A stretch of DNA of 63,924 nt, filler included, from Thraustochytrium aureum (lineage: Eukaryota), in assembly GCA_012862495.1 (NCBI GenBank). It is 5 parts of 3 records of this genome, joined end to end, with 100 filler letters (N's around TTAATTAATTAA, not from the genome) between each part and the next. Parts side by side here need not be neighbours in the genome. Positions count along the whole stretch, not along the records: positions 40,622 to 52,516 come from BLSG01000450.1; 4 more parts are not named here. The stretch is one strand, 5' to 3'. The notes under the pieces were generated by a model. It was not told where the DNA came from. It worked only from the letters and a program-made list of their open reading frames with translations, and did no database searches. Numbering within the stretch: position 1 is the stretch's first letter; the number at the start of each line of letters is the position of its first letter. A program made the translations under genes and the position numbers. Below are positions 1 to 63,924 of the stretch, in pieces.

Positions 1-1198
1 GACGCGGCCCAAAACCCGTCCATCGCGCCGCGTCACGCGAGCCGCTAGTCGCGCCCCCCCCCTGCCGCCGCCGCGCCCTCCGGGCGGCAGCAGCAGGGCC
101 GTGTTTCTCAAGCCCGGCCCGCCTCCCGCGCGGCGCCCGCGCGCAGCGAGCGAGGCAACCAGACTCGCTGGTCGCCTCGCGCGACGGGGAGCGAGTGAGC
201 GCGGTCGCGAGTTGGGCTCGGCCGAAACCTGCCTGTTGGCCAGCGCTACCTGCCTCCAACAGCGGCTCGACTGCGCGCCAGTCCGGCGCCCGTGCGCCGC
301 TTGCTCTCCCGCGCGCAAGAGCCTCGCGCGCCACTGTCAGTCGTCCGCCACTGCGCTCGCCGCTGGATGGCGTTGTGGATTGGTCCGTCGGAATACACAC
401 ATTTCCAGCCTCACGCCTCGACAACCAAGGACTCGGACAAGACCAAGCAAACCTTTGCCAACGAAGCAACTCGTTCTGTCGCCCCGCGCAGGGCCGGCTG
501 GCGACGTGGATCGATCGGCCGACGAGCCGTAGCTCTGATCACAGACGAGCGGGCGCCATCGGCGACGCAGCGAGGAAGGAAGGCGTCCAGCAAGCAAAAG
601 GCCAGAGCGTTTCGCTGGCTCTCTCGCGAAAGCGTCTCTTTTCCTCGTGGCCAACTCTTGAGTGGGTGCGGAACGCAAGCGCATGCCTAGCCTAACTACC
701 TAATCTTAGGCATAACGCACGCACTGTCTACGAGTAGAGTAGAAGGTACTCACTCACCTTGTGCCTATCTCTGGGAAACTACCTAAAGTTAGGTGTTTGC
801 CATCTTCTCGGGGAATCCACGCGCCGCGCAGGTTATCCCGAGCGGAACGCAATCGACTGCTCGTGGTCGAGCAGTGCCAAAGCGCACGACGCCGGCGTCG
901 GCAGCGCTGTTGCTCGGCTCGGGACTGGACGCAGGGCCGCAGGGCCGTAGGGTCGTGGGCGAGGAAGGCTCTTGCTGCGTGCTTCGTTGCCGCGCTCCCG
1001 CCTGGAGCTTGGCGTGCTCGGCCTGGACACGAGCGCCTCGGCCCCTGGCGAGAGACGCAGGTCGAGGCTTCGGGCAGCGCTTCGGGCAGCGCTGCGTGCC
1101 GGCGTGCGTGCTTGCTTGCTTGCTTGCGGACGTGCTTGCGTGCGGACGTGCGGACGTGCTTGCGTTGGGGGCGGGCTGCAAGAAGGCCGGCAGGCAGG

Positions 1199-2827
1199 AT
1201 GGGCCGCATGAGCGGCGCGAGGCACGGCAAGGAGCGCGGCAAGGAGCGCAAGCCGAAAGCGCGCGGCAAGATCAACGAGGGACACCACAAGGAGCGAAGG
1301 CGGCACGCAAGGGAGGCGGAGCGGGCCGCGAAGCGGATCTCGAAAAAGGCCAAGATCGCGCTGGCAAGGAAGGAGGCGCAAATGGAGGCGCAATCGGACG
1401 CCCCGGCGCCTGCTGCAGCGCCAGGAGACGAATTGACGCACGTCGGGCGCAAGCGGCCGCGCGACGCGAAAAGCAATGCCAAGGCGGCGAGGAAGCGGCA
1501 AGCCATGGAAGGGGAGAGCATCGAGGACCTGGTCGAAAAGGAGCTGTCCAAGAAGAAACTGCAGGAAGAAAAGCTCACGCGCGAGTCGTTCGGGCGCAGA
1601 CGCCGCCTGAAGCGAAAGATGCAGCTCTCGCAGCTCCAAGCCGCGATCGACAAGGACCTCGTGCGCCTAAAGTGCTGGTACCCTGGCAAGGAGGCGCACC
1701 TGGCGGCCCGAGAGCGGGCCAAGAACAAGTACGACCCCGACCGGCTCCGCGGCGCGGCCAAGCCCGCAGAAGAGGCCTACCCGTGGCTCTACCCGGACTA
1801 CCACGAGGCCAAAGAGCGCAAAGAGCGCGAGGAAGAGGAGCGCGAGCAAAACAAAGGCGACAACTACTTGGCAAAGTACGACAAGCGCTGGGGCCAGAGC
1901 CGCGAGACGCGCGCGCTGCTCGCCCAGTACCTCGAACTCGCGCTCGTCAACGAGGAGAAGTCCACTGCTGCGGCCATGCGGGCTGCGCGCGGTGCGCTCG
2001 CCAAGGTCTTTGAGATGGACGGCGACGGACTGATCGGCACGCGGCTCGCCTGGCTCCGCACCGCGTGCCTCGTTGACATGGGCGAGCTGGGCGAAGCGCG
2101 CAAGATCGTCGAGCAGGCGCTCGCAGCGGCGCAAGCGGATTCAGCCGCCCCGTGCGGCGCCCCGGGATCGGATCCGTTCCTGGCCATGCTTGCCTGGGAC
2201 CTCGTTCTGATCGAGTACATCGGCTGTCGCTTGCTCAAGGAGGAGGAGGTCAAGGAGGAGGACCTGAGCCGCGCTCTCGACCGCGCCATGCGGCTCTGCC
2301 CCAGCGTGGCCGTCGCGCTCTCGGTGGACGAGATCTTTGAGGAGATCGTTGACGTCGAGACGGTGGACACCATCGTCGAGAATGAGCAGCAGGCTGCCTT
2401 GCACGAGTTTGTGGAGGCGGCCGAGCCGCGTCGTGTGTCTCTGCCCTCGTCCTGGTCGTGCGAGCACGTCGCCATTGTCTACTTTGTGCGCGCCGTGAGT
2501 TGGTGGCGCGACGCCGGCGACGAGATGCAAGGCTTTCTGGAGGAGCCGGCGGCGGTCGCGGCGGAGCGTCTCGCCGACGCCAGCGCGGCTCCGCCGAGCA
2601 TTACTCCTGCCGACAAGCTGTTTGCTGCTGCTGTCCTTGCAGCGAAGACCCGTGCGACGGAGCGCGCTGGTGCAGAGAGCGGCGACGAGAGCGGCGGAGA
2701 GGGCAGCGGTGGCGAGAGCGGCGGAGAGGGCAGCGGTGGCGAGAACGTCAGTGAGGGTGGGAATGCCAGCGAGGATGAGGAAGATAGCGAGGCTGGGGAG
2801 GGGGAAGCAGGCAGTGGCGCGCCGTAA
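1199..2827 (+). CDS. Hypothetical protein: basic Lys/Arg-rich N-terminus, helical TPR-like core, acidic Gly/Glu tail
   Basis: First in-frame ATG at 1199 (MGRMSGARHGK...) of ORF 761..2827. Strong GC3 codon bias and an AT-rich tract after the stop. The core FEMDGDGLIGTRLAW...LVDMGELGEARKIV...ALDRAMRLCPSVAVAL looks helical-repeat-like; no family recognised with confidence. Confidence 0.75.
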   Translation: MGRMSGARHGKERGKERKPKARGKINEGHHKERRRHAREAERAAKRISKKAKIALARKEAQMEAQSDAPAPAAAPGDELTHVGRKRPRDAKSNAKAARKRQAMEGESIEDLVEKELSKKKLQEEKLTRESFGRRRRLKRKMQLSQLQAAIDKDLVRLKCWYPGKEAHLAARERAKNKYDPDRLRGAAKPAEEAYPWLYPDYHEAKERKEREEEEREQNKGDNYLAKYDKRWGQSRETRALLAQYLELALVNEEKSTAAAMRAARGALAKVFEMDGDGLIGTRLAWLRTACLVDMGELGEARKIVEQALAAAQADSAAPCGAPGSDPFLAMLAWDLVLIEYIGCRLLKEEEVKEEDLSRALDRAMRLCPSVAVALSVDEIFEEIVDVETVDTIVENEQQAALHEFVEAAEPRRVSLPSSWSCEHVAIVYFVRAVSWWRDAGDEMQGFLEEPAAVAAERLADASAAPPSITPADKLFAAAVLAAKTRATERAGAESGDESGGEGSGGESGGEGSGGENVSEGGNASEDEEDSEAGEGEAGSGAP

Positions 2828-2844
2828 GCGCCGCTCAGTGGATC

Positions 2845-2925
2845 ACATTTTTAAAATTAATTAAAAAACAAAGAACAGAATTGGTTTTCGGTTGATCAAG
2901 CGTTTGATTGATTTCAATTGAAAAG
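2845..2925. terminator. AT-rich 3'-end/polyadenylation region
   Basis: Abrupt AT-rich tract (ttttaaaattaattaaaaaacaaagaa) right after the stop at 2827 in a GC-rich background. Similar tracts follow other stops (~16255-16295, ~25785-25820, ~51385-51415). Confidence 0.4.
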
Positions 2926-3201
2926 GAATGGCGCCCGTCTGCGAAGTGCTTCAAGCACTGCAACAGAACAAGGGAATCGTCGCGCCGAGACGACGATCCT
3001 TTCGGCAGCCAAAGCGCGCGCGCCCCGCAGCGCCGCGGGCGACTTAATCGCGAAAAGAGTTGAGCCGGCCAATCTCCCACGCGGGGGAGGTTGGTTGAAC
3101 GAAAAGGAAAAGAAAGGCTCGGGTCAGGTCAGAGCAGAGCAGAACAGAGCAGAACAGGTCAAAGAAGAGCGGATCAGTTGGCCATGGCAGGGCGGATCAG
3201 G

Positions 3202-3528
3202 TCAGGTCGAGATGGGCACGCTCACATGTTGGCTGGGCGATACGGTTGGGAGAACCAGGGAGGCGTTGAGACGCTGGCGCCTCCGGTTGCGTCGTGGCGC
3301 TTCGCAGCTTGCAGAAGCGGACGCCAAGCGCAGAACGAGCCCGTTCACGGTGCAGACATACTCGGGTCCAGCCTCCTGCGCCGCTGCGCGCCGCTCCTCC
3401 TCAGCGTCCTCGTGCGGCTGCTGCTCCTTGCGGTCCACGGCGCCCTCCACGGCTCCGCCGATGTGCATGCTGCGGCACATCTTTCGGCTTGAGACTCCCT
3501 TGCGACGACGGCTTGCCTTTCGTGAGCG
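3202..3528 (-). CDS. Possible 3' fragment of a hypothetical gene (5' part in the gap)
   Basis: Open frame running out of the N gap (RSRKASRRRK...EDAEEERRAAAQEAGPEYVCTVNGLVLRL...) with partly coding-like codon use, converging on the AT-rich tract. Confidence 0.3.
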   Translation of the reverse strand, partial: RSRKASRRRKGVSSRKMCRSMHIGGAVEGAVDRKEQQPHEDAEEERRAAAQEAGPEYVCTVNGLVLRLASASASCEAPRRNRRRQRLNASLVLPTVSPSQHVSVPIST

Positions 3529-3737
3529 GNNNNNNNNNNNNNNNNNNNNNNNNNNNNNNNNNNNNNNNNNNNNNNNNNNNNNNNNNNNNNNNNNNNNNNN
3601 NNNNNNNNNNNNNNNNNNNNNNNNNNNNNNNNNNNNNNNNNNNNNNNNNNNNNNNNNNNNNNNNNNNNNNNNNNNNNNNNNNNNNNNNNNNNNNNNNNNN
3701 NNNNNNNNNNNNNNNNNNNNNNNNNNNNNNNNNNNNN

Positions 3738-3832
3738 GCTTGCTGTGCGTCAATGGCTCGCTTGCTGTGCGTCAATGGCTCGCTTGCTGTGCGTCAATGG
3801 CTCGCTTGCTGTGCGTCCGTGCGTCAATGGCT
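3738..3832. repeat. 22-bp tandem repeat (gcttgctgtgcgtcaatggctc), about 4 copies, abutting a gap
   Basis: Directly visible; likely the cause of the adjacent gap. Confidence 0.9.
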
Positions 3833-5174
3833 TGGTCGCTTCGTTCGCTGCTTTGGTGTGTTGCGCGATGGATGGCTCGGGTTGTTGCGGGTTTGTTGGA
3901 GCCTGGCCAATCCCAACACCGTGAAGACGGGGAGATGGATCAACAGCCAACACACCAGGGCAAGCCAAAGAGGCAATGCACGCCTCCGAGTCGAGCAGCT
4001 AGGTAGCTGTTCTGCTGTGAGTGGATTGATTGACGACTCCAGCCAGGCAGCGCCAGGGAATCGCTCAAATCAATCGCGGCTCCTGGACTGAACATGTCGT
4101 GTGCCGCCGCCTCCAGGGCCCCGTCTTGGCAGGCCAGTGTTCCCCCCCGAGAGAGCAAGGAGGGATCTCGTTCGTCGTCTGTTCTGTTCTGCCTCTACTC
4201 TCTAGAGCTAGCAGGTAAGTACTCGAGTATCCTCACCACAATGCCTGCTTTGCGCTGGCGTTTCGCGCCTTAGCTTCAACTCTGAAATAAATAAACAGGA
4301 GCGAGCTCGTGTGAGGGCGAGGCGGGAACTCCCGCGCCTCACAGCTCGGGCGGCGTTCTCCTTCGCCAGCTCCGAGCAGGAGGAGGAAGGAGCTGGCCGC
4401 CCTGCCTCTCCAGTCCGTTTCTCGCTCCAGCACGCCCGAATCTCCGCCTGCCTCACAGAACGACATCCCGGGAAGAGGGTGGAGGAGGGCGAAAGGAACG
4501 CAGCGCACAGGCCGCGTGGACTTGGCTCAAGAGCGACGCTGTGAGGGGCGCCTGGGGGAGCATGATGTGAGGCGGAACAACAACGCGCCTCTGAGGCGCT
4601 GCGCGAGAGGAATGGCTTCCGCTTTGTGTCCGCTCTGCCGTGGGCTCAACTGGTACTCAACTCACTCCAGTCTCCACCTACTTACTTACCGGTACTTACC
4701 CGTAGAGACTTTTAAAAAATTACTCCGTGGCGACTTGCTCCGTGGAGTTCAGGAATCCAACGCGCCAACGCGCTGTCGGTAGGTAGCAGAGTGACTGTAC
4801 GAGTCGCCTGCGTTTGTACCGCACTCACTCCGACTACGGTTCCCCTACTCTACTGTACTGTACCTTCAACGTGCTTGCTTGCGTACCGGAAGAGTACCTT
4901 GCGCGACGTGCGCTTGCAGAGTTGCCACCGCGGCCCGAACGATCGATCGCCGGCGTCTCTATCTGTCCATCGCTGCTCGACCCATCGCTGCCGCGGCTGT
5001 TCTGTTCATCGAGTAGACCGAGTCGCGCTGCTCGCCTGGTTGGTGGCGTGGCGTTGGCAATGTGCACGCAAGGCGGCAAAGCCAACTCGGCGAATTCATA
5101 CTTTCGGGGGGGCGCGTGGCTGGCCACCCGCCGCCCCGCAGAGGCGACGTGGCTTTTTCGTGCAGACCTGCACG

Positions 5175-5200
5175 CCTGCCTGCCTGCCTGCCTGCCTGCC
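5175..5200. repeat. (CCTG)n microsatellite
   Basis: Directly visible. The same CCTG/GCAG unit recurs at 26848-26883 and 54189-54213. Confidence 0.9.
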
Positions 5201-5887
5201 ACGCCAACAAGTGTCAAGTGAGGCTGAGCCAACGCCGCCCGGGCGATTTGTGCCTCGCTGATGTGCCTCGCTGAAATGTTCTCTGCCGGTGCGTGGGTGA
5301 CGGTGGGTCTCGTAGTCGCTGTTCAGTGAGGGGCCNNNNNNNNNNNNNNNNNNNNNNNNNNNNNNNNNNNNNNNNNNNNNNNNNNNNNNNNNNNNNNNNN
5401 NNNNNNNNNNNNNNNNNNNNNNNNNNNNNNNNNNNNNNNNNNNNNNNNNNNNNNNNNNNNNNNNNNNNNNNNNNNNNNNNNNNNNNNNNNNNNNNNNNNN
5501 NNNNNNNNNNNNNNNNNNNNNNNNNNNNNNNNNNNNNNNNNNNNNNNNNNNNNNNNNNNNNNNNNNGCCGGGGCGGTGCAGAGTACCGCTGCAGGCCGGT
5601 CCGATTTGCAATCGGCCATTTGGTGGCTTTGCGAGATGTGGCGCCCCTGCTTGCCTACGGCGATCGCGAGGCGGCGTAAGGCAGGCGCAATTTCATGGGG
5701 CGTCTTTCTCGTTCGCTGGTGATTCGTGGCAAGCAAGGGGTGGGAGCCTCAGCCATCCACGGCGCTTCGGGCGAAGAACGCTCAAGCCCAGGGGTGGTTG
5801 CTACGATCGGACAGGTGGCAGTTGTGCGTCTTTCGTGTTTCTCCACGCGACGCGACAACTCGCCGCGGCACTGTCGACAAGTATCTA

Positions 5888-5949
5888 CTTTGGACAGGAT
5901 GCTCTGATGCTCTCCAGGTTTGGGTGTCTTTGGACAGAATGCTCTGATG
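5888..5949. repeat. 22-bp direct repeat, 2 copies (ctttggacagRatgctctgatg)
   Basis: Copies at 5888 and 5928 with one mismatch. Confidence 0.8.
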
Positions 5950-8900
5950 GCGGATGCACAGGGTGAGAGCAAGCTATGGGGCAGCATAGCGCTTGTCCCT
6001 CATAGCGCCTCGTGAGCCAAGCAAGCACCCGCAGCTGCGAGCGAAAGAAGGGTGCGCCAAGACCCAGAAGCGCGCATTTTATAGCTTCGAGCAGAAAGCT
6101 AAAGCAAAGCAAAAAGCAAAGCTAAAGGCGACTTGAGCCTCGGTTGGCGTTTCGTTGTGCTCTCCAGAGCCCCGTAAGATCCGACTGTTTACAGGACAGA
6201 GCAAAACAAAACAGAGAACGCAGCTCGTGCGCCTTGGCTACAGGTCGTTGAGGAGCAGGTTGCACGGCGCTTCGGCCGGGCTACCCCATGGAGAGTTTAC
6301 GGGGGTTTTCTTTACGGTGGCGGTTGTCGCGTCTGCAAGCGCTGACAAGCAGAACACCGTAGGTGGGACTATCAAAACGACCAGCAGCTTTGCCAAGCCC
6401 GCACGTGGACGGGCACCGCCACGTAAGCGGGCCTTTTAGCTTCTCGCAGGTTGCCCGGCCCATTTGCGGCGATTTGCAGCACCAGGGAAACGACATTTCG
6501 TTTGGCGCACATCATCAGGTCGGCTATCTGTGGATATAGACGGCAGCGAGGCAGCGGCCTGGAGCTTTCAACGCCCGACAGGTCGCACAACTGCGCGGCT
6601 GGCGTAACCGCATGAACAACGCTGGCGCTAGGCGTTTCGCTTCGCTTGGACGGCGCTCGCAGCGTCATCCTGGCAAGTTGCTCCGCTTGCAGCTCAGAGT
6701 GTCCACAAGCCAGCCGCGCGCCGCTTTCCCCTCAGGACGGGGGTTGGGCACCCACACGGCGACGCGGGCCCGAGCACCGCCCTAGGTTTTGCTCTTGATC
6801 AAGAGCACGAGATGTGGCAAGTTGCGCCCTCTCGTCAGGCCTGCCGAGCCAAATCTCAGCGCCGGTTGCCGCTCACACAACTGCGCAGGCCACTCGAGCA
6901 GGGGCTGGCGCCGCTGTTGTGGTTGCTGCTCTTGCGAAAAGAATGTAGCACCCTTTTCTCAACAAGTGGACCGTCGCTGACGCGCGCGCAAACAGCGCAG
7001 CGCGCAAACAGCGCAGCGCGCAACGTGCCGGGCAACGTCCGCTCATCCATTCTCTCGCCCTCGCCAATGCGCAGAACAAAAGTGCTTGCTGGCGAGTTGA
7101 GTACGAACTCTGCGCTGTTGGGACTGCAAGAGAGACGGTTTCGCACACCTGAACGGAACGACTCTTTCCTATCGCCGCAAAGCCCCCGGACCGGTGGATT
7201 CAAGCCCTCACGTCCGAGCGACCACGGGCCACGGGCCTCGGGCAAGTCGGCGGGACTGCAAGTGCTCCAGCGAGCGAGCGAGCGAGCGAGCAAAGGGCCT
7301 GCAGGGCGGCAGGACGACGGCCCGTCGTTCAAGGGGTCGCAGCACAGCAGCTTTCCTTTCCATCTATCTACCGTTATTTTCCATCTACAGCACCTCGACG
7401 TGGCAGCGTCAACGCAAACACACGAGCAAGCGATTAACTTGCATGGATGTGAAATGCCCGGCGCATTTCCGCGAAAGTGGGAGTTCGAAGGGCCGCAGCA
7501 CAAGCACATACGCCACTGACCAGCGCGGCGCGTCTCTTTTCACACTTGCCAACGCAAACCGTGCAGAGCCGGTCCGCCTCATAGCGTCCCTTCAAGAAAA
7601 CCTCCGATTCCGTGCGCGCCAACAGAGTTGACGATCAAACGCAGCTTCGTCTGTGCTTGTTGTGGCTCGCGCCGCTCTCCCAGATCGAGGTTGACGCGCG
7701 TCTTTCGCGCAATTGGGCGCAGTGATTGCGGCAAGCCTGCTGCGATGCACCACGAGATAGCGCTGCCGCGCCGCGGCGATCGATATGAGCCTCTGCATAC
7801 TTCGCCGCGGGCTGCATTTGCTGCCGCTCAGGCACTATGCCCAAGTGGTAGCGATAGCGAGCGGCTTGCTCAGGAGCTGGACGCGTGGCGTGTCTGGCGC
7901 AGCCCGAGCAAGGTCGCGGCGCTCGAGTGATCTGCCCTTCAACGCAGCACAATGGCAAGCAAAAGCGCGACGGGGCCTCGATGTGCGCTAGCCTGGAGAC
8001 CTTTTTTTCGGGCGGTGGGGCACTGCCAGGCTTTGCATCGGGCTGTTCGTTCCAANNNNNNNNNNNNNNNNNNNNNNNNNNNNNNNNNNNNNNNNNNNNN
8101 NNNNNNNNNNNNNNNNNNNNNNNNNNNNNNNNNNNNNNNNNNNNNNNNNNNNNNNNNNNNNNNNNNNNNNNNNNNNNNNNNNNNNNNNNNNNNNNNNNNN
8201 NNNNNNNNNNNNNNNNNNNNNNNNNNNNNNNNNNNNNNNNNNNNNNNNNNNNNNNNNNNNNNNNNNNNNNNNNNNNNNNNNNNNNNNNNNNNNNNNNNNN
8301 NNNNNNNNNNNNNNNNNNNNNNNNNNNNNNNNNNNNNNNNNNNNNNNNNNNNNNNNNNNNNNNNNNNNNNNNNNNNNNNNNNNNNNNNNNNNNNNNNNNN
8401 NNNNNNNNNNNNNNNNNNNNNNNNNNNNNNNNNNNNNNNNNNNNNNNNNNNNNNNNNNNNNNNNNNNNNNNNNNNNNNNNNNNNNNNNNNNNNNNNNNNN
8501 NNNNNNNNNNNNNNNNNNNNNNNNNNNNNNNNNNNNNNNNNNNNNNNNNNNNNNNNNNNNNNNNNNNNNNNNNNNNNNNNNNNNNNNNNNNNNNNNNNNN
8601 NNNNNNNNNNNNNNNNNNNNNNNNNNNNNNNNNNNNNNNNNNNNNNNNNNNNNNNNNNNNNNNNNNNNNNNNNNNNNNNNNNNNNNNNNNNNNNNNNNNN
8701 NNNNNNNNNNNNNNNNNNNNNNNNNNNNNNNNNNNNNNNNNNNNNNNNNNNNNNNNNNNNNNNNNNNNNNNNNNNNNNNNNNNNNNNNNNNNNNNNNNNN
8801 NNNNNNNNNNNNNNNNNNNNNNNNNNNNNNNNNNNNNNNNNNNNNNNNNNNNNNNNNNNNNNNNNNNNNNNNNNNNNNNNNNNNNNNNNNNNNNNNNNCC

Positions 8901-11900
8901 CATGCGACCGGGTTCTTCGCGCTTGATACTCTCGAGTACCGTAAGGTACCCTACAGTACTCAGTATCATCGCAAAACTGTCAACAACGAGACCAACAGTG
9001 CCCTTGATTGACGGGGGGTCTCTGACTTGATGGTCTTGACCATGTCAGGCCTGGCAGAGCCGACATCCGAGGCGCGGGGATCGGCGTCTGTAGCGGGGTG
9101 CGTTCGCGTATAGACAGGCCTACTGATCTTCGGTAAAAGCGGAGCCGCTGTGGTGGCTGGTTTCGCAGTGGGGCTGTGCGGTTAGGCGTGGGAGGAGGTA
9201 AGGAAGCTGGCTGGTTGCGGGTTTCGGACTCTAGAAAGCTAGCTTGCTTTGAACGAATCGCAAGCGTCTTTAGAGCAAGTCGAAGCTGGCTGCTTGCCAT
9301 GAAAGCGCACCTGCTCCCACAAGCGCACCTGCTAGAGCACCTGCTCTGCCCGAAGCCGCGGGGAGCTCGGCGAGCTTACACGGTGAGCCTCTGCCCGTGG
9401 CACGTTCGGCCTCGTGGACAACGACTGGCAACAAATCCACCGCGCTGTGACGGCCGACCTCCTTGTTGATACCAGCGGGGGATCCGGCTGTTGCGCGCTC
9501 GATCTGAGCGCGCTGGCTGCGGCTGCTTTTGTCCACTTCCGCGCGGCTGCTTTTGCCGACGGTCGCAGTCCAGGAAGTAACTGTGGAATTTGGCGTCACC
9601 GCCATCGCGATCCGGCCGCAGCCATCAACGACCAGCCATCGACGCGGATCATCAACGAGCCTGAGGCGTCAACCATCATCAGCCACAGCCATGCCGATCG
9701 CGATCGCTTCGCATTCCTTTCGGTTCCAATCGGACGCTTGAAGAGCGGAATGCTTTTACGTCTTCGCGTCTTCGCGTTGGAACGCCACCCAAGACAACTC
9801 GGCCCTCTCGGGCAAACCACGGCAAAACACTACAAGAACGCCAGGAAAACCAAGGCTTAATAATGAGTAACCCCGTATAGGCCTCTCCGGTTCAGCCGGC
9901 CACGAGAGCAGCGCGCTTCTCCCGCCTCGATGCCCCCGTACTTGGAGTCGTAGACTTGGATAGTACTGTGTCACAACTCCAACCAAACCACAACCGTGAA
10001 CTTGCCAAGAACTGAACTGACTGAACTGGGATGGTGAGTAATGGACATCACCATCATCTCCTCCGCATGCAGTGCGGTCAAATGGATTGCCGGTGTGCTC
10101 GTCGAGCGAGAAGTGGTCTTGATGTGCTCTACTCTACTCCATTTGGTTGGGTGTCTTGATTGAATTCCTCATGCTGGTTTGAAACGTGGAAAGAGGAAGG
10201 AAGGAAGGAGCCGGCCAACGATCGGGCTTGCAACGGTGAGCGCCCAATAGACATGACAGACGCGACTTATCGAACAGCCACGGGCGGCTCGGCTCGGAGG
10301 TCGGGCGTGGCCGCGGCCGCGGCGGCTGGCGAGCTGATGAGCTGGCGAGGGAAAGTGCTGGAGGCGCCGCGGCGCCACTTTTGTCCCTTCGAATCTAAAG
10401 ACTTTTTCACTGAATTCTATCTGCATTCTGGTGCCAAGCGCCACTGCTGACGGGTGGCGAGGTGGCCACGAACCAGGAACGAGCGCGCGTCGCGGCATCG
10501 AGAGGGCGCCACTGCCCGATTGTTGAGACGATCTTGCGCTGGCCGCGGCGCGCGCGAGGGAACCTTTCGAAAAGGCCCGCTGCCTCGGCGCCGATCAGAC
10601 CCGGAAATTGGCGCAGCCCTTTAGGTCGGGACGGCCGGAAATTGGCCTGCACTGGCAAGCGCCGAGGCCTGAATCCGCCGATTCAAACCCGCCGTCGTCG
10701 TTGAGGGGACGTGACAACTCCCACGGCCTGCACCCACGAAATACCCGTTGAGAGCGGGACCTGTACTGCGCCGTTAACGGGAGACGAGAGGCTCTCATGT
10801 ACACCGTTACTCGGGCAGGCGTTATGTGGCTCGGACGGGGTGCAACTTGCTGCACAGCAAAGCGAACCCGTTGCAATCCCCGCGCGTGGCTGGACTCGCA
10901 GCGATGGAGACTCGAAACGGCGCGCGAATCCTCCCACCGCCCCACAAAACATCCCATGAAGGCCCATCCTCTCACCGTCCCACAAAGCATCCGGTAACGG
11001 GCATAACGCGCGCAGCATCATCGCCCCCAAAGCCTCACGACACCGCCGCCAGCGCCGGGTGGTTGCAAGCGCCGCCTCCTGCGCGTGAGCTTCGTGTTGA
11101 GGTGTACGAGCCAGCCCTCAGCGGCGGCTATTGGCGTGGGAGTTTACTTTCCTCTCACTGCACACCTTGCGATGGTCGTTGCCGCTCACCGGCGCGGTAA
11201 CTTCTCATACCAGCAGAAGAGGCAAGGCAGTTCCTACCGCCGTCACAAAACCGAACCTGGCGTGAGAATAGTGTTCTCATGGCGCAGACCCTGAGGACGC
11301 GACCAAGNNNNNNNNNNNNNNNNNNNNNNNNNNNNNNNNNNNNNNNNNNNNNNNNNNNNNNNNNNNNNNNNNNNNNNNNNNNNNNNNNNNNNNNNNNNNN
11401 NNNNNNNNNNNNNNNNNNNNNNNNNNNNNNNNNNNNNNNNNNNNNNNNNNNNNNNNNNNNNNNNNNNNNNNNNNNNNNNNNNNNNNNNNNNNNNNNNNNN
11501 NNNNNNNNNNNNNNNNNNNNNNNNNNNNNNNNNNNCGTTTTTCCCCGCGAGTCGCTCAACGATGCGCCAGCGCAATTGGCGTGGGAGTTCGCTGAACAAC
11601 AACAAACTGCACGTGATGGCCGGGCGGCGCAGGTGGAGCGAGGAGGATCAACTGGAAGTGGCAACGAGCACCGGGCGGCGGCGCGTGCGTCGGCGTGTCG
11701 GCGGCTACTGTCCGCCGGTGTCGATGGAATAAAACTCTTTGCGGCAACACCGGGGCGGAATCCGCCTCGGAGCTCGGCCTTCCTCCTCCACCTTGTCGTG
11801 CTCCAGGGGCAGCGTGAGGTACTTGCTCTCTGCGGCGAAAGAGCAGGAGGAACTCACTCTGCCCGGGCAGGGAGTACTGACTGAATTCTGGCTGAAGTCT

Positions 11901-13034
11901 TCGCGTCACGGGCGTGGGAGGAAGTCACCAGCGCGTTCATTGTTCACACCAAAATAGAGCCTCTCCGGCCCGCTCGCTGCGTGGCCGTGGGAAGAATCAA
12001 AGCAAGCGCCCTCATCAACGGCAGCGCGACGTCAAAAGCTAGGCTGCCAAGGAATAGGCCATGGTGGTCGGAAACCAAGTCTGCGAGACAGCGCGAGGCG
12101 CCTCCAAACCAACGCACCGTTGCTTGGCCGCGCCCTAAAAAAAGCCCCGTTTACGATTGGTTTACGACATCAACATCTCGCAGACATCGGCGCGAGTGCA
12201 CGGACCGTGAGAAGTCGCTGCGCGTGGACCGCCAGCCATTCATCCATCCCCGGTCCAGCCGGGCGCGCAAGGACCCCGTTCGTCTCTCTGCGCGGTGTCG
12301 ACCTCCCTCGGCGAATATAAAATATAACGACGTTCTTCTTCTTCAAGTCCCTGGGCTGTTTGTTTTTCGCAACAAACCAAGCCATCACCGCCCGGCTCTG
12401 CTCGAAATCCGAGTACAAGTCGAGTACGAGGAGTACTCACTTACTTACCTCCACCAGTCGGGGGCGGAGGCGCGAGCGACGCTCCAGGCATGATTGCTCG
12501 GCCGCGCGCAGAATATGACACAACCGAGCGCCGCCTCCGTTGTCCGCCCAAGTGCCTTGTGTCTAGCACGCAATTGCCTTGAGGGGCCAACCAAGCGTTT
12601 TCTCCGAGGAACCCACAACTGGGCAATCGCGCCTCTGGCGGGAGAAGGCTAGAGTGCGCTCGATTCAAGAGGGAACCCGCCTGCCTGCCTGCGCCACGAC
12701 AGGTCTTGCCCTTTCCCGGAGGCCAGTTTGGCCGCAGCCTTCCGAGGAAAAACGGTGTTTCCCGCTTGCCTTTGCCCTCTTTTTGAACTGCCTACTCGTT
12801 TTTTAAATTGAAAAAAGGGCGAAAGGCCATCGCGGCGTAGAGGAGGGCGTCCAAGTGGCGACATCCGAGAGGGGCCCGAGCCCGGCTCTTGAATCGCCCG
12901 CCTCCAACTCGCCTCACGAGCGCGAATTCTCACCGGGTGCTCGGACGCGGCCTCCCGCGAGGCCCTGAGGAGCCGCGCGTGCACCGGCGCGCGGAACAGG
13001 CACCGCAGTTGGCAGGTGTACGGCAGGAACAGCA

Positions 13035-13125
13035 AGAAACAAAACCAACCAAACCAAAGCCAACCAAAACAGACCAAAGCCAACCAAAACAGACCAAAAC
13101 AGACCAAAACAGACCAAAACAAGCA
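13035..13125. repeat. CCAAA/AGACCAAAAC low-complexity repeat
   Basis: Directly visible 5/10-bp periodicity. Confidence 0.85.
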
Positions 13126-14460
13126 AACGCCGGTCGGCCGTCCCTCACGAGCGCGCGGGCGCCAGCAGAGAGGGCCTGCAGGGCGTCCTCTCAGCGGCGT
13201 CTGCTCGCAGAGGCTCTGCTTCGCGGGGCCTCCTCACAGCGCAGAGGGCGGCGGCTGCAGGAGGAAGTGGGGAAGGGTTTTTTGTGTGGCTGGTGTGCTT
13301 GATGAGCCCAGCACTGGTGTCGTTGATGAGCAGGTGGTGCTGTTGATGCTGGGCGTGGCAAAGCCCGATCGGGGCCGGCCAACGACCTCGATTGATTGAT
13401 TGATTGAGTCTTTGATCCGGTCGGTTGGGAAGGAAGGAAGGAAATAAGCCCTCGCGAGCTCCAAAGCGCGCTCGCGAGTTGCGTGTTGCGCTGACTTGGT
13501 CGGCTGCGAATACCGCGGCCTTACGTGCGACGGCCGACACTTCTCCACATCGGGAGGCGGTGGCTGGTCTGGGCTGTGCTGGCTGGCCAACCCAGCAACA
13601 GCGACTCCCGTTCCCGGACGTCTCATCTGACTGCGACGCTCGTGTCCGCAGTTGCTGGTGGTGGAGGGAGTGATCGGGTGACTTGGCCAACGCCTTGGAA
13701 GGAAAGGCACCAGGCAGTAGGGAGGTCGTCAAGAACGCCAAGCACAGTGAGGAAAGCATTTGGGCTCCAGACTCCGAAGGGGGACGCGCCTGTGTTCAAG
13801 CCGGTCTTCTGCATAACTCGATCGCCTCAGACCTCGAAACGCCTCGACTTGAGCAGCCCTCGCGAGACACGTGCGGCGAGCTATAGCCGCTGCAAAACTC
13901 AAGCGCGCCGGCCGCAAGAACAAGAGGCTTGGCAGTAACGCATTGCGCCTTCCCTGGAAGCAAGGGACGTGCATCGCGAGCCTCGCGTTCGCCTGCTAAT
14001 CTGGCCGACCCAACAAGTGCCGAGGCTCAACCAGTCACACAACGAGCGCCGGCTGCCAGGCGAGGGCCGGCTAGCGACGCGCGATCAAAGCGCTGCTGAA
14101 CGCTCCAAGCAGGCGGAGCCCGCCCGCACTACTCTCAAGATTCCAAGCAACGGGGACAACGTCACCAGGTGCTCAGCCGTGCCGAGCCCGGTTGGCACAA
14201 AGCCCTTGCAGAGGGATAGCATGTGCAACCAGGAAATCCGTCAGACCGGAGGAGCTCTGCTGCACATCGTTTCAGGAAGGGACCACGACCCACGAGGCAT
14301 CGTCGGGCCGGCTCGCCGCGAGCGCCCTCCAACACACCTCGGCCCAGATATCCGCAAGGCAGACGTTGACTGTGACGGCCTCCCCTTTTACGCGGAGGAG
14401 CGCCGCGACGAGCAGCACCCCTTCGAGTGCGAAACCACAGGCGAGTTTGCACAAGAGCAG

Positions 14461-15948
14461 ATGGCAAACCAGCAGCGCAGCATCTACAACCAGGGCTACT
14501 GGAGGCCCGCCGGCGAGCCGCAAGCAGCACAACAGCCCTCGCAACAGTCCCAACAAGACCAGCAACACCCTGGGAGGCCTACTCCGGCCCAACCTGCAGG
14601 CCACGAGCTCCACAGCAACACCCTGCACTACATGCGCCCCCCAGCCCCGCGCCCCTTTTTCCAGCACTTTGGCCAGACCGAGTTCATGAGGCAAGCCGAC
14701 GCGCACCAGCAAGGGCAGCCCGCGCGCTCCCACGCAGACCAGCTGTACAATGGCAACAGCTCCTACTCGCATCCAACTTCGGGAAACCATTACTACAGCC
14801 ACAGCGGCTCACAGGCACAAGAGGCCTCCAACGCCCCAGGCGCTCGCCAGCTCGAGCACGCCGGAGCGACGGGCGCACAAGGTCGACAAAGCGCCCTTGA
14901 TGAGGACGTCATGTGGGGCTTTCTCGACGTTCTTCACGCAGACGAGCCAGAGCCAAATGCGCAATCGCCGACGCCGCATGGCTATCCGGCCCAAGTCAAG
15001 GTGCACTCCAGTCACCATGAGCCAGCGACCCACCTTTCGACTGCCGGGAACCCACGCACCGAGCTCCGGGCACCCGCAAACGCGCCGACCCCAACGCCGG
15101 CGTTCGAATCGGCCTCGCGGCTGGCAGGCCTCACTCACCCCGCCTCCGCCAAATCCATCAAACGAGAGCTCGACGACGCCGCGCCGGGCTCTGTAGGGCC
15201 GCCATCATCTGCCTCGACCACCTCGGGGGCCTCGTCAAGCGTTTCCGGCGGCGCCCTCGCAGGCGTGCACACGCTGACCAAGGCGTACTCTGCCGACTCC
15301 ATCTTCGTCGCCCAGGATCCGCCGCAGGCGCCACCAGGTCGCCGCCGCCGCACCAAGGAGGTCAGCACGCGCACCTCCACGCTGACGTCGCTGGAGGTCT
15401 TCCTCAGCTACGTGTGCACGCGCAAGGACAAGACTGGCGCCGAGTACCTCGACTGCAGCGGCATTCTCTCACGAGCCTGCTACGAAAAGTGGATGTCGTC
15501 GCGCCGTCGCAAGCCTCGCTTCCCTGAAGAGTGCTTTCGCAAGACCATCATCTCGCACATCACCGTTTCCGACAAGGCAAGCCTCTGCTTTCCCAAGCCC
15601 GTCGAGGCCAGCCTGCTGACCGAGCTCCGCAAAAAGCGCATCTGGCCCTGCTTTGCCGGCCGCTGCTACGAGGGTACGGACCGCATCATCAACATCGGTC
15701 AGAAGGGCCTTCGCGCGCTTGGCTTCCACGAGCGCGCCGAGAGCACCGATGCCGCCGACGGCTCGCCGCTACCGCAGCCGCTCAAGCGCGCATCCAGCGA
15801 CGACGGCATTCGCGGGTTCGACGAGCCAGAGGCGCCGAAGCGCAAGCGGTTTCCTTCGCAGCCGGTTCTTTCAAGCATCGCTCGGGCGACCGACCTTGGC
15901 GCAGGGCCTCTGGCTTTCCAGAGCGGCTCGGCGCCGCCGCGGCCTTAG
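14461..15948 (+). CDS. Putative transcription-factor-like protein: Q/H/P/S-rich disordered region plus a compact ~120-aa C-terminal domain and NLS-like motifs
   Basis: Long ORF 13969..15948; likely start MANQQRSIY at 14461 (alternative ATG at 14221). Folded segment LEVFLSYVC...YEKWMSSRRRKPRFPEECFRKTIISHI...ELRKKRIWPCF...IGQKGLRALGFHE; basic motifs GRRRRTK and PKRKR. Confidence 0.7.
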   Translation: MANQQRSIYNQGYWRPAGEPQAAQQPSQQSQQDQQHPGRPTPAQPAGHELHSNTLHYMRPPAPRPFFQHFGQTEFMRQADAHQQGQPARSHADQLYNGNSSYSHPTSGNHYYSHSGSQAQEASNAPGARQLEHAGATGAQGRQSALDEDVMWGFLDVLHADEPEPNAQSPTPHGYPAQVKVHSSHHEPATHLSTAGNPRTELRAPANAPTPTPAFESASRLAGLTHPASAKSIKRELDDAAPGSVGPPSSASTTSGASSSVSGGALAGVHTLTKAYSADSIFVAQDPPQAPPGRRRRTKEVSTRTSTLTSLEVFLSYVCTRKDKTGAEYLDCSGILSRACYEKWMSSRRRKPRFPEECFRKTIISHITVSDKASLCFPKPVEASLLTELRKKRIWPCFAGRCYEGTDRIINIGQKGLRALGFHERAESTDAADGSPLPQPLKRASSDDGIRGFDEPEAPKRKRFPSQPVLSSIARATDLGAGPLAFQSGSAPPRP

Positions 15949-16314
15949 CGGCCACCTTGCCTGGCTCGGTCGCTTGTCACTAATTTGTTTTCCCAAGGTG
16001 GCTTCCAGTGAAGCCATCCTCTGTTTCATGTTCACCAAGCACACCCCAGCGCAATGTGAAATACCAACCTGCCTTTTCTTTTGACGTACGCCGCGGCGAA
16101 AGTGCAGACGGACGGGCCGCGACGTGGCGTCCAACTGCAACGATCCTGACCCCTCGACATAACAGACAAAATACTTTCCTTTGCGCGCTTGGCTGAGCAA
16201 AGCATCGCCTTGTCCTACTCTTGCAGCGCAGGCGCGCAGGCCACCAGGTCGCCATTTTTTGGCGTTTGCCTTCCGAACCGATGTTTTAATTAAAAACGCA
16301 GGGCGACGACGCCG

Positions 16315-19300
16315 TCAACCCGACAGGTCCATATCCGCAGGTTGCTCCAGCGGGGACGGATCGGAAGAGCCCGCTCCCGCATGAGACACGCTAGACTTGC
16401 GCTTGCCGCCAGACACCGTCGACGCGCCACCCCCCGCGGCTGCCTTTGGCTTGCGAAAGATCTCTTCTTCGAGATCGTCGCCCTCGCCCCGGGCCTGCAG
16501 GAACGGGTCCACAGGAACGGCCAAAAAGTACTCGCGAATCACGGCCAGGTCAAACATGTACCCGACGCCTCCCCAACCCAACTGCACGGTCGCCTTGAGC
16601 GAGGCTGCGTCGACGTGCAGCACCTTTCCGCGACCAAACGCAGTGTCCACCTCCGCGCCCTCCTGCGCACGCACGGCCACCAGGTACCTTCTGGGGCCAG
16701 TGCGCTGCACGATAATCCCCTCGCCGTTCGGTGTGCCGACCTGCGTCCCAACCAGCCCGTACGCCTCGTCCAACTCGTACTCGCACGTAGGAGCCGGCAT
16801 CGAGCCCACGTCCTCGTCGCAGAGCTCGTCGAGCCAACTCGCAAACCTGGTGTTGTTCCACACCGTGGGGTTCCAAAACTCGAGCTGCTCCTCGCTCAAC
16901 TGGTCGAGTTGCGCGCCGATGTCGGCATAAGCAGACTGGTTGCCGAGCACGCGCTTCATGCTCTTGAAGAACAAAAAGATAGCCTCGCGCTCGTGGAAGC
17001 GCTGACGAACCGCGGTGACCACGCCCGTCCCGCGCCCAGCCACTGCTGCATTCGCAGCGCCCGGCCCCGCACCGCCAGCCGCCGACGCATCACCGAGGGC
17101 GGCAACAGCGGGCGCCGAAGGGCCCCCCGCAGCAGAGTCCCCGCTGCCTGCGGCAGTGGCCGCGGCGCCAGCCGCGGCGGCCGGAGCAGACGACTGGTTT
17201 TTGACCAGTACCTTGCGCCGCACCGTGACGGAGACGCGGCCGAGCGGCTCCCCACAGGCTTCACTAGTCTTGTTGATCAGCTCGCTCACGATGGAGAGCA
17301 CAGGGCCTTGCACAGACCGGGGCACACCACAGCCCGCCGAGAAGTGCGTCGCGTAGTCCTTCGGAGTCGCACGCGGCCCAAACTTGCTCATCTCCTTGCG
17401 CGTCGTCTCCACGTACTTGTACACGCGCTGGCTCTCGTCGTCAGACTTATTGGTGAACGAGTAGAGCGGGTTGAGCATCGGCAGCTCCCCCGAAGGGGGG
17501 TGCCGCCGAATCCACTCGCGGGAAGCGGCCTCGGATCGACCGGCGCGCTTCGGGAACTGCACGCAGACTTCCTCCACGCTCGCCTCCACGATCTCGACGG
17601 CAAACCACTGCCTCTTCTTCTTGCAGAACGCGTCGACACGGTCGCCCGCCTTGAGGTCGTCCACGTCGTTGATGCCATAGCCCCACTTGAGCGTGCTCTC
17701 GCCCTTGGGAATCGACTCCTCGGCGACGTCGCACGACGCATGTGCCGCGTCCACGTCCTGCAGCGCTTCGCAAAAGAAGGGGTCCTTGAACTCGGCGCCG
17801 GTGCACCCGGGCGGAAGCTTGCGCCACTTTNNNNNNNNNNNNNNNNNNNNNNNNNNNNNNNNNNNNNNNNNNNNNNNNNNNNNNNNNNNNNNNNNNNNNN
17901 NNNNNNNNNNNNNNNNNNNNNNNNNNNNNNNNNNNNNNNNNNNNNNNNNNNNNNNNNNNNNNNNNNNNNNNNNNNNNNNNNNNNNNNNNNNNNNNNNNNN
18001 NNNNNNNNNNNNNNNNNNNNNNNNNNNNNNNNNNNNNNNNNNNNNNNNNNNNNNNNNNNNNNNNNNNNNNNNNNNNNNNNNNNNNNNNNNNNNNNNNNNN
18101 NNNNNNNNNNNNNNNNNNNNNNNNNNNNNNNNNNNNNNNNNNNNNNNNNNNNNNNNNNNNNNNGCGGCCCGGAGCGCGTTGACCAGCGCGTTGAAGATTG
18201 TCGTCCCCCTGTTACTCGCCGGCTTTTCCAGCTCCTCGAGCACCTTGCTGGCGTAAACGTCCTCCAGGCTGCCCTCGAGGCTAAGCGAGAGCCGGTTGAA
18301 CTCGCGGTTGTCGGCAATCGCAGCGTCCATCACCGGCGAGCCATACAGCCGCGTCGGGGGCAGCGGCGGGGGCCAGGCATCCTCGGCGCCCTCCTCCAGG
18401 CTTGGCGGGGCGCTGGGAAAGCACCGCCGGACCTCCTCGTCCCAGTCTTCGTATCTCCGCATGTTGTGCGCCAGCTGCTTGAGCAGCTTGGGGCGGGCCT
18501 CGGAGCGGTACTCGGACGCCGCCAGCGCGCTCGCGCGGCCCCCATTCCGCTTCCCGGGCGGGGTTGCGTAAGCGCTCTCAATTTCTGGGAGCGCGGCTGA
18601 GCCAACCAACAGGTTGACATCTAGGCGCTGCTCCTTTTGGTCCAGCCACCCAAGCAGGGCCGCCGAGACGCTGCTTTCGTCGTGCGTAGACCCGTCCAAC
18701 GCGAGACCCAGGATGTTTTTCCCCTCCGATCTCGTCATCCAGGTCGGTGCGGCCGCCCGCGTTTCGCCGCAATCCGCCACCCCTCGCCAAGCGCGAGCTC
18801 GGGCTGGTGCTGGGCGCCAGCCCACCGCCCTCCTCGCCGTCCTCGCCGTCCTCTCCCCCATCGTCGTCGCCGCCGCCCTCGCCGCCCGGCGGCCTGGCGA
18901 CGGCCCGGTCAGAGAGGCCCTCGGGCTCGGGCGCGCTTGCCGGAGCACCCTGCTCTGGGCCCAAGGCTGGGGCTCGCAGCGTCCCGAGCGCCGGAAGCTG
19001 TGCCTCGATCCCGCCCGCGAGAGCGGCGTGCTCACGGCGAGCCGCCGCAAGCTCCTCTTGGCGCTTGAGAAGTGTGGCCCGCCACGGGTTGATCTTGGCG
19101 CGCACAGGAGGGGACTCGAGGACAACGAAAAAGTTGCGCGTGTGGCAGTAAAAGGTGACCAGGTCGATCGCCTTCTGGTGTGCCTCCTCGAGCGCTTCGT
19201 CGCGCTCCACCATACCGTCGTCGCGCACCATTGCCGCTGGGAGCTCGAGAAGGTTGTCGCGCACCAGCTCGAGCGCTTTGCGCGCGTCCGAGGCCGTGCT

Positions 19301-22300
19301 GACCTTGCGCGTCTCTACGAGCTTGCGGATCTTGGCCAGCGCGGGCGGGCTGTACTGGACCGTCCTGCTGCATTGCTCGGGGTTGGGCCGGCTCTTGCTG
19401 ACCTCACGGGTCTCGATGTGCCACCAGTACGGCGACTTGAGCTGCGGGTTGTCGGCGCACTGCCACATCTTGATCTCCATCGGATAGTGGGCTTCCAAGA
19501 GGCGCAACAGTCGGCGAACGACGCTGTTGGTAGGGTTCTTCCACAGCGCGTCGGCGACCTCCTTGTCCGACAATGGACGGAACGGGCTCTGGTGCTCCGA
19601 GCACGACAAGCCTGTGTGCGGCCTCGGGAACTCGTCGCTGCTCGCCTCGCTGCCGCGACCAGGCTTGGCCCCGCGGCGACTCGGCGGCGGCCGCGGCCGC
19701 TGTACAACCTCCTCGCAGAGCGGGATCCGGTCGATCGCCATGCCGTCGTCGTAGAGAAAATGCACGCTGGGCTCATTCGCGAGACGCGCGTGGTCTTTGT
19801 GAAGGCTGGTCCCGGCCCCCTCCCCTAGGCCCTCAGGGTGAACCTGCAAGATCGTCCCGGGGTACCAGCCTGGGTAGGACGCTGCGTCGTCACCGCACCA
19901 GCGCGCTTCGCAGCGATCCCCGGTCCAAAACACGCGCTCCATGAGCTTGACGTCGCTCTCCGCGATGAGGGCCTGGATTCGCATTTCGTTGACGCCCGAG
20001 AAGGCGTCGCGAGGACTGGCAGGGCCAAACTTTTTCAGCTGGGTGCAGTCGATGGACAGGATCGAGTTTGTCAGACGGCCGGCTGTGCCGGCGTGGCCGA
20101 GGCGGATGCGCCCGTTCATGCGGTGGCGCGCCTTGCTGAGCGAGATGAGGAGATGGGAGACGCGTTGCAGCGCAATGCCCTTTGACTCGCGCTGCACGTT
20201 CTCCCAAACATCCTTGGCTATGTCAACGTCCACCTGTTCGGCGCGCTTGCTTCGCGCGGCGGCCGCGGCTGCCCCGCGCCTTCTGCTAGCCTTGTTGGAC
20301 AGTTTGGCAGGGTCGTCCGCGACGGAGCCGGCCGCTTTGTCGCCGCCCACGGACTCGTTCAGCTTTTGCTCGCGCCTGCTAAGTTCCTCGTGAAAAAGGC
20401 GGGCGGGGAGCTCGAGCTGCTCCAGTTCTACAAACCGGAGCGCAAGGGCACAGTACCGCAGCAGCCACCGCGGCAGGTCCTCGAGCGCGTGGCGCTTGAG
20501 GCCGAATTTTTCCAGCCGCTCGTAGTCCTCTGGCTCGAGGCCAGTGTCCCCGGCCTCGTCCGCGAGCCAGCTGCGTTGCTCCTCGTCCTCTCCTCCGTGC
20601 AACAGTCTTTTCTCAGCTTTCTCAGCAGCCACGCGCCGCTTGCGTCCTCCAGTGCCAGTCGTCTGGCCAGGCGCAGGTGTCTCCGGCCCCGCCGCCGAAG
20701 CCCCAACCCCGTCCAGCGCACCAGGCCCGCTCGGCTTTGCGCCGGTTCCGGACCCTGCAGCCAAGGCGGCGCCAGCAACCAAGGCGGCCGCTTCGCCGGC
20801 GGGATACGAGTCGAAGGAGGCTTCGTACAGCATGGCGATGCGATGGATGGCGCGGTGGCGGCGGTTGACGACCTGCATGTACTGCTGTGCGCCGGTAATA
20901 AAGAGGAACGAGCCCCGGCACCCCTCCGAGCCGCACAGGCAAATCGCGGCGCGGAACTCGTCGATGCTGTCCGTGACGCAGTTGTAGTCGATGCAGAGCT
21001 CCTCGCCGCGCTCAATGTCGCGCACCGCGCGGACAGCAATGTGGTACTTGCCATCGATGACCGCCAGCATTGTGGTGCAGTTGGGCCGGCAGCTGTGGCT
21101 CAGCCGGCTCGTGAAAGACCCCTTGTACTTGGCGTCGGCGTACATCATGTACGAGCCTTCCTCTGTGTCGGCGGGGATCTCGAAGCGCATGTTCCAAAAG
21201 TCGGGCAGGGTCACTTTGCCCGAGTGGCCCTTGGCGCGCCGTTGAGCGTCCTCGCGCGCCTCCTTTTGCTCCCAGAGCCAAAGCGGGTAGAGTTCGCCAA
21301 AATAGGACCCGACGAGGTCGCCCTTGGGAATCGAGTCGGAGATGGACACCACACCGGTTCCCTTGGGGTGCACGCAAAACATGTGCTGGCCCCACTTTTC
21401 GTGGGCGCTCAAGAGGGCGTCTACGCCGGCTACGCGCGCCTGCGGCGTGATCGCCTTGTCGTAGATGGTCTCGCGGCGGTTCTCCAAGATGCAACGCTGC
21501 TTGGCGATGTCGACCCACTCGCGGTTGCCGTCGTCGTAGTGGACGAGGTGGTGCTTGCCCTCCTCCTCCGGCTCGCTCGTGTACTCTGCGATGCGGCCCC
21601 AGTACCAGACGCAATCAAGCGGCCAAAAGACGGAGATTCGCGTTCCGACGAGGCCGTCGTCGTCGGGCTCGGCCTTGCGCTTGCGCTTGCGGTCCGCCTT
21701 TTTGCTGGCCGTCTTGGCCTTCCTCCCGCGAGCAGGCCGCGACGCGACGCTTGCGCCGCGCCGCGGCCGTTTGCGAGATGCCCTTGCCGACTTGGACGGC
21801 GCGACCTCGGCGTCGCTAGGCTCTTCGTGGGCGTCGCTGTGCTCTTCGTCCAGGGCAGGGTCGAGGTCGTCTTGCGTCATGGACGGCCGACGAGCGTGCT
21901 GCGTGCGGGAGCGTTTGCGAGGGGCGCTCGCGGTCGGCGCGGCCGCCACCTCAACGCCATTCGCCTCGCTTGCGGCTGCATTCGCCGCCGCTTTTCGCCG
22001 CCTTGGCGCGGCGTTGGCTGGATTGGCTGCCTTGGGGACGGCTTCGAAGAACTCTGGCTTCTTGCGCTGTCGGCGCGACGTGGACCAGATTACATTCTCC
22101 AAGTCCAGGTCGATCCGCATGCGCTTTTTCTGCGACTTCGCGGCCCCAGCCCCGCCGCTCTCAAGGTCCGCGACCGCCGCGTCGGCGCTTGCGGCCGACT
22201 CGGCGAGGGCCCAGCCAGGGATGTCGGCATCTTCAGGTGGGCTGTTCTTTCCGTCGGGCGCGATTTCGGTCCTGGGATCGGGGACTGCCTCTTCCGAAAG

Positions 22301-24471
22301 CTCGGCGTCTGCGGCGACTGCGGCTTTGCCTCTGTTGCGTCGTGACGCTGCCCTGGCCTTTGCTCTGCCTTTAGCCTTTCCCTTTCGCGCTGCTTTCGTT
22401 TCCCGTTTCGGCGGCTGTCCGCTTGAAGCGAACTCGTCTTGGCGTTCCGTTGAAGCTGCATCGGCTTGCTCATCTCCCGCCGCTTCGTTTTGGGGGTCCG
22501 TTTTCGGAGCATCGCCTCGCTGCACTCGCTCGTTTGCAGCGGCGTCTTGCTGCTCGATAGACGCATCGCCATGCTGATCGACCGCCGTGCCATTCGCGCC
22601 CGCGTCCGAACCAGCACCTCGTGTTTGTACGACAGGGACGGCAGGGGCCTCCATTGCCCCACTCTCTGCGCGGTTCGACGTCGCCGAAGCGTTTGGACTC
22701 TCTGCGCGGTTCGACGTCGCCGAAGCGTTTGGACTCTCTGCGCGGTTCGACGTCGCCGAAGCGTTTGGATCAGAAGCCACAGCGTCGCCGTCGCCATCGG
22801 CCTTCGCGGCGACGTCGTCGGCTCCTCCAGCTGGTGCCGGTTGCACAGTAACTTGGCGCGGGGCATCCGCCGGCGACGGCGAGGCAGCGTGCGCGCCGTT
22901 GCTGGCTTGGTCCCTTTCCGTCGTCGCGGGCAGGGAAGCGGCGGCCCCGTCCGCGGAGCCGTCAGTCGAGGTTGACGTGGCGACACGGGGGCGCGCGTCC
23001 GGTGTGTCCTTAGCCGGGTCGGCGCCGTCTGCCTGGCCAAGCTCCGCGAGAGCCTTTTCCTTGATCGAGTTTAGTGCCTGAACAATGTCGTAGGCGAGGT
23101 CAGACGGCTGCGCGTTGATTTCACGGAGGAGCAGGCCCTCGATAAACCATTGTATTTGTGGCTGCGTCATGCGAAGCGCTGGGTCCTTGACCGACTCTAG
23201 AGCAATGAGGATGTTGCGCCGCGCGTACGGATCGATGCCCCAGGTGTCGGTTTCGATGACGTCGACACCAACGGCCTTTTGGCGCCAGCGCGCCGGATCG
23301 ATAGCGCGAGAGCGCGCAGCGGTCGCATCCTGCGGGTCGTCAAAGCCAAAGTCAACACCAGGCGACGGGAGCCAACGCGTGACGGGCTCTTTGGTGGCCT
23401 CGAGCCGAGACATCATTTCGGCGGCTTCCTCCTCGGTGAGGCCCTGCACGGGCGTGTAAAAGTCGATCACCTCGTAGTTGCGCGCCTCGAACGGCTTTTT
23501 CCGCCACCCGCTCATGGCAGGCTCGCGGTTTTCGAGCGAGAGGCGGTCCAGGCGCTCCTCGGCCAGCACTTCTGCGAGCTCCTCTTCCTGGCGCTGGCGG
23601 ATGGCTACGATTTGCTCTTTGATGAACTCGCGCACGCGCTTTGCGCCATAGTATGAGGACTGCGGTTCTTCGTTGGGCTGCTCCCGCTCGAGGACGTAGT
23701 CGGGCACCGCGAGGAGGTCGTTCTCCAGGGCTTCGTAGTCGGTGTACAAAAAGTCCTCCTTTTTCAGCTCGCGCTTCTGCTCGTACCCGCTGCGCTCGAG
23801 CAGCTTGAGCGCGGCCCTGCTTGCGAGCCAGTCCTCCTCCTCGATGCCGACAACAAAGTACTTGTTCTTGTCAAACTTGCGCGCCACTTCGGAGAAGCAG
23901 GGCCGGCCCTTGGGCAGTTCCACGCCACCCAGGGCTTTGCCGATGAGCAGGCCGTAGCGATCGGCCTTGCAGACGCGGTCGAAAAATCGGCGCACCTGGC
24001 CCCTGTGCACCTCGAGCATGCGGCAACGGCGAGCGAGCGGGTCTTCCAGCACTCGCGCTTCTTGCCGCTGGCGCTCGCGTTGCTGCTTCTTCCAGAGGGC
24101 CCAGTGCTCGGCGTTTGTCTTGCCGCCCTTGCGGCGGCGGCTTCGTTTTTGCCATTGCGCAGCGCGTCGCTCGCGGCGGCCGCGTCGCCGGCCACTGACG
24201 AGGACGTCGAGACTGACCGCTGCAAGCCCGGCTCGTCCGCCTTGCGCTTGGGGCCGGACGGCTTGCCTACGTTTCCCGCGTCTGGGCCCCACGTGAGATC
24301 GATTCCGGCGGCTGCTGCGCTCGCCATGTCGACAACCAGGGCCGGATCATCGGCGTGCGCGAAAGCGCGCTTGCTATCTGGCAGTCCGGTCGGAGAGTAC
24401 TTTTCCACCTCAAACCCCTTGCTCTCCAAGAACTTTGCAGACGGTTTCGCCCCGCGTGTGCTCTTCCGCAT
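16315..24471 (-). CDS. ATXR3/SDG2-like SET-domain histone lysine methyltransferase (~2700 aa) with degenerate bromodomain, Tudor-like and WW domains; split by 2 apparent indels and a gap
   Basis: Joins ORFs 23764..24471, 18578..24292 and 16315..19125 via shifts at ~24150 (A-run) and ~18720 (G/A-run). SET and post-SET at ~20905-21372 (HPKGTGVV...YFGELYP...SRLSHSCRPNC...GEELCIDYN...CLCGSEGCRGSFL). ATXR3-type C-terminal LLGW..Q / LP / YGSPVMDA motifs. Tudor VFWPLD..WY.G..HYDDG at ~21505-21655. Confidence 0.85.
22661..22768. repeat. 36-bp coding tandem repeat, 3 copies (NASATSNRAESP), inside the SET gene
   Basis: Three perfect copies directly visible. Confidence 0.9.
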
Positions 24472-24884
24472 CCTCGCTCGGGCCGCGCCGCTTCTCTGCC
24501 CCCGTCGTCCTTCGCGGCGCGCCGCGTCCCCGCCGGGCTGGCTGGCTGCCTGCCTGGCACTAGTCGACTCGCGAGCGCCGCCAGCGCCCTCGTCCCGAGG
24601 TCACGGTGGCGCTGCGCCCGCCGACCGGCCGGCCGCCCTCTGGGCAGCCCGTTAAGGCGGACCGCCTGGCGAAGCACAAACGACGGAGGGAGGGAGGTGA
24701 GGGGCGAGGATCGCGAAGTGCTGCCGTCCGAAGCGCCGGCCCGACCGCGCACGCGCCACGACCGCGCACCAAGAGCCTCGCAGCACGCGCGCAAAGCAGC
24801 CGTTCGCAACCCAAAGGCGGCGCCTTCGATCCTGCGCCGCTGCGCTCCTGCGCTCGTTCCGTGTCTGCCGGCGCGCGACCCCTC

Positions 24885-24950
24885 CCTCCTCCTCCTCCTC
24901 CTGCTGCTGCTGCTGCTGCTTTCGCTGCTCTTGCTGCTTTTGCTGCCGCT
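24885..24950. repeat. (CCT)n/(GCT)n microsatellite upstream of the SET gene
   Basis: Directly visible. Confidence 0.85.
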
Positions 24951-24957
24951 ATGCAGG

Positions 24958-25290
24958 CCACGTCATACAGGGGCGTAATGTGACTTACAGAGACGCGGGT
25001 ATGCGTCGCAGAGGATCCCCTGTGTCGCGGAAGTGGACCAGCGGTTTGAATTCACGTCACGAGGACGGCATGAGTGGTCCAAAATGACGTGACATGTGGT
25101 CGTCTGTGACGTGGGCCGGCGGGCTTTCGCGCGCGATACGGTGGGGGTACAAGTGACGAGGCGTCGGCACCGGGGGTCTTACGTGACGCTGGGCGGTCGG
25201 CTCTCGTGGCTTCAACCCTCGTCACGAGGACGGTACAGTGACGGTGCGGCCCAGCCGGCACGAGACAGGAAGGGCCAAGTGACGTGCCGC
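24958..25290. promoter_or_regulatory. Divergent promoter region (SET gene / cytochrome b5) with clustered GTGAC/TGACG motifs
   Basis: About a dozen GTGAC/GTCAC/TGACGT words in ~330 bp between head-to-head genes. Confidence 0.5.
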
Positions 25291-25489
25291 TGGGTGCTGG
25301 ATAGGACCGAGAGATTGTGTCGAGACGCTGGTTGAATTAATTGCTCGGACGCGCAGCAGAGCGCGAATCGAAACATCTCAGCCCGCGGCGACCAGGGCAA
25401 CGAACGTCCCTCGAGACGCGTGGGCGGCGCTGTGTGAGATACGCCGCCGAAACGAAGGCCGCGCAGGTCGACGCGGGGGTGTTGGCGCG

Positions 25490-25786
25490 ATGGACGCGTT
25501 CACGCACTACGAGAAGAAGGAGATCGACGAAGACAGCCTCCCAGAATACACGCTCGAGGAGGTGGCCCAGCACTGCACTGCGGACGACCTTTGGGTGGTG
25601 ATATACGGCAAGGTGTTTGACGTGACGGAGTGGCAGCACGACCATCCTGGCGGAGACGACATCCTGGTCAACAACGGGGGGAAGGACGTCTCGGCGCTCT
25701 TCCGCAATGTGGGCCACTCGCCCGACGCGAACGAAATCAGGCCAAACTTCATGATTGGCCGCCTCGCCCAGCGGGCCAAACTTTAG
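25490..25786 (+). CDS. Soluble cytochrome b5 (98 aa) with no membrane anchor and a C-terminal PTS1-like AKL
   Basis: YTLEEVAQH, WVVIYGKVFDVT, HPGG heme motif, second ligand GHS, IGRL; ends QRAKL*. Confidence 0.95.
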   Translation: MDAFTHYEKKEIDEDSLPEYTLEEVAQHCTADDLWVVIYGKVFDVTEWQHDHPGGDDILVNNGGKDVSALFRNVGHSPDANEIRPNFMIGRLAQRAKL

Positions 25787-25900
25787 AAAAAAAATCCAGT
25801 CAATATCAATAAAAGAGAAGAATGAGACACTACTAGCGAACCGAACCGGACCGGACCGGACCGGACCGAACCGCAGCGACCGCCAAAGGCTCGCACCAGT

Positions 25901-26803
25901 TCAGAGGCGCGACCAGATCGGGCGCGTCGTGCGCGCGAGCCAGAAAACCACGAGCGGGGCGTACTTGCTCTTCTCGTAGGAAAAGTTGACCATGTGGTTG
26001 AGGAACGGGTAGTCCATCATGGCGTTGGCGAGCGCGATGGACTCCTCGGAGTTGACGGCCTTGAGCTTTTCCACGAGGCCCTCCACTTCGTGGCTTCGGC
26101 GGGGGCGGCCGGCCGCCACCCACTCCTCGGCGACCTGCTGGGCCTTGCCCTGGACCTCGTCGGCGCTGACAACATAGTCGGCGTACCCGATGGCGAGCGC
26201 CTCCTGCGCGCCGAGCAACTTGCCCTCGAGGATCGCCTTGGCGAGCTGCGCGCCGAACTTTTCCGGGAACGTGTACGAGGAGCAGCCCTCCGGCACGAGG
26301 CCGAGCGACTTGAAGGGTGTCAGGAAGGTTGCCTTGTCGCTGGCCACGATCGCGTCGCAGAGGAAGGCCGAGGTGACGGAGGCCCCGATGGCGGGGCCGT
26401 TGGCGGCGCAGAACAGCGGCTTGGGGAAGTCGATAAAGTTGTCGAACAGGGCCTGGTTCTGGGCGGCCACCATCTGCTTCATCTCCTGCGCTCCTCACAA
26501 GCGTGCCGGTCAGCGGGCGCTGCGCAGGGGCGAGGCGGCCGGCGGGAGGCAGCAGCAACTTACGCGCGGGTGCATGGGCTTGAGGCTGCCGGCAAAGTCG
26601 ACGCCGGCGCAGTAGTACTTGCCGGTTCCCGTCAAGATGACAGCCTTGACGGTGTCGTCGTGCGTGGCGGCCTGGAGCGCCTGGGCCATTTGCTCCATCA
26701 TCGCGGGCGACCAGCCGTTCAGCTTGGCAGGGTTGTTGAACCTGACGGTGCGGACGCCGTTCAGGTCGGAGACCACCACGAGGTCCTTTCGCGTCTCCGC
26801 CAT
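25901..26803 (-). CDS. Peroxisomal delta3,delta2-enoyl-CoA isomerase (ECI2-like crotonase fold), 2 exons (26803-26564, 26485-25901)
   Basis: Crotonase motifs NNPAKLNG, VILTGTGKYYCAGVD, FPKPLFCAANGPAIG, FLTPFKSLGLVPEGCSSYTFP. Splicing a phase-0 GT-AG intron joins KPMHPR|EMKQM. Ends WSRL*. Confidence 0.9.
26486..26563 (-). other. Spliceosomal intron, 78 nt
   Basis: GTAAGT donor at 26563, CTGAC branch-like site, GCAG acceptor ending at 26486. Removing it restores a continuous crotonase ORF. Confidence 0.9.
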
Positions 26804-26848
26804 TCTCTGCTCGGCCCTTGGCGCCGCGTGAACTCGGTGCCAACCTGT

Positions 26849-26883
<35 letters not shown>

Positions 26884-28061
26884 GTAAGGAGTTTGCCTGC
26901 GTCTGTCTCGGCGAGATCTCAGTCCGGCCCAAGTTGGCGGCTGCGATGCTGCTTTTGATTGTCGCGCTCGTGGCGCGCAGGGAGCTGTGGCGCGCAGGGA
27001 GCTGCGGCGCGTGGAGTTGTGGCACGAAGCGTGCGCGGCTGCGCTCGAACCATGCTCGAGCCCAGCGGTCAAGCGGTGGCGAGCAGAGAGGATTTTCTGC
27101 CTTGCCTCGAGCAGGTCTCTGGCTAGACGCTAGTCTGAGGACTTGATAGCCTCGAGGTGATTGAGCCGCCGGGGCGAGATCGTCGATGTCCTGTAACTCC
27201 TGCTGCTGCCGTCGGAAGCAAGCTTGCTCGAGCGACTAGCCTCGCAATGACGCACGTCTCGCTAGCTAGAGAGAGCTAGCTCTAGACTAGAAGCACAGGC
27301 GCGAGACTGGCCAGGCCGGACCAGCGCGCGACAGCGCCTTGTGGAGGCCGACTCGGCGTCTGTCTCTCAGTCAGCGCCCGCCCACTGGCGCTCCGCTCCA
27401 CGAAGCTTGCGTCAACCAGCTCTGGTTCGAACAGTTTCGTTTGGAACTCCGGAGCACCGGGTCGTGTTTCCTCGCCCACCCGCTCACCGCTTCCCGTGCG
27501 AGTTGCCACCGCTCTGGAAAGGAAAAGAAAAGTCCGCGAAGAAAGAGCGACAACTGATGGGCAACATTTCAAACCCGCATCCGCTATTGTAGGGCCGCAC
27601 AGGCATGCGTCGTTTGTTCATACCGTCTCCAACGCAGGAATATAGTGCCCGAGGAAGCTCCCCGAGACCAGCGCGCGAAACGGCCGCGCAGCTGTGCCCT
27701 GCAATCCGGCTTATTACTTTAATTATCCGAGAATGGATTTTCATATTTACTTAATTAGCCGATGCGCAGCTGTTCTGCCGATCCCGCCTGAGAGGGGGGA
27801 AAAAAACCGCGCTTCCAAGAGGGTCCAACGGGCACCAACGGCTGACAGCCACCCGTTTCGCCCTGTCGGCGCGGATTCCAGGCGGCCCCTCTCACCTGGA
27901 CGCACTAATGGCGCGCGCCTCGCCGCCGGCCCAGCATGGGCCCGCTCGGGCCCCTCGGTCTCCAAGGTGGCGGCTGCCCCGGCAGCCGCGGAAAAGCGTG
28001 GCGACGGCGGACCCGAGNNNNNNNNNNNNNNNNNNNNNNNNNNNNNNNNNNNNNNNNNNNN

Positions 28062-28073
28062 TTAATTAATTAA
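28062..28073. other. Artificial contig linker TTAATTAATTAA (stops in all six frames) inside an N gap
   Basis: Identical 12-mer centred in ~100-nt gaps; also at 40566-40577, 52561-52572 and 59234-59245. Confidence 0.95.
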
Positions 28074-28117
28074 NNNNNNNNNNNNNNNNNNNNNNNNNNN
28101 NNNNNNNNNNNNNNNNN

Positions 28118-30723
28118 CCCTCCGGGTTGGCGAGCACACCCTCGGTGTTGTCCTCCGGGTTGGCGAGCACACCCTCGGAATCAGAAGAGCAGCTAATGTC
28201 TTGCGCGTCGTCTTCCGACGCCCCAAGCTGGTTGAGCTCCTCGCGCGGTGGCTGCACGTCTTGAGCGCACTCAAGCACTTGAGGTTCGTCTTGCACGTTG
28301 TCGCTGGGCTTGCGATCAGCAATGCCCATCGCCTCCACCTCGTCCACAAGGGCGGAGAGGAGGTCGTCGTCGGCCTCGACCACGCCGGCACTGCATTGTT
28401 CGTCCCCACACTCCGTCGCCATGGTGGCGTCGTCAGTATTGCAGTCGAGCAGAGCACCAACGTGGCCTTCATCCTGGGACACTTCTGCCACGCTCGTCTC
28501 AGCAGCGGCCTGGGTCTGCGCCTCCTGAGCTGTGCTCCCAGGCGTCAGCTCGATCACGGCCTTCGACGACAATTGCTGGCTGAGCGACTCGACGTCGGCG
28601 TCGTCAAGCGGAGTGCTCATCGCGAGATTCGGCCCCTCGGCGCTATCACTCAGAGAGGCGGTGGAGTCCGATTGAGTGCCTTCGTCCTCTTCATCGTCGT
28701 CGTCGTTGCCGGACGGCCCGTGCTCGTACTCTGAATATGACCAATGCACTGCGTACTTCTCATACTCGCGCTCCGGCGATTCCTTCGGGGTTGGGAAGAC
28801 TGTGCGATGGCCTTGCGGCTTTTCGCGCCCTGGCGTCAAAGAGTCGGCGGCGGGAGCGAGGTCGCCCACGTCTTCGTCGGCTGAGAATTCCTCGTCGTAG
28901 TCCTCGACGTAGGCTTGGCCAAAATCATCATAGTCTTCGTAGAGCTCCTCGGCTGGGACCATGTCGTCTTCCTCGTAAAGGGAGCGGAGTCGCTGCCGAA
29001 GGACTTCGTTGGACCACTCTGCATAGGCAGACGCGTCGAAGCCAAGAAAAGTAAGCTCTTGCTCGATCTGCAAGCGCTCCTCGTCCACCTCGGCTTGGGC
29101 CTCTCGGTCAGTGTCGCACTGGTCCTCTTCGAGGAGGCCGTCGTCGCCTTTGCCGTCCACAACAGCTCGGCTCGCGGGGCTCGAAGCGATGCTTGCCTTG
29201 TCAGGCGCTTCTTCAACTTGCCCAACGCAAAAACCAGCCGCAGTGGCGGCTTCCTCGACCTGGTCCGTGCCGAGCTGAGCCGCGGGCATCGCCGAGCACT
29301 TTCTTGGCAAAGTACTTGTGGGCTGACTTGGGGAGCCCAGCGAGCGGCTGGTCGGCCGAGGGCGGGCCCGACGCTGCACGGCTCTTGATTTCCGCACGAA
29401 TAGGGGTGCTGAGGGCTGCCTTGCGCGCTTGACGGCTGGCCTCATCGGCCAAAGCAGCCTTGGCCTTGGCCCGAATTTCCTTGCGGATCGGAGTCGCCAG
29501 GGCGGTCTTCTTCGTGGCAAATACCTGAGAAGCCTTCGAGTGGTGCGTGGAACCTTGGATGCCCTTGCGAACCGGGGTGGGGAGCGCCTTCCTCTGTTTC
29601 TTGCGCAGCGGCCGACCGAGCGTTGCCGGACCGGGGATTGGTGAGCTCTTTCCGAAGGGGGGTCGGGAGCCCACGTCGAGCCTTAAAGCTGATCGCCGCG
29701 TCGTCCGCTACAGAGGCGGGCTCAAGGGCTGCTTTGGGTGCAGCTCGGTTCCGAATCGCTGCACGAACAGGAGTTGGCAGCGCGCTCTTCGGCGCGCAAG
29801 TCGGCTGTTTGCCGACCTGCACGAGGTTGGACTGGTTGGCTCGCTCGCTGATCGCTTTTCGGACTGGCGTCGGCAGGGCCTTGTTCGCCGCGACGGTCGG
29901 CGCGCAGCTCTGCGCCTTTTCGGCTAGAGCCGCTCGCTCCCGAATCGCGCTGCGAACAGGGGTCGGGAGGCCCTTGGGGAGGCTGCCGCTGCCGGGCTTT
30001 GGCAGAGTCGCGCCCTTTGAAGGCGTCGATTTGGCCGCGCTGAGCGCGGTGCCAGAGATAGCAGCCTTGGCTTTCGTCTGGATTTGGCGACGCACTGGGG
30101 TCGGGAGGGCCGACTTTGAGCTCGGCTTGGCCGGCTTGGGACACCGCGCCGAAGATGTCGTCCATCTCGTCCTCCAGCTCGCGCCGCCGCGCAGCCTCAG
30201 GCTCTAGTTCGACCTGCTTGCCAGGCGTACGAGCGCCCTTCGCTTTGATCGTGGGCTTGGGTCCTGCGTTCACGGCCCTGTTGATGATGTCCGTGTTGTC
30301 GCGCAAGATAGAAGCCTCGTCCACGACCTTCCGCTCGCGAGCGCTGGAGGGGTCGACTGTGATGCACTCCTCGTCCGGCTTGAGGAACTCGTCCGAGCAG
30401 ATGAACTGAAACCGTCTGTCTGCGACGGTGAAGATGTCGCCGTTCTCGAGCACCTCGCGTTTGAAAACTGGGGCTTGGTTGAGCAGTGTCATGCTGTGGT
30501 TTTTGCAGAGGTTCTCCAGGACGACTTGGCCGTTCTCGTCCACTGCGAGGAAGGCGTGCTTGCGCGACACATACTTGAGATTGATGCGGATGTCGCATCC
30601 GTCGGTGCGCCCGATGAGTGCACGTCCCATGAACGGGAAGCGTTTGCCCGCGCGCCCATCTCTGTCAATCACGACGATGTCGCCGTAGCGTAGCTCGCCG
30701 GTCTCCTCGCTCTCGTTGGCCAT
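28118..30723 (-). CDS. FHA-domain protein with Ki-67-type FHA, 8 basic L(P/A/S)TP(V/L/I)R repeats and an acidic tail; 3 apparent frameshifts; 3' end lost in a gap
   Basis: ATG at 30723 (MANESEE). FHA motif IGRTDGCDIRINLKYVSRKHA...TLLN...LENGDIFTVADRRFQF. The repeat motif continues across ORFs 29442..30095 and 29213..29674, then acidic ORF 28066..29520, which ends in a 30-bp EGVLANPEDN repeat at the contig edge. Confidence 0.8.
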
Positions 30724-31915
30724 CCTCACGTTCGATGTTCTTCTCCGTTTCCTTCGTGCTTGTAGCTCCTGCACCGGGCCGGATGCGCTTCCTGCGCAAT
30801 CCGTCTCCCCCCGCCCCCGCCCCGCCCCACCCCCCTCTGCTCCTCCGGCTGCAGCGCTTCGGCCCGCAAAGCGTCTTTTCTTCTGGTTGCCCGTCGATGG
30901 GAGTCTGCTGTGGCCATGGAGTACTCTCCAGCTACTTCGCTGGAGTACTTGCTCGGCCCAAGTCGGCAGCCTCCAGATCGATCCACCGCTGGCGGTTGTT
31001 CTGGCGGTTGTTCCAACGAACAGAGGAAGCGTACGCAGGCAAAACCGCCGCCGCGCGAGAAGCCCNNNNNNNNNNNNNNNNNNNNNNNNNNNNNNNNNNN
31101 NNNNNNNNNNNNNNNNNNNNNNNNNNNNNNNNNNNNNNNNNNNNNNNNNNNNNNNNNNNNNNNNNNNNNNNNNNNNNNNNNNNNNNNNNNNNNNNNNNNN
31201 NNNNNNNNNNNNNNNNNNNNNNNNNNNNNNNNNNNNNNNNNNNNNNNNNNNNNNNNNNNNNNNNNNNNNNNNNNNNNNNNNNNNNNNNNNNNNNNNNNNN
31301 NNNNNNNNNNNNNNNNNNNNNNNNNNNNNNNNNNNNNNNNNNNNNNNNNNNNNNNNNNNNNNNNNNNNNNNNNNNNNNNNNNNNNNNNNNNNNNNNNNNN
31401 NNNNNNNNNNNNNNNNNNNNNNNNNNNNNNNNNNNNNNNNNNNNNNNNNNNNNNNNNNNNNNNNNNNNNNNNNNNNNNNNNNNNNNNNNNNAACTTGTAT
31501 GACTAGTAGTAGAGGGTCAGCCCTCTGTTTAATTTTTCAAATTCAAACCCGCGCAACCTAACCGATCGGTCAGGGCCGCGCGGGGCGCAGTAATAAACGA
31601 ACACGCGTTTTCATAGCGTAGTAGATGCTTTCGCTCTTGGTGTCTGGTGCGGCTGCGCCGGGAGCTGCGCCAAGGTGGGTGTTGGGGCCTCACCTTGGAG
31701 ATAGGCGAGGGTGGCGGGGAGCCTCACGTGCAGTCAGTCGGGCAGACCCCCAACGAGAGCGGGACCGGAGCGGAGAAGGCGCGCGCCACGAAGAGCGAGG
31801 CAGACGCGCAGACAACAGGCACAGACAAGCACAGACAGGCACGCAGGCAGAGAGCAAGAGAGAGGCGCGCGCCGGCGGACGCAACAGGGCGCGGCGGCCC
31901 AGTTTCAGGAGCAAG

Positions 31916-34466
31916 ATGGCAGCCACCACAGATGACGCGACCATGTACGTGGTCAAGCGCAACGGCAAGCAGGAGGAGGTCAAGTTTGACAAGATCACCT
32001 CGCGCATCGCCAAGCTCTGCTACGGGCTGGACAAAAAGTACTGCGACCCCGTCAAGGTCGCCCAGAAGGTGATTCAAGGCGTCTACAGCGGTGTATCCAC
32101 CAAGGAGCTGGACGAGCTGGCCGCCGAGACGGCCGCGTACGCCTCGACGCAGCATCCAGACTTTTCGATCCTGGCGGCCCGCATCGCCGTGAGCAACCTG
32201 CACAAGAGCACCTCCGAGTCGTTCTCGGAAACGATCGAGCGACTTCGGTTCCACATTCACCCCCGCAACGGAGAAAAGGCGCCGCTGGTCTCCGAGGAGG
32301 TCTACGACATCGTGATGGCCAACCGTGACAGGCTGGACGCGGCCATCAAGTACGAGCGCGATTTCGAGTACGACTTTTTCGGATTCAAGACGCTGGAGCG
32401 CTCCTACCTGCTGAAGGTGAACGGCAAGATCGCAGAGCGGCCGCAGCACATGCTGCTGCGCGTGTCCGTGGGAATCCACATGCACGACATCGACCGCGCG
32501 ATCGAGACGTACGAGCTGATGTCCCAAAAGTTCTTCACGCACGCCACGCCGACCCTGTTCAACTCGGGGACGCCCCGGCCGCAGATGTCGAGCTGCTTTT
32601 TGGTCTGCATGAAGGAGGATAGCATCGATGGCATCTACGACACGCTCAAGACTTGCGCCTGCATCTCCAAATACGCCGGCGGCATCGGCCTCAGCATCCA
32701 CAACATCCGCGCCTCGAACAGCTACGTGGCCGGCACCAACGGGGATCGAACGGGATCGTCCCGATGCTGCGCGTTTTCAACGACACCGCGCGCTACGTCG
32801 ACCAGGGCGGCGGCAAGCGCAAGGGCTCGTTCGCCATCTACCTTGAGCCCTGGCACGCCGACATCGAGCAGTTTCTCGAGCTCAAGAAGAACCACGGCAA
32901 GGAGGAGAACCGAGCACGCGACCTCTTTTACGCGCTGTGGATCCCCGACCTCTTCATGAAGCGCGTGGAGGCCAACGGGACCTGGACCTTGTTCTGCCCG
33001 AACGAGGCGCGGGGCCTGGCCGACGTGTACGGCGACGCGTTCGTCGAGCTCTACGAGCGCTACGAGCGCGAGGGCAAGGGCCGCAAGACGATCCGGGCCC
33101 AGGAGCTGTGGCACTCGGTGCTGAGCTCGCAGATCGAGACAGGCACCCCCTACATGCTTTTCAAGGACGCTTGCAACCAAAAGTCCAACCAAAAGAACCT
33201 GGGCACGATCAAGTCATCGAACCTGTGCACCGAGATCATCGAGTACACGGCGCCGGACGAGGTCGCGGTCTGCAACTTGGCTTCAATCAACCTGCGCAAG
33301 TTTGTGCGCCACGAGGACCTGTCGTACGACTTTGAGGAGCTCATCCGCGTCACCAAGGTGGTCACCCGCAACCTGAACCGCGTCATTGATGTCAACTACT
33401 NNNNNNNNNNNNNNNNNNNNNNNNNNNNNNNNNNNNNNNNNNNNNNNNNNNNNNNNNNNNNNNNNNNNNNNNNNNNNNNNNNNNNNNNNNNNNNNNNNNN
33501 NNNNNNNNNNNNNNNNNNNNNNNNNNNNNNNNNNNNNNNNNNNTGAACCGCGTCATTGATGTCAACTACTACCCAGTTCCCGAGGCGCGCAAGAGCAACA
33601 TGCGCCACCGCCCCATCGGCATTGGGGTCCAGGGCCTCGCGGACGCCTTCTTGGAGCTCCGAATGCCCTTCGACAGCGCCCAGGCGCGCAAACTCAACCG
33701 CGACATCTTTGAGGCGATCTACTTTGGAGCCGTGCAGGCCTCCATGGAGCTCGCCAAGGAGGAGGGGCACTACGAGACGTACCCAGGCTCGCCCATCAGC
33801 GAGGGTCTGTTTCAGTTCGACCTCTGGAACCAAAAGCCCAACCCCGCGCTCGGACTCGACTGGGACAGCCTGCGCAGCCAAGTTCTCGCTCACGGTGTCC
33901 GCAACTCGCTCCTCGTCGCGCCTATGCCAACGGCCTCTACCTCGCAAATCCTCGGCAACAACGAGTGCTTTGAGCCGTACACGTCAAACATCTACTCGCG
34001 CCGTGTGCTTGCTGGCGAGTTTACGGTTGTCAACAAGCACCTGCTCAACGACCTCTTGGCGCGTGGCCTCTGGACCGCTGACGTGCGCAACCAAATCATC
34101 GCCGAGCGCGGTTCGGTGCAAAACGTGCAGATGATCCCTGGCGACCTGAAGGAGCTGTACAAAACTGCTTGGGAGATCAAGCAGCGCGCGATCATCGATA
34201 TGGCGGCGGACCGCGGCGCTTTCATCGACCAGTCCCAGTCGCTCAACATCCACCTCGCAGACCCCAACGTTGGCAAGCTCACGTCGATGCACTTTTACAG
34301 CTGGAAGCGCGGGCTCAAGACGGGCATGTACTACCTGCGCACGCGCGCCAAGGCTGAGGCGATCCAGTTCACTGTTGATCAGGAAGCGCTCTCGCGCTCG
34401 CGCCAAGCGGCCGAAAGCCCCGCAGAGGAAGTAGAGGACGAGGAGTGCCTGATGTGCGGCTCGTAA
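31916..34466 (+). CDS. RRM1: Ribonucleoside-diphosphate reductase large subunit (class Ia R1); one homopolymer frameshift and a spurious gap
   Basis: ATP-cone [65 protein letters not shown]-terminal CLMCGS. Frameshift at the G-run ~32741. Sequence on both sides of gap 33401-33543 is duplicated. Confidence 0.97.
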
Positions 34467-34732
34467 ATGGTGCGCGGGCTGCTCTGCTCGCCTTCGAGTG
34501 AGCCATTCGCGGTTCTGCCCTCCCCATACATATACCTGATGCCTACTCTATACAGTACTATACAGTAGGCCAATCAATAACCCGCAGGTTTCTTCCTGGA
34601 TTCGACCTTGCTTGCCTTGAACGAGCCGCGCGAGACAACCGACCGCTTTCTTGATCGTGATCTCCGTCGAGAGGGTGGTCGTCAACAAGCTCGTCATGGA
34701 CACTTCCCGTGGCTTCTTCGGAAGGCCGTCAT

Positions 34733-34810
34733 TCGTGAGGCTCTTCGGCATCCTCGCGCTCCGGTTGTGATTCGTTCGTGAGGCTCTTCGGCATCCTCGC
34801 GCTCCGGTTG
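34733..34810. repeat. ~35-bp direct repeat, 2 copies (ttcgtgaggctcttcggcatcctcgcgctccggttg), between convergent RRM1 and LCB2
   Basis: Directly visible. Confidence 0.85.
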
Positions 34811-35085
34811 CGATTCGTCAGGCTCTACCGGGCCGGTCTGGAGCCTGTCCAGCACGCGGCTTTTATCGCGCGCAAGGATTTGCTTCGTTCCAGGCTGCCA
34901 CACGTGACTCAACAATACTCCTTTCCGTAGTCACCGAGAGTCTGATCTTCAAGTCCAAGGAAGTTCATCCCATCGCGCCCACCGTTCACCACAAGTAGTA
35001 CCACTCTCAGATTGTTTTCTTTACAAGACGACCGTCGGTCCAAAGCGGCTCGACGACAGCCTCTGGCTAGAGACCCATCACCACC

Positions 35086-36672
35086 TCACAGCCCGTGCTC
35101 GTTGTAGCGCAATCGCAAGATGTCGACCACATCGCGAATCTTCTCGATCGCTTCCTCGAGCTGCTCGCGCGTGTGCGCTGCGCTGATGCAAAACCGCGTT
35201 CGCGCGCCGTTCAGCGGAACAGCCGGGAACCCGACCGTGACGACAGCAAGACCACGGTCCATGCAGAGCTGGTGGAACATGTCGATCTTCGTCGGGACGT
35301 ACAACATGAGCGGGATCACAGGCGAGCCCTCGTCGCCGAGGACCTGGCAGCCCATCCTGGACAGCTCTGAGCGAAAGTAGTTGGAGTTGTCTCGAATGTC
35401 CTGCAGCTTTTTGCGGCCCAGCGTCGTCCCGTCCTCGCCCTCGATGACCCGCAGCGCAGTTGTGATCTGCTCGACAACCACAGCCGACATGGCCGTCGAA
35501 AGAAAGTTGCCCGAGCTCTGGGTACGGAGGTAGTCGATGAAAGGCTTGCTCGCTGCGACATATCCCCCCATCGCTCCGAACGACTTTGTGAAAGTGCCCA
35601 TGAGGATGTCGATGTCGGAGGGCGGGACACCGGCATACTCGCAGATGCCCCGGCCAGTGGCGCCCAGCGCCCCAATCGAGTGCGCCTCGTCCACGTACAT
35701 GTACGCTTTGTACCGCTTGGCGACGGCGACGATCCCAGCCAGCTCACACACCTCGCCCTCCATGCTGTAGATCCCCTCCACCATGACCATGATCTTCTTC
35801 CAGGGCCGGTGGGTCAACGGCTGCCCTTCCACCACCGCAGCGCGGAGCACGTGGTCGAGGTGCTCGATGTCGTTGTGGCGGAAGACGCGAATCGTCGCCC
35901 CAGAAGCGCGCGAGCCGTTAACGATTGACACGTGGTTCAGGGTATCGCTCACAAGCAAGCAGCCCTTGCCGAAGAGAGCCGGGATGGCGGAGGCGTTAGT
36001 GTTGTAGCCCATGTTGAAGATCAAGCAGTCCTCTTTGCCGACGTAGGCAGCCATGCGCCGCTCCAGGTCCTCGTGCGCGCTGGTGTAGCCCCCTTCCACG
36101 GTCGCCGCGCACATGCTCACGCCATACCTGTCCAGAGAGCTCATGACGCGTTCCCTGCACGTTGTCTTCCAGTCGTCCGCAAACCCGAGGTAGTTGTACG
36201 AGCCGAGGTTGAGGCACTTTTTGCGGCGGTCCGTCAGCACAATCCTCCCGTCCGGGGCGCGCTCGCGCTCCACGACCTCGATCGTGGCCCCGGGCGGCCC
36301 AGGCACCACGTTGTTCAGGGACTTCCACAGCCTGTTCGCGAGCCGGCGGCTGTAGAACGAGTCGATGCCGCGCACGANNNNNNNNNNNNNNNNNNNNNNN
36401 NNNNNNNNNNNNNNNNNNNNNNNNNNNNNNNNNNNNNNNNNNNNNNNNNNNNNNNNNNNNNNNAGTCGATGCCGCGCACGAGCGGCGCGTACCCGTCAAG
36501 GTTGATTTTTCTTGTTGCGCTGCAGCAGCGCATCGACCAAGTCGTAGAACAGGCCCACCAGCACGGCGCAGATGTACACAAAGTAAGTCGAGAGCTGCAC
36601 CATCGAGCTCTGTGCCGGCTCAGCCAGGTCCGAGATCGACTTGGTGCGAGACCGTTGCGCGCGGCCCATCAT
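35086..36672 (-). CDS. LCB2: Serine palmitoyltransferase catalytic subunit LCB2/SPTLC2
   Basis: CLNLGSYNYLGFA, LNHVSIVNG, EGIYSMEG, YVDEAHSIG, PLP-lysine motif GTFTKSFG, RFCISAAH. N-terminal TM (YFVYICAVLVGLF) from ATG 36672. One A-run frameshift ~36505. The gap at 36378-36463 has duplicated flanks. Confidence 0.95.
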
Positions 36673-36939
36673 GGCGCCGCCCCGACCCCGCTGCTCGACC
36701 GTCCGTCGCGCATCCCGTCCCGCGCGCTCGCAGCCCGGGCCCTCCTCGACAGCCGAGCGCCCGCCACGCAGCCGCACGCACGAGCCGCCTGCAAGCGACA
36801 GATCGACTGCGCGCAGCTCGCCCCCGCACGCACGCACCCCGCACGCACACTAGAACACTAGCACAACAGCACAACAGACAACAGCACACGACCAGGAGAG
36901 AGAGCGAGTCTCTGCTCCAGGCAGGCCCGCACTCGACGC

Positions 36940-37330
36940 GCGTCACAAGAGGACCCCGTAGTGACGAGACGCTCGCGCATTCGCGTCGCATTCGGCGCTG
37001 TGAGGAGGGTGTGCAAGCGCTCGTCACGCTGGACCAGCTGTGACGAGGGTTGCGGGAGGCAGGATGCGTCACAGGGGGTGGCCTTGACGCCGCGTGTGCG
37101 AAGGCTCGTCAGCAAGGTCCCCTGTGACTTGGCCGGACGTCACTGTGCGTTACCATGTGCCCAACGGCGCGTGTGCAGAGTCTCGTGACAGGAGATCCGC
37201 TGTGACAGGGGACAACGCAGACTCTTACGTCATAAGGGTGACTAGCGTTGCGTGCAGCCTCTTCGTCACGCCTAGGCCCACTGTGACGGTGCGGAGTTTC
37301 ACGTGCGTCACAGGGGTGTGCTGTATGACG
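36940..37330. promoter_or_regulatory. Divergent promoter region (LCB2 / sirtuin) with a dense GTGAC/GTCAC cluster
   Basis: Roughly 15 or more GTGAC/GTCAC/TGACG words in ~390 bp. Confidence 0.5.
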
Positions 37331-37528
37331 AGGCTCGGCGAGCGAACAAAGGAGCAGTCAGTCAGGCCTGGTGTGGGCAGAGCAGCGCCGCGCAGCTCCC
37401 ACGCACGCACGGCGACCTGGGTTTGCGCGCGCCGCTGGCCGAGCTGCTGGCGCCTCGGGCTGCTGGCCGCTCGCGGCTGCGCTGCGCGCCCGCACGCGAA
37501 GGAGGCGAAAACATACCGGTAACGCGAA

Positions 37529-40180
37529 ATGGCGACGGCGGCTGCAGCCAACGGCGACCTCGGGCCTAGGCCGCACACGCGCACGCAGCTGCTGTCCACG
37601 TTGCTGCCAGGGCACCCGTTTGTGGAGAGGCTCCGTGCGAACGCGGAAACGCAGCAGGTCGTCAACAGCATGAGCCAAGAGGAGTTTGTCCACCTCTGCA
37701 GGCTCCTCCAGTCCAAGGCCAAGCACTATGCGAGGAAGCGCGTGAGGCAGGTCAAGTCCATCGACGACGTAGTCAAGCTCATCGCAGGGTCTCGTCGCGC
37801 GCTGGTGCTCACTGGGGCCGGCATCTCGACAAGCTGTGGGATACCGGATTTCCGCAGCGCGGACGGCGTGTATAGCATGCTGGACGGCTACAAACTTCGC
37901 GACCCTCAGGACCTGTTTTCTATCAGGTACTTTCGGCGCAACACGAAACCGTTCTACGACTTTGCGCGCAAGCTCTGGCCGGGAACGCACAAGCCAGCGC
38001 CAACACACCACTTCATCCGGTGCCTCGAGGTCAACGGCCACCTCCACCGCAACTACACCCAAAACATTGACACCCTTGAGCACGTGGCCGGCATCACGCG
38101 CGTGCTCCAATGCCACGGATCGTTCGCGACGGCGACGTGCACCCGCTGCAAGTACAAGTGCGCAGGCATGTTTATCAAAGACGACATAATGAAGTGCGGC
38201 GCACCTCCTTGCCCGCGCTGCGCCGAGAATCCCCAGCCCTCGCTCATGCTCGAGTTTGCGCTTCGGGATCCCGACATGCGCGCGTTTCGCGTCGCCGGCG
38301 ACCGCAGCATGTCGCTCTCGAGCGAGAGCGACGCAGAAAGCGACGCCGGGGCGGTTCGGTCGAGCGGGAACGCGACCACTGCCGCGGTCGCGAGTGCGAC
38401 TTCTCCCAAGCGAGCGCCAAGCGCGAGCCACGCGCCGCCAATGAGCAATGTAGACGCGACTGATAGTGGGCTCGGTTCCGCGGCGGCGACGCTTCATTCC
38501 AGGAGACCGGAAGGGCTGTCGCTCGATTTGGGCACCAGCGCCGTTGCGCCGTCCCCTCGGCACAGCCTTTCGGGGCGGTCTGCTTCTGGAACTGGCGCGA
38601 GCGCGCTCGCATCCCCGGCGGGAGGACCCATGCCCACGGCTGGCAGGGGTGTTATTGAGCCAGACTCTCCTTTCACGTCTGCAACGCGAGTGTTCGGGCA
38701 GCCCGTGGCTCCGGCGGGTGGGCCCCGCACCGGCGTCCGCCCGCCGCAGCGAAGCAACAGCCTTGCTAGCGAGGTGGAAACCGCTTTCCCCGCAAGTCNN
38801 NNNNNNNNNNNNNNNNNNNNNNNNNNNNNNNNNNNNNNNNNNNNNNNNNNNNNNNNNNNNNNNNNNNNNNNNNNNNNNNNNNNNNNNNNNNNNNNNNNNN
38901 NNNNNNNNNNNNNNNNNNNNNNNNNNNNNNNNNNNNNNNNNNNNNNNNNNNNNNNNNNNNNNNNNNNNNNNNNNNNNNNNNNNNNNNNNNNNNNGAGCTT
39001 TGCGCGGGCGCGCGACTTGACGCGCTCCAACAGCCTGGGGTCGTCCGGGCAAACCACCCCGGTCGGGACGGACAGGCCACCGCTCACGCTCGACGAGGCA
39101 GTGGAAGCTGGCCTAGTTGACGCGCCTGACCCCGGGGATAGTGCCGACCCGAACAGTGCCGGCGCCGCGGCGATCGGGCTTTCCGAGGAGGAAGCAAAGG
39201 TGGTCGAGAAGGTGATCGTCTCCCCTCAGCAAAGCTCCGCCCGGCGCCCCGAAAATGGCTCGCCTCCCATCACCCCTCTCGGAGCCGCCGGTTGTTTGCA
39301 GGAGTTTACGCTCGATCCTGGCGCGGTTGGCGGCGCAGAGGCGGCGCAAGCACCCTCGCCCAGAGTCACGAAGGCCGGAGCGGTTGGGACCAGGGAGGAC
39401 GGTCGCCGCGAGTCACTCGGCGGGGACTCCACGCACGGAGGGAGCAACTCGAGCGCTCGGCCGAGTACCAGCTCCCTCGACGACGAGAATGGGCACGCAA
39501 AGGGGTCTGAGCGCGCGCAGGCCGACGCAAGGGAATCAAAGTCTAGCTCGAGCGCGCGCGACTTTACCGAGGAGCTCCCTTTCGTGGACTTGATGTACGA
39601 CCGAGGGATCATGAAGCCCGACATAGTGTTTTTCGGCGAGTCTCTGCCCGAAGAGTTTTTCGACTGCATCGAGAAGGACGTCGAGGAGTGCGACCTCGTG
39701 ATCGTGCTTGGGACGAGCTTGAAAGTGGCGCCAGTCTCTCAGGTTATCGAGATGGTCAAGCCGGATGTGCCGCAGATCCTTATCAATCGCGAGTTGGTTG
39801 CCCAACCCCACGAATTTGATGTTGAGCTTCTTGGCAACTGTGACAATGTCACAGCTGCCTTGGCCGCTCGCCTTGGATGGGTTCTTGGCTCGAAGGATGT
39901 TGCTGTCGCTCCGGAGGCACTCGATATCTCTTTCAAGCAGAGCGAGCGAGGTTCTTATCGTTTCTTGTTCGAGGGCGCGCAGGAGTCAAGCGACGACGAG
40001 AGCGACAGCGATGAGGAGGAGAGCGACCGAGACAGCGACCGAGACAGCGACCAAAACGACACAAATCCTGGCGACGGCCCCAGCGAGACCAGTGGCGGGG
40101 TCGGTGCGCAATGGGCCGCAAATGGCGGCGAAGGAGGTGCTGACAGACAAGCGAGCCCCAAGCGCCCCCGCCTTGGATAG
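37529..40180 (+). CDS. Class I sirtuin (SIRT1/Sir2-like NAD-dependent deacetylase) with a very large low-complexity insertion
   Basis: LTGAGISTSCGIPDFRS, NYTQNIDTLE, QCHGSF, CTRC/CPRC, IMKPDIVFFGE, GTSLKVAPV, INRE, LGNCD. Acidic tail and terminal NLS-like SPKRPRL. Confidence 0.93.
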   Translation: MATAAAANGDLGPRPHTRTQLLSTLLPGHPFVERLRANAETQQVVNSMSQEEFVHLCRLLQSKAKHYARKRVRQVKSIDDVVKLIAGSRRALVLTGAGISTSCGIPDFRSADGVYSMLDGYKLRDPQDLFSIRYFRRNTKPFYDFARKLWPGTHKPAPTHHFIRCLEVNGHLHRNYTQNIDTLEHVAGITRVLQCHGSFATATCTRCKYKCAGMFIKDDIMKCGAPPCPRCAENPQPSLMLEFALRDPDMRAFRVAGDRSMSLSSESDAESDAGAVRSSGNATTAAVASATSPKRAPSASHAPPMSNVDATDSGLGSAAATLHSRRPEGLSLDLGTSAVAPSPRHSLSGRSASGTGASALASPAGGPMPTAGRGVIEPDSPFTSATRVFGQPVAPAGGPRTGVRPPQRSNSLASEVETAFPASXXXXXXXXXXXXXXXXXXXXXXXXXXXXXXXXXXXXXXXXXXXXXXXXXXXXXXXXXXXXXXXXXXSFARARDLTRSNSLGSSGQTTPVGTDRPPLTLDEAVEAGLVDAPDPGDSADPNSAGAAAIGLSEEEAKVVEKVIVSPQQSSARRPENGSPPITPLGAAGCLQEFTLDPGAVGGAEAAQAPSPRVTKAGAVGTREDGRRESLGGDSTHGGSNSSARPSTSSLDDENGHAKGSERAQADARESKSSSSARDFTEELPFVDLMYDRGIMKPDIVFFGESLPEEFFDCIEKDVEECDLVIVLGTSLKVAPVSQVIEMVKPDVPQILINRELVAQPHEFDVELLGNCDNVTAALAARLGWVLGSKDVAVAPEALDISFKQSERGSYRFLFEGAQESSDDESDSDEEESDRDSDRDSDQNDTNPGDGPSETSGGVGAQWAANGGEGGADRQASPKRPRLG

Positions 40181-40621
40181 AGCGCCGAAGGTGGGGACTC
40201 GGTAGCAATGCAGGGCTCTGAATTGCGCTGGAGTGCGGTGCGCACTGGTGGGCGTGGGAGCCCAAACGTTTACAGATTTCTCCTCGCTACCAAAGCAACC
40301 AAAGCAACAAACGAGACCGGCGGCCACCGTGCGGTATTTGATCTTGATCAAGAAAACAAAAACAAATAGGGCGATTCCCCAACCCAGGCCATGCAGTAGG
40401 ACTGTGTTCCGGGGTCCGCAAGGCTCCGGCCGCCCCATGCCCGCCAAGAGAAATACTGGGGGCTGCAAACCAAAAGCATCACGCGCTCCGGAGCCTCTCT
40501 CTACTAGAGCGATAGATAGGGNNNNNNNNNNNNNNNNNNNNNNNNNNNNNNNNNNNNNNNNNNNNTTAATTAATTAANNNNNNNNNNNNNNNNNNNNNNN
40601 NNNNNNNNNNNNNNNNNNNNN

Positions 40622-42420
40622 AGGTCAACCGAGTCGTTGTAGATAGCAATGCTGTCGTGGTCGATGCCGTTGATCCCGCTGGAGGCCTTGTTGGAGTTGC
40701 CCCCAGCCACGCGCTCCTTGTCGATGAGAACAACCGAGCCGCCTCGGTCAATCACGGAAAGCGCCACGGTGAGCCCCGAGAGGCCGGCGCCGACAATGAT
40801 GACGTCAGGCAGCGAGGGCCCGGTCTGCGCAGTCTTCGCAACAGTGCGCGACGCCACCCGGCGTGCTGCATGCCGCACGAAGCTCTCTGGGTGCCCTTGC
40901 ATCGCAAAGTGCTCAGCGAGAAGGAGGACCTCCCCGTCGCGGTCAAGCGTCGCGTCCACCAAACGGTCCTCGTCGGCCGACGAGACCGAGCGCGATTTCA
41001 CAGCAGCCACGATCGCCTCAAGCGACGCGCGGACGACCAAGTCGCCACTCACCATGCTCGAGTTCAGCAAGTTGCTAGGCATGTCCCTCTGCGCCTCCTC
41101 GATCACCTGGGCGCGGAACTTGTTGTAGATCTCCAGCGCCTCGCTGAACTTTTCTGCCGTGTTAAACAGCGCAACGACTTCCTCCCGGCTTAGGTTTTTC
41201 TGAATGAGCGACGGCGGGAGGAGCAAGATCTTGATTGCGGTGCCGATTCCGAGCAGCTGCAGCTTGCCGTGAAGCCGGCACTTTTGGCACTTGACGCAGT
41301 TGAACGTGCTCGAAATGTTGTGGAAGATGCCCTTGAAGCGCCGTTTGAGGTTTGACATGGTCGAGGCCTGGTGGCTCCTACGGTCCTCGAACAGGAGCGA
41401 CTCGTCAAATGCCTCAAACACGGGTTGGCATGTGCTGAGAACGTGCGAGTCCAGGAGCATTTTCACGAGTGCTTTGGTGCGCACCGTCTCGGCGGTGTTG
41501 TTGAGGACCTTGTAGTTGAACTTTTCCAGAACAGGGCCTGCGCGGCGGATCGCACGAAGCATGACCACGAAGGCAAACTGCAGGTTCTTGAACCTCTCCT
41601 CGTGGCCGACAAACTGCTCCTTGAACCGCTTCAGGTTGGGCGCCCACTCGTCCCGCTTGCCCTTGAGGGGCGGAAAGTACGCGTCCGAGATGTGCAGATT
41701 GATGCTCGAGTGGAGGCCCGAGAGAAGGCGGTAAAGGAACTGCTCTTCGTAGCACATGTCGTCCACGGTGTTCTCAAAGCAGTTTTCGCTGTAAATGGCC
41801 GCCCACACCGCGCTGCCGTTGTACCCAGTGTACGTCTCGGGGTTGCGCTTCAGGTTCACGTAGCCCTCGTTCGAGTGGTGGAAAGGCAGCTTGGAGCAGA
41901 GGTCCAGCCAAAACTCGGGCAGGTTGTCGTCGTCGCACTCCTCAGTCGATCGCGTCACGAACAGGTCCTCTCGTGCCGACAGCAGCGTGTCGACCTTTTC
42001 ATTGTTCACATCGCACAGCGCGCCTGGCCCGCTCCCCGTCCCCGAGCCCACTGAGGCAGAGCTGCTTTTGGAAGCCGCACCAAAGGCTGCCGCGCCAAAC
42101 AACGGATCGTCCGCCGGGGGGGCGCCTGGGCACTTGCCTTCGTCAGGCTTGGCCTTGTTTGGCGGGTCAAGCGGGCAGGCGCCGTCAAGTTGCACGCGAA
42201 AGAGCCGAAAGTAGGTCGTGTTGACGAGTTCGCTCAAGATGTTACTCAGGTGGTCCCTGTTCGCGCGTCTGATTACCCCAGCATTGCACTGTACGCCAGG
42301 TCCTGGCCCGGCCTCGAACAGGTCTGCCTCTACCGTGTTGAGACCTTGCCCTTCCGCCGTCCTCGCCGACAGCAGCGCCACGAGCGCCGCAAGCGCGCCG
42401 AGGGCCTGTGCAGCGCGCAT
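40622..42420 (-). CDS. ERO1: ER oxidoreductin Ero1 fused in frame to an Osm1/Frd1-type FAD-dependent fumarate reductase domain (C-terminus lost in a gap)
   Basis: Signal peptide MRAAQALGALAALVALL. Ero1 motifs YFRLFRV.L...CP, YVNLKRNPETYTGY, VWAAIYSENCF, CYEEQFLYRLLSGLHSSI, FHNIS..FNCVKCQKCRLHGKLQ. After a linker: DVIIVGAGLSGLTVA...VVLIDKE..AGGNSNKASSGING. Confidence 0.92.
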
Positions 42421-43328
42421 CCTCGCTCGTCGGCCAGCTGGCAGCGCCTCGAAGCGCGTGCGAGCGCGTGCGAGCGCGCGGGCCTTGGCGACCTCCGTTC
42501 CGCGTCACCGGAACGAATCCCAACGGCGCGCTGGCGGGCGAGCTCGACGGCCGCCTCCGAGCGCCACGAACAACGTTCTGCCTCCTGGCGCCTCCCTGCG
42601 CCTGCTGCGGCTCTGCTGCTGCTGCCCTCCTGCCGCCGTTGCGGGTCTGCGATGCCCTGGCGCTCTGCTCCCAAAGGCACTACCTACTTCTGCTGCTCAC
42701 TTTGGTGCCTGGCTGACGTCTCGAAGCGCACANNNNNNNNNNNNNNNNNNNNNNNNNNNNNNNNNNNNNNNNNNNNNNNNNNNNNNNNNNNNNNNNNNNN
42801 NNNNNNNNNNNNNNNNNNNNNNNNNNNNNNNNNNNNNNNNNNNNNNNNNNNNNNNNNNNNNNNNNNNNNNNNNNNNNNNNNNNNNNNNNNNNNNNNNNNN
42901 NNNNNNNNNNNNNNNNNNNNNNNNNNNNNNNNNNNNNNNNNNNNNNNNNNNNNNNNNNNNNNNNNNNNNNNNNNNNNNNNNNNNNNNNNNNNNNNNNNNN
43001 NNNNNNNNNNNNNNNNNNNNNNNNNNNNNNNNNNNNNNNNNNNNNNNNNNNNNNNNNNNNNNNNNNNNNNNNNNNNNNNNNNNNNNNNNNNNNNNNNNNN
43101 NNNNNNNNNNNNNNNNNNNNNNNNNNNNNNNNNNNNNNNNNNNNNNNNNNNNNAGGCTGGCCAGGCTATGTCCGGTGTCCAGTGCCAGCGTGGAAGGCGA
43201 GACTCTCCGAGTGCTCGATTCCATTCCGTTGGCATCGCGTGGACTTGACCGCATCGAGGGCCTGGAGGTGGAAGCCACGGTCGATGTCGCTCGCTTGGCT
43301 TGGTTTGGCTTGGTTTGGCTTGCGCGCG

Positions 43329-43353
43329 GTTGTTGTTGTTGTTGTTGTTGTTC
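43329..43353. repeat. (GTT)n microsatellite preceded by a (TTGGT/C) pentamer run
   Basis: Directly visible. Confidence 0.85.
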
Positions 43354-43380
43354 ATGAAATCAAGTTGTTGTTCGAAAGGC

Positions 43381-45827
43381 TTATTTACTAGTAGAGTACT
43401 TGGGAGCCGCTGCGGGAGGGCGCACGACGATGGTGCGAAGCCCGCACGTTCGAGAAAAGTCTCCAGCGGCCGGGATGGGCTCCGCGAGGTAAAGGTTGTC
43501 CAACAGCAGAGCAAGGACCTTGTCGTCCTGCCCCTTGCGCACATGCTGCGACTTTGGGCGGCCCTCGTTCAGGCAGTCGAGAAACGCGACCAAACGCGCC
43601 TCGACAAGATCGCCGCTGTATTCGTGCGTTGTGCACATGTCGGTTGCAGAAAACAGATAGTTGTATCCACTCCGTGTCACTGAAAGCAGGACTTGGCATG
43701 CAGGCGCCTGCACCCCAGGCTGCGCAAAAATCTGCGGGAGGCGTCGCCCACCGCGAAACACTTGCTTGACAAGAGCGCCCATCCGCTTGCGCCGTTCAAA
43801 CTCGATGAATCGCAGGCGACCGAGATGGCCTCGCCCAATGCGCTGGATTTGCTTTGCCCCCGCGTGCATGATTGACAGCTCGGCACGCCAGCGGCGACCC
43901 CGAGCGAGCGCTTGCACGCGGAGGACAGCGTCGCGGCGCCGCTGCCGCGCCCGAAGCGTTTCGAGGCGTCGTTCGACAAGAACGAGCCGTTGCTTGCCGA
44001 GCTCCTCTTTGATCCTCGCGCGGCGCCGCCACTCTGTGCGGCCACGCATACCCCTGGCAACGCGCTGGATGTCGGTTGCCGAAAATATGCGTTTCTTCGC
44101 CACAACCTGGGCGGCACGGAGGCGCTCCAAGCTCCCGAGCACGAGCCGCGGGAGTTCTTGGCGGCGCATCGCAACGCGCTGGACGCGCGCACGCAATGTG
44201 AAGGCCAGCTCGGTCATATCCCGAGTGAGGCGCCTCCTGCGCACCGCGCTTTCCTCTTGCAGCGCATTCGTCCCAGCTGCCTCGCCGAGCGCTGGGACTT
44301 GTTGCGCGTGGCGCGACACGGAGCTTAGCGCGTCGACAAGCTGCTCGAGCGGGGCCACGAGCGGCGCCGTGGCTGGCGCGGAAAAGACGACGGATGTCCC
44401 GCGAATACCGAGCCGAAACTCGCCTGCCGCAGCAGCAGGCCCTTGCTCGTGAGCCCAAAAGGCCTCAAACTGCTTCCGAAGGACGTCAAGCCACAGCTTG
44501 TGCGACTCGAAAAGCTCGCCGCGGAAGCGCCCGCTCGAGCGCAGCACGGCCAAGGCGCGGGTCCCTGAAGCGGCGCGCTCTGTCTTTCTCACACGAGNNN
44601 NNNNNNNNNNNNNNNNNNNNNNNNNNNNNNNNNNNNNNNNNNNNNNNNNNNNNNNNNNNNNNNNNNNNNNNNNNNNNNNNNNNNNNNNNNNNNNNNNNNN
44701 NNNNNNNNNNNNNNNNNNNNNNNNNNNNNNNNNNNNNNNNNNNNNNNNNNNNNNNNNNNNNNNNNNNNNNNNNNNNNNNNNNNNNNNNNNNNNNNNNNNN
44801 NNNNNNNNNNNNNNNNNNNNNNNNNNNNNNNNNNNNNNNNNNNNNNNNNNNNNNNNNNNNNNNNNNNNNNNNNNNNNNNNNNNNNNNNNNNNNNNNNNNN
44901 NNNNNNNNNNNNNNNNNNNNNNNNNNNNNNNNNNNNNNNNNNNNNNNNNNNNNNNNNNNNNNNNNNNNNNNNNNNNNNNNNNNNNNNNNNNNNNNNNNNG
45001 ACCGCCTTGATGCGAAGCACGAATGGATCGCTCGGGACGCAGCGCAACACCCTGCTCAGCGTGTTCAGGGCCAAGTCCGACTCGCCACGAAACACCATAA
45101 GGACAATAGCGCCTCGAATGACTCGGCGCCTTACGTCGGCGTCCTCGCGCAGCTCTCGGTCTGACAGCCCGGCCAAATAGCTGCGAAACCCTGGCCCGAC
45201 CCGAGTAACCTCCTCCTTGAGCAATGCTTGGGCCAGCCCCCGCCGCCGCTCCAGCGCCTGCCGCGCGCGATACACCTTGCGGCCGAGGTGGCCGCGATAC
45301 GCCCGCTCGATTGCAGCAGCGCATCGGATTTGGCGCTCTCGGCGCAACCGCTCACAGTGCCCGACCGCCCAGTGCCTGCGCGCGGCACACTGGATGGCTC
45401 GTGCCGCCTTGTCGTCTCTCGCAGCCCGGAGCGCCTTGGCTCTTGAGCGCGCCTGATTCGCGCGCCAGTGCTTTTGCAAAACCCGAGACGCCTCCGCATC
45501 GCGCAGGGCCTTGCGCCTCGCGGCCTTTCGCGCCCCGCGGGCGCCACGATACACCCTTTGAACAAGCAGCGCAGCGACCGTTTCCGCGATCCCGCAGTCT
45601 CCCCAGACGATCCAGCGGGCTGTGACGCCTCGGTACCAGGCCTGTATCCGTATCGCGGCATGCCTGTGCTCGAGCCTGAACGCCGCGGGCCGCGTTTCCA
45701 CGCGCAGGTCGATGCCGTGCCGGTCGTCGACATGCGCCTCGGCCATCTTCCGTGCAGCGCGGTGGCCCAGGGGCTTGAGCCGCCTGGGCAGCCCGCGGCG
45801 CCTCGCGGCTCGGGCCGGGCCCGCCAT
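43381..45827 (-). CDS. Multi-IQ-motif calmodulin-binding protein (middle in a gap)
   Basis: IQ-like motifs IQAWYRG, VQRVYRG, LQKHWRA, IQCAARR, IERAYRG before the gap; IQRVARG, VQALARG, IQRIGRG after it. Start ATG at 45827 or 45746. Confidence 0.75.
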
Positions 45828-46536
45828 CGCGAAGCCCGTTGCCAGTCTCTGCAAGCGCGGCGCAGGCGCTGACGCATGTCGCGACCTGCATCCGTCAGCT
45901 ATCCAACTATCCGTTGGCATCGAACGGTCTCAACGGACACGCCCCGGCGCATTGTGAGAGCGCCCGCCCATCCGTCCGTCCGCCCGCCCACTCGTGCGCA
46001 GGCGTGGGTGGATGGATATGCACATGCGCCTGGATCAGGAGAGCGATCTGCTCTGGTGGAGATTGGCCATGGCAGTGGGCCAAGTCGCGCCGCGGTTGAA
46101 GTGAGTCGCGAGATGGCTCGACAACAACACCAGCAACGAAAACATCAACGACAGAGGGTTCAACGACAACGACGACAAAAACGTGGGAGCGCTGTGCGGA
46201 AGGCGAACTTGCGAGATTTTCCAAGGAAACTGCGCAAGTCTTGCGCTCGTGGGTGAAGAGCTCGGTTGGTCAAACGGCCATTGGCAGCAAGCACTCGGCG
46301 GCTGGTCTGGACAAGAAACAGTCAACCAGCTCGCTCGCTCGCACGCCGTCGAAGCTCGCGCGAGGAGGTTGCGCACAGGGAAAAAGCCGCGCACAGCGAC
46401 AACGCGCAGGGGGTGGCGTGCGAAGTGACGCCACAGGCAAGAACTCGAGCAAGGCAGGACCTGGCCAGACGAGGACGGGCTCGGAGTCTCGTGCGGACGA
46501 GAGCGGCGAGGAAAGTCAGACAAAGGTGCGGTGAGC

Positions 46537-49500
46537 ATGATGCTCGGAGCCCTGCTCGTGACGATCATGGCAGGGATGCAAGGGCTAGTACTCGGCGCAA
46601 CGGCACAAGCGCGGGTGCTGGGCAACGAGCCCGACGGGCTCTCGGCGCTCTTGCACGAGCAGACGATTGAGATCACAGACCAATTCGCAATCCCCCTCCA
46701 ATTCACCACTCTCATCCTGAACGGCGTTCGGTGCGACAATATGTCCATTGGCAGCCTCGAGCTGGAGCCAATGCGCAGCTCCGTGACGGAAGGCCAAGTC
46801 CAAGTGAAACTCAACGAGTTCCAACTCAGTTGCACGGTGAATCGCGTGGAAGCGACTGGTTCCGACGGCTTTCTGCAAAATCTTTTGAAAGCCGAAAGCC
46901 TCTCGCTCGCGCTGGACGCAAGGATCACTTCCTTCTCTTCAACAATCGTCCTCGCCAAGCCGAGCCCAGACGCGATCATGTGGACAAGCTCGACCCAAGC
47001 TGGGTGTTCTATGTCGCTCAGCCTCGATGGGATAAAGATAGAAGGCACTGAGAACGGCGACGACAACGTGCTTTCGCAAATCTTTGAAGACCTCGAGGTG
47101 TTTGCAATAATGGCCACCCAGAGCGACAGCAAAGGAGACTTGGACGACGAGATTTGGAGCACAGTCAAGGCGTTCAAATCGCTTTGGGAGAGCCTCGAGC
47201 AAGAGATCTGCAAAGTCGTGGACGGAGAAGTCAGCAGTACGCTGTCGAGCGAGCTCAGTGATTTAGGCATCGTGCTGCAGCAATTCGAAAACTCCTCCAG
47301 GACACACATTGACCCGCTCGACGGTGAGTTGGCGAATGAGGACTGGGTGAATTTCAAGAACAGCACGATCTTCAACATGGCATTTTCAGCCTTGAACAGC
47401 GGATTCTCCACAACGTTGGCTGAGAACAACAATACGGGAACGGAACGCACAAACAACACCGCTTCGAATCTGATGCGCAGCCTCACGCAAAATGGCACCT
47501 ACTATGTCGAAACTGGAAATTTGACCCTCGTGAGCGTTGAGGATGGAGATGAAAGCCCGAATGGCTTGAGCTTCCAGCTTGAGATGCTGGAGATCGAGCT
47601 CCAAGGCCTGGACAGCGTCACCCAGTTTGGACCACTGGAGGTGTTTGGGGCCCACACGATCGGAGCCAACATCACGCTTGGCGGACTCAAGGTGCGTACC
47701 GTGCTTCGAGTGGCCCTCCAGGCTCCCGGCTTCCAGCTACAAGACGAGAGGTTCGAGGTGTCTGTCGACTTGCTTGATACCTTTGTAAGCCTTGCGTTCG
47801 CTCTTGGCGTGAACCACGAGGCAGGGTGGGATTTGCTGTTTGGATCCGCTCTGCGCGATCCACTTGCCTGCTTTCTTTCGACTGTGGAGCATGTCAATGT
47901 TACTCGCACAGTCGGCCGGATCGGGTCATTCGTCACTCTCCGCGTTTCCAAGATCATCAACGACGAGGTGACTGAGTTCGTGCAGCAAGTGCTGGACACC
48001 GCGGTCGTTCTCATGGAGAGCGGCTTTCTTCGTGCACTTCCTGGTATCTTGATGGACATTGGTCCTAGTATTGTCACGAGCGGGTTCCAATCGTTGCTCG
48101 AGTCGAACAGCGCGTGCCCGCCGCCGCTCGAATACCCTGATCAGCCATTCTTCGACTTTCGAGCCGACTCGTACTTCCAAGACCTCGTCCGCGCCGTTCG
48201 CGAGGACGTGGTGCCGAGGCTCAACGAGGACTTTGTCTCAGAGTTTACACTAGAGAATAGCGGCGAGGTCGGCACCTACATCTTGCAAGAGGACAAGGAG
48301 ATGGGCGACCTGCGCATCGACCCAATTGGAACGTTTTACGTCTCCGCAAGCCAAGTTGCTCTGAAAGGCCTCGACTCGTTCTACGAGATCACTTTTATGG
48401 AGACCAACGGGCCGTACTCGCTGGTGAACGAGTTTCGCCTTGGCGGGGACATTCCTGGCGAGTACGGCCGTCTCCTGGAGGAAGATCCCAGCGGCGCAGA
48501 AGGGTGGCGCAACGCGTCGGAGCCGCGTGCGCTACCACCGCTCACCCTTTCTCTCGTGTTCCAGATGGACTTTGATGGGACGGACGTCAAGTTCAACAAC
48601 CTGTTCGACTTTTCAATCACGATGCAGGGATTCCACGCATTGGTCGAGTTTTTCGCCAAAGTGGACCGCTTCAAGTTTGACAACCTCAGAATCGAGGAGA
48701 TGCTCAACTTGGATTGTGTTCTTTCCAGGCTCGCGGAGGCTGAGCTCGTTCGCATGACCGCCGTCTTCGACCGCCTCGAGGTTGGGATTCGCTGCTTGAA
48801 CTGCACGTCGCCCGGCATGAAGGAGATGGAGCGTCGTGTTCGCGAGGCGTCCGCACAGCAGCAGTTCACAGTGACCTTCAATTCGTGGATCAACGATATA
48901 ATCACCCGCTTTCGGAACGAGATCTCCCCGGAGCGGCTGGCCGAAACGATTGAAGAGGCTGGACGGAGGTGCAAGGGTATCTACAGAGAGCCCGTCTGGA
49001 CAAAGTACGAGTCGTCGCACGAGTCGACGTACAACGTGTTTGCAATTGTCGGCGGCATGGCTGTCGTGATGCTGATGGGCGTAATCGTCACGCTCTGCCT
49101 CATGGCCCGGGCTCCGTCTCTCAAGCTGAGGCTGAAGCGCCGCAAGAGGCTGGAGGGAAAGGACAGGTCGGATTCTGTGGCCTCCTCTTCCTCCGGCGGG
49201 TCAGTGTCCATCGCTTCGTGGGGTCATCGATTCTACCGATTCAACTCGGAGTCTTCCGACACGGCTGACATTGTGATCCGCGCTGATTCGGACGCCATTG
49301 GCGACGCGGGCGAGACGAGCGGGATTGACGCGTCCGAGCCGCTCACCTCGGACGAGGCTCTGGACAAGGCGTTTCGCGGGTCTCCTCTTGTCATGCATCC
49401 CGTGACACCAGTTCCGGTCCGGTTTTGCGTCACAATCACCTTGTTGACAAACATTTTCCTCTTCGTGGTGGGCCACCTGATCATTTGCGCCAACGTCAAC

Positions 49501-51174
49501 ATCACGTTCAAGGTGCTTGGCGAGTCGATCCCCATGCACGGCTTTGCTGGCTTCAGCATCGGCAAATCAATCAAGGACATGTGGCTTGCCGGCGTGTACC
49601 CGCTGTGCTTTTTGATCGCCACACTCTCCGGGGCTTGGCCGTACCTCAAGGTGCTAACGATGCTATACTGCTGGCTAACTCCTCCTTCGCGCCTACGCCC
49701 CACGAAGCGAGGCAGTATCCTTCTCACGCTGGACATGCTTGGCAAGTGGTCAATGATCGACGTCTACGTCCTGCTGCTGATCATGGTTGCGTTTGGCGTC
49801 AAGATCGAAAACCCTCGCCTCGACATCCTGCCGGAGGGCTTCTACGGCGTCTACGTCGTGGTAGACCCAGACATTGGCCTCATATCCTTCACTTTGGCCG
49901 CTATGCTTTCACTTGTTGTGAACAACATCTGCGTAAACTACCACAGGAACGCGGTGGCCGCCGAGGAGCAACTCGCAGACCGGCTGAAAGCTGCCAACCT
50001 AGGCTTGAGCATGGGGCTCGCACATGAGCACGTCGCGGGTCGGGCCGCCGCAGCAGCGCACGGCTCCCCGATTGCTGCGACCAGGAACGTAGAAAGTGCA
50101 AGTGACTCGCGTTCAACAGACGAGCCCAACGGCTCGGGTGGGCGGCAGCGCCGCTTCTCAACGTGGCTCGACGCTGGTACCGACGACATTTGCGAGGAAA
50201 GGCGCAGCCTCGCTGCACAGCAGGAATCGCTGGCGAACCACGTCTTCTCCATTTACGGCGGGAGGCTCGTCTCCTTTTCGCGAATCGGCAAGATCGGCAT
50301 CACCGTGACTATCTGCGCCACGATCCTTCTCGTTGTCATCGGCTCCGCCATCCCGGTTTTCGGTTTCAAGATCCTCGGCTTGGTGGGCATGTTTATGGAC
50401 GTTGACGAAGTCAAGTCGTGGATACCCTTTTCGATATTCGACCTCTTCCTGTTTGCAGTGAACCAGGCTTTCGAATCCGAGATCGGCGGCTTAGGATACG
50501 TGACGGGCGTGCTGTTCTTGGCATCGGCATTTCTTCTTACAGCCTTCTTCACGCCGCTTCTACAGCTGTTCGGCCTTCTCTACTTTTTCTTGCGCCCGTT
50601 CACTCTCCATCGCCAGAAATGGATCTACTTTCTCGCCGAGATCTCTGGCGCGTGGGCAGCTATCGACGTGTTCATTGTAGCGATCATCATCGCTGTGCTG
50701 GAAATGGGCCAGCTGAGCGGCTTTTTGCTTGGCGGTGTCTGCGAGCACATCTTGCCCACAATCAATGGCGTGCTTGTTCCGACCGGCTTTGTCCAAGACG
50801 AAAACGCGACGTGCCTCTTTGTCTCGTCTTCGCTGGAGCTTGGATGCGCGCTTCTGGTCTCAGCAGCTTTCATCACCAACGTGCTAAGCCAGATCATCCT
50901 TCGCGCAGGCCACAAGGCGATCGAGGAGCGCGAGGACTTTGTCAAGCATGTGCTCCTGGCAACGGGCGAGATGCCGGCGGAAACGTCGCACGAGCACCCG
51001 CCACCGGGGTGCTTCATCCGCCTGGTGCTCAAGCTCGGCTTTCTTTTAGGATGGCTTGTTGAGCCAACTGCGGACGTCTCGGCAGCTGGGGCTGCGGAGG
51101 GCGCACTGGGCATAACCGACTTGGCGCCGCTAGGCGCAGTGGAGCATGGCAAGCTCTACCTCGACCGCATTTAG
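46537..51174 (+). CDS. Large secretory-pathway membrane protein: signal peptide, ~800-aa repeated lumenal region, TM, cytosolic loop, two PqiA/LetA-like membrane domains
   Basis: Uninterrupted ~1545-aa ORF. PqiA signatures SIKDMW.AG.YPL..LI..LSGAWPYLK and LDMLGKWSMIDVYV; second copy ISGAWAAIDVFIVAI. Many N-X-S/T sites in the ectodomain. Confidence 0.85.
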   Translation: MMLGALLVTIMAGMQGLVLGATAQARVLGNEPDGLSALLHEQTIEITDQFAIPLQFTTLILNGVRCDNMSIGSLELEPMRSSVTEGQVQVKLNEFQLSCTVNRVEATGSDGFLQNLLKAESLSLALDARITSFSSTIVLAKPSPDAIMWTSSTQAGCSMSLSLDGIKIEGTENGDDNVLSQIFEDLEVFAIMATQSDSKGDLDDEIWSTVKAFKSLWESLEQEICKVVDGEVSSTLSSELSDLGIVLQQFENSSRTHIDPLDGELANEDWVNFKNSTIFNMAFSALNSGFSTTLAENNNTGTERTNNTASNLMRSLTQNGTYYVETGNLTLVSVEDGDESPNGLSFQLEMLEIELQGLDSVTQFGPLEVFGAHTIGANITLGGLKVRTVLRVALQAPGFQLQDERFEVSVDLLDTFVSLAFALGVNHEAGWDLLFGSALRDPLACFLSTVEHVNVTRTVGRIGSFVTLRVSKIINDEVTEFVQQVLDTAVVLMESGFLRALPGILMDIGPSIVTSGFQSLLESNSACPPPLEYPDQPFFDFRADSYFQDLVRAVREDVVPRLNEDFVSEFTLENSGEVGTYILQEDKEMGDLRIDPIGTFYVSASQVALKGLDSFYEITFMETNGPYSLVNEFRLGGDIPGEYGRLLEEDPSGAEGWRNASEPRALPPLTLSLVFQMDFDGTDVKFNNLFDFSITMQGFHALVEFFAKVDRFKFDNLRIEEMLNLDCVLSRLAEAELVRMTAVFDRLEVGIRCLNCTSPGMKEMERRVREASAQQQFTVTFNSWINDIITRFRNEISPERLAETIEEAGRRCKGIYREPVWTKYESSHESTYNVFAIVGGMAVVMLMGVIVTLCLMARAPSLKLRLKRRKRLEGKDRSDSVASSSSGGSVSIASWGHRFYRFNSESSDTADIVIRADSDAIGDAGETSGIDASEPLTSDEALDKAFRGSPLVMHPVTPVPVRFCVTITLLTNIFLFVVGHLIICANVNITFKVLGESIPMHGFAGFSIGKSIKDMWLAGVYPLCFLIATLSGAWPYLKVLTMLYCWLTPPSRLRPTKRGSILLTLDMLGKWSMIDVYVLLLIMVAFGVKIENPRLDILPEGFYGVYVVVDPDIGLISFTLAAMLSLVVNNICVNYHRNAVAAEEQLADRLKAANLGLSMGLAHEHVAGRAAAAAHGSPIAATRNVESASDSRSTDEPNGSGGRQRRFSTWLDAGTDDICEERRSLAAQQESLANHVFSIYGGRLVSFSRIGKIGITVTICATILLVVIGSAIPVFGFKILGLVGMFMDVDEVKSWIPFSIFDLFLFAVNQAFESEIGGLGYVTGVLFLASAFLLTAFFTPLLQLFGLLYFFLRPFTLHRQKWIYFLAEISGAWAAIDVFIVAIIIAVLEMGQLSGFLLGGVCEHILPTINGVLVPTGFVQDENATCLFVSSSLELGCALLVSAAFITNVLSQIILRAGHKAIEEREDFVKHVLLATGEMPAETSHEHPPPGCFIRLVLKLGFLLGWLVEPTADVSAAGAAEGALGITDLAPLGAVEHGKLYLDRI

Positions 51175-51583
51175 CACAACAAGGCCGCGCTCGGACGTTG
51201 GAGGTTGCACCGATCCTCAAAGAAAACGATTTCATTGATGCGAGCCCGTACCTATCAGCAGCGACTCCCCATACTTCCTTAGCAGCGCGCGAACGGAGCA
51301 CCGCACCCTTGAGCGCAGCGCTGTCTCGTCACGAAGGAGGTCTTCCCCGTAGTTAGTCAGTCAGCCAGATTGAAACACCATGGAAAAATCATTCGATCAT
51401 TAAAAACAAAAGAAGGCATTCTTGGCCAAGGCAGCGCCAAGTATGTTGGGGCGTTTCTCTACCAACGCAATGCGATCGCCAAACTCCCACAAGATTCGCG
51501 ACAATAGTCCAAGATAAGTAGAGCGTCTTTGCGGCATCAACTTGCTTTTGACCAAGCTGTCTGCCTGTGACCCTGATCGCCAG

Positions 51584-52516
51584 TCAATCGAAAGCGCTCA
51601 ACGGTGCCGTGTCAACAGTACAGTCAATCGCTCCTTGCGGAGTCACTGCAGAACCCGCCACATTCTTCTGCTTCTGAGCTCTCAGGTACGCGTCTTTGGA
51701 ACGCTCCCGCTTCTGCTTCATCTCCGCGACAATGCTACCGCCCACACCGTCTTCCGGGGCTCCGAACATGACGTACGAGACTTTCGGAAAGAAGATGAGG
51801 CACATCACGCTCAGGTCGTTGAGGAAAACCACGCCGCTGCGCACAAACATGGATGTTGCCGGTGTGTCGGATGCAATGGTGGTCACAGGAATGGCTAAGA
51901 GGAGGACCTCGAGGTTGGAAAACAGGGCGACTGCGGTCTGCTTGGACTCGCTGAACTGGGTGTTGATGCCCGCGCACTGGTAGCAGATCCACGAACCCCA
52001 GAGCAGGACGGCAAGGTGGTAGCCGCCAATCAGAACCAGGAACAGAGTCGACGAGTCACTCGCGCATGCGCCAGCGCTCGACACCGATTGGCCACTGGCA
52101 TCAAGCAAACGAATGTCGCGCTTGTAGACGAGTGGGTCCATTACCTGCCAGACCCAAGTGAGAACGATTTCGCCAAGGACAAAATAGCCAATGCTGACAA
52201 AGAGATGTCGGTTGGACATCACAGCCTTGGGATCTCCTGATTCACTGCTGGCGAACCACTTGGAGGTATCAAATATGCGCTGCACGCGCCTCATTTTGGC
52301 AAAGAGCGGCGCAAACGTGAAAGCGAAGCCAATCGTGTACGTCCAGACAGAAGCCATGCATGCCGCATTCGCAGCTGCATTCCCGCCGTGGGTCTCTGCC
52401 CTTGGCCCGTCTTGGTCAGTTATGGTGAGCGGGAGGATGGTCAGCGACGATATGATTGCCCCAAGCAAAATGAGGACAAGGAACGGAACCTGCGCGGCCT
52501 TGACTACGGAATGCTG
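51584..52516 (-). CDS. Class C (GABA-B-like, 7tm_3) G-protein-coupled receptor, 5' truncated
   Basis: VVKAAQVPFL, ACMASVW...GF..TFAPLFAKMRRVQRIF, DPL, C.S, FSESKQ, IFFPKV are typical class C TM motifs. The frame runs into the linker gap. Confidence 0.85.
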   Translation of the reverse strand, partial: QHSVVKAAQVPFLVLILLGAIISSLTILPLTITDQDGPRAETHGGNAAANAACMASVWTYTIGFAFTFAPLFAKMRRVQRIFDTSKWFASSESGDPKAVMSNRHLFVSIGYFVLGEIVLTWVWQVMDPLVYKRDIRLLDASGQSVSSAGACASDSSTLFLVLIGGYHLAVLLWGSWICYQCAGINTQFSESKQTAVALFSNLEVLLLAIPVTTIASDTPATSMFVRSGVVFLNDLSVMCLIFFPKVSYVMFGAPEDGVGGSIVAEMKQKRERSKDAYLRAQKQKNVAGSAVTPQGAIDCTVDTAPLSAFD

Positions 52517-53535
52517 NNNNNNNNNNNNNNNNNNNNNNNNNNNNNNNNNNNNNNNNNNNNTTAATTAATTAANNNNNNNNNNNNNNNNNNNNNNNNNNNN
52601 NNNNNNNNNNNNNNNNGATGGCCATGAGCATCGCTGGACTTTGCCTATTCAAGCTCTGCAAGTTTGTCACGTCGCTTCGTGGCAGGACTGCGAGGCTGTC
52701 GTCCGTCAATTGCTGCGTCGTCTGCAAAGGCGCAGCGTGGCGCCCAAGATAGTACGGCTGCTGCCGTGCCGTGCCATTTCGCTCAACGCCTCCTTCTTCG
52801 TCAAGTCCGCGATGGTTTTGATGGTTTCGGTGCAACTTGCCCTTGACAACTCACCCTAACCTACTTGACGATGACCTAACCTCGTGTGCCGCACACCGAT
52901 CTTGAAATACAACGCCACGTGCCGCTCGAGTTCCCTGGTCTGGTGACGTCATGCGAGGCAGCGTCAGCATGCAAGCTGGCACGGCTACGTCATCTCAGAA
53001 GCACCCTACCAGTATAGAGTACTTCCCTCCTCCTTTGAACACAAATAATTACAAATTTTTGGATCGCCCTCTCACACGCCTCACTGGCCTTGGCCGCAAC
53101 CCATGAGGGGCGCACACCCTCCAGGCGCAAACCTCCTCCTAAACGCCAGGTTCAAGAGTCCGATTCCCCCTCTGCGGGTTCCCACCGAAACAAAACGAAA
53201 CCGGCCAGGAGCCAAGCCGCTTGCCACTTCACTTTATTGCCCTCTCCCGCGCCCAAGTCGACGTACTCCGCGCGTTAAAAAGGAGCCATTCGTCGCTCGG
53301 GACTGCACGAATTGTGCCGTCGCGCAAGGCCGAGCGGAAAATGGGTCGGCTGCTTGTCCTCGCTGAGAGGCAACGCTCTCCCACCCACCGACTCGGAGTC
53401 TCATGCGCTTCGAGTGAAGTACGACTTGTCCCGCTCGATTGACGCGGCGGCTCTCTGCTTGCGGCCGGAGTCTTGAACCGGCGCCGTGCTTCTGCCCGCT
53501 CAAGCCACCCTCAGCGTGTAGTGGGGGGGATGCAG

Positions 53536-53706
53536 AAACGCCCCACATAGCAGCGGGGGTCTTGAGTGGAACGACACAGATACGCCTCACATTGGTGGTG
53601 GGGGTCTTGAGTGGAACGATGAAGATAGTATCACATGGCGGCGGGGGTCTTGAGTACAACGGCATAGATACGCCTCACATGGCGGCGGGGGTCTTGAGTG
53701 GAACGC
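53536..53706. repeat. Degenerate ~43-45-bp minisatellite, 4 copies (core cacatRgcRgcgggggtcttgagtggaacg)
   Basis: Four copies of GGGGGTCTTGAGT with similar flanks. Confidence 0.85.
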
Positions 53707-54668
53707 GTGTTCGTGTGCCGGCTGCTCGGTTTTGTATCTTGTCGCCGCCTGCCTCACTGCTGTTCTGACCGCTTGCACGTGCTGCGGCTCGCGGGTTTCC
53801 GTCCCTCCCTCTGCATGCCGCTTGTGAGAGGGGGTGTGCACTCCACCTGCGGGGCATGAGAGGGGGGAGCCTGAGGCGCCACGAACAGCACAGGTTCAAA
53901 ACCCGCCTTTCCCCCTTCCTTCCAGGCCCAGCCGCAAGCCCCCACCCCTCACAAAAGCAGCGCGTTTTCCAGCGCCAAACCACCCGGTCTCCGCAGAGGC
54001 AAAGGGGAACCCGCGCCTCACAGGCGTGTGCCCCTCCCTGCAGCGAAAAGGGCCGAAAACGACCGGAAAACCAATAAACAACGCAGCGCGATGAGAGGGC
54101 ACAGCGCAGCGTGATTGTGAGGAGCGGCGCCGGCCGACTCGCGAGCCGAGCAGAAGCCCAACAAACCGCGACGCGAGGACGCGCCCATAGGCAGGCAGGC
54201 AGGCAGGCAGGCAANNNNNNNNNNNNNNNNNNNNNNNNNNNNNNNNNNNNNNNNNNNNNNNNNNNNNNNNNNNNNNNNNNNNNNNNNNNNNNNNNNNNNN
54301 NNNNNNNNNNNNNNNNNNNNNNNNNNNNNNNNNNNNNNNNNNNNNNNNNNNNNNNNNNNNNNNNNNNNNNNNNNNNNNNNNNNNNNNNNNNNNNNNNNNN
54401 NNNNNNNNNNNNNNNNNNNNNNNNNNNNNNNNNNNNNNNNNNNNNNNNNNNNNNNNNNNNNNNNNNNNNNNNNNNNNNNNNNNNNNNNNNNNNNNNNNNN
54501 NNNNNNNNNNNNNNNNNNNNNNNNNNNAATAGGGCAGGCAGGCTCGCGGGCGTCGTGGCCGCTGGAGACGGGCTTGGCGCAGGGGTCTGGGTGGGTTTGG
54601 ATCGGTCGGTGGACGCGCTGGCTCGCGAGGTGCACGTGGAGACCTGACGCGGCGGCGCGGGGGAAAGC

Positions 54669-57600
54669 ATGGCGATGGAGGCGGCGATGCCGCCCTCGTG
54701 CTTGATGCGCGACGGGGCCAAACGCGCGGAGAGCAGGTGGGCACTCGGCGAGCGGCTTGGGAGGAACAGGCAGAGGTCCGTGAGGTTTGACGACACCTCG
54801 CTGGCCGGGTTTGGCGCGTTCGAAGCGGACGAGTGGAACGAAGACGACGGCGCCGCGAGCAGCGTGACTGACCGCAGCGCCAGCAAGCACGATCTGGAGG
54901 GGTACGACTCGGACAGCAGCGTGGTGATGGAGGAGTCGATCTTCAAGACACCCGCAGAAGACCCCGACCTGATCCAATGGCAGTTCACCATCGCGCTCGA
55001 CAAGCGCGACGCCGTGTTCTTGGACCGCGTCTTGCGCCTGGAGCGCGAAAAGGTGAGCGCAGGGGAGGCCGAGTTCGAGATCCCGCCCATGGACAAGGCC
55101 AAGCACCTCGCCCTGGCCATGCTGAGCGGCGACGACGAGATCTACAAAGTTTTGGCCCAGCACGTCTCGATCCAGATGGCCGACGACTGGTTCAGCAACT
55201 CGCACCCCGCGTCCCGCTGCAACTGCGACAACAACCACCTCGGGTCGCTCCTGGTGCGGCTCGTCCGCGCCGGGCAGCGCGAGATGGTGACGCGCGCGCT
55301 CAAGGGCGGCATCGATCCCAACTCGGCGATCTGCGACGGCGACATGGAGCGCATGTACTGGAACTCGGACGGCAAGCGCGACGGCGCCAAGCTGGAGGCC
55401 GTCTTCCAGAAGAGCACTGCGCTGACCGCCTCGGCCGCGGTGGGCGACATCCGCACCATGGAGCTGCTCCTCGACTACGGCGCCAACCCGGAGGCGCACG
55501 ACTTTGCGGTGTTCGCGGTCGCCGCGCGGTACGGGCAGATCAACTATTTGCAGGCGCTCCTCGCCAACGACATGTTCGACGACTTTTCCAAGATGGACCG
55601 GGGCTGCGTCGTCGCGCTCAAGGCCGCCAGCATGGAGAACCAGAACAAGACGATCGACTGGCTCCTGCTCCGCCTGCAGCAGTTCGACGACTGGGAGGTG
55701 CGCTCGCAGCCGCGCAAAAAGTCGATCGGCTCGACCATGTCGCGCACCATCGGCGTGCGAAGCCGCAGCATGGGCTGGGGCTCGCTCAAGGCGAAGAGCC
55801 GGCCCAGCACAACCGGCTCGGCCAAGCGGAGCCAGTCGGCCACGGGGTCGCTTATGGGACCGCGCAACCTGTCGGGCCCGCCCTCCACGCGCCGACCGTC
55901 GTCCAAGCAGCTCGTCGGCGAGGCCCTCAGCAACGCGCTGGACGAGCTCATCAAGGACGGCCGCCGCCCCGGCTCGGTTTTGCGCGACTCGCTCACCAAG
56001 GGCATCGAGAACGTGGTCGGCCTGCAGCGCAAGCACCTGCCCGCCTTTGAGTTTGACGCCAGCAAGCTGCTCGCCTTCTACGTCTCGGCCACCAGCGACA
56101 GCGACGTGTACACGCCCGAGGAGGTCGCCAAGCGCCTCCTCGATCTCGGGCTCGGCGAGTACCTGCGCGGCGACACCTCCACGCCCTCCGTGGCTCCGCC
56201 TGCGCGTATCGAGGCTCCGCCGACCTCGGACAAGGAGGACGACAGCCCAGAGGCACACGCCCTGCGTCGGTCCGTCCGCCCCTTTGCGGCCGAGCTCGGC
56301 GCGCTGCCCCCCTNAAAGGGCTCACTATGGAGGTCACCCGGCAGCGCGTCCGCGCGTTTACGGGTTGACCACGCGCATGATGCGCAGCATGTTTGGCTCG
56401 CTCCAGAACGCGGGACCCCTGCCCCAGAGCATCGCGTCGCGGCTCTCGCTCCACCGGTCGCCAAGGGGGCTTCCGGACAAGGTGCGGCGCAGTGTGGTGC
56501 TCAGCGCAGCGCAAGTTGGGCCACATGGCAGTTCNNNNNNNNNNNNNNNNNNNNNNNNNNNNNNNNNNNNNNNNNNNNNNNNNNNNNNNNNNNNNNNNNN
56601 NNNNNNNNNNNNNNNNNNNNNNNNNNNNNNNNNNNNNNNNNNNNNNNNNNNNNNNNNNNNNNNNNNNNNNNNNNNNNNNNNNNNNNNNNNNNNNNNNNNN
56701 NNNNNNNNNNNNNNNNNNNNNNNNNNNNNNNNNNNNNNNNNNNNNNNNNNNNNNNNNNNNNNNNNNNNNNNNNNNNNNNNNNNNNNNNNNNNNNNNNNNN
56801 NNNNNNNNNNNNNNNNNNNNNNNNNNNNNNNNNNNNNNNNNNNNNNNNNNNNNNNNNNNNNNNNNNNNNNNNNNNNNNNNNNNNNNNNNNNNNNNNNNNN
56901 NNNNNNNNNNNNNNNNNNNNNNNNNNNNNNNNNNNNNNNNNNNNNNNNNNNNNNNNNNNNNNNNNNNNNNNNNNNNNNNNNNNNNNNNNNNNNNNNNNNN
57001 NNNNNNNNNNNNNNNNNNNNNNNNNNNNNNNNNNNNNNNNNNNNNNNNNNNNNNNNNNNNNNNNNNNNNNNNNNNNNNNNNNNNNNNNNNNNNNNNNNNN
57101 NNNNNNNNNNNNNNNNNNNNNNNNNNNNNNNNNNNNNNNNNNNNNNNNNNNNNNNNNNNNNNNNNNNNNNNNNNNNNNNNNNNNNNNNNNNNNNNNNNNN
57201 NNNNNNNNNNNNNNNNNNNNNNNNNNNNNNNNNNNNNNNNNNNNNNNNNNNNNNNNNNNNNNNNNNNNNNNNNNNNNNNNNNNNNNNNNNNNNNNNNNNN
57301 NNNNNNNNNNNNNNNNNNNNNNNNNNNNNNNNNNNNNNNNNNNNNNNNNNNNNNNNNNNNNNNNNNNNNNNNNNNCTGCGAAGTGGTTTGGGGCTTGGTT
57401 TGGAGCTCGGGCGTAACGGCCATTTCTTGGAGTGGACACCCTTCGGCAGGTGGTGCTCTGCTTCCCATCCCGCCGCGGCGTGCAAGCGAAGCAATCAGCT
57501 CGCGCTCAACGACAGGCGGTGCGCAAGCGCAGGGGTTTCCAATTTCGCCGCTGTGCTGGACTTGTTGACTGCTTCGGCTCGCTCGGGTTGGACCCTTTCG

Positions 57601-57875
57601 TGTCGCGCGAGGCAGTCGCGAACCTCGATGTCTACCGCAAGGCGCGACTCTGCAAGAAAAAGCGATCAACGACATGTTGTTGGAGGAGGGAGTCCCTGGA
57701 GGAGCTCTTAGTGTTGTATGCTGGCGTTTCGCGGGCCACGCGTGACCGGGGCGGGTCCAAAGAGCAGCGCATGGCCGTCCGGCGAGTGCCTTGGATCGTG
57801 GAACGCCCGCCGCCTGTCGACGCCGTCGCGTATAGCCCGTTCGTGAGCAAGCCTCGGCGGCCGAAAGGAGCTTGA
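54669..57875 (+). CDS. Ankyrin-repeat protein (C-terminal part interrupted by an N, a gap and frameshifts; end uncertain)
   Basis: Ankyrin-like STALTASAAVGDIRTMELLLDYGANPE, AVAARYGQINYLQALL, ALKAASMENQNKTIDWLL. The coding-like frame after the gap ends at TGA 57875. Confidence 0.7.
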
Positions 57876-57980
57876 TCCCGAACACGAACTGAACAAAGCG
57901 GAGACAGACCCTGGTTTTGGGCACTCGGGACCAAACGACTTGTCCTCAAAATCAACCAACCGAGTACGTGTTTGGTGAAA

Positions 57981-59189
57981 TCAAGCGCCGGCCTTGCGTT
58001 TTGTGAGGAGCATGCTGAGCGTCGCCGTCCTGCCGTCTTTGCTTGTGCCTTGCGCCTCTCCGGCAGATTTCATTGCCAGCACAGTCTCGTACTCGTGGCG
58101 GAGGGAACGATAGCGTGGAATGTCGGTGAACCCAACAGTTGCAACGACGAGACCGATTAGAGTTGACAGAGCAAACGCTGGGTCAGCGAGAATCTCACGG
58201 TCGGTGAGGATGAAGACAAAGTTCATAAGCGAGGAAGGAATGTCGCGAATCATGAGCACCAACAAAGCGATTTGCACGCGCCAAATGCTCGCTTGGATTG
58301 CAGTCAGCTCAGCTTTCAAGTACGCTGAAAACGCCACCGGATCCGTCAAGTCAGCGTGGACGGACGATCGCCGTCTAGCGAGCGTGCTAATCGCCGCTCG
58401 GGTGAAAGAAAACATGTGCCGCGCCGCCCAGATAGTGACGAGGAGCTCGAGCGCCGTGACAGCCGCGAAAGGCACGCGGAGCGGAGTAAACGCGGGATTC
58501 GGGTTGATGAAGATGTTGTACGTCGCGATAATATCCGCAATGGAGCCGCCAGACATGAGGACAAGCGAGACCGCCGACGCTGCAGCGGGCGAGAACACAA
58601 AGTCAAAGGCTGAGACTGCCTTGGCTTTGTTTTTGCGCGCGTAGTGTGCGATGCCGCCGACAATCACCGCGCCAATCCCGAGCGTCGCAAGCGTAATCGG
58701 CAGCGTGTCCAGTGCGGATTCTGCGCTGCACTCCTCTCGAATCGGGTTGCCGTCTTTATCGACCCAGTTGCCGGCGGGCAGGGCGTCGCTTTCTGTGATG
58801 ATACCGGCCAGGTTGACTTTCGTGCCGCAGCGAAGCTCTTGGCCGGAGACGGGATCCCTTTTCCAGCCGAATTGGTAGAGCGCAAAGCCGGTCTCCGTGT
58901 CACATTCGCCCAGGATTGGCTCCCAGTGCGTACCGTCACAAGCAGGCAGGCCTACGGGGGCTGTAAAAAAGCGGTCTCCAGAGTTCCCATAGGGCGTCGA
59001 GCACCCGTGCGTGTCGTCGCTGTGGATCGTCCCAAACGCGGTCTGGTTGGGCTCGAAGAGCTCGACGCCTTCGACTAGAAAGTCGCTGAAAACCCGGAGC
59101 TCGTTGTGTGGGTTCGGATACGCCCCTTGGAGCAGCGCTTGACCGGGAAAGTCGACGCCAAAGAGGCAGTCTGTTGCTTTGATGGGGTC
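57981..59189 (-). CDS. Multi-pass membrane protein with a Cys-containing extracellular region, 5' truncated, with a frameshift
   Basis: About 5 hydrophobic helices in ORF 57981..58667 (including LLVLMIRDIPSSLMNFVFI). Coding-like upstream sequence extends to the gap. Confidence 0.6.
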   Translation of the reverse strand, partial: DPIKATDCLFGVDFPGQALLQGAYPNPHNELRVFSDFLVEGVELFEPNQTAFGTIHSDDTHGCSTPYGNSGDRFFTAPVGLPACDGTHWEPILGECDTETGFALYQFGWKRDPVSGQELRCGTKVNLAGIITESDALPAGNWVDKDGNPIREECSAESALDTLPITLATLGIGAVIVGGIAHYARKNKAKAVSAFDFVFSPAAASAVSLVLMSGGSIADIIATYNIFINPNPAFTPLRVPFAAVTALELLVTIWAARHMFSFTRAAISTLARRRSSVHADLTDPVAFSAYLKAELTAIQASIWRVQIALLVLMIRDIPSSLMNFVFILTDREILADPAFALSTLIGLVVATVGFTDIPRYRSLRHEYETVLAMKSAGEAQGTSKDGRTATLSMLLTKRKAGA

Positions 59190-59290
59190 NNNNNNNNNNN
59201 NNNNNNNNNNNNNNNNNNNNNNNNNNNNNNNNNTTAATTAATTAANNNNNNNNNNNNNNNNNNNNNNNNNNNNNNNNNNNNNNNNNNNNC

Positions 59291-59782
59291 GCAATCCAGC
59301 AGGACGACTTTGACACCATCCTTGGCATCGCCAAAAAGCTGGATGCGGTCTCCAGGGGCCTTCGGGATCTGCTGACCTCCCGTCTCGCCGACGAGGCTGC
59401 ACAGGGTCTCCCAGGCAGCCCCACCGACGGCGCGAACGGCAGGGGCGGCTCGAACTTTGGCCGCAGGGGAGGCGGCGGAAACCATGACGACGACGAAAAC
59501 GACTCGCTGCATGAAGTCTACTCGCTGCTGAGCCCGGACTCGTACTCGGGCGGCTCGTTTTCGATGGACGAGTCGCGCCGCGTCGCGGAGATCGACAACC
59601 TCGCCGCCGGCCTTGCTGGTGCGAATCTAGTTGGTGGCGGCATCGGATACGGTGCCGGCCGCTCTGGCGAGAGTGCGGCTGCTGCCGCTGCTGTGGCGGT
59701 CAAGACTGAGCCGGAGGAGGCCGCAAAGCAGGGGCAAGCAGCGCAGACCAAGACCAAGCTGGAGAAGGACTGCAACGTGTGA
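59291..59782 (+). CDS. 3' fragment of a hypothetical protein
   Basis: Frame of ORF 59564..59782 is open from the gap edge (AIQQDDFDTILGIAKKLD...EKDCNV*) with strong GC3 bias. Confidence 0.65.
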   Translation, partial: AIQQDDFDTILGIAKKLDAVSRGLRDLLTSRLADEAAQGLPGSPTDGANGRGGSNFGRRGGGGNHDDDENDSLHEVYSLLSPDSYSGGSFSMDESRRVAEIDNLAAGLAGANLVGGGIGYGAGRSGESAAAAAAVAVKTEPEEAAKQGQAAQTKTKLEKDCNV

Positions 59783-59865
59783 GGCTGTCCTCCGCTCGAG
59801 CCGAGCAGGCTCAAAGCAAAGCAGAACGCCCATACGCTCGATGATGGAAACAGCGGGGACGGTTT

Positions 59866-59950
59866 GGGTGGGGTGGGGTGGGGTGGAATGGGGTGGAATG
59901 GGGTGGAATGGGGGTGGAATGGGGTGGGGGAGAGAGAGAGAGAGAAAGAG
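59866..59950. repeat. (GGGGT/GGAAT)n and (GA)n run between convergent genes; G-quadruplex-capable
   Basis: Directly visible G-tracts. Confidence 0.8.
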
Positions 59951-59975
59951 ATGACTTTGGGTTTTCCCATAACGC

Positions 59976-60662
59976 CTACTCGTAAAGCGACGACACGTTC
60001 GACTTGATCTTGCCTTTGCCAGCCTCCACTTCAAGCTTGTGCACAAACTGCTCAGGGATCGGCAGCTCGCAGTACTCTCCGTTGTGCATGAACGCAGCGT
60101 TCATCTCCGAGCTGTTGGCCGCCGTAATCATAAAGTCGGCCAGCTCGACGCACTTTTCCGAGAGGTCGAGCAGCGCGCCGTCCGTCTTGTCGATCGAGAC
60201 GGAGGGCGCCACGCCGCTCACAAAAACCTTGACGCCCTTGCAGTTGGAAATTTGCACGGTGCCCACCACGTCCTCCAAGTACACCGAGGTCTTCTGGCAG
60301 CCCTCGATCTGCACAGAGGCGGCCTTGCCCGTGACCTTGATCGTCGCCCCCTTGCTCTGGTAGATCGCCACGGCATGCATCGTCTTTTCTACTTTAATGG
60401 CGACCTCACCGTCGGCGGCCTCGGCCTTCTCGACGACCCACTGGTTGCGCACAAACTTGGCCTTGCTCCCCTTCGGCGCGGCGGCGGGCGCAGCGACTGC
60501 CTCCTTGCCGGCATTTTTCTCCAGCTCCTTTTGCACCCGCTCCACAGCAGACCCCTTCTTCTTGGCGTCCTGCGCAGGCGGCGGCGTCGGCGCTTTCGCC
60601 TCGGCCTTGGCGGGCGCCTTGGCGGGCGCCTTGGCGGGTGACTTGGGGTCCGCCTTGGGCTC
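59976..60662 (-). CDS. CAP: Adenylyl cyclase-associated protein (CAP/Srv2), C-terminal CARP domain; N-terminus in the gap
   Basis: NQWVVE, TIKVTGK, VQISNCK.VKV.V.G.APSVSIDKTDG, SSEMN, ELPIPEQF; Pro/Ala-rich linker upstream. Confidence 0.9.
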   Translation of the reverse strand, partial: EPKADPKSPAKAPAKAPAKAEAKAPTPPPAQDAKKKGSAVERVQKELEKNAGKEAVAAPAAAPKGSKAKFVRNQWVVEKAEAADGEVAIKVEKTMHAVAIYQSKGATIKVTGKAASVQIEGCQKTSVYLEDVVGTVQISNCKGVKVFVSGVAPSVSIDKTDGALLDLSEKCVELADFMITAANSSEMNAAFMHNGEYCELPIPEQFVHKLEVEAGKGKIKSNVSSLYE

Positions 60663-61604
60663 NNNNNNNNNNNNNNNNNNNNNNNNNNNNNNNNNNNNNN
60701 NNNNNNNNNNNNNNNNNNNNNNNNNNNNNNNNNNNNNNNNNNNNNNNNNNNNNNNNNNNNNNNNNNNNNNNNNNNNNNNNNNNNNNNNNNNNNNNNNNNN
60801 NNNNNNNNNNNNNNNNNNNNNNNNNNNNNNNNNNNNNNNNNNNNNNNNNNNNNNNNNNNNNNNNNNNNNNNNNNNNNNNNNNNNNNNNNNNNNNNNNNNN
60901 NNNNNNNNNNNNNNNNNNNNNNNNNNNNNNNNNNNNNNNNNNNNNNNNNNNNNNNNNNNNNNNNNNNNNNNNNNNNNNNNNNNNNNNNNNNNNNNNNNNN
61001 NNNNNNNNNNNNNNNNNNNNNNNNNNNNNNNNNNNNNNNNNNNNNNNNNNNNNNNNNNNNNNNNNNNNNNNNNNNNNNNNNNNNNNNNNNNNNNNNNNNN
61101 NNNNNNNNNNNNNNNNNNNNNNNNNNNNNNNNNNNNNNNNNNNNNNNNNNNNNNNNNNNNNNNNNNNNNNNNNNNNNNNNNNNNNNNNNNNNNNNNNNNN
61201 NNNNNNNNNNNNNNNNNNNNNNNNNNNNNNNNNNNNNNNNNNNNNNNNNNNNNNNNNNNNNNNNNNNNNNNNNNNNNNNNNNNNNNNNNNNNNNNNNNNN
61301 NNNNNNNNNNNNNNNNNNNNNNNNNNNNNNNNNNNNNNNNNNNNNNNNNNNNNNNNNNNNNNNNNNNNNNNNNNNNNNNNNNNNNNNNNNNNNNNNNNNN
61401 NNNNNNNNNNNNNNNNNNNNNNNNNNNNNNNNNNNNNNNNNNNNNNNNNNNNNNNNNNNNNNNNNNNNNNNNNNNNNNNNNNNNNNNNNNNNNNNNNNNN
61501 NNNNNNNNNNNNNNNNNNNNNNNNNNNNNNNNNNNNNNNNNNNNNNNNNNNNNNNNNNNNNNNNNNNNNNNNNNNNNNNNNNNNNNNNNNNNNNNNNNNN
61601 NNNN

Positions 61605-62527
61605 GTCGCTCTCCTCGTCTTCGTGTATAACGTCTGGCGGCATGCTCACCGTCCGGGCAGGCCGGCCCTGGAGGCCCACGCCTGCCTGTGCCGTGAACAC
61701 CGCCGCAATCGCTTGGTGCGCTCCCCGAACGCCTTGATCGCGTCGGTGGATTCGATGGAAAGGCGGTGTGCTGCCGTCCGAATCCGATCCGAGGCCTCAA
61801 CGCTGACCGCTATCGTTCCAACGAGCGAGTCGTTCAGCGTGTCTGTGAGCGACTCTGCGACCATTTCGAACGAATCTGCCGAGATGCGGAGCGCATTGCG
61901 CGCGAGGAGCTCGGCGCCCTCGGCCGAGGTCGAGACTGCGCGAACGATGTTGCTTTCTAGGCGCTCCCAATGCTCTGTAGCCTTGCCAAACGCGCTCGCA
62001 AAGCTCTCCCAAGAGCTTACCGACGTGAGGGGCACCGCGACGTGTGCGACGTCCTCTGCCGTGAGCGTTTCGCGGAGCGTCGCCTTGTCGCAGAGCCCGG
62101 CATTGAGTGCCATGTATTGCGCTTGAACCGGCGCAAGCCACTTCTCTTGCACGATTTCGGGAATCGCCGACAGGCGCGCTTCGGGGTCCTTGGCGAGTAT
62201 GCGGTGCAGAAAGCCGGTGGCTTGGCGGTGCTGGCGCAGCTCGAAAAACTTGTGCTTGGCGAAAAACAGCTCATCCTCCGCGCCGAGAGCTTCAAGAATC
62301 GCAGCGCGGTCGCGCTTTCCGTGAAACGGGAGGTGTCCGTAGAGTAGCGCATAGAGCGTCATGGCCGCCGCCCAGACATCCGCTTCCTTGCCGCAGTAAA
62401 ACTTGGACCGATCTGTGCAAACGGACTCGGGGGAGAAAAAAATCAACGTCCCGCGGCCATACCCGCCGTGACAGCGCAGCAGGCTCGAGCGGCGCCCAGC
62501 AGCAAGCTCGCTCTCCTGATGCGGGTC

Positions 62528-62566
<39 letters not shown>

Positions 62567-63413
62567 AGCGAAGTCCGCTGCTGCGCTCTCGCCCCTCGTG
62601 GGAAGCAGCTTGGAGACGCCAAAATCGATGAGCTTGATTTGGTCCTTCTCGCGGTCCAGCAGCACGTTTGAGGGCTTTATGTCTCCGTGAATGATCTCGT
62701 TGTGGTGAAGGTACTCGAGCCCGGCCAGGATTTGTACAAAGTACCTCTTGCACTGCTTTTCGGTCAGGAGGGCCTGCTCGCGGCGGGGTTGCGCCGCGCT
62801 CCAAACGCGGCGTCCCGCGCCAGAAGCTCTTCGTCCGAGACGAGTTGATCGCCGCGGACGAGGTCCATCACGATCGAGACGCCGCGATGCTGGCGTCGAG
62901 CGTCTGCAGATCGAGCACCTCCCTAAACTCCACCAGCAGCGGGTGCTCGACCTTGCGTAGGATAGCGAGCTCCGTTTTCAGCGCGTTGGCGCTGTTGCGG
63001 CTTTTGAGGCTGCTGCGCCGCATTGCTGGGGAGTTGGAGTCGTCGAGCTCTGCAAGTGCGACACCGCGAATGAGCCGGAACGCGACCGACTCGTTTGAGG
63101 CAGTGTCGACAGCCTCGAACACCCAGGCCTCGCCGCCCTGGCCGAGCTCCTTCACGATTCTGTACTGGTTCACTTGCAAGCCGACCAGCCTCTTCGCCAG
63201 CGACTGCGGCTCTCCAAAGGCGCTCTCGCAGTCGTCGCAGCTCTCGCACGTCGCGCTTGTCGTCGCGCTGCCAGCTGTCGAAATGCTTCGCGAGCTCCCG
63301 ACTCGCAGCCTGTTCATCAGCCGCTTGCCAACGTGAGCCGTCCATGATCTCGCATCTGCATCTTCTGCGCCGTGCGCCGCCCGTGCGTCGCCCTGCTTCG
63401 ACTCGAGCTCCAT
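61605..63413 (-). CDS. Ser/Thr protein kinase, CaMKK/SnRK-activating-kinase-like; about 3 apparent indels; C-terminus runs into the gap
   Basis: ATG 63413. VNQYRIVKELGQG, ELAILRKVEHP, LEYLHHNEIIHGDIKPSNVLL, IKLIDFGVS, GTLIFFSPE, ADVWA, GHLPF. Shifts at ~62890, ~62800 and ~61722. Confidence 0.85.
62528..62566. repeat. (CAG)n coding repeat (13 Gln) in the kinase activation segment
   Basis: Directly visible. Confidence 0.9.
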
Positions 63414-63924
63414 CACCTTCAGCAGCAAGCAAGCTTGCGCTTTCGGGGCGGTGCACAACCAGGACGGACCTGCTTGCCTTCGCGACCACCCAGCCAGCCA
63501 GCCAGCCAGCCAGTTGTGAGCTGATCGATGCCGCACGCGACGGGTGTCAGGCCGATGCGCGCTGCCGCACAAGGCGCTGCGCTCGCGACACGGCGGAGGC
63601 CGGACGAGCAGCGAGGCGGCGTGGAGCACCTTAAGCACCTCAACCGCAGGCCTGGCGAGCCCAAAGGCAGCCGCGCAAGGCGCCTGCCGCCTCTACTCGC
63701 GCCGTAGACTCGCGCCGAGCGAGTCTGGCGCTCCGCTGCGGTGCCGATCGTGATGGCACCGCGCGGGCCTCGTGAGGGTCAACGGAATCAACGAAGAGTC
63801 AAGGACAGATCAAGAGTCGCTCGGCGAGCCCCGTGCCAGTCTGGCTGGCGCAGTGCGCGAACGGAAGCGCTGCTCTGGTCGCCCATCGCGGGCGCCATTG
63901 ACGGTCGGCCGCCGCGGGAGGCCT

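What the first reader, a model, noticed from the sequence alone, without database searches (positions are those of the whole stretch)
40622..42420. Ero1 fused to a fumarate-reductase (Osm1/Frd1-type) flavoprotein: candidate one-polypeptide, oxygen-independent disulfide-forming system
Seen: one unbroken frame with a signal peptide, a complete Ero1 domain (active site CVKCQKC at ~41275-41298), a helical linker, then from ~40806 a Rossmann GxGxxG followed by GGNSNKASSGIN. Established: GGNSxKASSGIN marks soluble FAD fumarate reductases (yeast Osm1/Frd1, flavocytochrome c family). Ero1 normally passes electrons to O2, and in yeast the separate Osm1/Frd1 enzymes reoxidise flavin with fumarate to sustain Ero1 without oxygen. 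Canonical Ero1 has no such C-terminal domain. Inference: a Rosetta-stone fusion wiring PDI -> Ero1-FAD -> FRD-FAD -> fumarate in the ER lumen, allowing oxidative folding under hypoxia without H2O2. Only ~60 aa of the second domain are visible before the linker gap.
Basis: partly seen in the sequence, partly recalled or inferred. Interest (0 to 1): 0.88.

Follow-up and report, generated by a model that had tools for sequence, protein, structure and literature searches.

The report
Ero1-fumarate reductase-cytochrome b5 fusion enzyme
A marine protist gene joins Ero1, the enzyme that makes protein disulfide bonds, to the start of a fumarate reductase; full-length relatives in many algae and protists add a heme domain, and the single protein likely lets the endoplasmic reticulum form disulfides by passing electrons to fumarate instead of oxygen.

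Summary
Observation confirmed. Window 42420-40622 (minus) is one open frame: signal peptide, Ero1, a conserved helical domain and the first 62 residues of an Osm1-type fumarate reductase (FRD). It is cut by a scaffold end; the N block is a joining linker. Independent contigs bridge the Ero1-FRD junction and run 1509 bases past the cut, matching the missing part. The fusion is a widespread family: 180 cluster representatives carry Ero1 + FRD + cytochrome b5, in thraustochytrids, diatoms, dinoflagellates, cryptophytes, green algae and an amoeba. In 99 censused, FRD substrate residues are kept in 98-99 and both heme histidines in 99. Yeast does this job with two proteins (Ero1p + Osm1). Best reading: an ER-luminal thiol:fumarate oxidoreductase with b5 as internal shuttle (inferred; no assay). 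Against: the Ero1 shuttle motif CX4C is replaced by a long loop, Bathycoccus lost FRD-b5, many carriers are aerobic phototrophs. Nine literature searches found no description. This scan noted the same fusion before in five diatom windows, and a parallel FRD-b5-Erv fusion that I confirmed here.

The parts
42349..42420 (-). Predicted signal peptide (about residues 1-24)
   Evidence: Hydrophobic N-terminus, 11-residue hydropathy 2.7; 117 of 137 relatives with a complete N-terminus have such a stretch. No signal-peptide predictor was available.
41119..42294 (-). Ero1 domain (residues 43-434)
   Evidence: Pfam ERO1 E 5e-82; human Ero1alpha 3ahq E 3.6e-36; model of relative P0002 matches 3ahr Z 34.5, rmsd 3.1 over 329 residues and yeast 3nvj Z 31.4
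42013..42132 (-). Likely shuttle (outer active site) cysteines C97 and C136, separated by a 38-residue low-complexity loop instead of CX4C
   Evidence: both cysteines kept in 61 and 62 of 65 long relatives; spacing 10-46 residues in 54 of 54 five-cysteine rows, never 4
41896..41937 (-). Family-typical cysteine pair C162-X12-C175; with C331 (41430-41428) candidates for structural or regulatory disulfides
   Evidence: 64 and 65 of 65 long relatives; C331 position 65 of 65. Pairing not determined.
41278..41298 (-). Ero1 inner active site CxxCxxC (C375, C378, C381)
   Evidence: kept in 97, 98, 98 of 99 triple fusions
40846..41064 (-). Conserved helical connector domain (about residues 453-525), no Pfam match
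   Evidence: Own profile scores the window protein at 60 bits; four helices at pLDDT mostly above 85 in the P0002 model (445-507); no usable Atlas hit
40622..40809 (-). First 62 residues of an Osm1/Fcc3-type soluble fumarate reductase (Rossmann GxGxxG, GGNSxKASSGIN); the rest (about 500 residues: FRD and cytochrome b5 in relatives) lies beyond the scaffold end
   Evidence: Pfam FAD_binding_2; relatives' FRD matches Osm1 5glg E 2e-80, Z 52.4, rmsd 1.6 over 453 residues; contigs continue 1509 bases
40522..40621 (.). Artificial scaffold-joining linker, not part of the gene
   Evidence: Same 44N-TTAATTAATTAA-44N block at 28018, 40522, 52517 and 59190

Best explanation
The gene is a fusion of Ero1 with a fumarate reductase (and, as in its relatives, likely a terminal cytochrome b5) that likely works in the ER lumen as a one-chain thiol:fumarate oxidoreductase, likely making disulfides without oxygen or peroxide. 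Proposed path: client thiols -> PDI -> loop disulfide (C97/C136) -> inner disulfide (C378-C381) -> Ero1 FAD -> tethered b5 heme, one electron at a time -> FRD FAD -> fumarate, giving succinate. Shown: the single frame, the domain order, the conserved catalytic and heme residues in relatives, no membrane span, one shared history of the domains. Established elsewhere: yeast Ero1p plus Osm1 make disulfides with fumarate in vitro; Ero1p can reduce cytochrome b5 in vitro. Inferred: ER location, activity on fumarate, the role of the loop cysteines, b5 as the bridge, and benefit under low oxygen. The Ero1 domain would probably still use O2 when it is present.
For: Architecture: 65 of 65 long hits have ERO1 + FAD_binding_2 and 63 of 65 also Cyt-b5; 120 of 120 listed hits of the profile search list all three; 180 distinct representatives in all. 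In metagenome DNA 39 of 80 loci hold all three domains in one stop-free frame and 7 more hold Ero1 and FRD in one frame. Catalysis: Osm1 fumarate-binding residues S78, S79 in 99 of 99, H281, R326, H435, R477 in 98 of 99, and the Fcc3 E378/R381 pair in 98 of 99; both heme histidines 99 of 99 (Osm1 residues from PMC6242907). Topology: only 1 of 180 has a non-Rossmann hydrophobic peak, in an appended unrelated region, while the same test flags 3 of 5 canonical Ero1 controls; 5 of 99 end in RDEL, KDEL, ADEL, KEEL or REEL after the b5 domain, three of them named Amoebophrya and Perkinsus, which fits the far C-terminus being luminal. History: fused Ero1 domains are one side of a branch against 18 canonical Ero1s (SH 100); all 46 fused FRD domains sampled fall in one clade (SH 96); Ero1 and FRD identities correlate (rho 0.52, 87 proteins, 0 of 500 permutations). 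Precedent: Ero1p binds Osm1 weakly (Kd 150-200 uM) and the pair oxidises thiols with fumarate, so a tether would help; Ero1p reduces cytochrome b5 anaerobically (review passage citing Gross 2006). For b5 as bridge: the aromatic residues of Osm1's second-flavin pocket are not kept (W295: W in 0 of 99; F297: F in 1 of 99), the FRD-b5 tether is 16-86 residues and low-confidence in the model (989-1009), and a second, separately placed fusion FRD-b5-Erv puts b5 between FRD and another thiol oxidase (3 representatives).
Against: No activity, location or electron path was measured. The window's own FRD core and b5 were not seen. The canonical CX4C shuttle is absent (0 of 54), so PDI oxidation by this Ero1 type is itself unproven; one FAD contact recalled for human Ero1alpha (R187) is Thr in the window protein and Arg in 52 of 65 relatives. 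A Bathycoccus-type lineage has lost the connector, FRD and b5 (11 of 80 loci; true stop and a convergent neighbour shown for 7), so the add-on is dispensable there. Many carriers are surface-ocean phototrophs, for which anoxia is not the obvious pressure. 94 of 99 lack a recognisable retention signal. In Aurantiochytrium T66 none of three annotated fumarate reductases rises strongly under O2 limitation (1.5, 0.8, 0.8-fold; supplement of PMC6923395); which, if any, is the fusion is unknown. From recalled potentials (b5 near 0 mV, FRD flavin near -150 mV) the heme-to-flavin step could be uphill. No ER fumarate/succinate carrier is known to me.
Confidence: 0.55

Rival explanations
1. Same net reaction (thiols to fumarate), but electrons pass directly between the two flavins or through free flavin, as proposed for yeast Ero1p/Osm1; the connector domain positions Ero1 on FRD and b5 is a side outlet or buffer.
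For: Yeast pair works without any heme; conserved folded connector between Ero1 and FRD; part of the second-flavin pocket is kept (S78 99, L298 98, Y363 97, K76 64 of 99); 1 full-length hit lacks b5 (P0058).
Against: Both heme histidines are kept in 99 of 99 triple fusions and b5 is present in 63 of 65 long hits; pocket aromatics W295/F297 are lost; b5 sits between FRD and Erv in the parallel fusion.
Confidence: 0.2
2. The fusion mainly serves under air, to avoid peroxide or to route ER electrons through b5 to another acceptor; fumarate reduction is auxiliary, or the FRD acts on another unsaturated acid.
For: Carriers include many aerobic algae; no clear induction of annotated FRDs under O2 limitation in one thraustochytrid data set; urocanate reductase is a near structural neighbour (Z 45.6); FRD is also found fused to an acyl-CoA oxidase in one record, another peroxide-making flavoenzyme.
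Against: All Osm1 fumarate ligands for both carboxylates are conserved and Osm1 is the best match by sequence and fold; no membrane anchor to reach cytosol-facing b5 partners.
Confidence: 0.15
3. The domains travel together but work separately (co-targeting or a cleaved precursor), or the Ero1 domain with its altered loop no longer oxidises PDI.
For: Model pTM only 0.59 with low-confidence hinges at 430-443 and 989-1009; CX4C absent; Ero1 part survives alone in the Bathycoccus-type lineage.
Against: Fusion kept across several eukaryote supergroups at about 43% median identity; inner active site, FAD contacts and both loop cysteines conserved; independent FRD-b5-Erv fusion points to functional coupling.
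Confidence: 0.09
4. Assembly or gene-calling artefact in this window.
For: The frame ends at a scaffold edge; the rest of the gene was not read.
Against: Independent contigs bridge the junction and continue by the expected length; 39 of 80 metagenome loci hold the whole fusion in one frame.
Confidence: 0.01

Closest known systems
Yeast Ero1p + Osm1 anaerobic disulfide relay (Kim et al. 2018, PMC6242907; PDB 5glg/5zyn)
   Same: Same two enzyme types; FRD domain of the relative P0002 is 36% identical to Osm1 with rmsd 1.6 and keeps its fumarate ligands.
   Different: One chain instead of two weakly binding proteins; adds a helical connector and a b5 heme domain; second-flavin pocket aromatics not kept.
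Canonical Ero1 (human Ero1alpha 3ahq/3ahr, yeast Ero1p 1rp4/3nvj; Pfam PF04137)
   Same: Fold (Z 34.5 and 31.4), inner CxxCxxC, most FAD contacts, signal peptide.
   Different: Shuttle CX4C replaced by a 10-46 residue loop; extra conserved cysteines; separate clade; C-terminal FRD-b5 in place of a short tail or membrane anchor.
Shewanella flavocytochrome c3 (Fcc3, PDB 1qjd)
   Same: Soluble FRD fed by a fused heme domain; catalytic H365/E378/R381/R402 equivalents kept.
   Different: Four c-type hemes at the N-terminus and an external donor, against one C-terminal b5 and a built-in thiol oxidase.
Fungal and protist FRD-cytochrome b5 fusions
   Same: FRD-b5 module (Atlas clusters of Basidiomycota and Ascomycota; 34 of 150 hits, some of them truncated calls).
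   Different: No Ero1 domain; mostly no signal peptide.
Bacterial DsbB-menaquinone-fumarate reductase anaerobic branch
   Same: Disulfide formation drained to fumarate without oxygen (review passage).
   Different: Functional analogy only: membrane quinone chain, unrelated proteins.

Membership tests
Ero1 (PF04137) | Pfam ERO1 domain and Ero1 helical fold | tested here: met
   E 5e-82; relative's model Z 34.5 to 3ahr, rmsd 3.1, 329 aligned
Ero1 (PF04137) | Inner active site CxxCxxC next to FAD | tested here: met
   C375/C378/C381; 97-98 of 99
Ero1 (PF04137) | Outer (shuttle) active site CX4C on a flexible loop (C94-C99 in human, PMC3638393) | tested here: not met
   Two cysteines are kept at the flanking positions but spaced 38 in the window and 10-46 in 54 of 54 rows; 15 of 17 parsed canonical rows have CX4C. 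So: Ero1 homologue of a variant subfamily.
Ero1 (PF04137) | FAD-contact residues (human labels R187, T189, W200, S252, H255, R287, R300 are recalled) | tested here: inconclusive
   Six of seven kept in the window protein; R187 is Thr; in 65 relatives T189, W200, H255, R300 are 65 of 65, S252 64, R187 52, R287 46
Ero1 (PF04137) | Oxidises PDI; ER luminal | not testable with these tools
   Only indirect signs: hydrophobic N-terminus, sequons conserved in the Ero1 domain (78 and 68 of 87), xDEL/xEEL ends in 5 of 99
Soluble fumarate reductase, Osm1/Fcc3 type | FAD_binding_2 flavin plus clamp domain | tested here: met
   Window: first 50 profile positions only. Relatives: whole domain, Z 52.4 to 5glg
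Soluble fumarate reductase, Osm1/Fcc3 type | Fumarate ligands S78, S79, H281, R326, H435, R477 | tested here: met
   Relatives 98-99 of 99; in the window only S78/S79 are visible
Soluble fumarate reductase, Osm1/Fcc3 type | Osm1 second (free) flavin pocket | tested here: not met
   W295 0 of 99, F297 1, N359 0, F362 5, P162 0; S78, L298, Y363 kept (pocket residues)
Soluble fumarate reductase, Osm1/Fcc3 type | Fumarate-to-succinate activity | not testable with these tools
   Needs an assay
Cytochrome b5 (PF00173) | b5 domain with two axial histidines | tested here: met
   Relatives only: 99 of 99.
Succinate dehydrogenase flavoprotein (name given to the Hondaea record) | Closest match to complex II SdhA rather than to soluble FRD | tested here: not met
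   Osm1 E 2e-80 and Fcc3 E 1e-55 to 1e-60 against SdhA E 5e-24 or weaker

The most novel reading that the evidence does not exclude
An ancient, undescribed ER disulfide machine, shared by algae and protists across several eukaryote supergroups, wires a variant Ero1 through a tethered b5 heme to fumarate, so that oxidative folding runs as a peroxide-free, oxygen-independent dehydrogenase reaction; the same FRD-b5 module was bolted onto a second thiol oxidase (Erv) independently, making it a reusable plug-in electron sink for flavin oxidases.
Probability: 0.4. Interest if true: 0.86.

Novelty: new variant of a known kind. Interest (0 to 1): 0.72.

Why it matters
How eukaryotes reoxidise Ero1 without oxygen is an open question: a 2022 plant paper says the acceptor under hypoxia remains unclear (PMC9516139 passage), and the only worked-out answer I found is the weak yeast Ero1p-Osm1 pair. 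This family puts donor, carrier and sink in one soluble chain that can be purified and dissected, with a natural truncation (Bathycoccus type) as comparison. It would also show that Ero1 can work with a very different shuttle loop, imply fumarate/succinate traffic across the ER membrane in major marine plankton, and offer a peroxide-free oxidant for making disulfide-rich proteins in low-oxygen fermenters. Database records name these proteins after one domain only (fumarate reductase, ERO1-like, SDH flavoprotein, b5 protein, flavocytochrome c), which may be why the architecture went unremarked.

Tried and rejected
No whole genome is held for this window, so the rest of the gene could not be read; tblastn finds no continuation elsewhere in the window (the b5-like hit at 25529-25711 is a separate small ORF). 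No run is on record as RNA (no RNA holder listed); X1-X3 are guessed RNA. Their listed pieces on a neighbouring 7.5 kb stretch lie in reading frames and cover 0, 8 and 8 of 30 bins, while DNA run X4 covers 30 of 30, and on the gene they begin at 42449, 42328 and 42342 while X4 goes on to 42672; all three are one study and contigs cannot show a start, so this is not used as evidence of expression. The connector domain gave no usable Atlas hit and was not folded alone; no claim on its fold is made. Sequence look-up in earlier findings was empty. Gross et al. 2006 is not held and is cited second-hand. PMC7615655 and PMC12781119 (passages) held nothing on the fusion. Ero1-only hits of the fused type were first suspected to be stand-alone forms; many are truncated gene calls, only the Bathycoccus-type ones were shown to end at a true stop. 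Whether fusion carriers also keep a canonical Ero1 could not be tested. Trees are FastTree only, unrooted except at the midpoint, on hits selected by similarity to the fusion; no AU test was run, so single origin is not excluded rather than proven, and direction of any transfer is not claimed.

Full report
The observation. The minus-strand frame from ATG 42420 to the scaffold end at 40622 reads 599 residues without a stop. Pfam places ERO1 at 58-430 (E 5e-82) and the first 50 positions of FAD_binding_2 at 539-588. The N block at 40522-40621 is a joining linker seen four times in the window, so the gene is cut by the end of its scaffold. Four public contig sets from two studies were laid on the gene: one X2 contig spans 40622-42328 in a single piece, one X4 contig spans the Ero1 end, the connector and the FRD start, and X1 and X3 contigs run 1509 bases beyond the cut. 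The seven closest full-length relatives need 1446-1572 bases from that point to their stop. The letters of the continuation were not seen; one of these runs could be related to the window's own source.

The family. Searching longer proteins with the window protein gave 65 hits among 7993 candidates; all 65 carry ERO1 and FAD_binding_2, and 63 also cytochrome b5. A profile search gave 225 hits at E up to 1e-100; all 120 listed carry the three domains (the 81 new ones confirmed with my own profiles). Of 266 representatives have Ero1 + FRD and 99 all three; the total is 180. Named members: Mucochytrium, Hondaea, Aplanochytrium (labyrinthulomycetes); Thalassiosira, Skeletonema, Mediolabrus, Seminavis (diatoms); Epipyxis; Biecheleria, Effrenium, Amoebophrya, Perkinsus (alveolates; the Perkinsus record has a shortened FRD); Guillardia, Hanusia (cryptophytes; the Hanusia record is partial); Ostreococcus, Prasinococcus, Mesostigma (green lineage); and the amoeba Pyxidicula. 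The window protein groups with Mucochytrium and Hondaea, so the source is likely a thraustochytrid. At DNA level, of 80 metagenome loci 39 hold Ero1, FRD and b5 in one stop-free frame, 7 hold Ero1 and FRD in one frame, 2 have FRD downstream in another frame, 18 are too short to tell and 14 show no FRD downstream. Three of those 14 still have the connector; the other 11 match proteins whose cluster includes a Bathycoccus prasinos record, and the 7 inspected end at a true stop followed by a convergent gene. These sit beside the Ostreococcus-type fusions in the tree, which fits a secondary loss.

Are the parts intact? In 99 triple fusions the Osm1 fumarate ligands listed in PMC6242907 (passages) are kept: S78 and S79 in 99, H281, R326, H435 and R477 in 98; the Fcc3 E378/R381 pair in 98; both heme histidines in 99; the Ero1 CxxCxxC in 97-98 (the b5 count is among proteins selected for having a b5 hit). 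An AlphaFold2 model of the Mucochytrium protein (mean pLDDT 84, pTM 0.59) matches Osm1 at Z 52.4, rmsd 1.6 over 453 residues, and human and yeast Ero1 at Z 34.5 and 31.4 (Foldseek also ranks Osm1 first). Three departures stand out. First, the shuttle motif CX4C (PMC3638393 passages) is replaced by two conserved cysteines 10-46 residues apart in all 54 five-cysteine rows among 62 parsed of 70; 15 of 17 parsed canonical rows have CX4C. Second, there are extra conserved cysteines (C162, C175, C331 in the window). Third, Osm1's free-flavin pocket (section 8) has lost its aromatics W295 and F297. The 'linker' is a conserved four-helix domain without a family match.

Topology. 117 of 137 members with a complete N-terminus have a hydrophobic stretch before Ero1; only 1 of 180 has a further non-Rossmann hydrophobic peak, in an unrelated appended region, while 3 of 5 canonical Ero1 controls are flagged. 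Five of 99 end in an xDEL or xEEL motif after b5, none of the 81 later ones. So all domains likely face the same, luminal, side; retention of the majority is unexplained.

History. Fused Ero1 domains (74 rows, plus 3 Bathycoccus-type) lie on one side of a branch against 18 canonical Ero1s (SH 100). The 46 fused FRD domains sampled lie within one 75-row clade (SH 96) that also holds 29 rows without Ero1, many of them truncated calls. Pairwise identities of the two domains correlate (rho 0.52 over 87 proteins). This fits one old fusion; these are FastTree trees without an AU test.

Mechanism. In yeast, Ero1p binds Osm1 at Kd 150-200 uM and the pair oxidises thiols with fumarate when oxygen is depleted (PMC6242907 section 9). 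A review states that Ero1p also reduces cytochrome b5 anaerobically (PMC2672033 passage citing Gross 2006; the original was not available). Both added domains are therefore known acceptors for Ero1. I commit to PDI -> loop disulfide -> inner disulfide -> Ero1 FAD -> b5 heme -> FRD FAD -> fumarate (0.55), with direct flavin transfer as first rival (0.2). Support for b5 as bridge: its invariance, its flexible tether, the altered free-flavin pocket, and a parallel architecture. Prompted by two earlier scan notes, I checked my own hits: P0356, P0378 and P0387 are FRD - short b5 - Erv1/ALR fusions (Pfam E 1e-23 to 1e-24; PDB Erv1 and Osm1 matches) whose FRDs form their own clade outside the Ero1-fused one. 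Against: nothing is assayed; recalled potentials make the heme-to-flavin step possibly uphill; Bathycoccus-type cells do without; many carriers are aerobic algae; and three annotated FRD genes of Aurantiochytrium T66 change only 1.5, 0.8 and 0.8-fold under O2 limitation (supplement rows of PMC6923395), with no way to tell which is the fusion.

Novelty. Nine searches of the held library returned no listing that describes an Ero1-FRD or Ero1-FRD-b5 fusion; 'Ero1 + cytochrome b5 + fumarate reductase' returned 0 papers. Most listings were seen as titles and abstract starts only; subscription journals and preprint supplements are not covered. Seen more closely: PMC6242907 (passages, sections 8 and 9), PMC9516139, PMC3638393, PMC2672033, PMC12781119, PMC7615655 (passages), PMC6923395 (passages, supplement rows). 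The architecture is present in databases and in Atlas clusters under single-domain names. This scan recorded the same fusion in five diatom windows; those notes agree with my reading, which was stated before I saw them, and are not counted as support. Verdict: real, a new variant of a known kind (the yeast two-protein relay fused, with a heme domain and a remodelled shuttle loop); interest 0.72.

Noticed in passing
Proteins P0356, P0378, P0387 (hits): A second thiol-oxidase fusion: FRD - shortened b5 - Erv1/ALR, two of three with a hydrophobic N-terminus; FRD clade separate from the Ero1-fused one.
   Followed up: partly
Protein P0341: FRD fused to a complete acyl-CoA oxidase, another peroxide-making flavoenzyme; single representative, could be a gene-calling merge.
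   Followed up: no
Protein P0354: FRD with a flavodoxin domain in place of b5, C-terminus AKM.
   Followed up: no
L057-L060, L062, L065, L068, L075, L076, L079, L080: Bathycoccus-type Ero1 of the fused subfamily that stops right after the Ero1 domain: natural loss of connector, FRD and b5.
   Followed up: partly
(5 of 81 new hits) and P0290, P0298, P0300, P0304, P0305, P0310: Some members and FRD-only paralogues carry two or three b5 domains in tandem.
   Followed up: no
L013:4436-4654 (minus): A divergently oriented gene with a b5-like domain lies just upstream of a close relative of the fusion.
   Followed up: no
window 25490-25786 (+): Small stand-alone cytochrome b5-like ORF ending in AKL, a possible peroxisomal signal, on another scaffold.
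   Followed up: no
window 46537-51174 (+): 1545-residue predicted membrane protein with two PqiA (paraquat-inducible protein A) stretches, a family mostly known from bacteria (bacterial association recalled).
   Followed up: no
window 37529-40180 (+), 18578-24019 (-), 51584-52357 (-): Sir2-family deacetylase with a long low-complexity insert; SET-domain protein with SDG2 C-terminal domain; class C GPCR-like 7TM fragment.
   Followed up: no
Protein P0331: A 1252-residue protein made of eleven b5-like repeats.
   Followed up: no
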